DNA of 64,000 bases from Treponemataceae bacterium. Lineage in GTDB: Bacteria > Spirochaetota > Spirochaetia > Treponematales > Rectinemataceae. Made by a program: the position numbers and the translations under genes. The notes beneath the pieces are model-generated. The model was not told the DNA's origin, did not search any database, and saw only the letters and a list, made by a program, of their open reading frames with translations. Positions 1 to 64,000 of this stretch are shown here, in pieces (the stretch's first letter is position 1; the number at the start of each line of letters is the position of its first letter). Location of the stretch: positions 2,304,001-2,368,000 of the forward strand of contig CAXXVZ010000003.1 of NCBI GenBank assembly GCA_963678065.2. The letters run 5' to 3'.

Positions 1-111
1 CTGGGAGAAACTGAGGATATTCATGACTCCCCAGACGAGAGCGATGCCCATGGCAACCAAGGCCAATATCGCCCCGTTTATCAAACCTTCGAACAATGCC
101 TGCACGAACAT
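1..111 (-). CDS. Branched-chain amino acid ABC transporter permease (LivH-like), 5' part, runs off the window
   Basis: Manual translation MFVQALFEGLINGAILALVAMGIALVWGVMNILSFSQ matches the LivH N-terminal pattern; GAGGA RBS upstream; follows a Liv-type binding protein. Confidence 0.85.
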   Translation of the reverse strand, partial: MFVQALFEGLINGAILALVAMGIALVWGVMNILSFSQ

Positions 112-250
112 ATCCGTTGCTCCTCAATCGGTCTGGAAAAATCATTCGACAACGACATGGAGATGGTCGGCTCCCCGCCCCTCTCCTGTTCGGGAGGGAC
201 GGGATCATGATTCCGATTTTGCGGGAGGCGATAACCTCCCGCATGGCAGC

Positions 251-1522
251 TTACCTTTTGTTCCAGGCGGGCATTATGAAGACCGGGTCCGCAGCCTGAG
301 CTTTCGCGGGATATACGGTTTTGTATTTCCCTCCCAGCATCTGCATGATGACTCCTGCGGATGAGGTATTCTGGCCTCTCGCATCCATCGTGACGGCATC
401 CCAGGGCATCATCCACTTCGACATGTCGAGTTTCAGGTTCATGAGGGCTTTCTTCAATGCGTTGGCTTCGGTTGTCCCGGCCTGGTTGATGGCGATGGCG
501 AGGATGAGCACATTGCTTGCATCTTTGACGTGACCCTCATTGAGGTCGACTCCATTGGAATACTTCGAAGGATAGAGTTTGACGATTTCCTTGCTCGAAG
601 GCAGGGCGAGATCCGAAGACCATCCACCCGTGGTGCAGATATACTCGGTATCTTTTCCGAGTGCGTCCAGGAAATCCTGCTGGACGAATCCACCGCGCTG
701 GCCGATGAGCATCCTGGGTACCCAGTTCTGCTCTTTGATTGTGTTGAGGAACAGAATCCCGTCCGAAGTATAGGAAGCCATGATAAGGACATCGGGATTG
801 GCTTTTTTGATTTTCAGCGCTTCCGAGGTCAGGTTGGTGGAGTTGGATGGATAGATGATGTTTGCGACCACTTCCATGCCGAATTCTTTCGCGTACTTGA
901 CTTCCTGCTTGACGATGTTCGCGCCGAATTCCGTGTCCTCGGACATGAACGCGACGGTTTTCATACCGGCTTTCTTCGTCTTGTTCAGGCCATCGACGAA
1001 GGCGAAAGTATCCTTGATATAGGTCGCATCATTGAGCCCGAAGCGGAAATACCAACTCAAATCAGTGGTGCCGTCAGTGAGGGATACTGCTGATCCGGCC
1101 GTCAGGAGCGGTATCTTGTACTGTTCGGTCACGACAGCAACGGCCTTCGTGATGGCGCTCGTGTACTGCCCGGTGATGGCGACCACGTGCTGCTCTGCGA
1201 TAAGCCGTTTCGCTTCGGCGACCGCGATCTCTGGATCGCTCTTATGATCGGCTACCACCAGTTGAATCCTTGCGCCGTTCAGGTTTGGAAGGCCTTTGCC
1301 AGGGCCGAGTTCCAGCGAGGACTGCGGGTAGTCGTCATTAATGAGATCCACTATCATCTGGGCCGCCGCGAGGCACTGCTTGCCGTAATTCGCGTTGTTG
1401 CCCGAAAGCGGAGTCAAAAAACCTATTTTAATCACGTTCGTGGAATCATTGGTGGCAGCCGACAGTCCAACAACTAAAAGAGTGCAGAGCATCAAGAAGA
1501 TAAGTCCCTTTCTTCCGAACAT
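251..1522 (-). CDS. Branched-chain amino acid-type ABC transporter substrate-binding protein
   Basis: Signal peptide then IKIGFLTPLSG...A.YG, ADHKSDPE, typical of LivJ/K-type periplasmic proteins; start MFGRKG follows GGAGG. Confidence 0.9.
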   Translation of the reverse strand: MFGRKGLIFLMLCTLLVVGLSAATNDSTNVIKIGFLTPLSGNNANYGKQCLAAAQMIVDLINDDYPQSSLELGPGKGLPNLNGARIQLVVADHKSDPEIAVAEAKRLIAEQHVVAITGQYTSAITKAVAVVTEQYKIPLLTAGSAVSLTDGTTDLSWYFRFGLNDATYIKDTFAFVDGLNKTKKAGMKTVAFMSEDTEFGANIVKQEVKYAKEFGMEVVANIIYPSNSTNLTSEALKIKKANPDVLIMASYTSDGILFLNTIKEQNWVPRMLIGQRGGFVQQDFLDALGKDTEYICTTGGWSSDLALPSSKEIVKLYPSKYSNGVDLNEGHVKDASNVLILAIAINQAGTTEANALKKALMNLKLDMSKWMMPWDAVTMDARGQNTSSAGVIMQMLGGKYKTVYPAKAQAADPVFIMPAWNKR

Positions 1523-1862
1523 ATTACAGCCTCCCTTACGCATCGTGAACTGAGTGAATTGGATCTGGATCCCGAGATGAAAGCGTTTCAATAGAAAACT
1601 CATAAAAGGCAACATCCATTCATCTTGCATGCAAGACGTATAAAGCTTTTCTCACCTCCTTCAAAGAATTACCAAAACTATTAAACCCTATTTGGGGGAG
1701 ATAAACAGAAAGTTGATAAAGTGGAGTATATAGGCACATTCCGAATTGTCAAGCGAAAAAATCAACAATTTTGTTCCGATACATCAGCACCCAGATTTTC
1801 AGACTGTGGGAGGGATCCACACCGAAGGGAGCGAGCACAACCAATGTGCCCGGATCGCCCCG

Positions 1863-2170
1863 ATGATTCAATACCTCAGAAGGATTCGTTATCTACGAAA
1901 CCAGAAAAAAATGACCATACTCGAATTGCCGAATGAACGAACCCCGGAGCAGAGCTCCGAGGTATCGTTCGTTCTGTAAGGAATGGATTGTATGCAGGTC
2001 CATACCCGATAGTCACTTCACAAGAAAGAGCGAAGCTGAGCTTCGGGGTATGGACCCGCATGCGAATCAGGCTGGAATCGCCCGTAGCACGATTTACTAC
2101 ATGGAGAGCAAGCAAAAAGAACCGACACTCGAAACGCTCTTTCGTGTTCGGCTGATTCTTGTGAGGACAA
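1863..2170 (+). pseudogene. XRE-family HTH gene interrupted by a ~135-bp hairpin element
   Basis: Removing 1935-2067 restores RIRYLRNQKKMTILELPNQAGIARSTIYYMESKQKEPTLETLFRV, a typical HTH_3 sequence. Confidence 0.7.
1932..2067. repeat. Short non-autonomous hairpin element (MITE/REP-like), copy 1
   Basis: Ends AATGAACGAACCCCGGAGCAGAG and AGCTTCGGGGTATGGACCCGCATGCGAAT recur at 43598-43620 and 44882-44910; internal hairpins CGGAGC-AGA-GCTCCG and CGAAGC-TGA-GCTTCG. Confidence 0.8.
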
Positions 2171-2228
2171 AAACCCCGGCACCGAATACGGCGCCGGGGG
2201 GTGATCACGGGGATGCTGCCGGTCCAGA

Positions 2229-3314
2229 TTAGCCTCGTTTCTTGTAGAAATCGGCCATGAACGAGGCTGCGTCCTTGATGCTGTCGACCATGTTGGCATT
2301 GTAGGTGGAGAAACGAATACTGCCGGTGGAGCGGTGACCCTTCACGCCGACGATGCCCGCCGCCTTGGCTTCCTTCACGAACACCTCCTCCATCGCCTCG
2401 TCGGGAAGGCGGAAGACGACGTTCATCTCGGAACGAGAATCCTTCGCGACCGGTCCGCGGTAGAATCCGCCGGAAGCATCGATCACACCATAGATTATGG
2501 CCGCCTTTTCCCTGTTGATCTTTGCCATCGCCTCAAGTCCGCCCATCTTGAGGAGCCACTTCAGGGTCAGGTTGAGGACGTAGATCGAGAAGCCGGGGGG
2601 CGTGTTGTACAGCGAGTTGTTGTCGGCATGTGTGCGGTACGAGAGCATCGTCGGGAGCCTGGCCTGTTTCTGCGCCCTGTCGAGGAATGCGTCGCGGACG
2701 GTGACGCCGGAAGGCCCGAGGTTCTTCTGCGCGCCTGCGTAGATCAAGGCGAACCTGTCGGCCGGGAACGGTCGGGAGAAGATGTCGCTCGACATGTCGC
2801 AGACGAGGGGTACTTTCCCGACTTCGGGCCAGCAATGCCACTGGCTGCCGAAGAGGGTGTTGTTGCTGGTGAAGTGTGCGTACGTCGAGACAGGATCGAC
2901 CTTTATCTCGTCCGGCCGGAGGATGCGTGTGAAGGTGGCGTCGGGATTCTCGGTGCTGGAGGAGTTGCAGAGCCCGAAGCGCTTTGCTTCCTTGAGCGCG
3001 AACTTGGACCAGTTGCCCGTTACGAGGTATGACGCCTTGCGGCCGTCGAACAGGTAGTTCATGGGCAGCATGAAGAATTGGCTCGAGGCTTCGCCGGTGA
3101 GGAAGAGTATCTTCCATTCGGGACCCATGCCTGCCAGCTTACGGAACATGTCCTGGGCCTCGTTGTGCATCGCCTCGTATTCCTTGGAGCGGTGGGACAC
3201 TTCCATGACGGACATGCCGGTACCCTGCCAGTCGAGCATTTCGGCCTGTGCTGCCTGGAGCACTTCGAGGGGGATCACAGCGGGGCCGGCGTTAAAATTG
3301 ATGACGCGCTTCAT
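2229..3314 (-). CDS. serC: Phosphoserine aminotransferase
   Basis: NFNAGPA, SVMEVSHRS, DMSS, AGAQKNLGPSG (PLP lysine), SLYNTPP, KGHRS motifs. Confidence 0.93.
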   Translation of the reverse strand: MKRVINFNAGPAVIPLEVLQAAQAEMLDWQGTGMSVMEVSHRSKEYEAMHNEAQDMFRKLAGMGPEWKILFLTGEASSQFFMLPMNYLFDGRKASYLVTGNWSKFALKEAKRFGLCNSSSTENPDATFTRILRPDEIKVDPVSTYAHFTSNNTLFGSQWHCWPEVGKVPLVCDMSSDIFSRPFPADRFALIYAGAQKNLGPSGVTVRDAFLDRAQKQARLPTMLSYRTHADNNSLYNTPPGFSIYVLNLTLKWLLKMGGLEAMAKINREKAAIIYGVIDASGGFYRGPVAKDSRSEMNVVFRLPDEAMEEVFVKEAKAAGIVGVKGHRSTGSIRFSTYNANMVDSIKDAASFMADFYKKRG

Positions 3315-3329
3315 TGCAGGATTTTTTTT

Positions 3330-3495
3330 TGCCCCTCCGCGTCGCGGCGGAGAGGCCGGGTTGTGTTCCATAATCGAAGTCATCCAGCATCCTGATGGCA
3401 GGGAGCTTCGCGGTGAACAATCCCATGATGATCCTACGCTGGTCCTTTCGGGCGACCTCCGCTTCATAAAAAGGATTGCCTACCTCAGTTATCAA
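3330..3495 (-). pseudogene. IS21 helper ATPase (IstB) N-terminal remnant
   Basis: EVARKDQRRI...AKLPAIRMLDDFDY..QP resembles the IstB N-terminus; truncated. Confidence 0.6.
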
Positions 3496-3582
3496 AAGAC
3501 CTTATCGGAATTCATGAGTTACGTAGATTACATTCCCTTGTTTCCATATGCCAAAGAACATTCCTCCTTATAGCCCGCTATA

Positions 3583-4575
3583 TTACTTTGGAAATTCTGC
3601 GTTCGCTATAAATGGGTTTGCCAATGCCATGCAGGCATCAAACAAGGGGACTGGCACCATGTTTGCATGAGCCAGCCTGGCAGTGTTGACGACCAGGTTG
3701 GGAACATCCAAGGTTATATATCTGCTTGACAGGCCAAATCCGCGGATCTCGTAGTAAGGGCATTCCGGGGTATGGATATATTCGAAAATCGTCCGGGCGC
3801 TGTTGTTGCCATAATATGATTTCAGTTGAGTCAGCACGGGCTCGAGTTCGAGGCCGAGCGAACTGCCGACCGCGAGACGCTCTTCATCCATCAGGTGCAT
3901 CAGGCATGATACCTGCTCGTCTACTCCATCGATGAAATGCCTAAATGTATCCGGAGATCGTTGGACCGTGGCCAGGTTCAGTAGGATGGGAAGGGGGTGG
4001 AGTATCGAGTTAATGTTTTCAAGACTGGTCTCGATCGTATTCGACGCGAGAGAAAGCATGGGCAGGAAATCCTTAAGCAGAGCAAGAGCCGGTATATCAG
4101 TATGGCTTTTATAGGTAGCATACTTCAGCTTCTTCTTGCGTTTATGGATATGAATGATTCCATCCGCTTTCATGCTGCATACCACGGGAGATGATGTCAT
4201 CTCGCATATACTAACATTATTATTACCTACTTCCCGGAATATCCTGGCGACCGGTTCTGCCATGAAATATCCCGGGAACATCACCAAGAGCTGGCCTAAT
4301 TCCATGAAGCTGGCAATTTTCATTGCGGACTGGAGCAGTTCCTCTCCTGTCTGGGAAGTCACCACGTATATCGCATCGCCGATTCTTCTCCAGTCCGAAG
4401 TGCAGGCACAGGTGAAGGACGTCAATATTCCGCCTTCCTCGGCCTGGAACGTGATGGAAGATGAAAAACACTGATCATCAAGGAACAGAACCGAGGCACC
4501 ATGCCGTAGGAACTCGACAGCGACAGCTTTGGCGAACATCGAGGTACCGACAATTGCCACCGTCTTTTCTCTCAT
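3583..4575 (-). CDS. NAD(P)-dependent opine (octopine/nopaline) dehydrogenase family protein
   Basis: N-terminal Rossmann strand; LENINSILHP, MDEERLAVG, SRYITLDVP and VPVPLFD motifs of the octopine dehydrogenase C-terminal domain. Confidence 0.8.
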   Translation of the reverse strand: MREKTVAIVGTSMFAKAVAVEFLRHGASVLFLDDQCFSSSITFQAEEGGILTSFTCACTSDWRRIGDAIYVVTSQTGEELLQSAMKIASFMELGQLLVMFPGYFMAEPVARIFREVGNNNVSICEMTSSPVVCSMKADGIIHIHKRKKKLKYATYKSHTDIPALALLKDFLPMLSLASNTIETSLENINSILHPLPILLNLATVQRSPDTFRHFIDGVDEQVSCLMHLMDEERLAVGSSLGLELEPVLTQLKSYYGNNSARTIFEYIHTPECPYYEIRGFGLSSRYITLDVPNLVVNTARLAHANMVPVPLFDACMALANPFIANAEFPK

Positions 4576-4581
4576 GGTGGT

Positions 4582-5283
4582 TCAATCCTCCTTGCTTTTC
4601 CGCAAGACTGTCAGGGCATCCTGCGATTCGGACAGGGATTTATTTATAATGCCTCTGACCGCAGTGGTATCTTTCTTCGCAAACGCTTCAATGAGCGATG
4701 AATGCCAGGAATAGGTCTGCTTCCTGATGTATTCAAGCTTGTTGACGCTCACCTCGTACTTCTTGAATAAATCTCTGATCGACTGATGCATAGTCACCAG
4801 GATGGTGTTGTCGGATATCTCGGCGACAAGTTCATGGAACTGGTCATCAAGGATCCAATAGCTGTTCTCGTCGTTTGACTTTTCCAGCATTTGGTCGTTC
4901 AATTTTTGGAGTTTCTCGAGATGCTGGGGGTTAGCCCGAAGGCAGGCAAGCACTGCTATTTCAGCCTCGATCACCATCCTTGCCTCATAAAGCTTTCGTA
5001 TTTCCCAAGTCTCGAGAAGCATAGGAGCGAGCGTCGCTTTCACCGTAGAGACAGACGCCTGGGCAACGAATATGCCATACTTGCCGCGGGTCAATAACCC
5101 AAGTCCGATCAATTGCCCTATTGCCTCGCGCACTGTTGGGCGCCCGACTCCCAAAGATTCACTGAGAGCAACCTCGCCAGGGAGTTTGTCCCCGGGAAGA
5201 AGTTCACCGGCGGATATTTTGTTGTATAGATCCTCGACAACTTTATCCACGAGACGGGTTTTTGATATTTTGAGGAATTTCAT
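4582..5283 (-). CDS. GntR/FadR-family transcriptional regulator
   Basis: LPGDKLPGE..L...LGVGRPTVREA winged HTH; FCD domain (D.QFHE..AE.S.N). Confidence 0.92.
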   Translation of the reverse strand: MKFLKISKTRLVDKVVEDLYNKISAGELLPGDKLPGEVALSESLGVGRPTVREAIGQLIGLGLLTRGKYGIFVAQASVSTVKATLAPMLLETWEIRKLYEARMVIEAEIAVLACLRANPQHLEKLQKLNDQMLEKSNDENSYWILDDQFHELVAEISDNTILVTMHQSIRDLFKKYEVSVNKLEYIRKQTYSWHSSLIEAFAKKDTTAVRGIINKSLSESQDALTVLRKSKED

Positions 5284-6773
5284 CCTTGATCCTTTGATTC
5301 AGAACTGGTTTTTTGCAGTTGGGGCTTTGCTCGTGCAAAGATCAGGACCATCACTATTGCGAATGCTACGATGATGAGCCCAACCGGTCGAGACAAGATA
5401 TAGTCGAACCCCAGTACAGCTGTCTGTCGAAAATACGTCTCGAGCCTGTTGCCCAGGATGAGACCCAACACAAATGGAGGAACAGGGAAGTCGATTTTCC
5501 GTGCAAGGAAACCAAGTACTCCGAACGCCATCATGGTCCATAAATCGAACAGTGAATTCCTGATGACGAGCGATCCGAGTATGCAGAGAAACAGAATAAA
5601 AGGTGCCAGCCACCGGTAGGGAATTCTGGTAATTCTTATCCAGATGCCTGAAAGCGGAATGTTCAGAACCAGCAGGATTATGTTGGATATGAAGAAAGCC
5701 GCGATAACCGTACCAGTCAGGTTTTTATAAACTGTGAACATCAAGGGTCCCGGGACGACGCCCTGAATGATGAGTGCGGCCAGAACGATTGCGAGCACTG
5801 GCCCGGTCGGGATTCCTAACGCCATCAGAGGAATGAACCCAGACATTGCCGCTGCATTGTCTGCAGCCTCGCTGCACGAGCAGCCTTCGATCGCCCCTTT
5901 CCCGAACTTGTCTTTTTCTCTGCCGAATCGTTTTGCCAGCGAATAGCTGATGAAAGATGAGACAGAGGGTGTAATTCCCGGCAGAATGCCGAGGGCCGTG
6001 CCTATGACTGCTCCGGTCCCGGCGGCTGGTGCCGCGAGGCCCAACTCATGCCTGCTGGGCATCAGCGAGCCGAATTTTTTATTCACTATGGTGACCGCAT
6101 GGTCGTCATTCAGTATGCCATCGAGCACCTCGGTAATCCCGAACAAGCCCACGACGATCGCGACAACATCGAACCCTTGCACCAATTGAATTGATCCAAA
6201 GGTGAGCCGGGACGTGGCGGAATTCATGTCGACACCGACCATGGCTATCAGCAATCCCATGAACGCGGCTATGAAACCTTTTATGATGGAGCCGCCCCCC
6301 AGGCCCGCAGCGCATGAAAGGCTGAAGATCATCAATGCCAGGTACTCGAACGGTCCGAGCTTCAAGGCCAGATCCGCAAGCACTGGCGCAAAGAAGAGCA
6401 GACAGATCATCGCCACCAAACCGCCGGTGAATGAAGATAGCATACAGATCACCATGGTCTGTCCGCCTCGACCCTGCTTCATCAGCGGATAGCCTTCGAT
6501 GGCAGTAGGAACCGCAGCGACCTCGCCCGGTATATTCAGCAGGATGGCCGTGACAGCCCCTCCGAACATGGCTCCGTAATAGACGCCGCCGAGACCTATC
6601 ATTACCTGAGCTGACGACAGCAGCATGGCGAAGGGAAACAACAAGGCTACCGCGGCTGTAGGGCCCAACCCCGGCAGCACTCCAACCAACGTGCCGATGA
6701 AACATCCCACAATAGACACGAGAAGATTCTGTAAACCCAGTGCAGAAGCGAATCCCTGAAGTATCCAATCCAT
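5280..6773 (-). CDS. tctA: Tripartite tricarboxylate transporter large permease
   Basis: GTLVGVLPGLGP, YYGAMFGG, NIPGE, EAADNAA, LGIP motifs; 497 aa, hydrophobic. Confidence 0.93.
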   Translation of the reverse strand: MDWILQGFASALGLQNLLVSIVGCFIGTLVGVLPGLGPTAAVALLFPFAMLLSSAQVMIGLGGVYYGAMFGGAVTAILLNIPGEVAAVPTAIEGYPLMKQGRGGQTMVICMLSSFTGGLVAMICLLFFAPVLADLALKLGPFEYLALMIFSLSCAAGLGGGSIIKGFIAAFMGLLIAMVGVDMNSATSRLTFGSIQLVQGFDVVAIVVGLFGITEVLDGILNDDHAVTIVNKKFGSLMPSRHELGLAAPAAGTGAVIGTALGILPGITPSVSSFISYSLAKRFGREKDKFGKGAIEGCSCSEAADNAAAMSGFIPLMALGIPTGPVLAIVLAALIIQGVVPGPLMFTVYKNLTGTVIAAFFISNIILLVLNIPLSGIWIRITRIPYRWLAPFILFLCILGSLVIRNSLFDLWTMMAFGVLGFLARKIDFPVPPFVLGLILGNRLETYFRQTAVLGFDYILSRPVGLIIVAFAIVMVLIFARAKPQLQKTSSESKDQG

Positions 6774-6787
6774 GGAAAATCTCCCAC

Positions 6788-7339
6788 TTACACGCCAAAT
6801 ATTCCCTTGGGTACCGATATCCCGACTATCGGAAGGCCGAATGACAGGATAGGAAACATCACAACGCAGGTGAATAGTATCCTGCGGACAGGATTCTGGA
6901 GCAGCCAGAGGTTTACCGCAAGGTACAGAAGAGAGGCGATGGTGAATCCCAGGGGCTTTATCAACAACACATATCCGACACAGAGCAGGAAGCTCAGACA
7001 GGTTTTCCAGAGACGCGAAGAATCTTTTGGCAGCTTCCCGCCCGCATCAGGCTCCGCTTTATCAGCCTGGGAGGAGACGGGCACCATGTCGGAATTACTT
7101 CTCCGCCGGCGATAATCGCGACGCAGCCATCCACATAGGCCGGCAATGGCTCCAATCAATGAAAAACCCACCATGCCTACGCCGACCACCATCATGTATC
7201 CGCCTGGCCCGGCAATGAAACTCTCGCTTGTATATTTGACGCCAACCCGGATCGCTTCGACGATCGCGATACTACCGAACACGCCCGCAAGCAACAGATG
7301 ACTGTACTTGCCGAGCCAGCTGGAACTATTCTTATTCAT
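6788..7339 (-). CDS. tctB: Tripartite tricarboxylate transporter small membrane subunit
   Basis: About four TM segments, GP and LGF motifs, C-terminal P.G; lies between tctC and tctA. Confidence 0.8.
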   Translation of the reverse strand: MNKNSSSWLGKYSHLLLAGVFGSIAIVEAIRVGVKYTSESFIAGPGGYMMVVGVGMVGFSLIGAIAGLCGWLRRDYRRRRSNSDMVPVSSQADKAEPDAGGKLPKDSSRLWKTCLSFLLCVGYVLLIKPLGFTIASLLYLAVNLWLLQNPVRRILFTCVVMFPILSFGLPIVGISVPKGIFGV

Positions 7340-7360
7340 GGCACCCCCAGTCGGCTTGGA

Positions 7361-8323
7361 TCATTGCCCGTAAAGCTGCAAACCAGCGGTCTCTTCTGCT
7401 TCTTCCTTTACATCGGCTCGCATCTTGCTGCTGTCGGCAAAATCCAGCACCGTTCCAAGCCTGTCCAGGTCCAGGAGAAAGTCCTGTCGTACAATTATCT
7501 TGCGGGAGGCCGCATCGATCGCGGCGATGATCTTCTGCGGAAGATCCTTCTGGCCACTGATTCCCACCCAGAATCCTATTGTGACCTTGGGGAATCCCTG
7601 TTCAGCCGCGCTCTTGGTATCGGGCAATGCTCCGATACGATTCGATCCGGCGATGGCTACAGGAAGTACCTTGCCGCTCTGGGCGAACGACGGAACTCCC
7701 GACGCCGCAGAGGTACCTAGCATCACATGACCTCCGGCTATTGCTGCCAGGATCTCCCCTCCACCTGTATAGGAAAGCTTCTTTGTTTTCTTGACATCAA
7801 TTCCCGCAGCCTTGAAAAACTGGAGTTGAACCAGATCAGCCGCACTTGAGGCGCTGATGCCTCCCCAGATGAGCTTCCCCGGATTTTCCCTGGCGAACTT
7901 TGCCACATCGTTCAGGTCTTTCCATCCGCTGTTGGGATTCACGCAGAGAACCTGCGGACCTTTGGCGAACTTGACGACGAAGGTCCGATCGTCGACTTTG
8001 TACGGCAATTCCTTGATCAGCATCTGGTAGGAACTCGAGAGAGCCTGATCGGCGAGCAGCGTGTATCCATCAGGCTTAGCCGTCAGCATAGCCTGTACGG
8101 CGGGGATGCCATTGCCGCCGGCGATATTGAGGACATTGACCCCCACTCCTAATTCCCGGGACAGGTACTTGGCTATCACTCTCGTAAGAACGTCGCCTCC
8201 CGAGCCCGCCGACCCGGGAACAATCAAGTCGATAGGCTTGGTGGGGTAGTCGCCCGAGCCTGCCGAGAAGACAGGCAAGCACGCCAAGACGAGACAAGAT
8301 ACGAGCATCAACCTTCTCTTCAT
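7361..8323 (-). CDS. tctC: Tripartite tricarboxylate transporter substrate-binding protein (Bug/TctC)
   Basis: YPTKPIDLIVP..AG..GD, KPDGYTL, YTGGGE..A..GGHV. Confidence 0.92.
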   Translation of the reverse strand: MKRRLMLVSCLVLACLPVFSAGSGDYPTKPIDLIVPGSAGSGGDVLTRVIAKYLSRELGVGVNVLNIAGGNGIPAVQAMLTAKPDGYTLLADQALSSSYQMLIKELPYKVDDRTFVVKFAKGPQVLCVNPNSGWKDLNDVAKFARENPGKLIWGGISASSAADLVQLQFFKAAGIDVKKTKKLSYTGGGEILAAIAGGHVMLGTSAASGVPSFAQSGKVLPVAIAGSNRIGALPDTKSAAEQGFPKVTIGFWVGISGQKDLPQKIIAAIDAASRKIIVRQDFLLDLDRLGTVLDFADSSKMRADVKEEAEETAGLQLYGQ

Positions 8324-8347
8324 GCAAAGCCTCCTTGAACTAAAGAC

Positions 8348-9589
8348 TCAACTTCCATACGTGAATACCTGAAGAAGGCGGGGCTCGAACACCTTCCCCT
8401 TCAGGAACACTTTTTCTATATGCTTGAATTCGTCAATATTCTTCAGAGGATTTCCCCCGAGTAGTACTAAATCGGCATTCTTTCCCGGTTCGATGGTTCC
8501 GGTACGTCCTTCCAGATCGACTATCCGCGCAGAGTTGATCGTTGCCGCGTTTAGTGCCTGAGCATTTGTCATGCCGCATTGAATGAACATCCTCATTTCT
8601 TCTATCACGCTTCCCAGCGTGTCGGTGCCGGTCCCGATCAGTATTCCGGCATCAATCGCATGTCGTACTACATCCTTATGGGGAAATATGACTTCCCGTA
8701 AAAGGTTGGCAACCCTAGTATTGCCAGCATCGAATTCACGTTGGTAAACCTTCCATATTCCCGACATGGTTGGTACAAACGGAATACTCTTCTCCTTCAT
8801 AAGGCCAAGTACGTTTTCAGTAAGCAAATTCCCATGCTCGATGCAATCGACGCCGGCCTTGATCGCCATCTCTGCGGCTTCGGAGGACATGCAATGGACC
8901 ATCACCTTACGGTTCTTCCTGTGCGCTTCATCGACGGCAGCTGCTACTTCATCGTAGGTGAACTGTACCATCGATGGGTGTTCGCCCTTATGGATACCCG
9001 CGAGTCCGCCGCTCACGCAGAGTTTGATCCAATCGGCTTCCTTTTTGAGTATCATTCGCACAGTTTTTCGAACTTCATCGACGCCATCCACTTCCATTGC
9101 TCCATCGATACCGACGGTTGCATGTCCACCCGTGGTCGATAGGATGGGTCCAGTTGCGATGATATTCGGCCCGCAGATGATCCCATTGGTTATGGCATCG
9201 CGCAGTTCGATGTTCAGACAGTTTTTTGAGCCGGCCGCCCGAATGGTAGTCACACCCTCGAGGAGCATTTCCGTCCAGATATTCCTTATCGCATAAGCCA
9301 TCCGCTGAGTATCCGGAAGATCCTCGATGGCGGCGGCGCCGACCCTAAAAGGGCCGGACTTTTCGTTCATGCTGACATGCCTGCGCTGCGGATGGCTGTG
9401 GAGATTGAACAGGCCCGGTATTAAGTATTTACTTTCACCATTGATGATTTCACATCCAGCTGCGGCTTCCAGTCTCTCCATGGAGACATTTTCAATCCTA
9501 CCATCCTTTATAAGGATGTCACAATTTCCCCGGAATGCCTGCGAGAGCGTGTCATAGCAATTCACCTGCCGAATGATTAGGTCATTCAT
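8348..9589 (-). CDS. Metal-dependent amidohydrolase (Xaa-Pro dipeptidase-like subgroup)
   Basis: PGLFNLHSH, GVTTIR, ADWIK, VMVH, IEHG, GTD, GTIEPGKNADLV. Confidence 0.9.
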   Translation of the reverse strand: MNDLIIRQVNCYDTLSQAFRGNCDILIKDGRIENVSMERLEAAAGCEIINGESKYLIPGLFNLHSHPQRRHVSMNEKSGPFRVGAAAIEDLPDTQRMAYAIRNIWTEMLLEGVTTIRAAGSKNCLNIELRDAITNGIICGPNIIATGPILSTTGGHATVGIDGAMEVDGVDEVRKTVRMILKKEADWIKLCVSGGLAGIHKGEHPSMVQFTYDEVAAAVDEAHRKNRKVMVHCMSSEAAEMAIKAGVDCIEHGNLLTENVLGLMKEKSIPFVPTMSGIWKVYQREFDAGNTRVANLLREVIFPHKDVVRHAIDAGILIGTGTDTLGSVIEEMRMFIQCGMTNAQALNAATINSARIVDLEGRTGTIEPGKNADLVLLGGNPLKNIDEFKHIEKVFLKGKVFEPRLLQVFTYGS

Positions 9590-9835
9590 GTGAATCCCTT
9601 CTCCTTGAGTCTCATTAATCATCGTTGATTGCTACATTGTATTACAATCTGACTGTATTATAGTATTTTACTTCTGTCAATGTTTTTTTAAACTTGTCAA
9701 TTTTTCTCATGTATGCTGCGCCCACGAGTTGGACCACTGCAGAAACTGGATAAGGTGGAATATGCCCTGAAAAGTGGAAATGGCAAGTAGTTTTCCCCAC
9801 CATATGGCAACTAGGAATCCCCACCCGGTAGAGGG

Positions 9836-10576
9836 TTATTCCTCCTTCTTTGCAGAGATGCGATATGACTCCCCTGACAGGGAGAAAATCTTTGCGTGAT
9901 GCATGAGACGATCCAACAGGGCTGCGGTCATAACCTCGTCGCCCATGAGTTCTGACCAAGAGTTCAGGTCCTTGTTGCTCGTCACGACGATAGAGGCACG
10001 TTCATAGAGATCCGAGACGAAGGTGAAAAAGAGATTGGCTTCCTTGCGCTCGATAGGAGTGTAGCCAATCTCATCAATGATCATGAGGTTGGCCTTCGCG
10101 AGCCGGCTTAGCCTGAACTGAGCGCTGCGTGCGGCGTCAGAGCGCACGAGGAGCTTCACCAGTGAGGTCATGCGCTCGTAACAAACCGAATAGCCTTTGC
10201 GTACGGCCACATGGCCAAGAGCGATTGCGAGATGGGTCTTTCCGAGTCCAGGAGGCCCGAAGAGCAGAAGGTTCTCGTGACGGTCTATCCAAGAGCACTC
10301 GGTGAGCTCAGAGAGGTCTCGTTTTCCAATTCCTGCTACTCGGCCGAGTTTGAAATCCTCGAGGCGCTTTACGACGGGAAAATGGGCCATGGCGAGGCCT
10401 CGTTTGAGGCGCCTGTCGCCGCGATCCTGTAGTTCGACGTCCACGAGGGTCTCGAGGAAGGCAAGGCATGTCAGTCCCCCGCTTTCAGCTTGTTTAAGAA
10501 GCTCAGGAAGCCGTGACGACGCGCCACGAAGCCGCAGGGACTCCAGTTTACGAGCGGATTCTGCGAGGGCGCTCAT
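9836..10576 (-). CDS. istB: IS21 helper ATPase
   Basis: GPPGLGKTHLA Walker A, IIDEIGY Walker B, LDRLMHH. Confidence 0.96.
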   Translation of the reverse strand: MSALAESARKLESLRLRGASSRLPELLKQAESGGLTCLAFLETLVDVELQDRGDRRLKRGLAMAHFPVVKRLEDFKLGRVAGIGKRDLSELTECSWIDRHENLLLFGPPGLGKTHLAIALGHVAVRKGYSVCYERMTSLVKLLVRSDAARSAQFRLSRLAKANLMIIDEIGYTPIERKEANLFFTFVSDLYERASIVVTSNKDLNSWSELMGDEVMTAALLDRLMHHAKIFSLSGESYRISAKKEE

Positions 10577-12120
10577 TCTTCGTGCCTCTGCGTATCGACG
10601 AGCGCGTCGAGGAATCGCTGATACTCGCTGACCGAGCGTGTGGCAACTAGTGGAAGGTCTCTGGTTTGATGAAGGCCGCGGTACGGCGAAGGCGCCACTG
10701 CGGGCACTGGCGTCGTGCTGTTGACCGCGTCGATGAGATCCTGGGCGCTTGCAAGTCCTCTATCCAGGCAGAACTTCAATGCAAGCACGAGTTTCTCTCT
10801 GTCGATGTTGCGCTTGAGAAGCTTCCGAAGTCGGCCAGCGTGCTCCCGGAAGTAGCGTCGATACTCGGTATAGATACCATCGACGAAGCTCCCCCACTCG
10901 GGAAGATCATCTACTGCGGCGACAAGATCCGCGCGGAGCGTTTCCTGGGATCCTTCGCGATCGCGATAGTGAGCCTTGTCCAGCACCGTTCCGCCGGGTG
11001 TTGCCGCTTCGCGATGCGCCGCGATCTGGATACCCGTCTTCGTATCGAATACCAGGATGAGTCCGTCCTTGCGCTCGATAGTGACCTCGTTGAGCCGGTA
11101 CGAGTTCGGCACCGAGTACCTGGTCGCGGCGATCGATATAAGGCTTTTCTGATCCACGTTACGGCTCTCTCGGCAGCCCGATGCGGTGTCCGCGCGGAAA
11201 ATAGACGCTCGGAGCGCCCGCAAGACGGGTTTCTCGTGCGCTTCGAAGTCCGCGAGCGGCATGAGACGCGTGGCTTGGCTCAGTTTTGCGTTCACTCGTA
11301 AGAGCCATTTGCGCATGCCTGCCTGGAGTTCGTCGAAGGTCGCGAAGCTGCGGCTCGAGAAATAGCTCGTTTTGACGTATTTGACCGCATTCTCGACCTT
11401 TCCTTTCGATTCCGGATCGGCCGCACGGCAGACACGGAGCCGCAGTCCCTGTTCTGCGACGAACTCAGCAAAGGCTTTTGTCGTCGTGAGGTCGCCAAGG
11501 TTTTCCGTCACAATCATTGTCCGGTCCTGATCCATGACGAGTTCTTCGGTGATACCGCCAAAAAACTCGAAGGCGTCCAGGAGATGGCCGATCACATCCT
11601 CGCTGGTAAAGGGCCTGGATTGGGCCGCTACGTAGCGGTAACGGCTTCGTGAGAGTACTACGACAACAAACCAAGCCTTTCCGATGTTCGTCGTCTCTAC
11701 GCCGAAATCAATCTGAGCCTGCTTGCCGTAGGCCAGAGGCTCCACAGGACGATATTCCCGACACAGGCCCACCTTAATCGCACCGGATGCCTTGAGATAC
11801 GTCAGGTAGTTCCGCAACGTACGGTCCGAGCCTGGAAGCTCTCCGTATTTCTCGCTTAAGTAGTCGTGGACGGACGATGAGTAGACCATTCTGCCTTCGT
11901 GGTTCTTTTTAAAAATCTCGAGGATTTCGTCCTTGTAGACCGAAAAAGCCTTACCGCGTTCTGCCATTCGCTCGAGATACCGTAAGAATTGGTCATTGTC
12001 CATGCGCAGGTACTTTCTCACGGTCTTGCGGTCCTTGCCAAGTTTTACCGCTAGTGCGCTGACTGTGAGTCCTTGCCTGTGCCCTGTTCGTACGATGTTG
12101 TAGTCCTTCATGGTACTCAT
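10573..12120 (-). CDS. istA: IS21 transposase
   Basis: HTH (DRKTVRKYL), QAQIDFG, LSRSRY, PESKGKVEN. Confidence 0.96.
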   Translation of the reverse strand: MSTMKDYNIVRTGHRQGLTVSALAVKLGKDRKTVRKYLRMDNDQFLRYLERMAERGKAFSVYKDEILEIFKKNHEGRMVYSSSVHDYLSEKYGELPGSDRTLRNYLTYLKASGAIKVGLCREYRPVEPLAYGKQAQIDFGVETTNIGKAWFVVVVLSRSRYRYVAAQSRPFTSEDVIGHLLDAFEFFGGITEELVMDQDRTMIVTENLGDLTTTKAFAEFVAEQGLRLRVCRAADPESKGKVENAVKYVKTSYFSSRSFATFDELQAGMRKWLLRVNAKLSQATRLMPLADFEAHEKPVLRALRASIFRADTASGCRESRNVDQKSLISIAATRYSVPNSYRLNEVTIERKDGLILVFDTKTGIQIAAHREAATPGGTVLDKAHYRDREGSQETLRADLVAAVDDLPEWGSFVDGIYTEYRRYFREHAGRLRKLLKRNIDREKLVLALKFCLDRGLASAQDLIDAVNSTTPVPAVAPSPYRGLHQTRDLPLVATRSVSEYQRFLDALVDTQRHEE

Positions 12121-12640
12121 TTCTTGTGCCGCATGCTCGCAAGCATAGCGGCCAAGGCCCCTGTGGGTGGGGAATCCTATTTGCCAACTGCTGGGGAATT
12201 CAGTTTACCATTTCCATGAAAAGGAGTATCCACCTGTGCAAGTGGTTCAACGAGTAGTTCAAAGCAACCGTAGCCCTTGAAGCAGTCAAAGAAGAGATGG
12301 CTCTCCATGAACATGCTGAGAAGTGCTAGCAGCCTGTCGGGTTGGGTGACAAGGAAAAATGGACTGACAGTGGGCAGCTGGAGTCAATTCGATGGAATGT
12401 GCTAAGAATGGGTTGGTGAATACCTTTCCGTATCCTGCATAAATCCAGAATGCTCTATTCTATGGTTTTTCCACCCTACCCACACAGAAGTCCGAAGCGC
12501 CATGGATAGTTCTCTTCCTCCAGCCGTATGCTAGCCTCAACCTCATCGATACTTCCTTTTCTATCTGAAGCTTATCCTGGGAATTGCTCCTGAATTCCAA
12601 TGGATATTGCAAAGTAAGATCTGGAATTTTCATTTGTTGA

Positions 12641-12681
12641 TTGACAAATACACAATGTTGAATTAAACTCAACATAGTTAA
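12641..12681 (+). promoter_or_regulatory. sigma70-like promoter overlapping a TCAAC-N3-GTT(A/G)A operator
   Basis: TTGACA-N17-TAAACT followed by TCAACATAGTTAA; the same motif occurs at 17339. Confidence 0.6.
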
Positions 12682-12970
12682 TTTTATGGATATCAATCAC
12701 TTCATTCTTAGCACAGGTCCGTTGGGAAAAAACCCACGTTCAGCATGACGACTGGTAGTGAAAACACGACCTTCCCGACGTTGGGCTTTTCGAATTGTAC
12801 GGAGCGAGAAACATTATCGTGCCTGACGCTTTTGATTTCAGGCCGGAGACAAACAGGGAGATAGACGTCGATTTTTTGCCAATTTGTGCGCGGCTGGATT
12901 AGTCGACTGTATCAGGAAAGGCAAATGCTGAAGGCACATTTCGAAATGCTGATTTCAGATATTCAGGAGC

Positions 12971-13813
12971 ATGCGGATGACACTAAAAGAAAACTCAATG
13001 AGACTGAACGAGAAAGCACTTCAGCTGCGTCGAGATCTTCTTGAGATGATCGGCGTCGGAAAGGCGGGGCACTTGGGCGGATCGAGTTCGCTCGCAGAGA
13101 CGATAGCAGTGCTGTATTTCAATGAGATGAGACTGGATCCGGTGAATCCTTTCTGGGAAGGACGCGACAGGCTGGTCTTGAGCAAGGGACACGCCGCACT
13201 CATACAGTACGCTGCGTTGTGCGAGCTCGGATATTTCCCGCGTGAGGAACTAAAAAAGGTCAAATCGATCAGCGGGCTTCTACAGGGGCATCCCGATCTG
13301 AGCATACCGGGCATCGAAGCGGTTACGGGGTCGCTTGGTCAGGGACTCTCGATCGGACTCGGCATGGCGCTTGCCTTCCGGCTCGACAAAAGGGACAACC
13401 GCGTCTATGTGATCATGGGTGACGGTGAACAGTCAGAGGGTCAGCTATGGGAAGCCGCTATCGCAGTACCCAATTTCAAGGTCGATAATCTGACTGCCTT
13501 CATAGACTGGAACAAGATTCAGGCGACAGGCCCAACGAAGGAAATGCTAGATATCCCGAATCTCGACAAAAAATGGGCAGCGTTCGGGTGGGAGGTCATC
13601 ACGGTGGATGGGCACGATGTATTGGCGATCATCGACGCGATCGAATGCGCTAAAAAGGTAAAAGGCAAGCCGACCCTGATAATCCTGGATACGGTCAAGG
13701 GCAAGTGCTTCTCCTTCGCTGAAGGCAACGCCGCCTACCACAACGGAATCCTTGACGATGCGAAGTACGCCCAGGCGTGCAGGGATCTCGACGACCTTGA
13801 GAAGGGACTGTGA
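12971..13813 (+). CDS. Transketolase N-terminal (TPP-binding) subunit
   Basis: GHLGG, RDRLVLSKGH, LQGHP, GSLGQG, GDGE..EGQLWEA. Confidence 0.95.
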   Translation: MRMTLKENSMRLNEKALQLRRDLLEMIGVGKAGHLGGSSSLAETIAVLYFNEMRLDPVNPFWEGRDRLVLSKGHAALIQYAALCELGYFPREELKKVKSISGLLQGHPDLSIPGIEAVTGSLGQGLSIGLGMALAFRLDKRDNRVYVIMGDGEQSEGQLWEAAIAVPNFKVDNLTAFIDWNKIQATGPTKEMLDIPNLDKKWAAFGWEVITVDGHDVLAIIDAIECAKKVKGKPTLIILDTVKGKCFSFAEGNAAYHNGILDDAKYAQACRDLDDLEKGL

Positions 13814-13815
13814 TC

Positions 13816-14763
13816 ATGGAAAAACTGAACCTCAGAAAAGCATATGGCGAGGCTCTGGTGGAAGAGGGCCGGAAAAATTCCGATATCGTGGCTCTGGAAG
13901 CCGATCTCGGCAAGTCGACGATGTCGTTCATGTTCAAGGAAGCTTTTCCCGAGCGGTATTTCGAGATGGGAATAGCCGAACAGAATATGACTTCGACCGC
14001 TGCGGGTCTGGCGCTGGCCGGAAAGATTCCCTTCATCAGTACATTCGCTGTTTTCGCGGCAGGCCGGGCCTACGACCAGATCCGCTGCTCCGTGGCAATA
14101 CCGAAAGCGAATGTAAAGATATGCGGCTCAAGTTGCGGTCTCTCCGATTTCGGCGACGGCAAGACACACCAATCAGTTGAGGACGGCAATATTATTAAAG
14201 CCATCCCGCACATGATCGTGCTCAACCCTGTTGACGCTGTTGAGACGAAAAAGATGGTCACCGCGATGGCCGCGTACAAGGGGCCAGTCTACATCCGCAT
14301 AAACCGCAATGATCTTCCCGTGTACACGCCCGCCGATCGTGGGTACGGGATCGGGAAGATGTACACTGTGCGTGAAGGTTCCGATGTCGTCATTTTTGCG
14401 ACGGGTGCAATGGTGTGGAAATCGATGGAAGCAGCGGCGATGCTTGAAACCTCGGGCGTTTCAGTCGAGGTCGTGAATGTGAGCACGCTCAAGCCGCTGA
14501 TCAGAAGTGAAGTCTTTGCCCACCTTGGCGGGAAAAAGGGGATCGTCACCGCTGAGGAAGCCAACCGCATCGGTGGGCTCGGGAGTGCCATCGCGGGGCT
14601 TTTAATGGGCGAGGTCAACCTTCCATTCCGGCAGATTGCGATCGACGACGAGTTCGGAACCTCTGCCCACAACTACGAAGAATTGCTCGAAAAGTATGGT
14701 CTGACGGAAAACGACATTGCAGCTGCCGTACGCGCCGTGCTCGGGAAAGAGGAGCGATCATGA
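13816..14763 (+). CDS. Transketolase C-terminal subunit
   Basis: GIAEQNM, RAYDQIR, DGKTHQ, GGLGSA. Confidence 0.95.
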   Translation: MEKLNLRKAYGEALVEEGRKNSDIVALEADLGKSTMSFMFKEAFPERYFEMGIAEQNMTSTAAGLALAGKIPFISTFAVFAAGRAYDQIRCSVAIPKANVKICGSSCGLSDFGDGKTHQSVEDGNIIKAIPHMIVLNPVDAVETKKMVTAMAAYKGPVYIRINRNDLPVYTPADRGYGIGKMYTVREGSDVVIFATGAMVWKSMEAAAMLETSGVSVEVVNVSTLKPLIRSEVFAHLGGKKGIVTAEEANRIGGLGSAIAGLLMGEVNLPFRQIAIDDEFGTSAHNYEELLEKYGLTENDIAAAVRAVLGKEERS

Positions 14764-15647
14764 AAATCGGATTCATCGGACTCGGCATCATGGGTCGGCC
14801 TATGGCCAAAAACCTCATAAAGGCAGGATATAGCCTGACAGTGTACGACAAGTATGCCAAGGCCGACGATCTCGTGGCACTTGGGGCGATGGCAGGGATA
14901 TCTAACCGCGATGTCGCCTCCCAAAGCGACGTCATAATTACGATGCTGCCCAACTCACCGCACGTGAAAGAGGCGATACTGGGCCCCGAAGGCGTGCTCG
15001 AAGGCGCGAAAGAGGGCGTCATTGTCGTTGACATGAGTTCCATTGCGCCGGCCGCCTCGCAGGAGGTCTGCGCCGAGCTTGCCAAAAAAGGTATCGCCAT
15101 GCTGGATGCACCGGTATCAGGCGGCGAACCTAAAGCCATCGACGGAACCCTTGCCATCATGGTCGGCGGAGACACCGAGATTTTCGCGACAGTAAGGCCG
15201 ATCCTCGAGAAACTGGGCACCTCCGTGACACTGGTCGGACCGATCGGCGCGGGGAATGTAACCAAGCTTGCCAACCAGATCATCGTCGCGCTCAACATCG
15301 CCGCAGTATCAGAGGCCCTCGTACTGGCCACCAAAGCTGGCATGGATCCCGAGTCGGTATTCAATGCCATCAAAGGCGGACTGGCTGGGAGTACCGTGAT
15401 GAACGCCAAGGTGCCGATGATGCTCGACGGCAACTTCAAGCCTGGATTCCGAATCGAACTGCACATCAAGGACCTGACCAACGCCCTCGACACGGCCCAC
15501 GCCCTTGGCGTACCGGTGCCGCTCACGGCGGGCGTTATGGAAATCCTGCAGGGTCTCAAGACGGACGGCGAAGGCGCTTCGGATCACAGCGCGATCCTGC
15601 GGCACTACGAGAAGCTCGCGAAGATCGAAGTGCGGAAAAGGGAGTAA
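14760..15647 (+). CDS. garR: 2-hydroxy-3-oxopropionate (tartronate semialdehyde) reductase
   Basis: KIGFIGLGIMGRPMAKNL, DAPVSGGEPKAIDGTL, KLANQ, FKPGFRIELHIKDL. Confidence 0.88.
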   Translation: MKIGFIGLGIMGRPMAKNLIKAGYSLTVYDKYAKADDLVALGAMAGISNRDVASQSDVIITMLPNSPHVKEAILGPEGVLEGAKEGVIVVDMSSIAPAASQEVCAELAKKGIAMLDAPVSGGEPKAIDGTLAIMVGGDTEIFATVRPILEKLGTSVTLVGPIGAGNVTKLANQIIVALNIAAVSEALVLATKAGMDPESVFNAIKGGLAGSTVMNAKVPMMLDGNFKPGFRIELHIKDLTNALDTAHALGVPVPLTAGVMEILQGLKTDGEGASDHSAILRHYEKLAKIEVRKRE

Positions 15648-15916
15648 AAGTTCCTTTGGTTTTCCTGAATCTGTTCGGAACTGTCATGCCGATTCGACTG
15701 TATGAACCGGTTGTTTTCATCGAAAGCTTCATTCTGTTTCATGTTCCTGATTGTTCTGCATATTGAGTATTTCTCGAAGCCACTGGTATTTGTTGACAAA
15801 CATAAACGGTTGATCCGAGTCGGCATGGTTGAAGTGCTTGATCTTTACTATGTGTATCGATGGATTGAATGGAGAAATGGCAGAAACGTCAACTAAGGAG
15901 CGAGGAGACAGTATCC

Positions 15917-16150
15917 ATGAGAGCAAGCATCAACATCGATGAGGATTTCATTATCAACGCAACCGATCGAGGACTGTTCGGTTTCTTCATCGAACACTCT
16001 GGTCGGTCTGGCTACGGAGGAAGCGAAAAACCAGGCCAACCGGCTGCAAACATCTAGGGATTCCGGACCGATGTCATTGAGTTTATCATCAACATGGATA
16101 TTTCTCTCGCCCGTTACCCTGGCGCCAACTTTGTCTCCGCCTTCAATTTG
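15917..16150 (+). pseudogene. GH51 alpha-L-arabinofuranosidase N-terminal remnant
   Basis: DRGLFGFFIEHSGR..YGG...*GFRTDV...RYPGANFVSAFN; in-frame stop and truncation. Confidence 0.75.
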
Positions 16151-16385
16151 GTGGTTTCGGCAGCTTCAAAACACTCAAGCATGTTCATGTTGTGCTGCAC
16201 CGCGACGACATCAAGGCTGTAAACAGCGAGGCGATGCCGGGTGTTGTCGAGCCGTCAAGCTCGGTCAGGACGCACGCGAAGGCTGGCCCCGCAAGTATGC
16301 AGGCCGGCCCTTTGTCCTGGAATGTCTGGTGCCTGATTTGATTGCCGGCAACAAAAACCTGTACCACAGTAATAAGGGGACTTCC

Positions 16386-17243
16386 ATGAACACTATTGAT
16401 ATTGTCGGCGAATTGTCGTGTGGGTTAGGAAATACGCGAGGGGAGGTTGGCTGCTGCCTGAACATGCTCGGAACCGGACTAGGTCTTGAAGCTCTTGATT
16501 CGATAGCCGGGGCGGGGCTCGACTATCTTGAGCTTTCTCTACGGGACTTGGTTGCCCTTGGGAAACAGGTGGCCCCGATGATTGTAAGTTTGGAATCGAT
16601 CGGTCTTCCCTGTCGGAGTTGCAATAACCTTTTCCCGGGCAGCATACACCTTCTTGGGAGTATGTTCGACGAGTCGATATTCCGTTTGTATCTGGAACGT
16701 GCTTTTGACGCTGCGGCCGCTTCGGGTGCCCGGGTTGTCGTTTTCGGCTCGGGAGAGGCTCGACATGCCGGTGGCAGGCTTGAGGCGGATTGGTTACCGG
16801 AACTCGCAGATCGTCTTCATGCAATTGCGGGTATGGCGGCTCAATACGGAATTCTCGTGGCGATCGAACCATTGAATTATGGTGAGTGTGATACCGTGAA
16901 CAACCTTAACCAGGCCAAGAGTTTGGCTGCACTTGCCGGATGTGCGAATGTCGGCCTCCTCGTTGACAGTTATCACATGCTTCTGGAAGGAGAATCCCCT
17001 GGAGATGCAGCCAATTATGGACCTAGTGTCGTACACGTGCACCTCTCGGCGGGCAGAGAGCGAAGGATGCCGAGAGGCAATGACTCCTTCCCTTCAGCCG
17101 TACTTTCTGCATTGTTTTCGGTCGGCTACCATGGGCGGGTCAGCATTGAAGCCTTGTCCCGGGACCCATTCGAAGAGGTCGCCGAAGCGGTAAAATTCAT
17201 CCGTGCCATCAGCGCGCGTGTCGAGCAGGATGTTAACGGATAA
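16386..17243 (+). CDS. Sugar phosphate isomerase/epimerase (xylose-isomerase-like TIM barrel)
   Basis: GLDYLEL, VVFGSG, AIEPLN..E, LLVDSYHM, HVH, RVSIE. Confidence 0.85.
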   Translation: MNTIDIVGELSCGLGNTRGEVGCCLNMLGTGLGLEALDSIAGAGLDYLELSLRDLVALGKQVAPMIVSLESIGLPCRSCNNLFPGSIHLLGSMFDESIFRLYLERAFDAAAASGARVVVFGSGEARHAGGRLEADWLPELADRLHAIAGMAAQYGILVAIEPLNYGECDTVNNLNQAKSLAALAGCANVGLLVDSYHMLLEGESPGDAANYGPSVVHVHLSAGRERRMPRGNDSFPSAVLSALFSVGYHGRVSIEALSRDPFEEVAEAVKFIRAISARVEQDVNG

Positions 17244-17330
17244 AAATCCATGAACCGTCTGTGGAGGAATGCCTTTCGGCACCTCGCAGCATAGGAAGGA
17301 GAAATAGAGGAATAGGGGAAATGATTTTTA

Positions 17331-17359
17331 TTGACAGTTCAACATAGTTGATCTATGGT
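17331..17359 (+). promoter_or_regulatory. sigma70-like promoter with a palindromic operator in the spacer
   Basis: TTGACA-N17-TATGGT; TCAACATAGTTGA at 17339-17351. Confidence 0.65.
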
Positions 17360-17422
17360 TAACTTGGTTACAGGTATTTGTCAAATACCGTTATTGATTT
17401 CATGTTTCACAAGGAGAAAGCC

Positions 17423-18676
17423 ATGCGTGCACCAACTATCGCGTTCATGATGATCGTGATCGCGACGACCTCCATCGTTCCGGTTGGAAGCCAGACGCCG
17501 AAGGGAAAAATCGTGGCGATGATCGGAGGCGATACTGCGGCGTACACCGAAATCATCAATCGGTTCACCGCAAAGTACCCAGGCACCTCGGTCGAGTTGC
17601 TGCCGGCTCCCGCCACCTCTGCCATCCGCAGGGAAAAATACGTGACGATGTTCGCCGCGAAGGACAAATCTATGGATGTCCTCCTGACGAACTGCATCGA
17701 TACCAGCGAATTCGCCTCCGCAGGTTGGACGATGCCTCTCGATAATGTGATCGATATGAAAATCCTCCGCGACACCTACTACCCTGCGAACATCGACTCG
17801 GGGACATGGAACGGAAAGCTCTACGCCCTGCCGCATACGGCCGATGCTCTCCATCTTTATTATAGAAAGGATCTCCTCGACCAAGCGGGTCTCGCTCCGC
17901 CCACCACCTGGGATGACCTCGTAAAGATTTCGGAAAAGCTGAAAGGTGTCGTTCCCTACGGACTTGTTTCGTCCTGGGAGAAGGGCAACCAGTTCATGTG
18001 CCAGTTCCTCCTCTACGCGGCCGGAAACGGTGGAAGCATCCTGTCAAAGGACGGAAATACCGTGACGCTCGATAGCCCGGAGAACGAGAAAGCCCTGCAG
18101 CTGATGACGGACATGATCCACAAGTACGGCATCGCGCCGCTCGACAACCTGAGCCTCACCGTCGATGATGGTCGCATCATCTTCAACCAAGGCAAAGCGA
18201 TATTCAACGTCAACTGGGACTACGCGTGGGGACAATACCAATCCGCCAATAGCGTGGTCAAGGACAAGGTCGGGATGGCCCCGATGCCGGTATTCCCCGG
18301 TAAGGCTCCTTCCAGCGTTTTGGGTGGCTGGGGACTTTCCGTCAATAACTACTCCGCGAACAAAGCCACTGCTGTCGCCTTCATAAGCTTCCTCTCCGAT
18401 ACCGAGAGCATCAGGTACCTGTTAAAAAACACCTCGCAGAGTTTCTCAAACAAGAAGATCATGTCCGAGCCTGCCTACCTCTCGTTCAACTCGGTCTTCA
18501 CAGGAGCCCTCTCCAGGGATTACGGCACAACAGTGAGCCGGCCCGTGACTCCTCGGCTCGCCGAGATCGTCGATGCGTTCAATCAGTACCTAATGCCTGC
18601 CGTCTACAACAAAGCGACCGTAAAAGATTCCCTGAAAAGCGCGGCCAACAGGATCAAGACGGTAATCACAGACTAA
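17423..18676 (+). CDS. Sugar ABC transporter substrate-binding protein
   Basis: Signal peptide, GKLYALP, LYYRKDLL, PPTTWDDL, LGGWGLSVN. Confidence 0.92.
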   Translation: MRAPTIAFMMIVIATTSIVPVGSQTPKGKIVAMIGGDTAAYTEIINRFTAKYPGTSVELLPAPATSAIRREKYVTMFAAKDKSMDVLLTNCIDTSEFASAGWTMPLDNVIDMKILRDTYYPANIDSGTWNGKLYALPHTADALHLYYRKDLLDQAGLAPPTTWDDLVKISEKLKGVVPYGLVSSWEKGNQFMCQFLLYAAGNGGSILSKDGNTVTLDSPENEKALQLMTDMIHKYGIAPLDNLSLTVDDGRIIFNQGKAIFNVNWDYAWGQYQSANSVVKDKVGMAPMPVFPGKAPSSVLGGWGLSVNNYSANKATAVAFISFLSDTESIRYLLKNTSQSFSNKKIMSEPAYLSFNSVFTGALSRDYGTTVSRPVTPRLAEIVDAFNQYLMPAVYNKATVKDSLKSAANRIKTVITD

Positions 18677-18697
18677 AAATCTTGCAAAGATGAATGA

Positions 18698-18727
18698 AAG
18701 GGAGACGGATAGATATCCGTCTCCCCT
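18698..18727 (+). terminator. Intergenic stem-loop after the binding-protein gene
   Basis: GGGAGACGGATA-ga-TATCCGTCTCCC perfect hairpin. Confidence 0.6.
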
Positions 18728-18742
18728 CTATGGAGGCTGTCT

Positions 18743-19684
18743 ATGGCGAGAGTTTTACATCGAGCGATCCGCCCGCGGTATCGAGTCAGCACGGTGGATC
18801 GGTCGCGGGTACGTTTCGGCTATATCCTGCTTGTGCCCTCCCTGATTTGCATCATTCTGGTTATAGTCATCCCGATCCTGAATACCCTCAAAATGAGCCT
18901 CTACTCGATGCGGCTCAACCAGCCAGCAGCGGCCAAATTCGTCGGTCTCCGCAATTTCGTCCAGATCACCCAGGACCAGAGGTTCGTGAACTCGGTGTGG
19001 ACGACACTCGTCTTCATCGTGGGGACAACCACCGGGATCATCACCTTAGGTCTCGGCATCGCCCTGATCATGAACCTCAAATTCCCAGGAAGAGGAATAG
19101 TACGCAGCGCCCTCCTCATACCTTGGGTAATGCCGAGAATCATCGTGGCCAAGATCTGGGCTTGGATTTTCAATGGCATCTTTGGAATCGCCAATTCGGT
19201 CCTCTTGGGCTTGGGCATCATCGGTGCGAATATATCTTGGCTCAATATGAAGCCTCACGCGATGGTAGCGGTCCAGATCGCCTACATCTGGGCCAGCACC
19301 CCTTTTGCTGGCCTACTCCTCCTCGCCGGCCTCCAGTCGATCGACCAGGAGCTCTATGAGGCCGCCAAGATCGACGGAGCCTCAGCCTGGCAGAGATTCG
19401 CGAGGATCACGCTCCCCTGCCTCCGTCCGACCCTTGGCATCACCATGATCTTCACCCTGCTCGGCGCCTTCAAGAGTTTCGACCTCATCTTCGGCATGAC
19501 CTTGGGCGGTCCCATGGAATCGACCGAAACCATGATGCAGTATGCCTACAGCAACCTTTTCGCCTTCCTCCGCTTCGGGTATGGTTCGTCGATCGTGGTG
19601 ATGATCGTCCTGCTCACTTTCGGCGTTTCGGTGCTTTTCGTAAAAGGCTTCAAAATCGACCTCGGGGGAGGGTCCCGGGTATGA
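18743..19684 (+). CDS. Sugar ABC transporter permease
   Basis: FVGLRNF; EAA loop LYEAAKIDGAS.WQRF. Confidence 0.93.
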   Translation: MARVLHRAIRPRYRVSTVDRSRVRFGYILLVPSLICIILVIVIPILNTLKMSLYSMRLNQPAAAKFVGLRNFVQITQDQRFVNSVWTTLVFIVGTTTGIITLGLGIALIMNLKFPGRGIVRSALLIPWVMPRIIVAKIWAWIFNGIFGIANSVLLGLGIIGANISWLNMKPHAMVAVQIAYIWASTPFAGLLLLAGLQSIDQELYEAAKIDGASAWQRFARITLPCLRPTLGITMIFTLLGAFKSFDLIFGMTLGGPMESTETMMQYAYSNLFAFLRFGYGSSIVVMIVLLTFGVSVLFVKGFKIDLGGGSRV

Positions 19685-20523
19685 TCAAGGCGAAAACAAG
19701 AAAACTGATAAAGTTCATAGCAGCGGCCATCCTCGGCCTGATCCTTGTCAGCATCGTCATCTTTCCTTTTTACTGGCTGGTAGTGACCTCGATCAAGAAC
19801 GCCGACGAAATATCCCTGATCCCTCCAAACCTCTGGCCGAAATCCTTCCACCTCGGCAACTACATCAAGATCTTCACCAACTATCACATGCTGGATTTCA
19901 CCAAGAACAGCCTGGTAGTGGCGATCATCTCCACTGCAGTGTGCAGCATCATAGGGGCCTTTGCAGCCTACCCCCTTGCGCGGTTCCCCATCAGATTCAA
20001 GCGGACAATCATGTTCTTCATCCTTTCCGTGTCCATGTTCCCGAGCATGGCGGTCTTGGGTCCACTCTTCCTGTCGATGCGCGATATGGGCTTGATCAAC
20101 ACGGCTGGCGGACTGATCCTTCCGTACACCAGCTTTCTCCTTCCCATCACCGTATGGGTGCTCACCAATTTTTTCCGGGAAATACCACTGTCCCTGGAGG
20201 ATGCCGCGGCGATCGACGGCTGCACTCCTTTTCAGGTGTTCCTCCACATAATGGTTCCGCTCGCCATCCCTGGAGTATCGACGATGGTGATTCTCAATTT
20301 CATTTCTTCGTGGAATGAGTTCCTCATCGCCTATACGATTACGAAAACCTCGATATCGCAGACGCTTCCGATCGGAATCGTGATGATTCAAGGTGAGTAT
20401 GAATTCCCCTGGGGATACATATCGGCTGCTTCTGTGGTCGCCACGGTTCCCCTGATCATCGTCGTATTGGTTCTTCAAAGAAAGGTAATTGCGGGCCTGA
20501 CCGCAGGTGCGATAAAAGGCTGA
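19681..20523 (+). CDS. Sugar ABC transporter permease
   Basis: LEDAAAIDGC, SWNEF, GLTAGAIKG. Confidence 0.93.
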   Translation: MIKAKTRKLIKFIAAAILGLILVSIVIFPFYWLVVTSIKNADEISLIPPNLWPKSFHLGNYIKIFTNYHMLDFTKNSLVVAIISTAVCSIIGAFAAYPLARFPIRFKRTIMFFILSVSMFPSMAVLGPLFLSMRDMGLINTAGGLILPYTSFLLPITVWVLTNFFREIPLSLEDAAAIDGCTPFQVFLHIMVPLAIPGVSTMVILNFISSWNEFLIAYTITKTSISQTLPIGIVMIQGEYEFPWGYISAASVVATVPLIIVVLVLQRKVIAGLTAGAIKG

Positions 20524-20534
20524 CGAAGGCCGCA

Positions 20535-22733
20535 TTGATCGAAACATTTGGCAATATCAAGGACAAGGAGTATTTCATGGCAGGAGATTGTTTCCGCATT
20601 GGCGACATTCGGGTGAAGGTGTGCCTCGAAGAAATTTCCGAGAGCATTCTGCGCGTATCGGTATTGCCGGCCAACGAATCGGTGTCTTCGGTGTTTTCCA
20701 GGTTCGATCTTGCCGATCGGCCGTGGGGCGAGTCATCCACTGCCTCGGATGGCTTCGACAAGACCGAATCGATATCGACACAAAGCTTTTCCGCAAGGAT
20801 CGCTGCCAAGCCTTTTTCCATCAAAGTGTCCAGGGGCGGAAAGCAGCTTCAATCACTTGAAATAGATAGCGAAAACGGCGAAGTGCGCTTCGACCTGGGT
20901 TCCGGCCCCCTTTTCGGCCTCGGCCACGGTTTCAAGAAGCACTTCGACCGGAAAGACGAATATTACGACCTGAAGACGAACGGTCAGGTTCCCGGCATTA
21001 TCGAAAACTACAGTGCCACTTCTCCCAGCCCATATATCGCGAGCACCGAAGGCTGGGGCGTATATTTCCATCAGCCATGGAAAGGCTCTATCGATCTCCG
21101 AGGGAAGACGGGTGTTTTCAAAAAACAGCCCGCTCCTTACTGCGACATGTTCATCGTGAGCATCAAGAAGCCGGTCGACGCCGCAACCGCGTTCTATGAG
21201 ATTACCGGCCGTCCGCCTATGCCGCCAAAGTACACTTTCGGATATCAGCAGAGCTACAGGACTCTCCTGCATAATGGGGAAAACCTTGTGCTCTCCACTG
21301 CCAAGTACATGCGTGACAACAAAATTCCCTGCGACCTCCTCATCTACCTGGGCACCGGGTATTGCGAGAACGGCTGGAACACGGACAATGGCGAGTTCAC
21401 GTGGCATCCTGAAGTTTTTCCCAAGCCCGCCGAGACAATGAATAAACTCCACGAGATGAACTACAAGGTGAGTTTGCACATCACAAAGTGCCATACAGGG
21501 CTTCATGGAAGCGTCAACGATGCCGGAGAGACGAGTCCTCTCGAATACGACCACGCCAAAAATTACTGGAAGATCCACGAGGACCTTTACACGATATCGA
21601 AGAACGAAGTCTGGTGGCCTGACGATGCCGACGAAGTCGACATGGAGCAGAGGCTGAACCGCCACAGGATGTACTACGAAGGCAGTTTGAGGCTGAATCC
21701 GGATGTACGGCCGCTTCAAATGCAGCGGAATGCCTTTCCTGGCTGTACAAAGTGGGGAGGTCTCGTCTGGACGGGCGACGTGCTATCGGAGTGGGAAACC
21801 TTGAAGAATCAGGTTCCCATAGGATTGAACGCGGCCCTGAGCTGCAGCCCTTTCTGGGGCACCGATACCGGAGGGTTTTTCTCCACAGTCGAGTATGATG
21901 GGGAATTGTATACGAGGTGGTTCGAATTCTCTACCTTTACACCTCTGTTCCGCTCCCACGGGCGGCCTTCCTTCCTTCACAATCCCTGGGGTTGGACGAA
22001 ATACAAATCTCTCGACGACATGCCGCTGGAATTGAGCCCGCACATGATTCGATGCGCCGCTCCGAAAAAAGACATAGTGCCCGACGAGAGAGTCGAGCCC
22101 ATCTGCAAGAAATTCATCAATGCCCGATATGAGCTTCTTCCGTATATCTACAACCTCGCCCACGAAGCGTCCGCACACGGAATCCCCGTAATGAGGCCGA
22201 TGTGGTTCGAGTATGCTGATGATGCCACGGCGAAGGGAATGGGAAGCCAGTACTTCCTCGGGGAAAGCCTGCTCGTCGCTCCCGTCACCGCCAAAGGGGC
22301 GACAACATGGGAAGTGTACATCCCAAAGGGGAAATGGTACGATTATTGGACCGGTACGGCATACGACGGAGGAAAATCGATAACTGTGGACGCTCCCCTG
22401 AACACCATTCCGGTGTTTGTTCCCGCCGGGGGTATCATCGCCAAAGCACCCGTTGTCCAGTTCGTCGACACCAGACCCATGTCCGGTTTTGACAAGCTCA
22501 CGATAGAGATTTACCGTGGGGCTGACGGCAAGTACGATCTCTACGAGGATGACGGGATAAGTATGGACTATCAACAGGGGAAATGTTCCAGGACCACCAT
22601 CAGCTGGACTGATATTTCAGAGACTATCAATGTCACTGGCACTTCGGAAATGTATGGTGGCAGGGAAAGACAGATCGAGTTCGTCCTGAAGCCGGGAAAT
22701 CAAAGAAAGACCGTAAAAGTCGAATATATCTGA
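20535..22733 (+). CDS. Glycoside hydrolase family 31
   Basis: TGRPPMPPKY.FGY.QS, WW.D nucleophile region, WTGD, WGTDTGGF, LFRSHG, LLPYIY, MRPM, LYEDDG. Confidence 0.9.
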   Translation: MIETFGNIKDKEYFMAGDCFRIGDIRVKVCLEEISESILRVSVLPANESVSSVFSRFDLADRPWGESSTASDGFDKTESISTQSFSARIAAKPFSIKVSRGGKQLQSLEIDSENGEVRFDLGSGPLFGLGHGFKKHFDRKDEYYDLKTNGQVPGIIENYSATSPSPYIASTEGWGVYFHQPWKGSIDLRGKTGVFKKQPAPYCDMFIVSIKKPVDAATAFYEITGRPPMPPKYTFGYQQSYRTLLHNGENLVLSTAKYMRDNKIPCDLLIYLGTGYCENGWNTDNGEFTWHPEVFPKPAETMNKLHEMNYKVSLHITKCHTGLHGSVNDAGETSPLEYDHAKNYWKIHEDLYTISKNEVWWPDDADEVDMEQRLNRHRMYYEGSLRLNPDVRPLQMQRNAFPGCTKWGGLVWTGDVLSEWETLKNQVPIGLNAALSCSPFWGTDTGGFFSTVEYDGELYTRWFEFSTFTPLFRSHGRPSFLHNPWGWTKYKSLDDMPLELSPHMIRCAAPKKDIVPDERVEPICKKFINARYELLPYIYNLAHEASAHGIPVMRPMWFEYADDATAKGMGSQYFLGESLLVAPVTAKGATTWEVYIPKGKWYDYWTGTAYDGGKSITVDAPLNTIPVFVPAGGIIAKAPVVQFVDTRPMSGFDKLTIEIYRGADGKYDLYEDDGISMDYQQGKCSRTTISWTDISETINVTGTSEMYGGRERQIEFVLKPGNQRKTVKVEYI

Positions 22734-22807
22734 TCATATATCATGTATTCATTGCGATTTTTCCACTAGCTCACACGGTAGGAAAAACCGCAATCATAAA
22801 AGGGAGT

Positions 22808-23497
22808 ATGATTATGAAGAAGGATTTGAGCGAAAAAACCTTGGGCATTATACATGCATCTATATTGACGACCAGAGCCGTGCAGAAATTTTTGGATGAA
22901 TTCATTCCTGAAGTCAAAGTCATGCATATGGTCGACGATACAATCCAGCGTGACAATATCGCTGCGGGTCCGGGCATAATTCCAAAAGTAAACTACTTCA
23001 AGTTCGCTCAATATGCGCACAATCTTGAGGAAGCGGGCGTTGACCTGATCCTTCTGGCTTGTTCAACATTCAACTTTGCGGCCGAGCTGGCACGCCCGAT
23101 GATAAATGTGCCGATTGCCCAAATAGACAGGCCGATGATGGAACAGGCTGTAAGGGTCGGTAGGAAGGTGGGCCTTCTGGCCACCTTGGCGACGACGGTA
23201 CCCTCGTCCGAACGCCTCCTCAAGATAGCGGCGGAGGAAGCCGGCCGAGAAATCGAGGTAACGACAATCCTGTGCGCAGAAGCATTCGAGGAATTGCAGA
23301 GGGGCAATGTGGAACGACACAATCAACTCTTGCTTTCCAACGTCGATGAGCTTTCCCGATCGGTGGACGTCATCGTCATGGCCCAGCTTTCGATGTCAGC
23401 TCTCTCGCCTTTTGTACAAGATTCACGGGTTCCCGTGTTGAACTCGGGTACGAGTTGTTTCGTTCGCGTACGTGAGATGCTCGAGGCAATGTTGTGA
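22808..23497 (+). CDS. Asp/Glu/hydantoin racemase-superfamily protein
   Basis: DLILLACST, IDRPM, GLLAT..TT, DVIVMAQLSM. Confidence 0.75.
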   Translation: MIMKKDLSEKTLGIIHASILTTRAVQKFLDEFIPEVKVMHMVDDTIQRDNIAAGPGIIPKVNYFKFAQYAHNLEEAGVDLILLACSTFNFAAELARPMINVPIAQIDRPMMEQAVRVGRKVGLLATLATTVPSSERLLKIAAEEAGREIEVTTILCAEAFEELQRGNVERHNQLLLSNVDELSRSVDVIVMAQLSMSALSPFVQDSRVPVLNSGTSCFVRVREMLEAML

Positions 23498-23528
23498 TAC
23501 ACTGATTTGAAACGATATGGAGTACTGA

Positions 23529-24065
23529 ATGGACATTGGAAATCGTATCCGGAAGCTGAGATTGAGCCAGAAGCGTACTCTTCAGGATATCGCCGACGGA
23601 AGCGGATTCACGAAGAGTCTGCTTTCGAAGATTGAAAATGGCTTGGTTATGCCTCCCGTAGCTACCTTGTCTAAGATAGCAAAGACGCTTGGGGTAAATG
23701 TCTCGAGTCTTGTGGAAGTCGGGAAAAATATGGGAGCGATCTTTACTCCAGCAGAAAAAATAACTATTTCCGATGAGATAAAATCGGCCTCCGGTTATAC
23801 CTTTTATCCAATTGCTTCAGATCATCTCCATAAAAAAATGCAGCCTTTCATTTTTCACGCCCGGCTGGGAGAGGTCGTCAAACACGAAGTCTCCCACGAA
23901 GGCGAGGAATTCCTCTATGTGCTCGAGGGGGAGATGAAGTTCAAAGTCGGTAGTATAGAATACACACTCAAGGCAGGAGATAGCTTGTATTTCGATTCTA
24001 TTGAAAATCATGGTGTAACACCGATCTCGAAGGAAGTGTGCTATCTGGATATTTTCGTGGATTGA
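23529..24065 (+). CDS. XRE-family regulator with cupin domain
   Basis: IGNRIRKLR...LSKIENG HTH; HEGEEFLYVLEG...GDSLYFDS..H cupin. Confidence 0.92.
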   Translation: MDIGNRIRKLRLSQKRTLQDIADGSGFTKSLLSKIENGLVMPPVATLSKIAKTLGVNVSSLVEVGKNMGAIFTPAEKITISDEIKSASGYTFYPIASDHLHKKMQPFIFHARLGEVVKHEVSHEGEEFLYVLEGEMKFKVGSIEYTLKAGDSLYFDSIENHGVTPISKEVCYLDIFVD

Positions 24066-24427
24066 GATGAATCACGTTTAGGTTCAATGACGGCTTTTTC
24101 ACGTGCACAGGTCCTCCGAGCCTGCATCACAGCGAACCGCTCCCGTTTTGTCGTGCAGGAATTTGCCTGTGATCTCTTCTTGGGCTCATCCACAACGAGG
24201 AATCAGTCTCCCTCGCAGGGCTTGGATATCTACGGTCATGCCATGTCGTCTGGAGCGCTGTCCGGTTTCTGAAAGTGAGTAAACGGGTGTGCAACCGAGT
24301 TGATGGTGTTCCAATCGATGTGCCATGCCATTGAGGACCTGGTCGCCTCCTTTCTCCCTGCCGCATTCCTGCTGTTGCTGCGAGGAGAGTGATGAGATAA
24401 AGATCAATTCTGCAATCCCATATGGCG

Positions 24428-24661
24428 TTAACAGTATTCGTATTTAGTAGTTTCGTAATGATTTCTGTATCTATTGTACTTTCGTGCTGCCATTTTCCCC
24501 GATTTGATCATACTGATAGCAAAATTCTCTGCTTCCGCCTTTTTTGTGCTACATGTCGATATACCACTCATCCGTTCGCCAGTCTCGGGATCTCGAAAAC
24601 GAACATAGTATGTAGCTTTTTTTCCGGTTGATCTCCTGTACATTGAATATTGTTTTGCCAT
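24428..24661 (-). pseudogene. Truncated tyrosine integrase (N-terminal arm only)
   Basis: YYVRFRDPETG..SGIST..TKKAEAE resembles the N-termini at 42124-43302 and 52680-52961; adjacent to the tRNA-Pro 3' end. Confidence 0.65.
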
Positions 24662-24811
24662 GATGCCAACTCCCTAGTTATATAGTTACGGAGTTGAAAC
24701 ATTGGTTTTTCAGGGTTTGGGGGATTTGGCTACACTTCCGGCTACACCGCTCCTAAAAGAAAAATCCCTGCTGTACCAGGAGTATTATTCCTTATACAGC
24801 AAGGATTTAAG

Positions 24812-24885
24812 TCGGGCAAGCCAGACTCGAACTGGCGACCCCAAGTCCCCCAGACTTGTACGCTAACCACCTGCGCTATTGCCCG
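24812..24885 (-). tRNA. tRNA-Pro(GGG)
   Basis: CGGGCAATAGCGCAGGTGGTTAGCGTACAAGTCTGGGGGACTTGGGGTCGCCAGTTCGAGTCTGGCTTGCCCGA cloverleaf. Confidence 0.95.
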
Positions 24886-24939
24886 GAACACCTCCGTCGC
24901 CGGAAGCCGGTTGAACATAGCACGTCCGGAAAAGCCATG

Positions 24940-25800
24940 TCAATGGCAGCCAAAGCGTTCATCGCCCGGCCTGGGGTCGATGCCGGGGCGGGTGAGGGCG
25001 AAATCATATTTGACCGGATCGCCGGGAGAGTAGAGCCGGAAGGCCTCCGTGACGCGGAGCGCCGCCCTCATGTCGGGGAGGCGGAACGGGGCGTAGGCTT
25101 CGCTCTTTCTGCCCTTCTCTGCCTCGCCGAGGAATCCGAGCCTCTCTCTGCAGGTCGCAAACATGTGAGTGTCGAGGGGTACGATGAGGCGGGCAGGATC
25201 CAGCTTTGTCCAGCCTCCCGGATCGATCGCGTCTTTCCGCACCATCCAGCGCAGATACAGGAGAAGCCTCTTGCAGGCCGAACCCGCTCCCGTATCCGGA
25301 AGAAGGTTCGGTCTCAGCCTTCCGCCCCCGAGTTCCCGGATTCCGCGCGCGAAATTGCCCGCCGCTTTCCGCAGGTCCGGGCCGCCGGGGTCGCTCGAGC
25401 AGAAATACGCCTCGAGACTGCCCGTCATCCTGAGGGCCTTCCTGATTCCGACAAGAAGGGCTACCATGTCAGCGGAAAACATGAAGCGATACTGAAAATC
25501 CTTCCATATTTCCGCGATATCGCCCTCATCCATCGAGAGTAGCGCGCTCGCCGGATGCTCTCCAAGCGGAGAGAGGGCGATCCTGCAGGCCTTGAGGATG
25601 AGGTCGACGGACCCGAAGGCCAGAACCGATGCCACAAGTCCGGCCACCTCGCGGTCCGCGACATCGAGATAGGGCACGACTAAGGCGAGGGGATCTCGTT
25701 CGAGCCTTCCGGGTACAGAACACTCGGCGTAAATCTCTTCGAGCATACAGGCGATGGCGGGATCGAAGGCCGGAAGGGGCAAAATGCTTCTGGTTCTCAC
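24940..25800 (-). CDS. TIGR02757/DUF2400 family protein
   Basis: DP...Y....DREVAGL, SACKRLLLYLRWMVR.D.IDPG.W, PLDTHM, DPVKYDFAL. Confidence 0.85.
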   Translation of the reverse strand: MRTRSILPLPAFDPAIACMLEEIYAECSVPGRLERDPLALVVPYLDVADREVAGLVASVLAFGSVDLILKACRIALSPLGEHPASALLSMDEGDIAEIWKDFQYRFMFSADMVALLVGIRKALRMTGSLEAYFCSSDPGGPDLRKAAGNFARGIRELGGGRLRPNLLPDTGAGSACKRLLLYLRWMVRKDAIDPGGWTKLDPARLIVPLDTHMFATCRERLGFLGEAEKGRKSEAYAPFRLPDMRAALRVTEAFRLYSPGDPVKYDFALTRPGIDPRPGDERFGCH

Positions 25801-27701
25801 TTCGCCGCCCCCAGGGCGGTTCGCAGGGCGGAAATCCTCAGAGAGAGTTCCGTTTCGTTGGTCCCGAGGAGCACAGCCTGGCTGAAATAGAAGGAAGCCC
25901 GCTCTGGTTCGTTCAGCCTGAGATGGATTTCCGAGAGGGCGACGAGGGCGTCCACATCGTCTGCCTGCTCGAAGAGGGCCGCCCGGTAGCACCGCAAGGC
26001 CTCATCTTCCGAAAGGGCCATGCGTCCCTTCAAATACAGCAGGTAAGAGCCTAGCCGCGAAGAAGTCCCAGCCGCGGGAAGCGAGGAAACGAGATTCCCG
26101 GCCTCCTCGCTTTTGCCGGAAATCAGGAGCGCGCGCAAATATGCCTCAAGGGCATCCTCAGAGCCGGATTCTTCCTTGTACCAGGCCTGCGAATAGGCAA
26201 GGGCGTCCTGTATTCTGCCCGTATTGCGGAGTATCGAGGCCTGGGTTTTCCTGTCCACCGAGAGCTGCCCTGCGAGATCCATGTAGGAAAAAGCGTCGTT
26301 CCAATTGTTTCCTGAGGTAGACGCCACTATCAGGAGTCTCGATGCCTCCCGTCCGGCCTTCGCGAGCCGCGCCTCCTCGAGCGGAGAGGACACCCGCGTA
26401 TCTTTGAGCCCGGCCGCTTCGAGAAGAGGCCCGGTGAGGTCGCGGGACGGGGTATCCTCCGGGCCTGAGGTCGGATTCGCGACCCCAAGCACCGAGAGGG
26501 CACGTCTGGCATAACTCTCGGCCTGGAAGAATCCCGATTCAGGTCCCGAAAAGAGCGCCTTCGCGGCCAGAACGAGGAGCCCCGGATCATCGGGGTACGC
26601 GTCGAGTCCTTTCCGCGCCCACGAGAGCATCTCTTCCAGGTTCTTCATGCCTTGGGCCACCAGAGACCTCAGCTCGAAGTACAACCTCGATGACGATTCC
26701 GGTTTCGGGAGATTCGCGAGGATACCAAGGGCAATCTGGTACTCTCCGGACTCGGCGAGGTAATGAGCCCGGATGAGGCGCAAGGTCGGATCCCCAGGCA
26801 GGAATTCAAGAAACCGCGTCGCCTGGACAAAGGCTTCGGACAATCTGCCATTGGCGTGGAGGACCATAGCCCCGAGAGACAGGACCTGCGGTATCGTGTC
26901 TGTTTCGGGATCGAGGGCATCGATGACCGCAGCAGCCTCTGGATAATGGCTGAGAGACAACTCACAGCGCGCAAGGCCGAGGGCGGCTGGCCAGGCATTC
27001 GGGAAGGCCGCAAGCGCGGCGCGATACTGCTCCGAGGCACCCCGGTAATCTGCCCTGATCTCGGCAACCTTCCCCCGGAACAGTCCGGGCAGTACAGAGA
27101 CCATCCCCGCCGCATCCAGGTTTGCGGCGGCTTCGAGCGCCATGCCGGAGTACATGGTGGCATCGGAACCGAACAGGGGCAGACAGGCGAGAGTTGCGCT
27201 GAGGAGGGGTGAAAGTACTTTATATGCAGAGGCGGCCTGTAAAGGGGAACCTGGAATGCCCACGCCGTTCGGAGCAGAGCTCACGCTGACTGAGAGGCCG
27301 CCTGGCGCAGCCAAGATACTGCCGGTTTCTGACGGGAGCTTGCCGCTCCCTTCCACGCCAGACCCCAGCCCGGCCAGCACAGTATCCGGATAAATAGCTT
27401 CCCTGAAGGCCGCCGCGACAGCCTTCAGCGCCCCAAGTTCACTCACGGAAAGCTGCCTGGACTTACTTATCAGCAAATCGGCTGCGTCGAGAGAGGCGGG
27501 ATCGCCCCTCAGTATCGCCTTCTCGATACCTTCGCGCTCGGACCTTGCGGCGGGGAACGTGGAGGGATCGGCCATCTTGAGAGGAGTCGCGAAAGTCGGA
27601 TCTGACTGGCTCCAGACCGTATCCGCCCCGGCCAGAACCAGCAATGGAAGGAGCACGAAGGCGAAGACTAGCCTTCGCCCCCCTGCCTTTCGGCCTGTCA
27701 T
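25797..27701 (-). CDS. Tetratricopeptide repeat protein, probably exported
   Basis: Signal-like N-terminus; repeated Ala/Leu helical TPR patterns. Confidence 0.7.
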   Translation of the reverse strand: MTGRKAGGRRLVFAFVLLPLLVLAGADTVWSQSDPTFATPLKMADPSTFPAARSEREGIEKAILRGDPASLDAADLLISKSRQLSVSELGALKAVAAAFREAIYPDTVLAGLGSGVEGSGKLPSETGSILAAPGGLSVSVSSAPNGVGIPGSPLQAASAYKVLSPLLSATLACLPLFGSDATMYSGMALEAAANLDAAGMVSVLPGLFRGKVAEIRADYRGASEQYRAALAAFPNAWPAALGLARCELSLSHYPEAAAVIDALDPETDTIPQVLSLGAMVLHANGRLSEAFVQATRFLEFLPGDPTLRLIRAHYLAESGEYQIALGILANLPKPESSSRLYFELRSLVAQGMKNLEEMLSWARKGLDAYPDDPGLLVLAAKALFSGPESGFFQAESYARRALSVLGVANPTSGPEDTPSRDLTGPLLEAAGLKDTRVSSPLEEARLAKAGREASRLLIVASTSGNNWNDAFSYMDLAGQLSVDRKTQASILRNTGRIQDALAYSQAWYKEESGSEDALEAYLRALLISGKSEEAGNLVSSLPAAGTSSRLGSYLLYLKGRMALSEDEALRCYRAALFEQADDVDALVALSEIHLRLNEPERASFYFSQAVLLGTNETELSLRISALRTALGAAK

Positions 27702-28171
27702 TTACCCGACCGGTTCCCGGAACGTTTGTCGGGCTGATTGCCGGAACGGGTGCCGGCCCTGTTTTGCCTGAACCGGGAATAGCCGTAGGCCGAAAGGAGG
27801 CAGATGATGCCGGCTACAAGGAAACTCGGCCACCACATCAGGACGAATTTGCCAAAACTCACCGGGACGATCCGGAATGAAAACTGGGCAAAAACGACGC
27901 CGAGCAGTATGAATCCCATGGATGAGATGAGATAGCCGGTCGCCACCCTGCCCTTGCTCCCCAGGCTCGAAACGACGCCGGCAATGCCAGTGGCGAGGAG
28001 GAGAAGGGGCCATGCCTGGCCTGGTCTCCATCCCGCGAGGAGGGTCGTGAAAACGAGCAGTACGATGAGGATTGCGGCCGAGATGAGGAATGCCGGTGAA
28101 ATGAACATGTCCGGGCGGGTTTGTCTTTTGGCCATTGACATCATTGTATCCGAAAGCCTCGTCCTTGCCAA
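27698..28171 (-). CDS. Membrane protein (start uncertain)
   Basis: Four hydrophobic segments, WP motifs; overlaps the start of the next gene. Confidence 0.6.
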   Translation of the reverse strand: MARTRLSDTMMSMAKRQTRPDMFISPAFLISAAILIVLLVFTTLLAGWRPGQAWPLLLLATGIAGVVSSLGSKGRVATGYLISSMGFILLGVVFAQFSFRIVPVSFGKFVLMWWPSFLVAGIICLLSAYGYSRFRQNRAGTRSGNQPDKRSGNRSGK

Positions 28172-28201
28172 TAAAAAACCGGCCGTGCTATCATCCTGAC
28201 C

Positions 28202-29320
28202 ATGTCCGGACGCCGAATCCTCCTGTTTTTCCTCGTAATCGTCCTGACTTCGTGTACGGATCGCTGGTCAGCTTACAAGGTCGGCCCAAACGACCGCAAG
28301 CGGGAACTCTCGACCCTGTTCTCGCTCCTCGACAAGACGCAGGGACGAGGCAACCAGGAATCCTGCCGCGAACGCTTTGCCCTCAGCCACAAGATCGCCT
28401 CGATTCTCGCCCATGAAAACCAGTATGGCCGGCTTGCTTCCTTCCTGACCGTCATGCCGGCGCGTTTGTCGGTCCGCGCCGGAGGCGAAAAGACCTTGCA
28501 AAACTCCCCGAGCCCTTCGGAGGACCCCGTGGACGACCCCTACGAGGCCTGGTACCTTTACACGGCCGCAGCCGCCTATGAACACGAGGGAGCCCTGCCC
28601 GTCGCCGCCCTGTACTATGACCGCATCGTGAAGAATTGCCCCGATCTGACCGTAGAAGGAAAATCTCTCCACTTCCTCAGCCTGTCGCGCCTCATAGGGA
28701 CGACAGCTTCTCCCGAACGCCGCATCGCCTACTACCGCGACATGATAAGTCGCTTCCCGGACAGCACGGACATGGGACGCATACTTTTCCTTCTCGGGAA
28801 AGAGTACGAGAAAACCGGAGAATGGGACAAAGCCGTCAAGACCTACCAGGATTTTCTCCCTTGGTTCGGAACCACCGTGCCGGGATATCCCGACGCCTTC
28901 CAGTACGCCCGCAACCTCGTCGAACTCAATTCCAGCGCCCGCGATTGGACGTATCCCGACCTCAACCAGCTGATTGCCGGAATCCGCAAGGCCCTAGCGG
29001 CTGGTTCAGCCAAACAGCTGCGGAAACTGAGCTCCAAAGTAGGCTTTTTCGCGGTTTCCTGGCATCAGGGCGACGAAAGGGACGCAAACAGTCAGGTATT
29101 GTTTGATTTTGCCGAATTCATGAATAAGGGGAAGATTGCTGTAGCCGCCGGACTGGATCCTTCATCGGGCGAGCGCGACGCCTACCTCAAGACCACCGGC
29201 TGGAATGGGTCCCTGCCCATATGGTATTTCTACTTCCGCAAGGTGGATTTCCCCGCCGACCCCGATACCCACGGCAACTGGGAATGGGCCGGAATCTATT
29301 TCGGAGAAAAGATGCAATGA
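28202..29320 (+). CDS. TPR lipoprotein
   Basis: Lipobox VLTSC; TPR-like LGKEYEKTGEWDKA; C-terminal WEWAGIYFGE. Confidence 0.75.
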   Translation: MSGRRILLFFLVIVLTSCTDRWSAYKVGPNDRKRELSTLFSLLDKTQGRGNQESCRERFALSHKIASILAHENQYGRLASFLTVMPARLSVRAGGEKTLQNSPSPSEDPVDDPYEAWYLYTAAAAYEHEGALPVAALYYDRIVKNCPDLTVEGKSLHFLSLSRLIGTTASPERRIAYYRDMISRFPDSTDMGRILFLLGKEYEKTGEWDKAVKTYQDFLPWFGTTVPGYPDAFQYARNLVELNSSARDWTYPDLNQLIAGIRKALAAGSAKQLRKLSSKVGFFAVSWHQGDERDANSQVLFDFAEFMNKGKIAVAAGLDPSSGERDAYLKTTGWNGSLPIWYFYFRKVDFPADPDTHGNWEWAGIYFGEKMQ

Positions 29321-31140
29321 GAATATGCAAGTCAGGACGGTGTCACGCTTCCGAAGCGAGGCCGGGACCGGCGGCGCCGGGGCTGATTCCCCTCCTCGCG
29401 GCCGCCCTCCTTCTCCTCTCCGCGATGGGGTCCTACGCGGCCGATCCGGACTCGACGACAACGACGACGACTATGACAACAACGACTATGACAACAACGA
29501 CTATGACAACAACGACAATGCCCACCACAACGACGACAACACCCACAACCACGACAACAGTCCCGCTGGTCGCCCTGGCCACGCCGGACCTGGCCGAGAC
29601 GGCACCCGTCCCGGAAGCGTCGGCCCCCACGTTCCCCCCCGCTCGGAGCACAGGCATGGACGACGGAGTCCCCACGACGGAGACTCAGGCTGCGCAGGAA
29701 TCGCCGGCTCCCCCCCCGCCGCCTCCCGGCCCTCTGACATCGGCCGGGGTCATAGTCGAAGGGCTCGTCTACGACATGCCCATGCCCTGGGGCGACCCCG
29801 ACTTCGAATCCTTCAGGGCAACCTACATGACGAGGGCCGGTCAGAAATGGCTCGCGGCCGTCATGACCGGATCGCTTTCCTATCTCTCCTACGTCGAGGA
29901 GAGAATCCAGTATTACGGCCTGCCCCAGGAACTCGTCTATCTCCCCGTCGTCGAATCCGACTATTCACCCACAGCCGTCTCCCGCAGCGGCGCCGTCGGC
30001 CTCTGGCAATTCATGAAAAACTCCATCTCGGGCTACGGCATGAAGATCGACGACTGGGTCGACGAGAGGCGGGACTTCATGAAGAGCACCGACGGGGCGC
30101 TGAAAAAGCTCGCCGACAACTACAAGGCCCTCGGAGACTGGCCTCTCGCGATAGCCGCCTACAACGCCGGCCTCGGAGCGGTCTCGCGGGCGCTCGCCAA
30201 GACGGGCCTCGAAAAACCCACCGTCAACGACCTCAAGCAGCAGGGACTTATCGCGAAAGAGACACTCGGCTACGTGCCCAAATTCCTCGCCGTCGCCTCA
30301 ATCCTGCGCTACCCCGAACTCCATGGCTTGCCGGTGAGCTGGGGAGAACCTTCGACCTGGCAGGCCCTCCCCGCCAACCAGCCCGTCGACCTGTCCCTCC
30401 TCGCAGAACTCATAGGCATCCCGCACGAGACCCTGAAGCGCGGCAATCCGGAACTCCGCAAAGAAGTCACCCCACCCAATCCCCACCACCTCATCAAGGT
30501 GCCCGTCGATAAGGCCGAGGCCGCGAAGGCCATCCTGGACGACACTTCCCGTCCCCTCATCCGCTACTACACCTACAAGGTCAAATCAGGCGACAATCTC
30601 GGGGCCATCGCCAAGGGCTACAAGACTTCGATTGCGAACATCGTCGAGGCCAATCCCGGCCTCAATCCCGACAAGATCAGGGTCGAGCAGGTTCTGAGGA
30701 TTCCGGCCTACAACGGAGCCAGCCCCCCCACCTCCGTAGTCGCCGCGGCATCGACACCCACATCCACGGCGACACCTGCCGTGGCCTCGTCCGCAGCGGG
30801 GACCGCCACACTGTCGGCCACACTCACTGCAGCATCGTCCGGCCTGGCTGAGGCCGGAACCCTCGCCTCGAATGGGACCGCAACCGATGCAGGAGACCCG
30901 GCCGCCACAGCCTCCGCGTCTCCCGCCGCCCCACCCATCGCGATAGCGGCTGCCACCTTGGCGCCCCCGGGCAGCGGACCCATCTTCTCCGGCTCCCACA
31001 CCGTCGTGAAGGGCGACACGATCTGGAACATCTCGCAACGCTTCAAGATAAAGCCCGAGCTTCTCGCCGAAAAGAACGGCCTCAAGGTCGGCGGCGTCAT
31101 AAAAATAGGGCAGGTCCTCTCGGTACCTGCCCTGAACTGA
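29317..31140 (+). CDS. LysM-containing lytic transglycosylase (MltD-like)
   Basis: LPVVES, GAVGLWQFM, DERRD, AAYNAG, ET..YVPK; two LysM repeats (YKVKSGDNL, HTVVKGDTI). Confidence 0.9.
   Translation: MRICKSGRCHASEARPGPAAPGLIPLLAAALLLLSAMGSYAADPDSTTTTTTMTTTTMTTTTMTTTTMPTTTTTTPTTTTTVPLVALATPDLAETAPVPEASAPTFPPARSTGMDDGVPTTETQAAQESPAPPPPPPGPLTSAGVIVEGLVYDMPMPWGDPDFESFRATYMTRAGQKWLAAVMTGSLSYLSYVEERIQYYGLPQELVYLPVVESDYSPTAVSRSGAVGLWQFMKNSISGYGMKIDDWVDERRDFMKSTDGALKKLADNYKALGDWPLAIAAYNAGLGAVSRALAKTGLEKPTVNDLKQQGLIAKETLGYVPKFLAVASILRYPELHGLPVSWGEPSTWQALPANQPVDLSLLAELIGIPHETLKRGNPELRKEVTPPNPHHLIKVPVDKAEAAKAILDDTSRPLIRYYTYKVKSGDNLGAIAKGYKTSIANIVEANPGLNPDKIRVEQVLRIPAYNGASPPTSVVAAASTPTSTATPAVASSAAGTATLSATLTAASSGLAEAGTLASNGTATDAGDPAATASASPAAPPIAIAAATLAPPGSGPIFSGSHTVVKGDTIWNISQRFKIKPELLAEKNGLKVGGVIKIGQVLSVPALN
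29455..29560 (+). repeat. Low-complexity ACA/ACG tandem repeat encoding a poly-Thr linker
   Basis: 15-bp ACAACAACGACTATG units encoding TTTTM. Confidence 0.85.
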
Positions 31141-31158
31141 TCCCCGGAAAATCCGATA

Positions 31159-32385
31159 TCAGGAGAGCGCGAGCCTCGCAAAAACCTTCGCGTCGCCGAT
31201 GATGTTGGCCATGGAGGCGCTCTCGTTGGGCTGATGGGCGGTCTCGTCCATCCTAGCCCAGACCACGCAGTCGTAGCCCGCCGTCCTGAGGTAGGCGCCG
31301 ACCGTGCCGCCGCCGATCCCCTGAGGTTTCGCGTCCACGCCGTAGACCGACTTCACCGCCTCCGCCAGAATACGGACGACGGGAGCGTCGGGCGCCGTCG
31401 CCTTGGACTGGTTGCTCTGCACGATCTCGTGGTGCATCCTCACGCCGTGCTTCTTCTCGACCTCGCGCATGAGGAGGTCGACCTGGGCGAGCACTTCCGC
31501 CACCGGGTAGCGGGGCAGGATGCGCATGTCGACGTAGAAAACATCGTCGCCGGGAATCGTGTTGACGTTCGGGACGTTGGCTTCCTTCTTGGTAGGACTC
31601 AGCGTTGTCCTGTCCGGGTCGAACAGCGGGTCCCTCGCGGTGAAGACGGTCGTTTCAAGGTCGTGTATGCGCAGCGCGAGCTCGCAGGCCGCGAGGAAGG
31701 CGTTCGCCCCCGAGTCCGGCGTAGAGCCGTGGGTCTGCACACCCTTGGTGACGACCTTGAGCCAGCAGATATTCTTCTCGGCCACCTCGATCATGGAGCC
31801 GTCCGGCAATCCGCCGTCCGGAATGATGATGATGTCATCTTTGCGGAAGAGGTCGTGCTCGCGAAGGAGGTACTGGATTCCGAACTTGGAACCGCACTCC
31901 TCGTCGGCGACAAAGAGAAGCTTGATCGTCCGCTCCGGGATGATGCCATTCTCCAGGAAAGCGAGGGCACAGAAGACCGAGGCCACGAGACCCTGCTGAT
32001 TGTCCTCGACCCCGCGGCCGTAGACCCGGCCATCCTTCTCCACGACCTTGTACGGGTCGGTGTTCCACATCGAGCGATCGCCCTCGGGCACGACATCGAG
32101 GTGAGTCATGATCCAGAGCCTCCCGCCATCGCGCGCGCCGGGAATCGTCGCGACGATGTTGGGCCTTATCCCTGACGGCACCCGCGGATCGGGCGCGTCG
32201 AGCCGGACCATGTCCTTTATGCCTCGCGCGGAAAGCCAGGCCTGGAGAGCCTCGGCCTTGGCGAGCTCCCCGACGCCCTCGGACTCGGGAGCGAGGGCGG
32301 GAATCGCCGTCAGAAGCGATTCGAGTTCGACGATGCCCGCAGACGAAGCATCGAGGTATGAAAAAACAGTTTGCTTGAGAGACAT
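31159..32385 (-). CDS. M20 family metallo-hydrolase (DapE/ArgE-like)
   Basis: HLDVVP, YGRGVEDN, DEE.GS, HGS.P, GGGT, AHQPNE. Confidence 0.9.
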   Translation of the reverse strand: MSLKQTVFSYLDASSAGIVELESLLTAIPALAPESEGVGELAKAEALQAWLSARGIKDMVRLDAPDPRVPSGIRPNIVATIPGARDGGRLWIMTHLDVVPEGDRSMWNTDPYKVVEKDGRVYGRGVEDNQQGLVASVFCALAFLENGIIPERTIKLLFVADEECGSKFGIQYLLREHDLFRKDDIIIIPDGGLPDGSMIEVAEKNICWLKVVTKGVQTHGSTPDSGANAFLAACELALRIHDLETTVFTARDPLFDPDRTTLSPTKKEANVPNVNTIPGDDVFYVDMRILPRYPVAEVLAQVDLLMREVEKKHGVRMHHEIVQSNQSKATAPDAPVVRILAEAVKSVYGVDAKPQGIGGGTVGAYLRTAGYDCVVWARMDETAHQPNESASMANIIGDAKVFARLALS

Positions 32386-32412
32386 GCTGCACCCCTTTTT
32401 AAGGATTCCGGT

Positions 32413-33387
32413 TCAGACGATGTGCTTCCTGTACGCTTCCCATGTAGTGGACACGAGGGTCCCGACATCCGAGAACTGCGCCTCCCAACCCAGAAGCTCG
32501 CGAGCGAGCGCGCTCGAGGCGACGAGCTTCGCGGGATCGCCAGGTCTCCTCGCCGTGATACGCGCGGAAATGGGCTTGCCCGTGATCCGCCGCGCCGCTT
32601 CCAGGATCTCAAGGACGGAAATACCCGCCTCCGATCCGAGGTTGACGACGAAGCTGGGGTTGCCGGCCGAGATCCTGTCCAGAGCCGCCACATGGGCCCG
32701 CGCGAGGTCGCTCACGTGCACATAGTCGCGCACGCCCGAGCCGTCGGGCGTCGGATAGTCCGTCCCGAAAATGCAGATCTCCGCCCGCATCCCGGCGGCC
32801 ACTTCCATGATGGCGGGGATGAGGTTGGCCGGGTTCTTCTCGAGACCTACGATCCTTCCCTTCACGTCGTAGCCCGCCGCGTTGAAATACCGTAGCGCGG
32901 CGTATTTGATGCCCTTCAGCTTGTCGTACCAGGCGAGCATCCTCTCGATCTCGAGCTTGGTGAATCCGTAGTAGTTCTCGGGATTCGTCGGATGCTTCTC
33001 GTCGATCGGAAGGTAGGAGGGTTCGCCGTAGGTTGCGGCCGAAGAGGAGAAAACGATTCTTTTGATGCCCGCTCGCGAGGCGGCGTTCAGGATGTTGATC
33101 GTTCCCGTCAGATTCTGGACCGAGTACTTTTCCGGGTTGATCATGGACTCGCCCGCGGCCTTGGCGGCGGCCAGGTGGATGAGGGCATCGAAACCGCCTG
33201 CCATCGCCTTCTCGAGCTCATCCGGGTCGAGAATGTCGCCGCGGATGAGGGTCTCGTTTTCGAAGAGATTGTCCACTGTGCCGGTCGAAAGATTGTCAAA
33301 AACGCTGACCGCGTGCCCCGCGTCCAGAAGCTCACGCGCGACATGGCTGCCGATGTACCCCGCTCCGCCGATCACAAGAACCTTCAT
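32413..33387 (-). CDS. galE: UDP-glucose 4-epimerase
   Basis: GGAGYIGSH, FSSSAA.YG, YGFTK, LRYFNAAG, RDYVHV.DLA. Confidence 0.95.
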   Translation of the reverse strand: MKVLVIGGAGYIGSHVARELLDAGHAVSVFDNLSTGTVDNLFENETLIRGDILDPDELEKAMAGGFDALIHLAAAKAAGESMINPEKYSVQNLTGTINILNAASRAGIKRIVFSSSAATYGEPSYLPIDEKHPTNPENYYGFTKLEIERMLAWYDKLKGIKYAALRYFNAAGYDVKGRIVGLEKNPANLIPAIMEVAAGMRAEICIFGTDYPTPDGSGVRDYVHVSDLARAHVAALDRISAGNPSFVVNLGSEAGISVLEILEAARRITGKPISARITARRPGDPAKLVASSALARELLGWEAQFSDVGTLVSTTWEAYRKHIV

Positions 33388-33436
33388 CCATTCCCTCCGT
33401 GGTGATCCAATCGTCCGTCTGAACCGAGTATACCCG

Positions 33437-33472
33437 AAAAAAAAAATCCGGTCACCCCGAAGGATGACCGGA
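33437..33472 (-). terminator. Rho-independent terminator after tRNA-Phe
   Basis: TCCGGTCA...TGACCGGA hairpin with a poly-T run on the minus strand. Confidence 0.75.
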
Positions 33473-33476
33473 ATCG

Positions 33477-33549
33477 TGCCGCCGATCAGAATTGAACTGA
33501 TGACACATGGATTTTCAGTCCATTGCTCTACCAACTGAGCTACAGCGGC
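33477..33549 (-). tRNA. tRNA-Phe(GAA)
   Basis: GCCGCTGTAGCTCAGTTGGTAGAGCAATGGACTGAAAATCCATGTGTCATCAGTTCAATTCTGATCGGCGGCA. Confidence 0.96.
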
Positions 33550-33606
33550 TCGAATGAGGCCATTTATACAGAAAGGTACAAGAAAGGTCAAGAGGGAGTG
33601 ACAATT

Positions 33607-34179
33607 TCAGTTCCCTGTCCCCCTGAAACTGGCCAAGAGGTAGGGTTTCAGCCGGACGACCTTGCCGTCGCGAGCCTGGAAAGCGAGCTGAAAGTACCTG
33701 ACCGCCTCCCAGTGCGGATCGCCCGCCCCGACCCGGAAATCCGTCGTGGGAAAGACGATCTCCGTGCCCTGATCCACAAGTTTCTGGGTGAGGTCGCAGA
33801 CAAAGTAGTTTTTCAGGGCTTCTTCCTCCCCGAAGTAGACCGCGATCCAGGCGAGATCCTTCCGTTCAGGACATTCCACGCTGAAATAGAAGCGGTTTCC
33901 GATGACGGCGAGGAAGACAACCTCGTCGATGTAGCGGTAGACATCGCCTTTGCTCTCGAGAACAGGCGTCTTGGGCCACTGCACCACCGGGCTGAATCCC
34001 TCCATTTTGGAGGCGCTCCCGTATTTCGCGCGCTCGGCCGGCAGGACGATCGGCGCCGGTTTGATGATAGGACGGGGCTCCGGATAGGAGTAATACAGCG
34101 GATTGGTCTCGCAGGCGGCAAACATGACGAGAAATAAAGCCGTCAGGGCCGCGCCCTGCACGATAGACCTGAATCTCAC
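33607..34179 (-). CDS. Hypothetical lipoprotein
   Basis: Signal peptide ending FAAC; GTG start after a GAAGGAGGG RBS. Confidence 0.65.
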   Translation of the reverse strand: MRFRSIVQGAALTALFLVMFAACETNPLYYSYPEPRPIIKPAPIVLPAERAKYGSASKMEGFSPVVQWPKTPVLESKGDVYRYIDEVVFLAVIGNRFYFSVECPERKDLAWIAVYFGEEEALKNYFVCDLTQKLVDQGTEIVFPTTDFRVGAGDPHWEAVRYFQLAFQARDGKVVRLKPYLLASFRGTGN

Positions 34180-34237
34180 CGCTGCCCTCCTTCATGGCTC
34201 CGTTCATGTCGACACGCTATCCTGCTATAATATCGAG

Positions 34238-36475
34238 ATGAACTGCGTCATCGTCCAGCCCCCCTTCGTCCAGCTCAACACCGCCTATCCCGCCGCCTGG
34301 TACCTCGAGTCTTTCCTCCGCTCGCGCGGGCACAAGGCGGAGGCCTTCGACCACTCCATCGAAACCTTCCACTCGATTTTCTGCCGCGCGGGACTTGAAC
34401 GCGTATTCGCGGACGCGGCTATCGCGTGGGATTCCATGTCGACGACGGCTGACGAAGCGACGCGCAGTCAGGTCGAGCGCTACTTCTCGAGTCGCAGGCT
34501 CTACATCGACTGGATCGACGACATCATGGCCTTTCTCTCGGGCGCCGATCCCGGCTTCGCCCACAGACTCGCGTCTGCGGCCGAGCGGCCAACCGGCTTC
34601 AAAACCGAGAACTGGCTCGAATCCACCGGTGGCCGCCCCGGCCCGGAAGAAGCCCGCATCCTCGCGACCCGCATCCTGGAGGACATCGCCGACTTCATCT
34701 CCTACGTCCTCGACCCCGATTTCGGCACGGTCCGCTACGCGGACAGGCTCGCCTCGGGCATAGCCGACTTCGGCGCCCTCGAGTCCCGCCTGGATTCTTC
34801 TTATATAATGGTAGAATTCTACCGTCCCCTCGTCCGCGCCTTTCTTGAAGCGCGGCCAGAGGTGGATATCTTCCTCGTCACCATTCCCTTCCCGGGCTGC
34901 CTCGCCGGCGCCCTCAGCCTCGCCCACGAGATCAGGCGTGCGCGTACAAGCCAGGCCCCCGTCCTCTTCGGCGGCGGCTACGTCTCGACAGAGCTCCGGA
35001 ACCTCGCCGATCCCCGCATCTTCGATTACTGCGACTATCTCTGTTTCGACTCGGGCTACGGCGCCCTGGACTCCATCCTCCGTTTCCTCTCCGGTGGGGA
35101 CTCAGGGGATCTGCGGCAGCTCATGTACCGCGACGCATCAGGACTCATCGTCCGTCGCGGCATCGACGGCGGCTCGGAGGAGGATGCCGATCGCGCTGAA
35201 ACCGCCGAGATGATAGCGACCACCTTCCCCGACTACTCGCACCTCGATTTCGGCCGCTACCTGCGCGTCGTCGACTCCGACAATCCCATGCACCGTCTCT
35301 GGTCCGACACGCCCTGGCTCAAATTCCATCTGGCCCACGGCTGCTACTGGCACCGCTGCGCCTTCTGTGACACGAACCTCGACTACGTCGCAAACTACAT
35401 CCCCGCCGATATCGACACGCTCGTCGCCGCCTGCGCGAAATCCGCCGAGGCCACAGGCCTCTATGGCATCCATTTCGTCGACGAAGCCCTGCCCGTCGGA
35501 AAGCTCCTCGCCTTCGCCGAGGCCAACCGCCGCAGACAGAAGGAGGGCAAACGCCCCTTCCATTTCTGGGGCAATGTCCGCTTCGACGCATCCTGGACAG
35601 CCGAACGCTGCGAGCTCCTCGCCTCCTCCGGCCTCGTCGCCGTATCCGGCGGCATCGAAATCGCCAGCGAGCGCGGCCTCGCGATGACCGACAAGGGCTT
35701 CGACCTCGCCGGCCTCGTCCACTGTCTCGTCGGCATGAAGAGCGCCGGGCTCCTCGTCCACGCCTACCTCATCTACGGCTTTCCCGCCCAGACCGAGCTT
35801 CAGATCGTCGAGTCGGCCGAGACAGTCAGGCAGGTATTCGCCTGCGGCCTCATCGACTCGGCCTTCTGGCACCGTTTCGTCCTCACCCGTCACTCCAGCA
35901 TGTACAGAGAATGGGAAGCCGGCCTCATTCCCGGCCTTGAGCCGGAGGACGCTCCGCGCCTCTTCGCCGACAACGACCTCTCCTTCGCCGGTTCGGCCCG
36001 CTTCGACCGCTTCGACGATGCCGTCACGGCCTCCCTCGCCGCCTGGATGTCCGGTGAAAGCCTCGACCGGCCCATCTGGGAGTGGTTCCCTGGCTTCCCG
36101 AAGAAAGACCGCGCCCTCCTGCCCCACCCCGAACTCATAGAATCCCTCATCGAGGCGGCCCAGTCCGGCATCGAATCCTCGCTCTGTGCGGCCCCTCCGA
36201 CCACATCGCGCGCCTACTGGACGGCCGGCCTCCCCATCTCCTCTGTCTCCGGCCGCAGCGCAGTTTCGGCAAGCGGCCTCTCCTGGACCCGCCGAGGTGC
36301 CACAGCCCATGCCCCCATGTCTGCCGACTCCGCCAGACGCATCGCCGCCGCTGTAGAGGAGCTCGCCGGGCGCCCCGAGGGCATGAATTCTGCGGACTTC
36401 CTCGCCTCAGCCTTTCCCAGCGACGACACGAAACTCCTCAACCTGCTGCGCGGCGATGGTCTTGTCTTTGTTTGA
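34238..36475 (+). CDS. Radical SAM protein (B12-binding-like N-terminus)
   Basis: PPFVQLNTAYPA; CxxxCxxC in GCYWHRCAFCD; HFVDEA; HAYLIYGFP. Confidence 0.88.
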   Translation: MNCVIVQPPFVQLNTAYPAAWYLESFLRSRGHKAEAFDHSIETFHSIFCRAGLERVFADAAIAWDSMSTTADEATRSQVERYFSSRRLYIDWIDDIMAFLSGADPGFAHRLASAAERPTGFKTENWLESTGGRPGPEEARILATRILEDIADFISYVLDPDFGTVRYADRLASGIADFGALESRLDSSYIMVEFYRPLVRAFLEARPEVDIFLVTIPFPGCLAGALSLAHEIRRARTSQAPVLFGGGYVSTELRNLADPRIFDYCDYLCFDSGYGALDSILRFLSGGDSGDLRQLMYRDASGLIVRRGIDGGSEEDADRAETAEMIATTFPDYSHLDFGRYLRVVDSDNPMHRLWSDTPWLKFHLAHGCYWHRCAFCDTNLDYVANYIPADIDTLVAACAKSAEATGLYGIHFVDEALPVGKLLAFAEANRRRQKEGKRPFHFWGNVRFDASWTAERCELLASSGLVAVSGGIEIASERGLAMTDKGFDLAGLVHCLVGMKSAGLLVHAYLIYGFPAQTELQIVESAETVRQVFACGLIDSAFWHRFVLTRHSSMYREWEAGLIPGLEPEDAPRLFADNDLSFAGSARFDRFDDAVTASLAAWMSGESLDRPIWEWFPGFPKKDRALLPHPELIESLIEAAQSGIESSLCAAPPTTSRAYWTAGLPISSVSGRSAVSASGLSWTRRGATAHAPMSADSARRIAAAVEELAGRPEGMNSADFLASAFPSDDTKLLNLLRGDGLVFV

Positions 36476-36589
36476 ACTGTAATTACGATTGGTAGTGCAG
36501 CGCGACATCTCTTCGGGACAAAAAAAAGCCGCGTCACTGCGAACAGGCCGCCTCAAGGGGCGAAACCTGCGCAACGCGCGGTTTTTTAG

Positions 36590-36639
36590 AAACTATGGGC
36601 GGTGCAAGAGTCGAACTTGCGACCCCCAGCGTGTCATAC
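36590..36639 (-). repeat. att direct repeat: duplicated 3' end of tRNA-Val
   Basis: 50 bp identical to 43406-43455. Confidence 0.95.
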
Positions 36640-37041
36640 GAGAGGAACGGCATTAGCCCGCGTTAACGCACTTAATCACGCGATGCATAAAACGTGATGA
36701 GGGAAGAACTAAGCTTCACCTGACTACTAGCCCAGTTTATCGCGGTTTAGTGCGCTTTGCAAGAGCGGGCGGTAACGTGGCGAGTGTCAACGGAAAATGA
36801 GACTACCACTAGCATTAGCTGGGGGTTATGTTTTGAGCATATAAAGCTCCCAGTTTTGACCGCCTCACAGAAGCCCCTTTTATAGAAGGCCTTTGAATAA
36901 TCGACGCGCAAGGGGTGTTATAGTATGCGACCCCTTTGGTTAATCGTTTTGAAAACACCCTAAATGGTAGCTTTTAATATTGCCATGTTGACTTTCTAAG
37001 ATACCTATGATATCTTTTCCCATTGACAAGAAGGGGGGAAT

Positions 37042-37557
37042 ATGGCAGGAAATATGCAGATAGGTATTAGGGTGTCGGAAGAAGAAAAAAAGGCCTTTGA
37101 TGTTATTGCAGATAAGCCCCTTGTAAAAAGCAATCGGGGCCTATTCCGCCAGTTTTTAGCAGTTTACCTTCCTTTCGGATCGTATGCCCTTCACCTAAAA
37201 GCCGCTGATCTTTCCGCCGAGATCGCATACCGGGAAAAAAAGGCCGAAGCCATAGCCGCCGAAAAGGCATCCGCATCTGAGGAAAAAGCCTATGAGCTAG
37301 AATTGGAAGCGGCCGCAAATACTGTCTTCCTGGGAAATGCTCGAATCGACGCCGAGATCGTGGTGAAAATGCTTGACCTCATCGCGAACACGATCGAGGA
37401 GGTTAGGAAGTCCCCCCTTGATATTCCTAATAATCGACAAGGTGTTAACCGCTTTGCTGAAAGCATGATACGCACCTACCGACTCAATACTGACCCTTGC
37501 TATCGGCGGAACATGGAAATCAATAGCCTAGTGCCGAAAGAGGACACGGACGAATAA
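37042..37557 (+). CDS. Hypothetical protein, possible ribbon-helix-helix N-terminus
   Basis: QIGIRVSEEEKKAFD strand-helix pattern; GGGGG RBS. Confidence 0.55.
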   Translation: MAGNMQIGIRVSEEEKKAFDVIADKPLVKSNRGLFRQFLAVYLPFGSYALHLKAADLSAEIAYREKKAEAIAAEKASASEEKAYELELEAAANTVFLGNARIDAEIVVKMLDLIANTIEEVRKSPLDIPNNRQGVNRFAESMIRTYRLNTDPCYRRNMEINSLVPKEDTDE

Positions 37558-37576
37558 GGAAACGGAGCAAAATGGC

Positions 37577-37861
37577 ATGAACGGGATCGCGCAAGAGCTT
37601 ATTATACAAAAAGATACATCGGATTCCGGGCAGAAAAAAATCCCCCGGATTCGCGGTCTCACCTCCCTTTCAGCGATACGGAAAGAGATTGTCAAAGTGT
37701 ATTGCGAAGCGAAGGCCGCCGGGGCAATCCCTGACAAGATTACTTTCTACCGTGGTTTGACCTACATTCTCTCGGCGGCCGCCCAGGTCAAGAAAGACGA
37801 ATCACTAGACCTCATAGAAGAGCGGCTAGAGAGACTTGAGGAGGCAAGGGGAAATGAATAG
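37577..37861 (+). CDS. Small helical protein, candidate packaging (small terminase-like) factor
   Basis: GGAG RBS; LTSLSAIRKEIVKVY...IEERLERLE coiled-coil end; function inferred from position. Confidence 0.5.
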   Translation: MNGIAQELIIQKDTSDSGQKKIPRIRGLTSLSAIRKEIVKVYCEAKAAGAIPDKITFYRGLTYILSAAAQVKKDESLDLIEERLERLEEARGNE

Positions 37862-38030
37862 AGCAATAATCGCCCGCGTTAACGCACTCGAAACGCGCAA
37901 TCGTCGCCTTGCTATTTTCCTTATCGATGAAGTGAAGCTCGGCCATGAAGCAGCAAGGGCGGAGATAGAGAAGATAGAGGTGGATTCAGAACGGCACGGG
38001 ATTGAGCCAATCTGTATCGTATTTGACTAA
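37854..38030 (+). CDS. Small hypothetical protein
   Basis: Overlaps the upstream stop (translational coupling); MNRAIIARVNALE. Confidence 0.55.
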   Translation: MNRAIIARVNALETRNRRLAIFLIDEVKLGHEAARAEIEKIEVDSERHGIEPICIVFD

Positions 38031-38170
38031 CGGCCCGGCCTTATCCGGGAAGGGCTCGGCCTTTTAATCCGAAGTAAGTGGCGCGCGCGGCCTTAATCCG
38101 CACGCTAACGGCCCGGCGAATCCGAGGTAAAGTGGCTCGGCCTTATTCCGAGGAAAAGCGGCTCCTTACG
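38031..38170 (+). repeat. Array of five GGCYCGGCCTTAATCCG-like units upstream of the capsid gene
   Basis: Direct reading; a homologous array lies on the minus strand at 41823-41915. Confidence 0.85.
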
Positions 38171-38200
38171 GGGAAGCATCCAACGAAATGAGGTGAAGTC

Positions 38201-39046
38201 ATGGCTCTTTCAGCCGCCACTATTCCCGTCCAAGTATCCCGCATGATTCTTGAGACTCTCAAGGAAATTCTTGTATACGCGAAGCTTTTCAATCAAGACT
38301 ACCAGGGGGAAGTATCCTTCGGCTCTGATTTGAAAATCCCTTCTATCGGAGCTGTAACGATCGAGGATTATGAACGGTATACCGACCTGACCGGCCAAAA
38401 CGCGGCCGACTCGTCCGTTACCCTGGCAATCAATAAACAGAAAGCTTTCGAGATTGTTCTGGACGATATCGACGAGGTACAGGCCGTCCCGAACATTCTT
38501 TCGGCCTATCTTGTGGATGCCGTCTTCGGCCTACAGAAAAAGATTGATACCGACCTGGCCACTGAGCTGGCAAGCGCGGGAACCCTCGTGACCGGTTTCG
38601 GGACTTCTACCACGCCGATTGAAGTCAACTCGGCCAACATCTGTACGCAACTCCGAGCGATGGCTATGGCTATGGACAACGCCCTAGTTCCGCGCATGGA
38701 TCGGGCTATCATCCTTCCGCCCTGGGCGATTGAGAAGCTCACCCTTGCTTCCATCGTCAACGCCACGGATAACACGGACGCGATGGCTAACGGCATCGTA
38801 GGCAAGTACGCGGGATTCAATATCTACATGAGCCCGCTTGTCCCTAACACGGCTTCGGCGAAGTATCGCATTCTCGCCGGTTCTCCCCGTTCCGCTACCT
38901 ATGCGGTTCAGATCGAGAAGACCGAGAAGCTTCGGCACCCTAAGCAGTTCGCGGACATCCTGCGCGGCCTTTGCGTGTACGGCGCGAAGACTACCAGGCC
39001 GGGTACTGTCATCAACGGCTATTGGAACCTCGCCGCCGAGGCGTAA
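38201..39046 (+). CDS. Phage major capsid protein (HK97 fold, P22-coat-like group)
   Basis: LV..KLFNQDYQGEV..G..LKIP.IG.VTI.DY, LAINKQK.F...DDID..Q, G.VG.YAGF.IY.S, F.D..RGL.VYGAK; GAGGTG RBS. Confidence 0.85.
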   Translation: MALSAATIPVQVSRMILETLKEILVYAKLFNQDYQGEVSFGSDLKIPSIGAVTIEDYERYTDLTGQNAADSSVTLAINKQKAFEIVLDDIDEVQAVPNILSAYLVDAVFGLQKKIDTDLATELASAGTLVTGFGTSTTPIEVNSANICTQLRAMAMAMDNALVPRMDRAIILPPWAIEKLTLASIVNATDNTDAMANGIVGKYAGFNIYMSPLVPNTASAKYRILAGSPRSATYAVQIEKTEKLRHPKQFADILRGLCVYGAKTTRPGTVINGYWNLAAEA

Positions 39047-39127
39047 CTAGACCCTAGTCCGGCCGCCGTTGGCGATAACCGGCTTAGATAGCGCTTGTGT
39101 GGCCATGGGCGCGCGTTCATTCGGTCT

Positions 39128-39160
39128 GCCCTCCCTGAGCAAAACGGGGAGGGCCTTTTT
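39128..39160 (+). terminator. Rho-independent terminator after the capsid gene
   Basis: GCCCTCCC...GGGAGGGC hairpin followed by TTTTT. Confidence 0.7.
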
Positions 39161-39261
39161 ATCGTTTACACCCCAAAATGTATCCATAAAGGTAACGCGA
39201 AAAATGAGCCCGCTGTAAGTCGCCCCCCTCTATCGAATTACAACGGGCTACCACTTGCCTA

Positions 39262-39573
39262 TTATGCTGAGAGCTTAGGATTCCATGGAGATTGTAGGCC
39301 CATTTCGTTAATGAGTAGCCCTTCACTGGGCGAGAGGTCGCCTTCCTCCGCGTCGTATGTTTTCAAGAGTAAGTCCCCGGCAAGCGCGAAAGCTTCCAGT
39401 TGGTCGCCAAGTAAGGCTATACGCGGATCGTCAACGAAAAGCTCGGCCGAGAGAACACGCGCCTCATTTCGCCGCGCCCGAATCCAGGAAACAAGCCCGG
39501 CCCTGTCGCCCCCGAAAAAGTCTGTTGCCCCTGCCATAATCTCCACGAATGTTTTCAGCTGTCGAATATCCAT
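39262..39573 (-). CDS. Hypothetical protein
   Basis: GGAGGA RBS before MDIRQL; follows the replication gene. Confidence 0.55.
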   Translation of the reverse strand: MDIRQLKTFVEIMAGATDFFGGDRAGLVSWIRARRNEARVLSAELFVDDPRIALLGDQLEAFALAGDLLLKTYDAEEGDLSPSEGLLINEMGLQSPWNPKLSA

Positions 39574-39637
39574 GTTCTTTTCCTCCCAAATAATCGGCCC
39601 CGAGGGCAGAGCCACAAGGCCACGCCCCCGGTAGCCC

Positions 39638-41152
39638 TTACCAGATTTCCAGTTCGTCATCGGCCTTGACGGGTAGCACTTCGCATCTGCTACCGCTACT
39701 TTCTGCTTCCTTGCTTATATCTTTATCAGGTATAACGTTAGGCTCGAATAGGGAGCGGGTAGCAGTTGATTCCAGGTAGCGCGCGAATATTTCCTTGAAG
39801 TCTTCCACGCGGTAAGCCCGCGCGTTCCGCCCCGCCGTCTTCATTTGAACAGATTGAATCCCGAACGGCTTCAAGTACCGTGCAAGGTTGTTTTTAGAGA
39901 ATCCCTTTCCCCCGGCGAATCCAGGCCACGGATGATCTTCAAGTGAAAGTAGATACTCTACAACCTCTTCAGAAGTGAATGCGGTTTTATAGGTAGCCGA
40001 GGAAAAGAGCGCTCGGAGGTCGCGGAGTAGTAGCGTCCTCACGTCGTCGTCGTCGCTATCAGATTGTGCGCATACCGCTATAGCTGCCTCTCGGGCTATC
40101 CTTGACCACTCTCCCCCAGCTACGTCTGCAATACGCAAAAGCTCGCGCCATGCGTCCGCTTGCCTGTCGTTCAATTCAATGGGTATTTGAGGGTCAATGG
40201 CAGCTATCTTTTTTTGACTATCCGTCGTCCATCTAACGATACGACGACGAAGCTCTTCAAAGCCTTGGTCTTGATCGGCGCGAAGGCGTTCGACCGTTTC
40301 CTCTCCCTTTTTCCGCTTCATCGGGATGAGGAGTGCCCTATCGGCCAGCGTTGACGGAAGATGTCCTATAAGCCCGAGAGCCTTCGGGCACCACGTCGAA
40401 AAAATACGCGGTTCTTGATCTTCGCCTGAGCATCGAATGGCATAGGCCGCCGTCCGTGAAAAACTCGCGTTGACAAGTGTCCTTAGGTCTTCATTTTCCT
40501 TGAAGATCGAATCCGCTTCGTCAAGAACAAGAGTAGGCCTAAACTTTTCAACTACCCTAAAGAGTGCAGCGCTTGTAATCGTAGAAGCAGGAAGGGCTTT
40601 CAAGGCAAGGCGTGATACTACTTCAAGAGCTGTTGTCTTTCCGCATCTTTTAGTTGCCGAGAAGAAAACCAAAAGAGGCAAACAAGCGGCATGATCGACT
40701 AGGTAGGACAAGGTAAGCCATAGAGCCATCGATTCAACCGCGTACGGAGGCGCTATCAGGAAGCGCCGAATCTGTTCGACCAATGAATCTAGAAGAGTTG
40801 CGCCATCTACGCGGCTAGGCCATGCCTCAGGCGCTTCTAGCGCGATTTCACGGCCCTGTGTCACCTTCTCGGGTTTCGCTTCCCGACGGATTCGATCGAG
40901 AAAAGACGGGCGGACTACATACTCTTTCGCTAGGGCCTTCCGCTGCGTCTCGTATTCCTCATCGCTCAAGGAAATAATTTTTTCACGAAGCCCGGAAGTA
41001 TCTGCTACCTCGCTACCATTTGCACCTATCTCGTCTTCCGATCTGCAATTAGGTTCGGTAACATTCGGTAGCGGTAACGGATTCAATCTGCTACCCGGTA
41101 TCGGGGCGAGTAAATCGGCGGCGCCGGGGGAAGGTAAGTCTTTATTTCCCAT
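39638..41152 (-). CDS. DUF3631-type P-loop replication protein
   Basis: P.PWP..VDG..LL, K.CGKTT Walker A, PTLVLDEAD, FSTWCPKA, L.DR..D.W..L..IA..AGG.W, LARYLKPFGI. Confidence 0.8.
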   Translation of the reverse strand: MGNKDLPSPGAADLLAPIPGSRLNPLPLPNVTEPNCRSEDEIGANGSEVADTSGLREKIISLSDEEYETQRKALAKEYVVRPSFLDRIRREAKPEKVTQGREIALEAPEAWPSRVDGATLLDSLVEQIRRFLIAPPYAVESMALWLTLSYLVDHAACLPLLVFFSATKRCGKTTALEVVSRLALKALPASTITSAALFRVVEKFRPTLVLDEADSIFKENEDLRTLVNASFSRTAAYAIRCSGEDQEPRIFSTWCPKALGLIGHLPSTLADRALLIPMKRKKGEETVERLRADQDQGFEELRRRIVRWTTDSQKKIAAIDPQIPIELNDRQADAWRELLRIADVAGGEWSRIAREAAIAVCAQSDSDDDDVRTLLLRDLRALFSSATYKTAFTSEEVVEYLLSLEDHPWPGFAGGKGFSKNNLARYLKPFGIQSVQMKTAGRNARAYRVEDFKEIFARYLESTATRSLFEPNVIPDKDISKEAESSGSRCEVLPVKADDELEIW

Positions 41153-41423
41153 AGACGTACCCCCGGTATGCCCTCAGCCCAGGAAGCAAGTGGCGCTTGC
41201 CCTTTCCCTCTCGTATGATTGAGAGAACCCAGTTTTCCCATTCGGACTCGGCTATGTCGGCGAGGTAATAGGCAAGTTGGTCACGGCTTATCGTCGGGCA
41301 AAGTAAGAAGGATTCTTCCCTAACTAGGAACAATTCGTCATGCCTGTTCAACCCTATTTTTGTCCGTGGGGTTGAGAGAACGCGACGTATCGCGGCCATG
41401 TTCGGCGTTTCAGCGGTGCTCAT
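41142..41423 (-). CDS. Hypothetical protein
   Basis: Overlaps both neighbours in an operon. Confidence 0.55.
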   Translation of the reverse strand: MSTAETPNMAAIRRVLSTPRTKIGLNRHDELFLVREESFLLCPTISRDQLAYYLADIAESEWENWVLSIIREGKGKRHLLPGLRAYRGYVYGK

Positions 41424-41602
41424 TTTGCACCTGCCTTGCGCTGTACTGACGCGGACACGTCTACGCGCGATATTTCCCCTTGGTGGAAAATCAAGGTAAT
41501 ACCAGCGCTTCCAAATTGAGGGGCGTTTCCTAAAAGCTCTTTCAGGTAAGGGGCGGCAACTTCAAAAAGCTCGGCCGCTCGGGTGCTGTTCGCGGCGGCC
41601 AT
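41420..41602 (-). CDS. Small hypothetical protein
   Basis: GAGGTG RBS; FGSAGITLIFHQGEISRVD pattern. Confidence 0.55.
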   Translation of the reverse strand: MAAANSTRAAELFEVAAPYLKELLGNAPQFGSAGITLIFHQGEISRVDVSASVQRKAGAK

Positions 41603-41603
41603 G

Positions 41604-41786
41604 CTAGCGCACCTCGCCCGCGAGAGCCTGAGCAAGTAGGGAGTCAATCGCACTTACAGGAACAAGACGCCTTCCACCAAGGCGAAGCGAGGGGAGCTTA
41701 CCAGATTCGCACCAGCGATAGGCAGTAATTTCGTGAATTCCAAGGATAGTCGCAACTTCCGCGACTGATAAGAATTTCTTTTCCAT
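41604..41786 (-). CDS. Excisionase-like HTH DNA-binding protein
   Basis: FLSVAEVATILGIH..T.YRW...GKLP..RLGGR.LVP. Confidence 0.85.
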   Translation of the reverse strand: MEKKFLSVAEVATILGIHEITAYRWCESGKLPSLRLGGRRLVPVSAIDSLLAQALAGEVR

Positions 41787-41822
41787 AGCGTTTACCCGTG
41801 CAAGTAGGCTTAGCGCGCCCAT

Positions 41823-41915
41823 AAGAGCGGCTTTCCCCCGGATTAGGCCGGGCCACTTGCAAGCGGATTAGGGCCGCTAGCGCCACCTACCCCGGATTAA
41901 GGCCGGGCCACTTCT
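41823..41915 (-). repeat. Array of three GGCCCGGCCTTAATCCG-like units upstream of the xis/replication operon
   Basis: Same unit types and same 3' tail (GGAAAGC.GCTC.TTA) as 38031-38170. Confidence 0.85.
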
Positions 41916-42123
41916 TAACGATATTATAGTTTTGCTATCATTCTAATTATATTTGCTACCTTTTTAGAATATACTCTCTTTAGTTAATATTAGCAAGTGT
42001 ATATCCCTAAAAATGGAGCTGAGGTAACACGCAAGGTATTCACTCCCGGCCCCTCCGTCCTAACTCACGCCCCGCCGTGGTTTATCACGTGGATACCCTC
42101 CGCCTTATACGCGGGAGGTATAG

Positions 42124-43302
42124 TCATTTCCCGCCCCCGGCCGCCTTCGCAATACTTCCAGACAGCGCGCCATCGAATGCTATACCGGCCGCGCCGATGT
42201 CTATAATCTCAGAATGCGCCGAATAGCGTTGCATCATCGCGCCGGTTCTATGGCCCGCCAAGCGTTGAATGGTAAAATCGTTTAGCCCAGCGACACGCCC
42301 GGCAGTCACGAAAAAGTGACGTAGCCCGTGCATGAGGAGATTCCTTTCTTTGCGTTCGCTTTCATCGATACCGATTTTTTCAAGGATACGCTTGAATCCG
42401 CGTTCGATTGTCTTTTTCTCTATTGGTCGCTCGGGATTCTTTTCACCGAATAGGACATAGCCGGCACCGGCGGGCGCACAAGCCCGGCAGAGCTTAACGG
42501 CTTCAAGAACGGGCGCGGAAAGCGGAACGTCTCGCTTGGAACCGCATTTCGGACTCTTGCATCCTTCGCCATCGATCCAGTTATGAACGATATGAACAAG
42601 CCCGGCCGCTTCGTCAACGTCGGCCCATTGGAGCCCGCGCGCTTCGCCCAACCTGAGCCCGCATAGCCCGCCCAATAATACGGCCGCCTTGGCTCGGGGC
42701 GACTCGCCTTCAAGATTGACGATTCGGCCCATTTCATCGAGCGAGAGTACCCCGCGTTCGCGCGGATGCTCGGCGACTTTCTCAAGGTACTGGAATGGGT
42801 CTAGCGCCCGGTGTTTCCTTGCCCAGGATGAGGCGGGAACCTTTATAGCTTGTAGCATATAGTTAATCGTTCGAGGATTGACGCCGGATTCCGCAAGGTC
42901 GAGGACGATCTTTTCCATGCGCGTTATGCTCAGTTTATGAAAGCGAATATCCTTGAGGGGTTGGCTAAGGTATTTTCTGATTACGGACGCATTATTCGCG
43001 ATATAGGCCCTTGAGAGCGGCCGCCCTTGAAGTTTTCGCATTCGCGCATAGTCGCTATCTTCGCGCCAGAATCCAAGGAAGAAATCCAGGGCTAGAGGAT
43101 CGGCGGACGCGCCGCCCTCTCCTTTGTCCAAGAGGGCCTTCGCCTCCCCTGCGGCGGCGGTTCGATTCGTTGCCTTGAGTGTCTTCGTCCGAACGACTTC
43201 GCCATCGTCGGAAAAGTACCGGGCGCAGTAGCGAATGACCGGCTTCCCGGTAACACGATCCCTTGAATTGCGCTTAAAAACAGAAAACGGAGCGCGCGCC
43301 AT
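42124..43302 (-). CDS. Tyrosine integrase
   Basis: GLRLGE.RGL.W, KSPK, HGLRH, LAGH, RY catalytic residues; next to the tRNA att. Confidence 0.93.
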   Translation of the reverse strand: MARAPFSVFKRNSRDRVTGKPVIRYCARYFSDDGEVVRTKTLKATNRTAAAGEAKALLDKGEGGASADPLALDFFLGFWREDSDYARMRKLQGRPLSRAYIANNASVIRKYLSQPLKDIRFHKLSITRMEKIVLDLAESGVNPRTINYMLQAIKVPASSWARKHRALDPFQYLEKVAEHPRERGVLSLDEMGRIVNLEGESPRAKAAVLLGGLCGLRLGEARGLQWADVDEAAGLVHIVHNWIDGEGCKSPKCGSKRDVPLSAPVLEAVKLCRACAPAGAGYVLFGEKNPERPIEKKTIERGFKRILEKIGIDESERKERNLLMHGLRHFFVTAGRVAGLNDFTIQRLAGHRTGAMMQRYSAHSEIIDIGAAGIAFDGALSGSIAKAAGGGK

Positions 43303-43411
43303 AGAGTCCCCTTTTACCGCGTGTATCAAACACGGTAACTTGAGCTTTGGCGGTCTCCGTTTTCGGTTGACCGAATGTCCTAATTCCTTTCGCTTCTAAC
43401 ACTTAAAACTA

Positions 43412-43485
43412 TGGGCGGTGCAAGAGTCGAACTTGCGACCCCCAGCGTGTCATACTGGTGCTCTAACCAACTGAGCTAACCGCCC
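43412..43485 (-). tRNA. tRNA-Val(GAC)
   Basis: GGGCGGTTAGCTCAGTTGGTTAGAGCACCAGTATGACACGCTGGGGGTCGCAAGTTCGACTCTTGCACCGCCCA. Confidence 0.95.
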
Positions 43486-43700
43486 ATTCACATCACCGCC
43501 AGATTTCCTGACGCGGACACAAAGACTGTATATCAAACTCCGCCTTACCCTGTCAATACTCCCCCGGAATTCCCACCTTGTTCATGCACATCGATAAAAT
43601 GAACGAACCCCGGAGCAGAGTTACTATGTAGAAAGAGTGTCGGTCCTTTGGGCCGGATATAATCCGTAGTGGGAAAACAACCACAAAGGAGGCGACACTC

Positions 43701-44643
43701 ATGACGATTGTATGCGGTATCGACGCGCACGACGGTGATCGTCGGTTACGAGGCCTGCGGGCTTGGGTACACGATCTACGACGAAGCGATGGATGAAGGA
43801 TTTACCTGCTACGTCCTGGCTACGGTCAAAATGGCTAAATCGCCTGAGGACGGAAAGCGAAAGACGGACGAGTATGACGCGCAGAAAATTAGCGAGGTTC
43901 TGCGGGCTCATGAGTTGGCAGGGATGACAGTGCCGACAGTATGGGTACCGAGCAAGGCTCTGCGAGACGATAGAGAATTGATCAGGAGGCGGTTTGATGT
44001 GAAGAGCGACTCGACGCGGATCAAGAACCAGATACATGGCCTCTTAAAACGACAGGTCATCAAGTGTCCTGAAGGGCTCGGGAATCCTTGGACGAAGAGC
44101 TTCATGGCCTGGCTCAAGGCGCTCGAGTTGCCATCGGGAGCACTCGTCCACCTACGAAGCTTGATCCATCAATATGAATCGCTGAATGAGAACATCAAGG
44201 CTTTGGATAAGGCAGCCGAGGCCTTGTCGAAAACAGAACGGTATAGACGGCAGGTCGATGCGGTGACGGAAATACAGGGCGTCGGAACGCTTACCGCTAT
44301 GGTGTATCTCACCGAACTTGGCGATCTAACTCGGTTTCCGAATCGAAGGACGGTCAAGGCATATGTGGGACTCGCGCCAACGAGCCACGAGAGCGGAGAG
44401 ATCAAGGATCGTAAGGGTCATATCATGCGCTCAGGTTCAAGCCGATTGCGCGCGATCTTAAACCAGGCGGTTTGGGCACGACTTGCGCATGATGCTGAAG
44501 AACTCAAATGGTTCGAAGGCTATGTCGCCACTCATTCGGGGGGAAAGCGTAAGGCTGCCGTGGTCTGCATGTCGAGACTCTTACACCTGATCTGGCATCG
44601 AGCCCTCGAGGCTCAGCGCGAATACGAACGGGAGGTCGCCTAG
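43701..44643 (+). pseudogene. IS110 transposase with an N-terminal deletion and frameshift
   Basis: AGGAGG then MTIVCGIDAH, then a frame switch straight to VGYEACGLGY; KTDEYDA, IQGVG, YVGLAP..HESG, G.SRLR. Confidence 0.8.
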
Positions 44644-44881
44644 CGGCTACGAACAGCATACAAGCCAAAAGGAGTAAAGCGAGGGTTTATTAGGGAATGG
44701 TCATCATGGCAGGATACGATCGTCCGGAGCATGGCGTGCAACACCGCCGAAGCAGAGTTTGATCTATCCTAACAGACCAGTACACTGAGCTTTAGGCATG
44801 GCCCAAACGCTCGAATAGCAGATTGTTCCTGATGACCGTTCCTTTTTTTCCTAAATAGGGCTTGACGAACTTCTACATAGC
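44644..44881 (+). ncRNA. Candidate bridge/seek RNA region
   Basis: Contains CCGGAGCA (left target flank), CCGAAGC (reverse complement of right flank) and ATAGCAG (donor end). Confidence 0.6.
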
Positions 44882-45109
44882 AGCTTCGGGGTATGGACCC
44901 GCATGCGAATCGATAAGTAAAACACTTCAGATTAATTTGCTACCATATAAAGAATTTTGAAACATTTATCGGACTAGAGAATTTGATGAATTTTCTCAAA
45001 ATTTCTCGAATTCTCCACAAATTCTCTAATACATCTATTGACGGCCTTCTTCTAATGCATTTAGATTAATACTACAGAACAGTGGTGGATATACCACAAA
45101 GGAGCGTTT

Positions 45110-45643
45110 ATGAGAAAAGTAGGTTTGTTGGTTCTCTTGGTTGCGGCCATCGCTGTCATCCCGGTTGCGGCGACTCCAGTCAAAACAGCATCTGCGACGA
45201 TCAAGCTCTATGGCAGTGTTTATTACAGTGCTATAGTTTACTCTGATTGGGCCGAGACAACTCTCATCGATCTTACCAAAGCAGAGGATGAGTTGAAGGT
45301 TACTGGCATTGGTGTGACCACAAATTTCCCGGGAACGTGGTATCTTTGGATGAAATCTACGAGCGCCCAGGAAGGATCTTTGGTTAAATCTGGTTCGGCA
45401 CCATCTCTGACTACCGCAATTCCTTATACAGTAAGCATCGGTGATGTGACTTACAAGTCTTTGGCGCCGTGGGGTGGTGGTTATGATTCTTCATTTGGAT
45501 ACAAGGTCTTGACCCACACTGGATCAGTCACTGATACGGTTTACAACATGTTCGTCACACATACTTCTGGTTCTGCTGGCAATATTCTGGAAGAAGGAAC
45601 CTACAGAGACAACGTAGTTGTTACTCTTGCGCTCGGCTCCTGA
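45110..45643 (+). CDS. Fimbrial major subunit (Csu/spore-coat-U-like)
   Basis: Signal peptide, beta-rich, IPYTV and G.Y.D.V.VT C-terminal motif; first gene of a chaperone-usher operon. Confidence 0.7.
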   Translation: MRKVGLLVLLVAAIAVIPVAATPVKTASATIKLYGSVYYSAIVYSDWAETTLIDLTKAEDELKVTGIGVTTNFPGTWYLWMKSTSAQEGSLVKSGSAPSLTTAIPYTVSIGDVTYKSLAPWGGGYDSSFGYKVLTHTGSVTDTVYNMFVTHTSGSAGNILEEGTYRDNVVVTLALGS

Positions 45644-45659
45644 GTAACCGTAATTTGTA

Positions 45660-45693
45660 AAAGGCAACCGTGTAATGCGGTTGCCTTTTTTTT
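45660..45693 (+). terminator. Terminator/attenuator after the pilin gene
   Basis: AAGGCAACCG-tgtaatg-CGGTTGCCTT followed by a poly-T run. Confidence 0.8.
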
Positions 45694-45767
45694 ATCAGTC
45701 GCCGGTTCTATTGACTCGCGGGCGGGGATATGTAGAATTTAATAAATGCCTAACCAGGGGGATACCA

Positions 45768-46502
45768 ATGCGCATATCAACAAAATGTCTGTTTTCACTT
45801 TTTTTTATGATAAGTACATCGATGCTTGCGTCCGCATTCTCAATTACCCCGATGAGTATAACGGTGACGCCGACAGCTCCCGGAAATTTGGCAAATTTCA
45901 AAATCGAGAATGAATCGACCGCCCCTATCGCTGTCGTTATCAGGGTGGCAACAAGAACAGTCGATGTGGACGGAAATGAAAAAAATGATCCTGTGACCAA
46001 AGAATTTGTTGTATTCCCCGCAAGAGTGGTCGTCCAACCAAATTCTTCGCAGGCGGTCAAAGTACAATGGAAAGGTCCGGCGACTATTCCCTCCGAGCTC
46101 GCATACAGGCTGGTCGCGGAGCAAGTTCCTGTGGACTTTACCAAAGACCAGACATCTGGGGTCAAGGTCTTGTTCCGGTATCTCGCCACGATGTACGTAG
46201 CGCCGAGCGGTATTGTCGCGCGCACCAAGCTTGAGAGCGTGACGGGATCTATGCGGAACGGGAATCCTGGATTGCTGGTGAGGATCAAAAATGATGGAAC
46301 CCGGCATGGACTTCTTTTCTCGCCCATTCTCAGGATCAAGGCGCCGGGGCAGAACCAGCAGCTTGAATTCGCGGGCAAATTACTGGAATCAATCGAGGGA
46401 ATGAACATACTCGCGCTTTCGACGCGGATTTTTTTCGTGCCTTGGGCCCAGGCCGTCGACGGAACTCAATATGAGGGCACATTCAGTGCCTCGATTGAAT
46501 AA
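45768..46502 (+). CDS. Fimbrial periplasmic chaperone (PapD-like)
   Basis: FSITP, FVVFPAR..V.P...Q.V, E.AYRL..EQVP, IKNDG.RH. Confidence 0.85.
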   Translation: MRISTKCLFSLFFMISTSMLASAFSITPMSITVTPTAPGNLANFKIENESTAPIAVVIRVATRTVDVDGNEKNDPVTKEFVVFPARVVVQPNSSQAVKVQWKGPATIPSELAYRLVAEQVPVDFTKDQTSGVKVLFRYLATMYVAPSGIVARTKLESVTGSMRNGNPGLLVRIKNDGTRHGLLFSPILRIKAPGQNQQLEFAGKLLESIEGMNILALSTRIFFVPWAQAVDGTQYEGTFSASIE

Positions 46503-46509
46503 GAGGTTT

Positions 46510-48957
46510 ATGCCGGCAAGGCTGAATTCTTTCAAAACATTTGTACTTATTCTGGCCTTCTTTGTAGTTTCAGTCTTCTCCGGTTTTTCCGATGAACTCC
46601 TCCAGAAAAAACTGACGGGCGAGATTGATCCTGCCCCCGAAGAACTGGGGCTTGTGACCCTCGTGGTCGACGGGGCGACTGTCGGAGATATCGAGGTTAT
46701 ATTTACAGAGAACAAGTACTTCCTTTCGCTGCAAAAACTCGATTCCATCCTTGTGGATTACATGGCTCCCGGATTCCACAGCGAGGTTTTCCGGACAAAA
46801 CTCAAGGCATATCGGTGGGTCGGAAGCGCAGAATTGAGCGCGGCGGGACTCTCGGTAATGGAAGATTCCAATTCCTTAAGTTTTTTTCTGGTTGTTCCGC
46901 CTTCCAAACGCCCCGTAAACGATATCAGGATTTCTCAGACCACATACAACAGCATCAAACCGATCCTCCTGCCTTCACCATTCTCCGCGATTCTGAACAC
47001 CGAACTGCAGGCCGGCCTGGACTTCTCTGTTTCGGGATCTTATGTCCCGATATCCTGGCTCTTTGACCTTTCCCTGAACATTTCAGACTGGGTACTCGAA
47101 GCAAATGGCCGTGTATCGTTTTATCGGGATCTGACGGCCGCATTGCAAATGCTTCGCTTTGTACGCGACATCGGTCCTCTGGGGGCGCGGCTCTATGGAG
47201 GAATGGTTACTTCCACTTCGTTGGGATATCAGCAATCGTCCAGTCTCTACGGTCTCACACTCGACAGCTACAATTTCGTGCCAGGAAGGCGGCCCGCCAA
47301 CGCGCCTGTTTCCCAGTTTGTGCTTGAAAAAAAATCCATCGTCAGGATTATCCTCAATGGAACTATCCTCCTCACTCTCGACCTCGACCCGGGAACCTAC
47401 GATGTCGGACAATTCGACTTTGCTCCCGGCATCAATGACTTCGTAATAGAGATAGAAACGCCTGGGGAAAAAAAACAACGCATCCATGCGGTCGTCTCGA
47501 GGGAGGACGTGCTTCTCGGAAAAGATATGGTCGAGTTCTCAGCATCTGCGGGGGTCGGAAGAACCAATCTCGGGGAAATATTCGGCTCGACCTTTTACCG
47601 CAGAGGCTTGGCGGATGTCTTAACCGCCGGAGGGGCCATCCAATTCGGAAAATACTCAGGGTTGGCAGGAATTACCGCCGTCTATGCGAGCCCCATCGGA
47701 GCTATCACCCTCAACGCGGCGAACATGCTCGCCTGGGATGGTCGTCTGGCCCAGGCCGCAAACTTGAAGTACAAACTCACATTTCCCGGTCGTTCGAGCG
47801 CGCCATCATTTGGCCTCGATTTCGAGATCCGGACCAAGGATTTCGAGGCTCCACGAATCGGGACCCTTCCAACCTACCCCGAGGGCACTTTCTCAGTCAC
47901 GGCCCAGGCTTCCGGCCGTCTTTCCTCGGATTCTTTTATCGGAATATCAGGAACTTACTCCCGCCAGTACACTGGTACAGTACAGGACACAGTATCGTCC
48001 AGCCTCTCCTTCAGCACGAATCTTCGTCCAGGGTACTCTCTCCTCTTGTCTGGAGGTACCAGTCAAACTTTAGGTGAAGCGCTTACGGCGACAGCCAGCA
48101 TCCGCCTCAGTATCAATCCCCAGGGCGGAAACCAGCTTTTCAACTTTACCCAATCGTTGAACGGAGAAAATTCAGTCAGTATCGCCAATACTGGCGCAGA
48201 GAACGGAATCGTGGCATCCTTCCAAGGAGACAATCTCCTGGGAACTAGCGCCAATCCAGCTAATGTCACAATAAGCGCACGGAAGACTACCGCGCTGGCA
48301 GATTTTGCAGGAAACCTGGATCTCCAGTACGGAAATGCCGAAGTTCTGGGGCTCTCGACTCAGGCAACTCTGTCCGCATCGACCGGTTTCGTATTCGTCA
48401 ACGGAACCTTCGGCATGGCGAGGAGAATCTCTGATTCCTTCATGATTTTCGCCCCGCCGCAGACCCTCAGCCGCGAGAGGATCGATGTCAGGAACGATTC
48501 CGGACAGACCGGCTCCAGCATTGGCGGCTCCGTCGTCGTACTGCCTCTGACCTCCTATCGTTCGGGATTGGTCAGCCTCAACCTGCCCGAGTCAGACCCC
48601 AATATTGTCCTGAAAACAACGACGGCGACCGTGTCGCCGCGATACAAGTCCGGCATTTTCTTTACCACGGACATCGTCCGGAGCCATGCCATTTCGGCCA
48701 CCCTCGTCGACAAGGCAGGAGCCCCTCTCGGCTACATCATGGCGGAGGTTTTCAACGAGATGGGCGAATCTGTCTCGTCGACTTTCACCGACGAGAACGG
48801 CTATTTTGAGTTGTATGACCTGTTGGGCGGCATCTACACCATACGCTGGCCTCTGGACCTGGGGGTCACCTATTTCGAAATTCCGGAGGACTCTCCCAAG
48901 GATCTGACCTTGGGTACGATATCGCCTTCAGTTCCCGGGCAAGAAGGACCGCAATGA
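46510..48957 (+). CDS. Fimbrial outer-membrane usher
   Basis: ~815 aa, beta-rich; L.PG.Y...F...PG.N, YRRGL...LT.G; C-terminal FTDENG.F. Confidence 0.8.
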   Translation: MPARLNSFKTFVLILAFFVVSVFSGFSDELLQKKLTGEIDPAPEELGLVTLVVDGATVGDIEVIFTENKYFLSLQKLDSILVDYMAPGFHSEVFRTKLKAYRWVGSAELSAAGLSVMEDSNSLSFFLVVPPSKRPVNDIRISQTTYNSIKPILLPSPFSAILNTELQAGLDFSVSGSYVPISWLFDLSLNISDWVLEANGRVSFYRDLTAALQMLRFVRDIGPLGARLYGGMVTSTSLGYQQSSSLYGLTLDSYNFVPGRRPANAPVSQFVLEKKSIVRIILNGTILLTLDLDPGTYDVGQFDFAPGINDFVIEIETPGEKKQRIHAVVSREDVLLGKDMVEFSASAGVGRTNLGEIFGSTFYRRGLADVLTAGGAIQFGKYSGLAGITAVYASPIGAITLNAANMLAWDGRLAQAANLKYKLTFPGRSSAPSFGLDFEIRTKDFEAPRIGTLPTYPEGTFSVTAQASGRLSSDSFIGISGTYSRQYTGTVQDTVSSSLSFSTNLRPGYSLLLSGGTSQTLGEALTATASIRLSINPQGGNQLFNFTQSLNGENSVSIANTGAENGIVASFQGDNLLGTSANPANVTISARKTTALADFAGNLDLQYGNAEVLGLSTQATLSASTGFVFVNGTFGMARRISDSFMIFAPPQTLSRERIDVRNDSGQTGSSIGGSVVVLPLTSYRSGLVSLNLPESDPNIVLKTTTATVSPRYKSGIFFTTDIVRSHAISATLVDKAGAPLGYIMAEVFNEMGESVSSTFTDENGYFELYDLLGGIYTIRWPLDLGVTYFEIPEDSPKDLTLGTISPSVPGQEGPQ

Positions 48958-49886
48958 AAAAGAAGTTGCTTGTTATGCTTCTCATCTTCCTCGCTATCCT
49001 CACGGCGCAGGCTCAGACAATATCGTACACATCCCTGACATCGTATATTTCCGGTGATTATGATTTTTATTCCGAAGCGCCGCTTCCGGTTGAGGCGAAG
49101 ATCAGCATAACCGGCATGAAAAGTTCGACCTATCCATACTATCTCACGGTGGAGCCGGCAATCGGCGCCCGATATCTTTCCAGGTTCGGGAGCGGCTACT
49201 ATTTGCCGTATACGGTGTACACGACGCCCTCCGCTCCGCGCAACGAGCTCTACGACTATGCGGGTGCCTCGAGCACTTCGCAGGTGATCACGGGAGAGTT
49301 CTCGAAAGCGGCTTACGGGGGGTCTTCATCAGCCTCGGACTACAATGACATGTATTTCGTCGCGACGCCCGGAACGCTAGTCCCCGCGGGAATTTACTCG
49401 GGCACATTCTCGGTTCGGCTCTACAGGAAGGCGTTCAAGAATGCCACCACGCCGCTGACAAAATCCGTTCAGGTGTACATGAATGTTCCCATTTACACTG
49501 AACTCAGTGTGGTGCCCACGGGCGGGATATTCGACTCCGCGGCAAAATCGGCATCAATGAACTTCGGAGAGATGGTCGAAGGCGCCTCGCTCAGCCTCGA
49601 CGTGCTGGCAAAATCGAACGCCAGCTACTCCATAGCGATCACCTCGACCAAGGGAGGAAAGCTCACGCAGAATCCGGACACGGGCCAGTACGTTCCGTAC
49701 ACGCTAAAATTCGCGGGAGCCGCTCTCGCTTTGAAACAGGGAGTGGCCGTGCCCGCCGTGAGCTATGCCGCCTGGACATCCGGCAACGTCGCGCGGTACA
49801 CGCTGGAAGTCATCATAGGGACTCACGATATTCTGGATCAGGGCTACTATTCGGACAACCTCATGTTCACCATCAGCGGGAACTGA
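48954..49886 (+). CDS. Fimbrial tip/minor subunit (two pilin-like domains)
   Basis: Signal peptide; AGIYSGT and GYYSDNL motifs closing each domain. Confidence 0.7.
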   Translation: MKKKLLVMLLIFLAILTAQAQTISYTSLTSYISGDYDFYSEAPLPVEAKISITGMKSSTYPYYLTVEPAIGARYLSRFGSGYYLPYTVYTTPSAPRNELYDYAGASSTSQVITGEFSKAAYGGSSSASDYNDMYFVATPGTLVPAGIYSGTFSVRLYRKAFKNATTPLTKSVQVYMNVPIYTELSVVPTGGIFDSAAKSASMNFGEMVEGASLSLDVLAKSNASYSIAITSTKGGKLTQNPDTGQYVPYTLKFAGAALALKQGVAVPAVSYAAWTSGNVARYTLEVIIGTHDILDQGYYSDNLMFTISGN

Positions 49887-50324
49887 AACGGCATGTGCGC
49901 GAAGCTTCGTGAGAGCTTCAGCTCGCATCTCTCGGGCAGATCAGCGCGCAAAGAGGGGCTTGAGATCACCGAATGACGTGCGGTCGGGGCACTCCCGGTA
50001 CATTCTGATTCCATTTTACTGGGGCGCTGTCGATGATCACGCTGGGGTTACTGGTTCTTGCGAAGCGGTTCGAGAAGCAGAGAGGCGAACCTGTCGCAGG
50101 TCGCGTAGCAGATGATGCCGTTTTCCGGCCAGGAACAGTGTGGCCGCAGCCTTGTATGGGTCGTCCAGGCAGGCTATCGCCAAGATATCCAACCCTTCCC
50201 TCTTCAGTTCGGCAGTCCTACTGCCTTCCATGTAAGGAACGAGATCTTTGCTCGTCGCTTGTCGGGAGGCACCCTCTGGTCATAGGTCCCCGACAGACGG
50301 GAAAGACAACATTCGCGAAATCGA

Positions 50325-50699
50325 TCATGGCTTCACGAAATTGCATTTCGCGCATGTCGGGTTTGAAGGTTCGTTTTTGTTGTCGCATACTGGGCAAATC
50401 CACTGGCCAGCCGCGTTTACCCATATCTTGCGTGTAATATTGGGCTGTTCCTGAAGTATTTGTTTCTTGACAGACTCTTTGTAAACTATTGGCTTCACTG
50501 CTGGTTGTTCCAGTTCTTCTTCCATTGGTTCAGGCTTCGAAGGCACCATATGTTCGCGGATCACGGTGAGTGTTTTACTGAGTTGGGTGATTCCTCTCTG
50601 GCAACGATAGAGCCAGACGAATGAACAGATACCGAGAATGATTCCAATGCCAGCCGTCACTATAGCAACTACAAACTGTATCGAAGCGATGTTTTCCAT
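50325..50699 (-). CDS. Membrane protein with a RanBP2-type zinc finger
   Basis: N-terminal TM; WICPVCDNKN...CAKC. Confidence 0.6.
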   Translation of the reverse strand: MENIASIQFVVAIVTAGIGIILGICSFVWLYRCQRGITQLSKTLTVIREHMVPSKPEPMEEELEQPAVKPIVYKESVKKQILQEQPNITRKIWVNAAGQWICPVCDNKNEPSNPTCAKCNFVKP

Positions 50700-50769
50700 G
50701 AGTCGATCCTTATGTGCACAGAATAATACTCATTCGAGTTTTGTATGCATGCACTTCAGTCGGTCTTTG

Positions 50770-50994
50770 TCATTTCGTCAGCACTGGTGGATTGCAATTC
50801 TTGCATGGTCCATACCCTCGGCTGACCGCCTCCGAGAGTGTGATCTCAATCTTCGATTTTCTGAGCGAGGAGCAACCATCACGATGGTACTTTTCTCCGG
50901 TCTTCGTTATATAGACGATAGTGCTCCCACAGACTGCAAAGACAAAGCCCGCGACAATAAGCAGCATCAGGATGATGGAGATGCGCTTTTTCAT
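50770..50994 (-). CDS. Small exported protein with an Ada-like metal-binding motif
   Basis: VYITKTGEKYH..GC..L...A...GY.PCK.C.PP. Confidence 0.75.
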   Translation of the reverse strand: MKKRISIILMLLIVAGFVFAVCGSTIVYITKTGEKYHRDGCSSLRKSKIEITLSEAVSRGYGPCKNCNPPVLTK

Positions 50995-51261
50995 GATGAG
51001 CCCTCTATTGGACTACTCAATAATGTTTATCAATATGCAAAAAGAGCGGTCAATTCACTAGAGTGTAAAAACTCGCTGGAAAAACTTATTTCCCAAAATC
51101 TACATAACGAATGTGTAGATGATGGTATAAGAAGGTAAAGACAGGCTCAACCTTGTGCCCTAATTCAGTGCAGACAGATTTCAAATTGGTCGAATTGCTT
51201 CAGAACATAAAACCAGATTGTAGGGTCCCCCGGATCAGGAATCTGTGGTGCGAAAATGGGC

Positions 51262-51292
51262 TTGACCCGACTATGACTTCACAGTTTAGGCT
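51262..51292 (+). promoter_or_regulatory. MerR-type promoter
   Basis: TTGACC-N19-TAGGCT with the dyad ACTATGA-ct-TCACAGT in the spacer. Confidence 0.7.
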
Positions 51293-51299
51293 AGGATAT

Positions 51300-52574
51300 A
51301 TGGAAACCTATCGCATAACCGAACTTGGACGGCGCTTCGGCCTTTCGCGCTCGACGCTGCTGTACTACGACCGCATCGGGCTGTTGCGCCCGAGCGGGCG
51401 AAGCCAAGTGGACTACAGACTGTACACGCAGGAGGATATGGACAGGCTGGAACGCGTCTGCTTCTTCCGCGAGGCAGGTTTGAGCCTGTCGGAAATCGCG
51501 CGCCTATTGGAAAACGCCAACGACGATAGCTCGATTCTGGAGAGACGCCTGCGCGAAATCGGCCGCGAGGTCGCGACGCTCAAGTCCCAGCAACGACTCA
51601 TCGCCGGCATGCTCAAGACGGTGACGGCGGGGCTCGACGCCTCGGGGCTGGACAAAGAGCTGTGGTTGAGCCTGCAGAAGGCCTGCGGTCTCGACGAGAC
51701 GGCGCTCAAGCGCTGGCATACCGAGTTCGAACGCAGGGCGCCGGGCGCGCATCACGATTTCCTGCTGAGCCTGGGGCTCAGCGAAAAGGAAGCCATTCAG
51801 GTCAGGATGCTGACCAAAAGCATGGAGGACAACAAGATGAAAATGAACTATTTCTTCGAACTCTTCGAAGATCTTCCCCGGCAGGGGCCAGGTTGCAGGG
51901 AAGCCACCCTCAGGGCGCTCGGTCTGCTGAAGGATCTGCCATCAAAGCCCAGAGTGCTGGATATCGGCTGCGGCTGCGGTATGCAGACGCAGATCCTCGC
52001 CCAGGAACTAAAGACGAAAATCCTGGCGATCGACAACCATCGGCCCGTGCTGGATCACCTGGACCAGGCCGCCGCACGGAAGGGCCTGGAAATCGAAACA
52101 CGCGAGCTGTCCATGATCGACATGCCCTTCGAGGAAAAGAGCTTCGACCTGCTCTGGAGCGAGGGCTCGATTTTCATCATCGGGCTCGCGCGCGGTCTCG
52201 CGGACTTCAGGGCCTACCTCAAGCCGGGCGGCTATCTGGCCTTCACCGAAATGTGCTGGTTCGTGAGCGATCCTCCGGCCGAGGCCAAGGCTTACTTCGA
52301 CAAGGTCTATCCGGACATCAGAGGTGTGGACGAAGTGCGCAGGATGGCGGCCACCAGCGGTTACAGGGTGATCGAAAGCTTCAATCTGCCCGACAGCGCG
52401 TGGTGGGACGACTACTACACGCCGATGCTCGGGCGCATGGAGGAACTGAAGCTCAAGAACGCCGGTCTAGCCGAGGCGGAAGCGGTCTACGCCGACTGCG
52501 AGATCGAGGTCGAGATGTTCCGGCGGCATTCGAAGAGCTACGGCTACACTTTCTTCGTGCTGCAGAAGACCTGA
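51300..52574 (+). CDS. MerR-family regulator fused to a class I SAM methyltransferase
   Basis: SRSTLLYYDRIGLL.P..R...YRLY; LPRQGPG, VLDIGCGCG, FDLLWSEG, LKPGGY. Confidence 0.88.
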   Translation: METYRITELGRRFGLSRSTLLYYDRIGLLRPSGRSQVDYRLYTQEDMDRLERVCFFREAGLSLSEIARLLENANDDSSILERRLREIGREVATLKSQQRLIAGMLKTVTAGLDASGLDKELWLSLQKACGLDETALKRWHTEFERRAPGAHHDFLLSLGLSEKEAIQVRMLTKSMEDNKMKMNYFFELFEDLPRQGPGCREATLRALGLLKDLPSKPRVLDIGCGCGMQTQILAQELKTKILAIDNHRPVLDHLDQAAARKGLEIETRELSMIDMPFEEKSFDLLWSEGSIFIIGLARGLADFRAYLKPGGYLAFTEMCWFVSDPPAEAKAYFDKVYPDIRGVDEVRRMAATSGYRVIESFNLPDSAWWDDYYTPMLGRMEELKLKNAGLAEAEAVYADCEIEVEMFRRHSKSYGYTFFVLQKT

Positions 52575-52607
52575 GCTCTCCGGCACAATGACGAATTTGG
52601 AGACAAA

Positions 52608-52720
52608 AATGACACTCAAGGATATCGGGTACAACGAAATTATTGAAAAATATGCCCTCGAAAAAAATACGGACGGATTTCAAGTGGGTCGAATCGTCTC
52701 GGAACAAAAAGAAAGATAAA
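52608..52720 (+). pseudogene. RsgA-like GTPase N-terminal remnant
   Basis: MTLKDIGY...GRIVSEQKER then stop. Confidence 0.4.
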
Positions 52721-52961
52721 AAAGGGCAATTGCCCAAGCAAGATTGAGGAATGAAGAAGCATCGAGGGCCTCAGAGACAGGCCGACGATCCTGATCTTTC
52801 GTGCCAGGGAGTCTGTTCGCGAGCCAGTCGGCGACAACACGTGATGCGGCATTTCCACTCCGCTTGCCGGTTGAAATACCGTTAGAGTATTTTCCAGTGT
52901 CATTCAGGAACCGAACATAGACAATGGATCTACGACGATACAACGAAAAAACCGACGACAT
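52720..52961 (-). pseudogene. Truncated tyrosine integrase (N-terminal arm)
   Basis: FSLYRRR..VYVRF.N.TG....GISTG; adjacent to a tRNA att remnant. Confidence 0.65.
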
Positions 52962-53078
52962 GAAACCCGCCTCTGTGCTCGAAGTGTCTTATTACACTTC
53001 ATACTACAGTAATACAAGGTTTACACTCGCCGGTTTTCCGGGAGAAATGTAATTCATTCTCTTAAAAGACTTTATTCT

Positions 53079-53120
53079 TGAGCCGCACAAGATTCGAACT
53101 TGTGACCCACGCCTTAAAAG
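53079..53120 (-). repeat. att remnant: 3' half of tRNA-Lys(TTT)
   Basis: Minus strand CTTTTAAGGCGTGGGTCACAAGTTCGAATCTTGTGCGGCTCA has the anticodon loop, T arm and acceptor 3' strand; no 5' half. Confidence 0.8.
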
Positions 53121-53262
53121 AACATATTTTATCACATCACGGTGTATCTTTATGTACTATGTTAACTACTAATTCTTTATCTGTCAATGCAAATCGTTTC
53201 ACAACGTGTCAAGCAGTACTACCCTATATAGCGATTTATCTCATAGTTTTATCTCATACTAC

Positions 53263-53587
53263 TTATTCCGTATTTGTGTGTGACATTTCTGCCAGGAGCT
53301 GCTTTACTCGTTCGATTGGGAGAGGAGCTGAGCCTTCAAAATGGTTGTTGACGTTCAGATAGACTTGCTTACCATGGTTCGAAAGCTCGTTGATCATGAC
53401 AGCGATAGAAGGCAGTTGCGATTTGGGCTCGACAATCCGGTTCCATTCTTGCTGTGTGGCTTTCTCGATTTCCATCCGATCACCCCCGAGGAGCCGGATG
53501 ACAACAAGACTGGATAACAGGTGACCGAACTTCCTGTATAAATCGACGATGTGTGGCATGTACTGTTTTTCTGAAAAGACCATCAAG
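53263..53587 (-). pseudogene. DUF72 protein C-terminal remnant
   Basis: IRLLG, VYLNVNNHFEGSAP; 5' part replaced by IS3 DNA. Confidence 0.6.
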
Positions 53588-54115
53588 TGGACTTGCCCGG
53601 GTTTCGTGGAGGCTTGGTTAAGCCACTCTCCTGAGCATCGCTGCGGGTGGCCTGAAGCCGTTTCGTGAGTGGATCCGAAGCCGATTGTAATACACCTCGA
53701 TGTACTCGAACACTGCGGTCCTGACCTTCTTCCGGGTGGTTTTTCCGTCAAGCTCGGGGAGTTCCCTTTTCAGCGTCTTGAAAAAGGACTCCGCGCAGGT
53801 GTTGTCCCCAGCAGTTCCCCTTGCGGCTCATGCTCCTTACGAGTATCGGCATCGTCCCTAGGGAAGCCTCTCGAAAAGCATTGCAGCATTATTGGATGCC
53901 GGGGTCGGAATGGAACAACAGCGGGCCTTTGGGATTCTTCCTGTACACAGCCATCGCGAAGGCATCGATGACAATGGCCGCAGTCATGTCGGTCCTCATG
54001 GACCAGCCCACGACCATCCGTCAAACAGGTCTATGCCCACGCACAGGTAGAGCCAGCCATCGGTGGTCGGGATATACATTATGTCCAACACCCACACCGT
54101 AGTGGGCTCGGCGAC
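53588..54115 (-). mobile_element. Degenerate IS3-family transposase remnant
   Basis: LFHSD.GIQ, GNCWG, ESFFKTLK.E, FEYIEVYYNRLRIHS with frameshifts. Confidence 0.75.
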
Positions 54116-54284
54116 GTCAAGGTATCATATCAAATGACTACATAGTATTTTCTACAGATATACTACGCACCCGTAAATAAATATTTTCATCGTTGACTTT
54201 TGATGAATACTCTGCAAATCATCTTATACGGATCAAGATAAATGCTGTTCGGCGGACGCTCTGCGCAGGGAAGGAAACGAATAA

Positions 54285-54740
54285 ATGAGAGATAAACGAT
54301 TTATAGCAAATCATATGGGCGGTCCATTAAGTTTAGAAAGACATAGGTCATTGATTCATTGGGCTGTTGACTGTGTAAAACATGGAATTGAAATAGCAAA
54401 TGAAAAGGATATTGACGAAAGAGCATTAAATGCTCTGGAAATTGCTGAAAAATGGGAAAAAGGAAATGCTACTGTTGGAGAAGCAAGAGAAGCAGCATTT
54501 GCAGCACATGATGCCGCAAGAGAATGTGAAGATAAGATTAAACAAGCATTAATGCGTGCCTGTGGTCATGCGGTAGCAACAGCTCATATGGCTGATCACT
54601 CATTGCAAGCCAGAAAATATGTATTAAAAGCAGTAAAGCTAACGAATAGGGAAATAGCAAAAGAAATGGAATGGCAAATACAAAGAGCAGATGTAAATAT
54701 TAAAGAATTACTTATAGGAAATGGAAATGAATTATGCTAA
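54285..54740 (+). CDS. Imm5-like putative immunity protein, cassette copy 1
   Basis: WA.DC..H, D.R...A...A..W..G...VGEAR.AA..AH.AAR, RA.GHAVATAHM..H. Confidence 0.7.
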   Translation: MRDKRFIANHMGGPLSLERHRSLIHWAVDCVKHGIEIANEKDIDERALNALEIAEKWEKGNATVGEAREAAFAAHDAARECEDKIKQALMRACGHAVATAHMADHSLQARKYVLKAVKLTNREIAKEMEWQIQRADVNIKELLIGNGNELC

Positions 54741-54750
54741 AGAAGAAGAC

Positions 54751-54877
54751 GCCGAACAATCGCTTCAACCGGACAGCGCCTTTTGTCACGGTTTGTGCTA
54801 CTCGCTTCGCTCGCTTGTGCACAAACCGCGCCAACCCGCTTCGCGGGACAGGCTTGCCGGTTAAGCCAATGTTGCAC
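54751..54877 (+). repeat. attC site 1
   Basis: GCCGAAC...GTT, imperfect palindrome (CTTCAACCGG / CCGGTTAAG with an extra base, GGTTTGTGC / GCACAAACC). Confidence 0.88.
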
Positions 54878-54988
54878 TAAACCGCTGTGCCAGCGGTGGA
54901 GGATTTGCTTTCATTCCTACCTTTTGCGAGGTTCGGGCACATTCATAGACCACGGATACTTCTGGCATCATCACGCCGGAGGTATCCA

Positions 54989-55870
54989 ATGCACTACGAA
55001 CTCGAACTCGAAGCCATGCGCAAAGCGCTGGTCATCCGCAACTACGCCACCAAGACCATCAGCACCTATGTCTCCGTCCTCAAGCGGTACCTTGAACAGC
55101 TTGACAAGCCGATCGCCTGTGTCACATCGGCCGACATCCAGGAGTGGCAGTATCATCTCGTCAATGAAGAAAAAGTATCTTGGTCTCTCTTCAACCAGAT
55201 GGTCTGCGCCCTCAGGTTCTATTTCAAGAACGTGCGCACCTGCGATTTCACGGTCAAACACATTCCGTTCCAGCGCAGACGAAGGCGATTTCCGTCCATA
55301 CTGTCCAAAGAAGAGGTAGCAGCTCTTCTGGAAACCGCGCGGCTGAATCCCAAGCACTATGCGATCATCGCCACGCTGTACTCCACCGGCCTGCGCCTTG
55401 GCGAATTGGTCAAGCTCCAGATACCCGACATCGACAGTACGATGATGCTCGTGCACGTCCGGCAAGGCAAAGGTGGCAAGGATCGGCATGTCCAGCTCAG
55501 TTCCCACCTCCTCGGGATATTGCGGGCCTATTATCGCTCGTGCCTCGTCAAGCCGAAAACCTGGCTCTTCCCGGGTGCCAAGAACGATGGCCCGCTGGAT
55601 CCGAGTGGTATCCAGAGGATGGTTCCCGCTATCGCACGAAAAGCCGGAATCGAGAAGCATATCTCGCCGCACACGCTCCGGCATTGCTTCGCAACCCACC
55701 TGCTCGAAGACCACACCGACCTGCGCACCATCCAGTCCATGCTCGGTCACAGCTCCATCCAGACGACGGAAGTGTACCTGCACGTGGCGACGCATCATCT
55801 CCAGAGTGTCCGCAACCCCCTCGACCATCTCCCGGCACCAGGTGTGCACTCCGCGGGAAAGCCCCGATGA
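54989..55870 (+). CDS. XerD/integron-related tyrosine recombinase
   Basis: RNYA.KT..TY N-terminal domain, YSTGLRLGE, GKGGKDR, HTLRHCFATHLLE, LGHSSIQTT..Y; GGAGG RBS. Confidence 0.92.
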   Translation: MHYELELEAMRKALVIRNYATKTISTYVSVLKRYLEQLDKPIACVTSADIQEWQYHLVNEEKVSWSLFNQMVCALRFYFKNVRTCDFTVKHIPFQRRRRRFPSILSKEEVAALLETARLNPKHYAIIATLYSTGLRLGELVKLQIPDIDSTMMLVHVRQGKGGKDRHVQLSSHLLGILRAYYRSCLVKPKTWLFPGAKNDGPLDPSGIQRMVPAIARKAGIEKHISPHTLRHCFATHLLEDHTDLRTIQSMLGHSSIQTTEVYLHVATHHLQSVRNPLDHLPAPGVHSAGKPR

Positions 55871-57075
55871 GCGCACTAGGCGACATAGCGCGGCGGGGGA
55901 TGGCGCTCTCCTGGCTCACCGGTCAGGAACGGAGCGTCCTCTCTCACATAGCCGACTGCAAGACGGAGCGACTCGGAGGGAATGTTCTTTCGTGCGAGTG
56001 CGGGCACCGCGAGGTTCACTACAATTCCTGTCGTGACCGGCATTGCCCGCTCTGCCAGGGTGCCGCGTGTGCGCGCTGGGTGCGCGCGCGCCTTGGCGAA
56101 CTCTTACCCTGCGGGTACTTCCATGTGGTCTTCACGGTCCCCCACGAACTGCACTACCTTGCCCTTTCCAACCGCCACGCATTCTACCGGGCGCTCTTCC
56201 TCTCGGTCCACGAAACCCTTAAGGATGTCTGCGCCAATCCCGCCAACCTCGGTGCCCGCGTGGGCGGCATGTCCATCCTCCACACCTGGAACCAGAAGCT
56301 CGCTTTCCACCCGCACATCCATTGTATCGTACCCACAGGAGGTATTTCGTCCGACTTCTCGCGCTGGATAGCGGGGAACCCCACCTACCTCGTTTCGGTC
56401 AAGCGCCTGTCAGCGGTGTTTCGCGGCAAACTCCTGAGCCGTCTTGAGCAGTCCATCGGCAGACATGACCTGTGCGGCGACGAATCGGCGCTCCGCGATG
56501 CGGTGTGCGCTGCCGCTCGCAAGGACTTCGTCGTCTATGCCAAGCCACCCTTCGGTGGTCCCGGCCAGGTGGTCAAATACTTGGGCCGCTACACGCATCG
56601 CGTCGGCATCAGCGAACCCCGCATCGTCTGTGTCACTCAGGAGAGAGTGAGTTTTTCGTGGATCGACCGCGCCGCGGGGCATGCGAGACGAGTGATGAGC
56701 CTGTCCTGTGACGAGTTCATCCGAAAGTTCACCCTGCACATCCTGCCCAAAGGACTGCGGAAGATCCGCTATTTCGGCTTCATGGGGAACCGGGACCGGA
56801 CCGCTTCCCTTGTCCGCGTGCGTGCGCTCATCGCATCCTCGTCCGATTCACTCCCGAACCGGCCTGAAACCGACGAATTCCCGGCACACGGGAGCGCGAT
56901 GGAGGCTCCCCGCGTCGAACCGTGCGCCGTTTCCCGCTGCCCGCGATGCGGACTGCCTCTGAGCATTCACCATCCGATCGGGGTGTCGTCATCGGGGTCG
57001 CACTGGCTCACATCGCGGCTTGCGTTCCTGCGGGAAGTCCATGGACCGGAACCGAACAGGGCGGTGTTTGCCTGA
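55867..57075 (+). CDS. IS91-family (Y2 HUH) rolling-circle transposase
   Basis: Zn finger (CECG, NSCRDRHCP.CQ), YFHVVFTVP, HPHIHCIV (HUH), YLGRYTHR, GLRKIRYFG. Confidence 0.93.
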   Translation: MSALGDIARRGMALSWLTGQERSVLSHIADCKTERLGGNVLSCECGHREVHYNSCRDRHCPLCQGAACARWVRARLGELLPCGYFHVVFTVPHELHYLALSNRHAFYRALFLSVHETLKDVCANPANLGARVGGMSILHTWNQKLAFHPHIHCIVPTGGISSDFSRWIAGNPTYLVSVKRLSAVFRGKLLSRLEQSIGRHDLCGDESALRDAVCAAARKDFVVYAKPPFGGPGQVVKYLGRYTHRVGISEPRIVCVTQERVSFSWIDRAAGHARRVMSLSCDEFIRKFTLHILPKGLRKIRYFGFMGNRDRTASLVRVRALIASSSDSLPNRPETDEFPAHGSAMEAPRVEPCAVSRCPRCGLPLSIHHPIGVSSSGSHWLTSRLAFLREVHGPEPNRAVFA

Positions 57076-57368
57076 ACGAGGGGTGTGACTCCTGAGTCCG
57101 AATTTCACCGAACATCCGCCCATTGTGCCTGTATTCCCTTCATCCCCTCACAATTCCCGGCAGGTAAAAACTGCTCTGAATACGGCATTGCCCATGATCA
57201 CGCTTACGGATAAAAATCGTACTGCCGTGTACATGCCCGTTAATAAAAAAAATCGTCCCGTTACGCGCGTCTCCTCTCATTTCCCGCCTTGTAGTACCGA
57301 GAAACCCCGGATTGTTCTTCAATTTGATGTGAAGACTTGATACAGTACCCATAGGGGACGACGGTTCA

Positions 57369-57478
57369 GTGCAACACGTTCTATCCTGCAGAATCGAATT
57401 CTCGGTGTGCCACCCTCCTTCAGTACATCGAGAGTCGGTTGTCGCGCGATTCCGCAGGATAGAATGCTAATGTTCGGC
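57369..57478 (+). repeat. attC-like hairpin at the right end of the recombinase/IS91 element
   Basis: GTGCAAC...TTCTATCCTGCAGAATCG / CGATTCCGCAGGATAGAA...GTT; sequence unrelated to attC1-3. Confidence 0.7.
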
Positions 57479-57509
57479 GGACGCTCTGCGCAGGGAAGGA
57501 AACGAATAA

Positions 57510-57965
57510 ATGAGAGATAAACGATTTATAGCAAATCATATGGGCGGTCCATTAAGTTTAGAAAGACATAGGTCATTGATTCATTGGGCTGTTGACTGTG
57601 TAAAACATGGAATTGAAATAGCAAATGAAAAGGATATTGACGAAAGAGCATTAAATGCTCTGGAAATTGCTGAAAAATGGGAAAAAGGAAATGCTACTGT
57701 TGGAGAAGCAAGAGAAGCAGCATTTGCAGCACATGATGCCGCAAGAGAATGTGAAGATAAGATTAAACAAGCATTAATGCGTGCCTGTGGTCATGCGGTA
57801 GCAACAGCTCATATGGCTGATCACTCATTGCAAGCCAGAAAATATGTATTAAAAGCAGTAAAGCTAACGAATAGGGAAATAGCAAAAGAAATGGAATGGC
57901 AAATACAAAGAGCAGATGTAAATATTAAAGAATTACTTATAGGAAATGGAAATGAATTATGTTAA
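57510..57965 (+). CDS. Imm5-like putative immunity protein, cassette copy 2
   Basis: Protein identical to 54285-54740. Confidence 0.7.
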   Translation: MRDKRFIANHMGGPLSLERHRSLIHWAVDCVKHGIEIANEKDIDERALNALEIAEKWEKGNATVGEAREAAFAAHDAARECEDKIKQALMRACGHAVATAHMADHSLQARKYVLKAVKLTNREIAKEMEWQIQRADVNIKELLIGNGNELC

Positions 57966-57975
57966 AGAAGAAGAC

Positions 57976-58102
57976 TCCGAACAATCGCTTCAACCGGACA
58001 GCGCCTTTTGTCACGGTTTGTGCTACTCGCTTCGCTCGCTTGCGCACAAACCGCGCCAACCCGCTTCGCGGGACAGGCTTGCCGGTTAAGCAAATGTTAG
58101 GA
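57976..58102 (+). repeat. attC site 2
   Basis: Near-identical to attC1; ends GTTAGGA, complementary to TCCTAAC at 62219. Confidence 0.88.
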
Positions 58103-59414
58103 TTATTAAAGATTGGTAGGTAAGAGATGAAGTTTCATATTATAGATTCTATTTCTGGTATTGACAGAGATTCTGTAAACGAGTGTTTTTTAGTAGTTGA
58201 TAACTGGGATGATTGGTTTGAATTTTCAACAATGTACCGGCTATATTTTGTAACAATCTCAAATACAATAAAAGAAATTGGCTTTGTAAAAATTGGCCAA
58301 TTTTTAATGAAAGAGGGACAGCGTAGACCATTATTAAATAGGGATTTTGAAAATTTAGAAGATAACTATTTTTCTGTTGGTCAAGATGAGAAATATTATG
58401 AAAACATTAGATCGCTTGATGAGCATTTTAGAATAGAGATATTAAGTATCTTAAATGATTTTGCATTTAGTAATGAGATGTTTCAAAAAGCACTTGGTGA
58501 AAAGGTTACAAGAGTATCGCTACTTAGGTCAGTTTCCGAAAAGACAATAAGTGAACAGTTTAGAAGAATCCTTCTTGGTGGTGCAGCACAGACTTCATTC
58601 AACTTTTCATATTCATCTCCAATGTATTTTAAAAATCCATCATCAAAAATTAATTTGACCTTTAACGTTAATCCTGATTCAAGTCCTCCATCAAATATTC
58701 ATGTCCTAATTGGAAGGAATGGTGTAGGGAAAACAACTCTTTTATCTAATATGGCAAATGCTGCTTTAAATTCTGATGATGGAAAATATGGGAGCTTTTC
58801 ATCATCAAGCACTGACGAAAGAGTATCACAATTTTCTGGATTGATTACTGTCTCATATAGCGCATTTGATGATTTCACTGTTTCAAAGGAGAAACGAGAC
58901 AATACGAATTCTTTGAGATACTCATATATTGGATTAAAAGAAATTAAAAAGGTTAACGGTATTGAAATAAGAAAGAATAAATCAATGGAATCAATTGACA
59001 GTGAATTCGCACGTAGTCTGTTTTCTTGTGTTTTTACAGTTAAGAAAGAAATATGGATAAGTATTATTGCAAAATTAAAATATGACCCTATATTTTCTGA
59101 AGCAAATGTTACTGAACTATCAAATTACTCAGATAAAGAAACTTTTAAAAAGAATGCAATAGTGTTATTTAAAAAATTAAGTTCTGGGCATAAGATAGTA
59201 TTATTAACATTAACTAAATTAATAGAGTTAATTGAAGAAAAATCTTTAGTTTTAATTGATGAACCAGAAGCGCATTTGCACCCGCCACTATTGTCAGCAT
59301 ATATTAGAACGTTATCAGAGTTGTTAAAATACAAAAATGCAGTTGCGATTATAGCTACGCATTCACCGATTATTTTGCAAGAAGTTGCTTCCGATTGCGC
59401 ATGGGTGCTTTATA

Positions 59415-61141
59415 CCTGAATTCCCATGAATTTATACCCCAAGAGGAACGGGAACGTCTAACTTCGTAAATAGCTCAGTTTGTTTCTTAGTGATTTCACC
59501 GATTTGAAGTCTACGACCAGGATGGCCAAAACATTCAATCACATCGAGTTCATCAAGAAGTTCGTGTAACGTATAGTCCTTATATAGATTCTGTTCATCC
59601 ATCATCTTATCGATGTATGAGAGATACATAAGCGCGATGAATTGGACAAAGAGCTTGCCCTCGAGGTTTTCTTCTGAAGACACCGATGTTCTGCGCAGGT
59701 TAAGCCGCTCTTTGAGATTTCCGAAAGCCTTTTCAATCAGATCCTTAGATCGATAAATTCTAAGCGCTTCCAAAGGATCCTTTATGTCATTCGATATGAG
59801 AGCAAAATAGCCGTAGTTTTTTTCAGCTTCGTCGATTGAAGATTGAATTGGTGTTACCTGCATGCCGCGAACAGGCGTTGCAGCGTACTCGAAATATTTC
59901 CGATAGAGCTTTTCATGTTCAGGATCAAGTTTTCCGGAATACAGTTCCGTTTCAAGCGTGTCTAAAAGGGTATTGAACGCAGCCTTATCATCCACTGCCC
60001 GTTGGTCATTGAAGAACAGATGGAGATACAGCCTCCTTGATCCTTCATCCAGATCCCCTGAACGAGGTTTTCGATGATGGTATGACCATTCGATAGTCCG
60101 TGAGTATGTATTGATCCTGTACCGGCTTGAGTAACAGGCTCTCGTGCGCATAGACATTCGAACATCATCAAGGACATCCTGAATCAACCGTAAGTGCTTT
60201 GGAACTGCTATCAGGAACTTATAGTGATGATGGTACAGGGTGTTGATATTCTCTTCGCTGTAGAACCCTCGATCCAAAACCAACTTGACTTTGCCCAGCT
60301 TGAGAAGATCAATGTCAGTAAGGAGCGTACGAATCGTCGTGACATCGGCGATGTTACCGGGCAATGTACGATAATAAACCGGTAGTCTTGAAGTATCACC
60401 GTAGAGCATCGCCAAATTGATTTGGGGTAAAGGATCATGATCCTTATTCCTGCCATAGCGAACCTGGGAAAGCAGTCGAGAATACGAAGAAATAGAAGTG
60501 ATATCGTAGGCAAGATATTCAGTCTCGAGTCTTCGATTTGCCTGCTTGAGAAAAAACCGTCGCCTGGCGTCCTCATCAATACAGGCGAATAACTCGCTGG
60601 ACCTTTGGGAGGGTATCGAGTTCCCATAGGGGTGCGCATGATGTACAGCCCATCGCGGGAAACGGCTTATGGAGTTCCTGTCTTCCAGAATCAAAAAGTA
60701 TGCAATAGAGAGTATCTGTTTCCAGAGATCAGGAAAACAAACACAGAGATCACCAGTTATCCCCAGCTTTTCTCCGATTGCATCAAACAGATAGGTTGCT
60801 CCGAAAAAGTTTCGGGTATGAAGCACCGAAGAAACAGGGCCAGGAGAAATTGACGTTGCCCGCTCGAGTGCTTGCTGAAGTTGGTAGTTTTTAGTGGGAA
60901 CAAAGATACCATCTACCATTTTCCCGATGTAGTGTCTTTTGTGCGTGTTGTAGTTCTTTTCAGCGATTCGCTTTGAATCATATTCGTAAACATATTCAAC
61001 ACCATGGATGACTTGTGTTCCTTGTGGCATACAATCCTCCATGGGGTATATATTATACCCCATTTAGATTGCTGTCACCAATTATTTACTGTAATTACAA
61101 TGCTTTATTGAATTGTGGGTATAAATTCCCGGGAATCCAGG
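59415..61141 (-). mobile_element. IS1634-type (IS4 superfamily) insertion sequence
   Basis: IRs CCTGAATTCCCATGAATTTATACCC / CCTGGATTCCCGGGAATTTATACCC; 6-bp TSD TTTATA. Confidence 0.9.
59432..61042 (-). CDS. IS1634-family DDE transposase
   Basis: YDITSISSY, YG.NKD..LPQIN, PGNI.D, DRGFYS, YR.K..IEKAF..LK. Confidence 0.88.
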   Translation of the reverse strand: MEDCMPQGTQVIHGVEYVYEYDSKRIAEKNYNTHKRHYIGKMVDGIFVPTKNYQLQQALERATSISPGPVSSVLHTRNFFGATYLFDAIGEKLGITGDLCVCFPDLWKQILSIAYFLILEDRNSISRFPRWAVHHAHPYGNSIPSQRSSELFACIDEDARRRFFLKQANRRLETEYLAYDITSISSYSRLLSQVRYGRNKDHDPLPQINLAMLYGDTSRLPVYYRTLPGNIADVTTIRTLLTDIDLLKLGKVKLVLDRGFYSEENINTLYHHHYKFLIAVPKHLRLIQDVLDDVRMSMRTRACYSSRYRINTYSRTIEWSYHHRKPRSGDLDEGSRRLYLHLFFNDQRAVDDKAAFNTLLDTLETELYSGKLDPEHEKLYRKYFEYAATPVRGMQVTPIQSSIDEAEKNYGYFALISNDIKDPLEALRIYRSKDLIEKAFGNLKERLNLRRTSVSSEENLEGKLFVQFIALMYLSYIDKMMDEQNLYKDYTLHELLDELDVIECFGHPGRRLQIGEITKKQTELFTKLDVPVPLGV

Positions 61142-61384
61142 TTTATAGATCAGGAACAAATTGTAGCGTATCAAGACCAAATATAGAGAGTTTTGGTGAA
61201 AATGTTGGAATACTAACTCGAGAAGTATTTACACTTGAAATAACTAATACTGGATACCATAAATTACTGAATGATCTAATAAATGAAGGCTTAACAGAAG
61301 TAGATATCAATTCAAAATTTAAAAATAATATTAGCATTTCTGCCCGTGCATTAATAAAGAATTTAATATTTGAAAGAGATAAAA

Positions 61385-62224
61385 ATGTATAAGATTGAGA
61401 ATTATTACAATAACCAATCAGCAATATGTAACGATTGTTTAAAAAGTATTTCAAATATAGATCTTAAAGAAAGATTTTCAAAAGCAATTCCAGCCATTAT
61501 AGAAAGTTCGTATGCTTACAAAGAAGAAGCAGAAAATAAAAGACTGTACAAATATAAAGCAAATAATCTTGAAGTAAATGGAATTAAAGGAGATGAATTA
61601 ATTTCATTATATAAACACAAAATGGTACCTCGTTCATCAACTGCAAGAATGCATTATGATCAAATAATGTTATCAGCAAATAATATGAAATGTCCTTATT
61701 GCGGTGTACGTACAGTAACTACCCTTGATCATTATCTTCCTAAAAGTGATTATCCTGATTTATCTATCTTAGCAATTAACCTTATTCCATGTTGTAAAGA
61801 CTGTAATTTTAATAAAAGAAGTAATATTCTTAGCGATATCTTACAAGCCTACTTGCATCCATACTTCGAAGATGTTTCCCAAGTGGATTGGTTGTCTGTT
61901 GAGGTTTATGAAGAAGATCCTATAATTTTAATATATAATATTGACAAAAAAGTAATTAGTGATACGATTCTATATGATCGTCTTATTTACGAGTTTAATG
62001 AGCTGCAGTTATTTAAGCTATACCAAGTATATGCAATAAATGAAATATCAGAGATGACTCATTATTTTAAAGAAATAAAAGAAAAGCAAGGAGCAAAAGT
62101 TCTTTCAAAGTATTTATTAGAAATTTCTAATAGTATCAAGCTTCAAAAGACACATTGGAGATATGCTTTGTATAAATCACTTAGTGATAGTAAATGGTTC
62201 TGTGAAATATATATAAAATCCTAA
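61385..62224 (+). CDS. HNH endonuclease (PtuB-like)
   Basis: CPYCG, TLDHYLPKS.YP, NLIPCC..CN..K, LHPYF; overlaps the ATPase stop. Confidence 0.85.
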   Translation: MYKIENYYNNQSAICNDCLKSISNIDLKERFSKAIPAIIESSYAYKEEAENKRLYKYKANNLEVNGIKGDELISLYKHKMVPRSSTARMHYDQIMLSANNMKCPYCGVRTVTTLDHYLPKSDYPDLSILAINLIPCCKDCNFNKRSNILSDILQAYLHPYFEDVSQVDWLSVEVYEEDPIILIYNIDKKVISDTILYDRLIYEFNELQLFKLYQVYAINEISEMTHYFKEIKEKQGAKVLSKYLLEISNSIKLQKTHWRYALYKSLSDSKWFCEIYIKS

Positions 62225-62342
62225 CAAATGCTTCAACCTTATAAATCCTTTGGCATGGTTTGTGCTGAACAACAATGCACAAACCACGCCAATCCCTCGC
62301 TTCGCTCAGGAACGGGCGTTAAGGGTCAAGCCAATGTTAGGC
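62219..62342 (+). repeat. attC site 3
   Basis: TCCTAAC...GCTTCAACC...GGTTTGTGC / GCACAAACC...GGTCAAGCCAATGTTAGGC, homologous to attC1 and attC2. Confidence 0.88.
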
Positions 62343-62372
62343 TGACGCTTCGCGCAAAATGAATAAATACTA

Positions 62373-63771
62373 GAGGCTTTTTCAAAACTTCGTAATCCGC
62401 TTTGTAAAAAAGCGAGTTATTGTAACTGAAGCTTCGTTTTTGCACAGTAAAAATTACATGTGCAGTAAAAAGGGCTCTCTTTTCAGTGCAAAAGATGGAC
62501 TACGCCTACAAAACCCGGTTCTGTCGGATTACCAGGTTACAATTTCTGCAGTTCGGGAAGGATGAAGTACTGCAAAGCCTTGATGGCCGCCAGAACCACT
62601 ACCCCGCACATGAGCAGGAATGATACTTTCTCAAATCCCCGTACAAATATCTGACCCGGTATGAGCCAATCCTTCAAATGCGAGTTTGCACGTTCAACCG
62701 TTGTCCTGATTGTGTACCGCTCCTTCTGTGACGGCGAAAATGGTTCCCGTTCCGTCCCACGACGCGTATTCCGATCAATCAATCAGCGGAACACGCCCAC
62801 GTCCCTGGATATAGGTCGCGATGGGATCCGCATCGTATGCAGCGTCCATGACTGAATACAGATGTCGGACCTTTTTCTCTGTCATCTTTTCCAGAGGAAT
62901 CGCTACTTGCGAATCATGAACATTGGCGCCGGTTACGACTGCTGAAATAGGGAATCCTGTATCGCTGACATCAAGGTGCAACTTGTATCCTTTCCATGTT
63001 TCCCTATTCCCCTGGCTGTTCTTCTTGCATCCCCATGCACAGTTTTTTGATAGTTCTGACAAGGATTTCCTGACGCTTTGGCCGACTTGCTTTTCTATCT
63101 GTGTCGGCTCCTTCACAGGCCGAACTTCTCCTTTTCGGGGACGACCTCGTTTCCGTTGCGGTGTCACGGAAGAAACAGCTTCACGTTTGGCAGGTACAGG
63201 TTTTTCTCGTGCTCGTATCTCCGTCGCATCCCGATTTATGTGTCCGACGATATGGCCGTCATGACAATCCTTCACCATGGTATTCAAAGTCTGAATCAGC
63301 GGAGTCTTTTTTGAAAACTCCGCGTAGCGACGCGAAAAGGTCGCAGAGCTTGGAACGGAGGTGAAGCCGCATATCCTCCGCAGATTCGGATCGTTGATCA
63401 GCCTGTTCCTAAGGTCCGTGACTGTCGCTATGTGGAATACCGTTCGGGCGAAAAACGCCCGCATGATCGGTTCGTTCCGATGTGGAGGACGGCCAGTCCG
63501 TGCACATGGTGATGTAATCCGTGGCTGAGCATCTTCAATGACTCTGAGCAGGGCGATAAAAAAGCGATGCTCGTCGGTGAGATATTCTTCGAAACATCGC
63601 TGGATATCGTAGGAAATCGGCAAAAGTATTTGCGCTCCGCCCAGTATTTCTGGTATGGTTTTCATCAGCGGGGGCTCCTCCTGGTGACGTTTGTGTTGCA
63701 ACATCATCATACAGGTTCTGTCCCCGCTTTTCATTAAAATTCGTTCATCTCATGACTTTTGAAAGAGCCTC
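62373..63771 (-). mobile_element. DDE insertion sequence (IS1182/IS5-like)
   Basis: IRs GAGGCTTTTTCAAAA / GAGGCTCTTTCAAAA around a transposase gene. Confidence 0.8.
62537..63665 (-). pseudogene. Frameshifted DDE transposase
   Basis: GRPP, PS.ATFSR, DAT, GYKLH, ANVHDS, DAAYD, R..VER.NS.LK; a 4-bp duplication (TCAATCAATCA near 62775) splits the ORF. Confidence 0.8.
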
Positions 63772-63856
63772 AGCAGAATTGTTAATGAAAAATGGAATGG
63801 AAGTACTTACTGAAGAAGAGAACTAAAGAGACTATATTTTTCTATAAGGGCTTACT

Positions 63857-64000
63857 ATGGGTATAGTAATAGCAATACTGGCTGGATTGACTGCGATGAC
63901 GGCAATAGCAGCAGGCTTTGATTATTTGGGAAAAAGATCAAAGGGAATATCAGGGGATTTAGAAAAGAAGGTAGTTGAACTAGAGAATCGGATAAGTATT
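63857..64000 (+). CDS. Hypothetical membrane-anchored protein, partial (next cassette)
   Basis: MGIVIAILAGLTAMTAIAAG...LEKKVVELENRISI, open to the window end. Confidence 0.45.
   Translation, partial: MGIVIAILAGLTAMTAIAAGFDYLGKRSKGISGDLEKKVVELENRISI

Follow-up and report, generated by a model that had tools for sequence, protein, structure and literature searches.

A probable 6.8-kb satellite-type element with a lone HK97-fold capsid gene at a tRNA-Val gene of a Treponemataceae genome

The window, a 64,000-nucleotide stretch of a Treponemataceae genome, contains an integrated element of 6,816 bp that very probably functions as a satellite-type element and is no remnant. Because it carries an intact, conserved capsid gene without portal, large terminase (TerL) or tail genes, and because this layout is found in six other complete elements, it is likely to be a satellite and not a broken prophage. 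On balance, we lean towards a PICI-like satellite that builds its own small (about T=3) heads with the scaffold, portal, large terminase and tail of a helper; its helper dependence, excision, head size, small-terminase (TerS) role and use of a helper scaffold are what we infer from gene content and comparison. The host of the satellite family is probably a spirochaete; comparisons of the flanks and with NCBIfam yielded no evidence on the phylum. The features of the element are as follows.

36590..36639, no strand: distal att copy, 50 bp, a duplicate of the 3' part of tRNA-Val
37042..37557, + strand: 171-aa ORF, putative regulator
37577..37861, + strand: DUF8136 (PF26457) helical-hairpin protein, 94 aa, in the small-terminase slot; candidate packaging adaptor
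37854..38030, + strand: 58-aa ORF, partner gene of DUF8136, overlapping its stop codon
38034..38153, + strand: four copies of a hairpin motif, before the capsid gene and in the place of the relatives' scaffold gene
38201..39046, + strand: major capsid protein (MCP), 281 aa, HK97 fold, Che8/P22-coat type
39128..39164, + strand: intrinsic-terminator-like hairpin 3' of the MCP gene (10-bp stem with 8 G-C, T run)
39208..42115, no strand: 2,908-bp core common to a sibling island
39262..39573, - strand: 103-aa ORF (132 aa from an upstream ATG), covered by profile searches
39630..39780, no strand: GCTAC(C) repeat cluster, candidate origin iterons
39638..41152, - strand: DUF3631 (RepAM-type) replication protein, 504 aa
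41142..41423, - strand: 93-aa ORF, covered by profile searches
41420..41602, - strand: 60-aa ORF (77 aa from an upstream GTG)
41604..41786, - strand: Xis-like HTH protein
41830..41910, - strand: three copies of the hairpin motif, upstream of xis
42124..43302, - strand: tyrosine integrase, 392 aa, intact
43406..43455, no strand: att copy inside tRNA-Val
43411..43486, - strand: tRNA-Val(gac), the intact integration target, overlapped in its 3' part by the att repeat

An earlier note made from the sequence alone had described 50-bp att repeats, an intact integrase, an Xis-like HTH protein and a DUF3631-type replication protein, and all of these were recovered. The two att copies are exact direct repeats of 50 nt (100% identical) with a spacing of 6,816, and the GC content between them is 52.7%, compared with 62.2% for the left-hand 5 kb. 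The integrase matches PF00589 (E 1.5e-18) and phrog_1 (E 9e-41), the Xis-like protein HTH_17 (E 2e-14) and phrog_66, and the replication protein DUF3631 (E 9e-42). Likely start codons lie at 43302 for the integrase, 41786 for xis and 37854 for the 58-aa ORF, which are minor corrections to that note. The absence of portal, TerL, protease, recognisable scaffold and tail genes, also claimed earlier, agrees with Pfam and PHROG profile searches of the element's ORFs, which gave no match to any of them. Profile searches also found no holin or head-tail connector, and no cargo, lysis or entry gene was found among the element's proteins, nor any match to a repressor family between int and xis. The note had further proposed a convergent operon of small ORFs ending in the capsid gene. 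Its gene content was confirmed, but between the small ORFs and the MCP gene there is a gap of 170 bp containing hairpin repeats, so that a single operon is not established.

The identification of the 281-aa protein as the major capsid, which had been made to depend on an HK97 fold, is confirmed by its AlphaFold model (pLDDT 80.5), which matches HK97-fold shells with the Che8 capsid, PDB 8e16, at the top (E 9e-16, TM 0.64). By sequence, the protein matches phrog_267 (E 6e-51), PDB 8e16 (E 5e-23) and P22_CoatProtein (E 3e-8); its Pfam matches are P22_CoatProtein and Phage_capsid_2 only, with no encapsulin domain among them. A delta domain is absent: the Che8 coat alignment begins at residue 8 and the model opens with one short helix. 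Purifying selection acts on the MCP, with dN 0.105 and dS 1.75 against L006, dN 0.27 and dS 1.74 against L005, dN/dS of about 0.06-0.15 and conservation over its full length. In two quick trees it falls in its own clade of 25 rows (SH-aLRT 99; 50-87% identity). The closest annotated phage MCP, the best of 389 annotated matches, is 33% identical, and the nearest phage coats found are 33-41% identical. Related phage MCPs are preceded by separate scaffold, portal and TerL genes. In the MCP clade, where context was available for all but 20 rows, no MCP gene of known surroundings has a portal or TerL neighbour.

A search for relatives of the same layout, suggested earlier as a check, returned complete elements in which the intact design recurs. 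Together with the element in the window there are seven complete MCP-bearing elements, the six others (5.9-8.8 kb) having differing att sites and one being circular.

L005: 5,947 bp, at tRNA-Lys
L021: 8,450 bp, at tRNA-Arg
L018: 8,815 bp, at tRNA-Leu
L207: 7,726 bp, at tRNA-Gly
L208: 7,583 bp, at tRNA-Lys
L015/L017: about 6,993 bp, circular

No match to a portal, TerL or tail gene was found in any of the seven. The HK97 fold, the purifying selection and the recurrence of the layout in complete elements therefore support a satellite over a remnant. A scaffold-like gene lies directly 5' of the MCP gene in five of the six relatives, and L018 has an extra decoration-like gene (phrog_24894); these sets of scaffold and MCP, with or without decoration, are shell-building kits. 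When a scaffold profile built from five relatives was run against the whole genome, it matched only a distant resident prophage and nothing in the element. Because the scaffold-less members, the window element and L005, are nested in the MCP trees above the scaffold-bearing L021, L008 and L007, their loss of the scaffold looks derived; a sister position of L015/L016 (support 95 in one tree) was absent from the second tree. The family is thus modular, with scaffold and MCP (and sometimes decoration), MCP alone (the window element and one relative) or no capsid at all. The earlier description of a capsid-only satellite holds for this element but not as the whole picture, since capsid-only is one state of a series. 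Six complete relatives without a capsid match span the same size range as the MCP-bearing ones, so size is independent of the MCP and the family can do without a capsid; the 13 complete elements measure 5.9-8.9 kb (median 7.6 kb). Another genome holds a 3.7-kb DUF8136-scaffold-MCP remnant (L209).

The capsid-less state is also found in the same genome. A sibling island at tRNA-Leu has the 2,908-bp core in common with the element at 99.7% identity (G000:C3:1827708-1830615); where the element has its capsid gene, the sibling has a lipoprotein and a toxin-antitoxin pair instead. This shows recent module exchange between the two. In run X1 the contig of this core has a depth of 51 compared with 30. 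The integrase is 62% identical to that of the sibling and 60% to that of L018, had no match among plasmids, and has the R-H-x-x-R-H-Y motifs in place. The Xis-like protein also hits AlpA (E 0.0036) and MerR (E 0.028), both below the Pfam cut-off. The 60-aa ORF has homologues of 29-37% identity that come after xis in related islands (L171, L172, L174, L175 and L207). In the 504-aa DUF3631 protein a P-loop-like GKT motif is present and no primase domain was found, and in relatives a primase/helicase occupies its slot. DUF3631 is the RepAM initiator of pMEA300 (PMC3218068). No FtsK/SpoIIIE transfer protein was matched among the element's proteins (Pfam), which separates it from AICE, conjugative elements that bear RepAM. 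The six GCTAC(C) copies within 200 bp, clustered at the replication gene's 3' end, are likely to be origin iterons; at least five copies occur at only four places in the 5.27-Mb genome, two of which are this island and its sibling.

The convergent genes begin with the 171-aa ORF, which is 28% identical to a syntenic ORF of L005 and has no significant Pfam or PHROG match; its N-terminus is, by pattern, presumably ribbon-helix-helix-like. A promoter-like site precedes it (36988-37016), the count of promoters not being above that in shuffles. The DUF8136 gene comes after the replication module and has a partner, the 58-aa ORF, whose homologues also come after DUF8136 in L002 (52%) and L005 (29%). 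DUF8136 is a candidate TerS-like packaging adaptor. In hhalign, the helix at its C-terminus pairs with the tail of a DUF5681 protein (92%, E 6e-7, 40 columns), although this is one coiled-coil helix, and DUF5681 genes lie directly 5' of TerL in two prophages; PMC8954984 gives no function for DUF5681. Foldseek against PDB and BFVD returned nothing at E<=0.001, VIA-align gave generic helical hairpins (best Z 8.0) with no TerS listed, and the DUF8136 profile did not match the two TerS-like proteins of the genome. Among 150 DUF8136 members, a sequence search of PDB gave nothing under E 0.36, and one matched a TerS PHROG (E 0.007). The predicted four-copy complex scored 0.40 against a mark of 0.42. 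In the ESM Atlas the 94- and 58-aa ORFs fell in unnamed clusters only, with DUF8136 as a 0.86 lead. The family comprises 1,207 clusters at 50% identity; it is absent from the genome of L021, and five query sequences found none in viral contigs.

Both hairpin arrays are built from an inverted repeat with a stem ending in GG, a CCTT(T/A)AT-like loop and a stem starting with CC. The motif has no Rfam match, no exact match in viral contigs and no cluster in the resident prophage, and three of the four hairpin regions fold no better than shuffles (z 1.2 and 0.8 in the window).

Based on this evidence, a life cycle can be proposed. After helper infection or induction, the integrase and Xis would excise a 6.8-kb circle, which the RepAM-type protein would replicate, starting at the GCTACC cluster. 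As a TerS-like adaptor, the DUF8136/58-aa pair would steer the helper TerL. The MCP, whose gene probably shares its control with xis by way of the common hairpin array, would form a head into which the helper genome does not fit. Scaling from P4, with 11.6 kb in a T=4 head, suggests very roughly 7.5 kb for T=3. Several findings speak against own heads. The available runs are assembled contigs that break inside the 50-bp att (run X7, covering a small share only, was set aside); in run X1 the element's contig depth equals that of its flanks (30 compared with 28-33), and neither amplification nor an excised circle was seen. The six capsid-less relatives have the same size range, and portal and TerL genes turned up elsewhere in the genome only in an interrupted, IS-riddled prophage. 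The 381-aa MCP of this prophage has no pairwise similarity to that of the element (E 0.77), and no tape-measure match was obtained. Its scaffold is homologous to the satellite scaffolds (31% over 122 aa, E 1e-8), so that the lineage does have a helper with a scaffold of this type. The TerS step is further weakened by the failure of DUF8136 to match any TerS by fold or profile. The same genome also contains a disrupted island.

Precedents also point elsewhere. Ccm of SaPIbov5, a capsid homologue, forces small heads and cannot stand in for the coat protein of the helper (PMC5052747); PmCI172, which likewise has small heads, carries a homologue of an MCP (PMC6092414). By analogy, the MCP might co-assemble with a helper coat and shrink or jam helper heads without forming its own shell, and the lack of a scaffold gene is in keeping with this. 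We consider it unlikely, because the scaffold is kept in earlier-branching clade members, a more distant relative also keeps the decoration-like gene, the delta domain missing from the MCP is the proposed acting part of Ccm, and the phage coats found reach no more than 33-41% identity, that of the resident prophage being dissimilar. A role outside packaging, as in PICMI or EcCICFT073, is improbable. There, the element would ride full-size helper heads and the capsid gene would be an exchangeable interference cassette, which would suit the six capsid-less relatives and the cargo of the sibling, and EcCICFT073 DNA is indeed packaged in full-size heads, its capsid gene not being required for interference (PMC6092414). 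Such a cassette is difficult to reconcile with full-length conservation under strong purifying selection, with the scaffold and MCP pair retained in five complete relatives and with the narrow size range.

It is very improbable that the MCP forms a helper-independent shell without portal or tail, encapsulin-like or as in a 'twilight' HK97 virus, that would enclose the element's nucleic acid as it assembles, perhaps via the hairpins. This idea has been raised for 8.9-kb circles with integrase, Rep, scaffold and MCP (bioRxiv 2025.06.18.659913), hairpin arrays precede both xis and MCP, and encapsulins reach TM 0.5-0.63 in the fold search, near phage coats. The best matches are nevertheless phage coats, no encapsulin Pfam match or cargo, lysis or entry gene was found, the window's hairpins fold no better than shuffles, and capsid-less relatives have the same backbone. 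The chance survival of a capsid gene in a deleted prophage is largely refuted. L209 and the disrupted prophage and island of this genome speak for it, but perfect att sites, intact genes, six independent complete elements of like design, the low dN/dS and the lack of portal or TerL neighbours in MCP clade members of known context argue against it.

The PICI-like satellite that we prefer is a variant and no new category, since satellites with a capsid but no portal, taken as unusual in the earlier note, have been described (type A PICIs, Ccm, tycheposons, EPIPs and gut mini-genomes). SatelliteFinder counts a capsid gene among its five core components of PICIs (PMC10085698), and lone capsid homologues occur in SaPIbov5 (Ccm), PmCI172 and EcCICFT073 (PMC5052747, PMC6092414). 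With an integrase at one end, att bounds, a capsid gene and no tail, holin, portal or connector, the element agrees in these points with the PICIs of SatelliteFinder; that definition also asks for a regulator homologous to AlpA, MerR or Stl, a primase-replicase module and a small terminase, for which the Xis-like, DUF3631 and DUF8136 proteins are candidates. At 6.8 kb it is, as stated earlier, smaller than typical PICIs (median 9.5 kb; PMC10085698). It resembles the capsid-bearing PICIs (type A; EcCICFT073, PmCI172; PMC10085698, PMC6092414) in its integrase, small HTH, replication gene, distal capsid gene and lack of portal, tail and holin, but has RepAM/DUF3631 instead of a primase and a P22/Che8-type coat, and lacks a recognisable TerS as well as a divergent repressor gene. 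Ccm is likewise a lone HK97-fold homologue in a satellite, yet it has a delta domain and targets the coat of a cos phage, whereas the MCP belongs to a scaffold-dependent family whose relatives keep the scaffold (PMC5052747). PICI-like tycheposons are small, with tyrosine integrases, interchangeable replication modules, MCP or terS, and modules common to capsid-bearing and capsid-less forms; compared by description only, they differ in coming from marine cyanobacteria and in having no scaffold series described in the available text (bioRxiv 2020.12.28.424599). EPIPs and the 8.9-kb gut mini-genomes carry scaffold and MCP, the latter being explicitly portal-less (PMC12822802; bioRxiv 2025.06.18.659913). 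The mini-genomes of Aguilar et al. are circles of about 9 kb with integrase, Rep, scaffold and MCP and no terminase, portal or tail, but form a human-gut clade defined by encapsulin Pfam domains, unlike the P22_CoatProtein/Phage_capsid_2 MCP, and keep a scaffold that the element lacks and five complete relatives have (bioRxiv 2025.06.18.659913). Mycolicibacterium EPIPs are satellites with TerS, scaffold and MCP whose heads are smaller than the helper's; the available paper text does not contain the word 'portal', and they encode a head-tail adaptor, a stopper, a tape measure and an integrase of the serine type, all missing from the element (PMC12822802). The cf-PICIs also encode a capsid, but with their own portal, TerL and head-tail connectors (PMC10085698). 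VEIMEs were dropped as a capsid-bearing comparison because they carry no capsid genes (PMC9618062). The suggestion of an undescribed family in this lineage stands, in that literature searches found no report, and 'Spirochaet' is absent from the available main text of SatelliteFinder (PMC10085698).

Of the lone PICI capsid genes that have been tested, Ccm shrinks helper heads and another was without effect. The present family provides a natural series (scaffold, no scaffold, no capsid), two variants of which occur together in this genome. A more far-reaching picture, which is doubtful as a whole, is that of a probably spirochaetal satellite family of 6-9 kb that domesticated a P22/Che8-type coat long ago and forms true T=3 tailed-phage heads. 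It would have been reduced from scaffold, coat and decoration through scaffold and coat to a coat borrowing the helper scaffold and finally to no coat; DUF8136 would be an unrecognised small-terminase family, the hairpin arrays would tie expression of the coat to excision, and the sibling without a capsid, which has the same replicon, would be a satellite's satellite riding its neighbour's small heads. If closed T=3 heads are formed, few head architectures of tailed phages would be smaller, and they would bridge the gap from capsid-remodelling to capsid-forming PICIs. If true, this reading would also give DUF8136 a function and extend satellites to a lineage for which literature searches found no report.

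The 6.8-kb island at tRNA-Val (36590-43455) is a real, intact satellite-type element and is apparently mobile. Its working resembles that of a capsid-bearing PICI, and it is a candidate for strict membership of that group. As the earlier note had claimed, a 50-bp repeat, which proved exact, bounds the element, and the intact integrase, Xis-like HTH, DUF3631 protein and capsid gene were likewise borne out. The repeat overlaps the 3' part of the tRNA-Val, which is intact, and the 6,816 bp between the two copies are lower in GC. The features of the element and its right flank are as follows:

36590-36639 and 43406-43455: the two copies of the 50-bp att repeat
Minus strand: intact integrase, Xis-like HTH, two small ORFs, 504-aa DUF3631 protein, 103-aa ORF
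Plus strand: ORFs of 171, 94 (37577-37861) and 58 aa and the 281-aa major capsid protein (MCP, 38201-39046), then a terminator-like hairpin
43708-44643: IS110-family transposase, just past the tRNA-Val
45110-49883: low-GC chaperone-usher pilus-like locus with matches to a PapD_N chaperone and an usher
53069-64000, continuing to G000:C3:2383395: 26-kb island at tRNA-Lys (L152, 52-bp att) that holds the window's right end, with a split integrase, initiator, DnaB, reverse transcriptase and several IS elements

The IS110-family insertion is recent, because one contig of sequencing run X4 skips it. DUF3631 is listed as the RepAM initiator of pMEA300 (PMC3218068), and GCTAC(C) repeats clustered at that gene's 3' end are a likely origin.

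The capsid assignment of the 281-aa protein is firm. It matches phrog_267 (E 6e-51) and the Che8 capsid 8e16 (E 5e-23), and the HK97 fold on which the earlier note had staked its reading was recovered, all top fold matches of the model (pLDDT 80.5) being HK97-fold shells. A delta domain is absent. A protein search gave 29 matches among 1,556 candidates. Besides the query, 27 of these are 51-81% identical over almost their whole length, and the last is 26% identical. Searches for loci brought up 17 from metagenomes, 66 from genomes and 60 from viruses. Identity above 50% was found in one of the genome loci (L021, an Alkalispirochaeta MAG), none of the viral loci exceeded 38%, and the top of 389 annotated phage matches reached 33%. 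The viral neighbours checked are ordinary phages, with a portal match in six of the eight loci sampled (four of these also with TerL) and a scaffold match in five. The dN/dS of the MCP is ~0.06 against L006 and ~0.15 against L005, values that are rough because synonymous sites are near saturation.

That the element is a deletion remnant of a prophage is very improbable, since its relatives, where complete, are small elements. L005, L021 and L018 are bounded by att and lie at tRNAs, while L015/L017 have the terminal overlaps of a ~7-kb circle encoding ParA and XerD. When 401 genomes from the order were searched with phrog_267, 18 matched, and 10 regions were retrieved. Among the three strongest non-self regions, L207 and L208 are satellites bounded by att and L209 is a 3.7-kb remnant. 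Of the weaker regions, six are whole or fragmentary prophages and the seventh is at a contig end. Altogether, the seven complete MCP-bearing elements yielded 96 six-frame ORFs of at least 110 aa, of which 69 + 26 were scanned (the 26 from their start codons), which covers all but the L005 MCP; no scanned ORF matched portal, TerL or tail families. XerD-like recombinases near the MCP in L007, L004, L006 and L015-L017 (judged by eye on partial ORFs in L004 and L006), with ParA also in L007 and L015-L017, suggest that some family members may exist in a plasmid state.

A scaffold-like gene (phrog_206 matches or a scaffold profile) precedes the MCP in five of the six complete relatives and in the partial loci L007, L008/L010, L012 and L179, and L018 has a decoration-like gene in addition. 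The window element and L005 are without a scaffold gene and have a 150-170-bp gap in its stead. A 25-row MCP clade (SH-aLRT 99) was recovered by both of two quick IQ-TREE analyses, one of 106 rows and one of 52, with SH-aLRT support and no bootstrap, after removal of near-duplicates (90%) and of rows that were short or weak. Scaffold loss looks derived because the scaffold-bearing L021, L008 and L007 branch within this clade but outside the 96-97-supported group of the window element and L005; this polarity rests on two scaffold-less versus three scaffold-bearing lineages, with 20 rows lacking known upstream context. Behind the MCP of L207 lies a sigma-factor-like gene (9051-9551). The metagenome fragment L011 (2-2656) has the order TerL, scaffold, MCP and decoration-like gene, with no portal between, and its MCP clusters with satellite loci L012 and L018.

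The 94-aa ORF belongs to DUF8136 (PF26457), a helical hairpin that forms 1,207 clusters when grouped at 50% identity. Searches found it in 10 of the 69 genomes from the family and in 8 of the 401 from the phylum. At the loci from the family, it comes after a primase/helicase or similar gene inside small integrase-bearing islands. Five such islands are complete (L173-L176 att-bounded, L177 circular) and match neither capsid query; four more stretches are truncated or lack boundaries. DUF8136 sits where PICIs have terS. Its C-terminal helix can be aligned to the final part of a DUF5681 protein, a family whose genes directly precede TerL in two prophages here. Fold and profile tests gave no confirmation of DUF8136 as TerS, and the gene is absent from the L021 genome. 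Alternatively, it may be a scaffold mimic like CpmB/Rcm (PMC12409344). An island in G370 (L230:1-12334) carries an integrase, a XerD-like recombinase and a 100-aa DUF5681 protein, with no capsid seen; its 848-aa ORF, whose sole match is a PHROG of unknown function, might be tape-measure-like.

The same genome contains a capsid-less 6.5-kb sibling at tRNA-Leu. The two islands have 2,908 bp in common (xis to the 103-aa ORF, 99.7%), their integrases are 62% identical, and the sibling's DUF8136/58-aa pair is 52% identical in reversed orientation. In place of the capsid, the sibling has a HigBA-like pair and a DUF4468 lipoprotein. Both copies are real, because the common core has a depth of 51 in run X1, which may be the source sample, versus 30 for the unique parts; X1 contig depth gave no sign of amplification. 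Compared with the window, run X4 shows 44 differences in 3,553 letters of host flank but 6 in 6,594 letters of the element, and one 5.8-kb contig links capsid, core and integrase. There the element has about half the flank depth, which is not the same as a share of cells. This pattern fits recent transfer or patchy carriage, and could also come from a strain mixture.

Four copies of a short inverted repeat, its loop CCTT(T/A)AT-like, lie ahead of the MCP and three ahead of xis. The seven copies compare with 0.2 expected, an enrichment that is post hoc because the pattern was drawn up with these same sequences already in view. Clusters of the motif occur in 5.27 Mb in the two sibling islands only. 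Better evidence comes from L005, where five copies lie at the same two places with stems that vary in compensating fashion; no copy turned up in those scaffold-bearing relatives that were scanned. As a DNA operator or RNA hairpin, the array suggests that excision and capsid genes may be under common control.

The genome's one clear TerL belongs to an interrupted and probably defective prophage, an att-bounded island of 73 kb at tRNA-Gly (L147-L150, G000:C3:806147-879170). Here ~12 kb of other genes part TerS-like, TerL and portal from scaffold, phrog_283 coat, adaptor and Dit, and tape-measure families have no match. Its scaffold is related to those of the satellites, and its coat has no similarity to the MCP detectable by BLAST. 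Judging by the single close relative that has a name, the satellite's host is probably a spirochaete. The prophage also carries a methyltransferase/helicase block and two DNA polymerase genes. Dit almost adjoins the neck genes, the major tail and tape measure genes missing between; G450 (L214) has the same gap and a coat 68% identical. A third small island (L151:2661-12258, G000:C3:1892661-1902258; 9.6 kb, tRNA-Thr, 42-bp att) is a more classical PICI-like element with an integrase, replication initiator, DnaB-like helicase and clear Terminase_2 small terminase.

Satellites with a capsid and no portal are already established in the literature. Capsid is core component iv of PICIs (PMC10085698), and capsid without portal is described for EcCICFT073 and PmCI172 (PMC6092414), Ccm (PMC5052747), tycheposons (bioRxiv 2020.12.28.424599) and EPIPs (PMC12822802), as is scaffold plus MCP without portal in gut mini-genomes (bioRxiv 2025.06.18.659913). 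The suggestion that this family is undescribed has held up, no published account having been found in a mostly open literature, though the SatelliteFinder and mini-genome preprint supplements could list such elements.

The scaffold and decoration genes held by relatives speak for shell building. That the capsid gene is a dispensable interference cassette is rather unlikely, and a portal-less autonomous shell more unlikely still. The 13 complete elements have a median of 7.6 kb, compared with ~7.5 kb scaled for T=3. Counting against small heads of the element's own, capsid-less members are equal in size and tested precedents differ; Ccm-like co-assembly is a possible, less probable, alternative. 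Overall, a PICI-like cycle seems slightly favoured, in which the element's own coat would form small heads on a borrowed scaffold, portal, TerL and tail.

Follow-up and report, generated by a model that had tools for sequence, protein, structure and literature searches.

An IS91-group element carrying its own tyrosine recombinase probably inserts itself in the manner of a gene cassette into spirochaete integron arrays

We report that an element standing among the gene cassettes of an integron array in a Treponemataceae bacterium is a real, recently duplicated member of a known but unstudied subgroup of the IS91 insertion sequences. The analysed window is a stretch of 64,000 nucleotides of contig CAXXVZ010000003.1. 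The element possesses a rolling-circle enzyme and an integron-like recombinase, and a recombination site is predicted to form when its ends fold; on the strength of these features it likely inserts itself as a gene cassette does, and the ancestor from which integron cassettes arose may have been similar to it. The explanation that we regard as reasonably probable is that elements of the ISAzo26 type move as folded single-stranded circles, which their own recombinase would insert at crossover points belonging to other recombination systems; in the lineage of the window element, the crossover used is likely the G/TT of integrons. At the level of sequence, this explanation is based on fixed N/TT ends, inverted arms, a terminal hairpin, two intact enzymes and three copies in arrays.

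The features of the element and its surroundings are given in Table 1. As stated in the original prediction, the element starts exactly at the crossover of the upstream attC (G54871/T54872), a site whose bottom strand folds well (z -4.8). The same prediction described a GC-rich unit of 2.6 kb at 54871..57478; its size was confirmed, its limits were corrected to 54872-57472, and it is GC-rich only relative to the AT-rich cassettes, the contigs of this genome having a GC content of 58-62%. The element is bounded by G/TT crossovers within the array and shows R''/R' pairing, as expected of a cassette. No intI lies beside the attI of the window array, which resembles the attI adjoining an intact IntI elsewhere on the same contig. 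The cassette to the left of the element is repeated to its right over 625 bp with 4 differences. That the element itself made a target duplication of 625 bp was considered and rejected, because no flanking cassette repeat was present in five other array stretches. A scan for promoters and terminators gave a signal at chance level.

Table 1. Coordinates of the element and of neighbouring features in the window
Feature	Position	Strand	Remarks
Whole element between two G/TT crossovers	54872..57472	+	2601 bp; three copies with identical ends and different flanks
attI-like site of the window array	54230..54249	+	crossover G54247/T54248; AA-N6-TT spacing
Cassette X	54248..54871	+	Imm5-like ORF 54285-54740 and attC 54751-54877
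Cassette X' (repeat of cassette X)	57473..58096	+	attC 57976-58102
Left arm	54871..54884	+	R' box for the upstream attC; pairs 13/14 with right arm
terIS-like layout	54874..54896	+	GNAC, 4 nt, short hairpin 54882-54896; overlaps left arm
Tyrosine recombinase gene	54989..55870	+	293 aa; PF00589, PF13495
IS91-family Y2 HUH transposase gene	55867..57075	+	402 aa; NF033538, PF04986, PF14319
oriIS-like motif ending CCCATAG	57340..57354	+	internal; 7 nt before right arm
Right arm, inverse of left arm, R''-like box	57362..57375	+	arm pairing
Terminal hairpin	57379..57464	+	conserved outer stem 57379-57396 with 57447-57464; variable loop
Spacer before right crossover	57465..57472	+	exceeds partner strand by 4 nt when the site is folded as predicted

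Three copies of the element are present in the genome; they are 98.9% identical and have both ends, but none of their flanks, in common. Copies A and B stand behind attC sites and copy C stands at an attI, its flank being identical over 20 nt to the attI that adjoins the intact IntI; the element is oriented like the cassettes. Among the close kin, found at ~68% transposase identity and counted together with this genome, 11/11 readable left ends lie at an integron G/TT (10 at attC, one of them damaged, and 1 at attI), and 11/11 right ends finish at the G/TT before a cassette; these 11 ends come from 4 related genomes and are not independent. The first copy occupies array position 1 or 2 in 5/5 arrays with a readable attI, and the longest, IntI-linked array of this genome (10 attC) has no copy. 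In 3/5 element-bearing spirochaete genomes, which are 85-98% complete, no IntI scored above the cut-off.

The two genes of the element are those that had been predicted, a tyrosine recombinase and an IS91-like HUH transposase, and their ORFs overlap at an ATGA (55867-55870). In the recombinase, the catalytic residues R136, K161, H228, R231, H254 and Y263 are all intact, and these six are invariant in 6/6 aligned element recombinases, in an alignment that also includes IntI. The best solved relative of the protein is IntI4, than which it is ~40 residues shorter at the position of the IntI-specific I2 insertion, which it lacks. It scored 205 bits against the IntI model TIGR02249, below the cut-off of 265, and the genome's own intact IntI scored 451 bits. 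In the accessible part of a preprint (bioRxiv 10.1101/542381), the recombinases of IS91 elements are given as the closest homologues of IntI, likewise without the IntI insertion. The transposase scored 361 bits against NF033538 (cut-off 125), and its Zn-finger cysteines, H148/H150/H152 and Y238/Y242 are intact. The element thus has the Y2 HUH transposase with an N-terminal Zn finger that characterizes the IS91 family, and the tyrosine recombinase gene directly upstream of it, together with the shared ends, is that of the ISAzo26-type subgroup. Compared with the relative L007, dN and dS were 0.15 and 1.25 for the recombinase (dN/dS ~0.12) and 0.20 and 1.29 for the transposase. As indicated by their residues and substitution rates, both enzymes are intact and under purifying selection.

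For the survey of the family, 138 transposase loci were gathered from genomes, metagenomes, viral contigs and plasmids; all counts from this survey include kin, and the programs that called the ends were home-made. A recombinase lies upstream of the transposase in 124 of the 138 loci. The group is abundant, with 392 plasmid records at E 1e-40 and, by estimate, ~51,000 metagenome stretches.

The prediction that the first bases of the element recur inverted near its far end was borne out: the two arms match at 13 of 14 positions, which 0/300 shuffles reached. The hairpin beyond the right arm folds with z values of -2.2 and -2.7, and its outer stem has no extrahelical base. As also predicted, it is unrelated to the resident attC family, to which it gave no blastn match, and an attC scanner that finds the resident attC does not detect the element's hairpin site. 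The predicted folded site is distinguished from a canonical attC, with its L''/L' boxes and regularly spaced extrahelical bases, by an unbroken stem with a 4-nt one-sided bulge and by the lack of extrahelical bases. Two candidate origins of the hairpin were rejected, namely a captured resident attC, because of the absent blastn match and the family-wide occurrence of the hairpin, and target DNA, because the hairpin travels with the element while the flanks change. In close relatives the loop is variable and the outer stem conserved. Across the family, the left arm, the right arm and the hairpin recur; a stem of at least 10/11 pairs that starts at most 7 nt from the right arm was found in 42/64 distinct right ends, compared with 0/64 in shuffled, 2/64 in upstream and 1/47 in downstream controls. 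The arms of 47 distinct pairs match at 523/611 positions. The element therefore has terminal inverted repeats, which the definition of IS91 excludes, although the right arm is subterminal. Judged by this distribution, inverted arms and hairpin are family-wide features and do not derive from integrons; the hairpin is thus a property of the family and no mimic of attC.

The mismatches within these structures point to the strand that folds. In the 47 distinct arm pairs there are 40 A-C and 2 G-T mismatches, and in 60 distinct stems there are 33 A-C and 4 G-T mismatches; an A-C mismatch of the top strand reads as a G-T wobble on the bottom strand, and bottom-strand folding is therefore favoured. 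Among the predicted junctions, the bottom strand was the more stable in 33/34, the exception being the window copy. The copies of this genome have no energy bias toward the bottom strand (-33.9 top versus -33.1 bottom; -36.2 versus -36.2), copies B and C showing no strand bias at all. In one relative (L052), the hairpin is joined directly to the left arm, on a single metagenome contig that may represent a tandem or an assembly artefact. An end-to-start joint of the window element was present in none of the contigs of four runs, and such contigs show presence, not absence.

We fetched the ends of canonical IS91-family members and compared them with those of the element family. A canonical terIS consists of a tetranucleotide, ~4 nt and a hairpin, and a canonical oriIS lies directly against the target tetranucleotide. 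The left end of the window element has the canonical terIS layout, GNAC-N4-hairpin, 2 nt inside the boundary, and the family as a whole retains this layout at its left ends. A motif resembling canonical oriIS ends occurs in 67/83 right ends of relatives, where its first base is 26-70 nt ahead of the point at which the right arm finishes, the hairpin lying beyond it; in the window element it is located ~120 nt inside the right boundary and does not abut a fixed tetranucleotide there. Such an internal origin would fit the replication of a circle better than the end of a transposon. If the HUH enzyme stopped at the terIS-like left end, the hairpin would be dropped, so read-through must be assumed. 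These signals bear on the scenario of canonical IS91 chemistry, in which cleavage of the two ends and their joining to the target would both fall to the HUH enzyme, and the role of the recombinase would be limited to resolving dimers or to guiding the HUH enzyme to its binding sites. Both motifs are kept, the catalytic tyrosines of the transposase are intact, and each end carries a copy of a short core, a trace that insertion by an HUH enzyme would leave as well. We nevertheless consider this scenario very unlikely, because the origin-like motif is internal, a fixed tetranucleotide follows neither the motif nor the boundary, the targets are two inverted arms around a 6-nt spacer, and canonical members are described in the available part of PMC13181058 as having no terminal inverted repeats.

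The targets outside integrons were studied on rebuilt empty sites and on flanks. Among distant relatives, 4/72 left ends passed a scripted attC test (~7 by eye); a looser fold test flagged 25/70 left flanks, many of them plainly unrelated hairpins, and the stricter test was preferred. The distant targets often resemble AA-N6-TT sites of the recombinase type: in a set of 39 distant sites, from which L052 and the window lineage were excluded, an AA stands 6 nt before the crossover in 16 and 7 nt before it in 7, and five other offsets account for 0-3 each. Microhomology amounted to 1.69 nt versus 0.46 in shuffled pairs (0/5000 shuffles). Matched flank arms were more inverted than mismatched ones only at a spacer of 6 (4.32 versus 3.46, 0/2000), with a caller that accepted an element only when its two ends had an identical dinucleotide; it found no matching core in 13/52 two-ended elements. 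A caller without this requirement revealed that the bases right of the crossover are mostly TT and that the tetranucleotide is not fixed (22 kinds in 47 sites). Many targets of the family do not have the AA-N6-TT pattern. In Rhizobium, two identical copies break exactly at N/TT inside ATAA-N6-TTAT sites and adjoin clusters of three recombinase genes, which we take to be the elements named RIT; a second Rhizobium element has three copies that share both ends and stand in less site-like targets. None of 5/5 plasmid records carried an IntI above the cut-off, the Rhizobium chromosome lying outside this search.

One alternative sees in the element a dedicated parasite of attC, whose recombinase would recognise folded attC sites and for which IntI would have no part in placing the copies; it and the preferred explanation overlap in everything except the target. 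In favour of the parasite, 10/11 left ends of the window lineage follow an attC, and attC-adjacent relatives occur on several branches of the tree, a single clade for them being rejected (p-AU 1e-62) on a 29-row subset that was chosen after seeing the tree. This is a quick tree in which the placement of IntI is unsure, since long branches meet, and no donor or order is claimed from it. We regard this alternative as rather unlikely, given that the recombinase lacks the I2 insertion, that one copy is at attI, that the longest array has no copy and that most of the family lies away from attC. The original prediction of a cassette-like attC parasite thus stands for the anatomy and for the precise G/TT ends of all close relatives, and it is supported by the two intact, selected enzymes, by the bottom-strand folding throughout the family and by relatives of the same anatomy on records in which no IntI was found. 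It does not stand for an attC specificity of the family: left ends abut the attC GTT in 10/11 cases among close kin and, as noted above, seldom in distant ones, which partly realizes the outcome that was to refute it, namely that homologues sit mostly at sites other than attC.

A second alternative is that the host IntI moves the element, the folded end of the family happening to be an IntI substrate in this lineage, and that the enzymes encoded by the element have no role beyond the amplification of circles or a function elsewhere. IntI is intact both in this genome and in genome G424, and the G/TT crossover, the cassette-like orientation and the copy at attI would all be accounted for; the duplication of cassette X would also be explained most simply if IntI had excised X' between the hairpin and the X' attC. 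This alternative appears unlikely for three reasons. First, IntI is steered by extrahelical bases, according to the part of PMC4792948 available to us, and the predicted site has none; it also has a one-sided bulge. Second, the same anatomy and precise ends recur outside integrons and on records that carry no IntI above the cut-off. Third, the recombinase of the element is under purifying selection. Two further observations speak against the preferred explanation: the intact IntI of this genome would cut at the same G/TT, and the insertion could be the work of recombinases that reside at the target sites.

Under the preferred explanation, in which the element's own recombinase acts, four steps can be proposed. 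First, the recombinase would join the left site to the folded right end and so excise a circle. Second, starting at the internal oriIS-like motif, the HUH enzyme would replicate this circle in the rolling-circle mode, and the bottom-strand circles that it releases would retain the hairpin. Third, the paired arms, a one-sided bulge of 4-5 nt and the stem would together make up a site that, like that of phage CTX, has no extrahelical bases. Fourth, the element would become inserted once it had exchanged a single strand with a double-stranded AA-N6-TT site and replication had resolved the product. The available parts of two sources state that IS91 inserts only bottom-strand circles (PMC13181058) and that attC recombines as a bottom strand (PMC4792948). 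In these spirochaete-type integrons, we slightly favour attI as the primary target, direct insertion at attC being given a little less than an even chance. All five attI sites that could be read have the AA-N6-TT spacing, compared with N7 in double-stranded attC, and attI therefore fits the target rule. The first copies at position 1 or 2 of their arrays and the lack of a copy in the longest array of this genome also favour attI. In this route the element would insert at attI, and later captures by IntI would leave it behind an attC; normal IntI activity would thus produce the observed position without any targeting of attC. Because one of the three copies in this genome is at attI, the attC-adjacent copies may owe their position to such captures. 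The 10/11 left ends behind attC fit direct targeting of attC equally well, which tells against this route.

The recombinase-transposase gene pair has already been catalogued in the annotation of ISAzo26, a type listed in ISfinder as an IS91 subgroup. A copy adjacent to attC is noted in one published paper, in the part of it that was available. Full-text searches, whose coverage was partial and left out most subscription journals, yielded no description of the end anatomy, the folded ends or the target rule, and the available parts of PMC3469429, PMC9345347, PMC11023631 and PMC5737581 contain nothing on the arm-hairpin anatomy. More broadly, we tentatively suggest, at somewhat less than even confidence, that the recombinase-bearing IS91 group consists of widespread rolling-circle replicons acting as autonomous single-stranded cassettes, with a folded site of their own and a recombinase that is a sister of IntI from before the I2 insertion, and that they parasitise attI, attC and the ends of three-recombinase elements. 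In the part of PMC4792948 available to us, the origin of IntI and attC is treated as a chicken-and-egg paradox, with CTX, which has no integrase of its own, as the only similar reaction. If our suggestion is true, the group would fill a gap noted by Escudero et al. 2016, that of a complete CTX-like system, and serve as a living model of the cassette ancestor; it would supply the predicted intermediate, in which a recombinase related to IntI but devoid of I2 is combined with a folded site lacking extrahelical bases and with a supply of ssDNA. The ends and the target rule of an IS group that is very common would also be redefined, and there would be a route by which insertion sequences enter integron arrays without breaking them.

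Among known systems, ISAzo26 (Aromatoleum) and ISShvi3 (Shewanella) have the same two-gene layout as the window element. The transposase of ISAzo26 is 43% identical to that of the window element and its arms, hairpin and N/TT ends are the same; however, its location is an AA-N6-TT site of a plasmid that carries no IntI, whereas the window lineage is found only at integron crossovers. With canonical IS91, IS801 and IS1294, the transposases of which show ~25-29% identity to it, the element shares a Y2 HUH enzyme with a Zn finger, oriIS- and terIS-like motifs and a coupled upstream ORF, and a bottom-strand intermediate, described for IS91 in the available part of PMC13181058, is predicted for it. 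It differs from canonical IS91 in its terminal inverted arms, in the hairpin beyond the origin, in the lack of a fixed target tetranucleotide and in having a recombinase in place of orf121. The G/TT crossover, the R''/R'-like pairing, the inner stem and the bottom-strand folding are those of integron cassettes and IntI, but the arm is 13-14 bp long instead of a short R box, the bulge is one-sided, there are no extrahelical bases, the recombinase lacks I2 and the unit encodes its own enzymes. As far as the available parts of PMC4792948 and PMC9226527 describe them, phage CTX and other IMEX have a rolling-circle single-stranded genome with a folded site without extrahelical bases, and use one strand exchange followed by replication. 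CTX borrows the host XerCD and targets dif, whereas the window element carries an intact recombinase of its own, has copies at attI and attC and contains no phage genes, and hence is not an IMEX of the CTX type. Finally, the attC-targeting IS1111 elements and group IIC-attC introns, as described in the available part of PMC9229058, are also parasites at integron sites. They use other enzymes and interrupt the attC, whereas the window element rebuilds a complete upstream attC and brings a downstream site with it.

The element is flanked by cassette X on its left and a second copy, X', on its right, and all four differences between the copies are confined to the last 135 bp. This clustering suggests that the copies came to differ through mosaicism of the attC or through conversion, and not through evenly spread drift. 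In the cassette following X', an AAA ATPase gene is interrupted by an IS1634 element; the same cassette contains a 284-aa ORF without a Pfam match, and the two genes are possibly a defence pair.

A DUF72-like gene or remnant adjoins both of the attI-bearing cassette arrays that lack an adjoining intI. The presence of this gene beside both arrays suggests that they are related attI-only platforms, both served by the single IntI. In the genome of a relative with an intact IntI (G424), the arrays L180-L183 alternate one cassette, the element, one cassette and the element, and the first element copy occupies position 2 in three IntI-linked arrays.

At locus L001, a 5' fragment of a group II intron begins within an attC and has the same orientation as the cassettes. 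It is joined to half of an element-type hairpin, the 3' half, which is apparently what is left of a deleted older element copy. At locus L005, the attC that lies upstream of the element is missing its own 5' part; the sequence adjoining this loss resembles, by eye, a group II intron 3' end and gave no Rfam match at the gathering score.

Locations of the cassettes, intron or intron-like sequences and DUF72-like genes or remnants
Feature	Location	Strand	Content or match
Cassette X	window 54248-54871		
Cassette X'	window 57473-58096		
Region of X/X' differences	last 135 of 625 bp		ORF end and attC
Cassette following X'	window 58127-62224		
DUF72-like, window copy	window 53263-53751		weak Pfam match
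DUF72-like, second copy	G000:C3 867476-868279		judged by eye
Intron fragment and hairpin half	L001:4291-4780 = G000:C3 about 849290-849780	minus	RF01999
attC and intron-like sequence	L005:1850-2010		
Resident cassettes	G000:C3 99517-124689		

In L047, L063, L101 and their kin, about 11 additional bases can pair between the left and right ends of the element, and this pairing would span the entire terIS-like hairpin (both by eye). It is possible that the overlap forms a switch between termination and end pairing. Most resident cassettes, both in the tabulated stretch of contig C3 and in the right flanks of element copies, start with GTT, followed a few bases later by a short hairpin whose loop is TTC, a layout similar to that of the terIS-like left end of the element (GNAC, 4 nt and a short hairpin).
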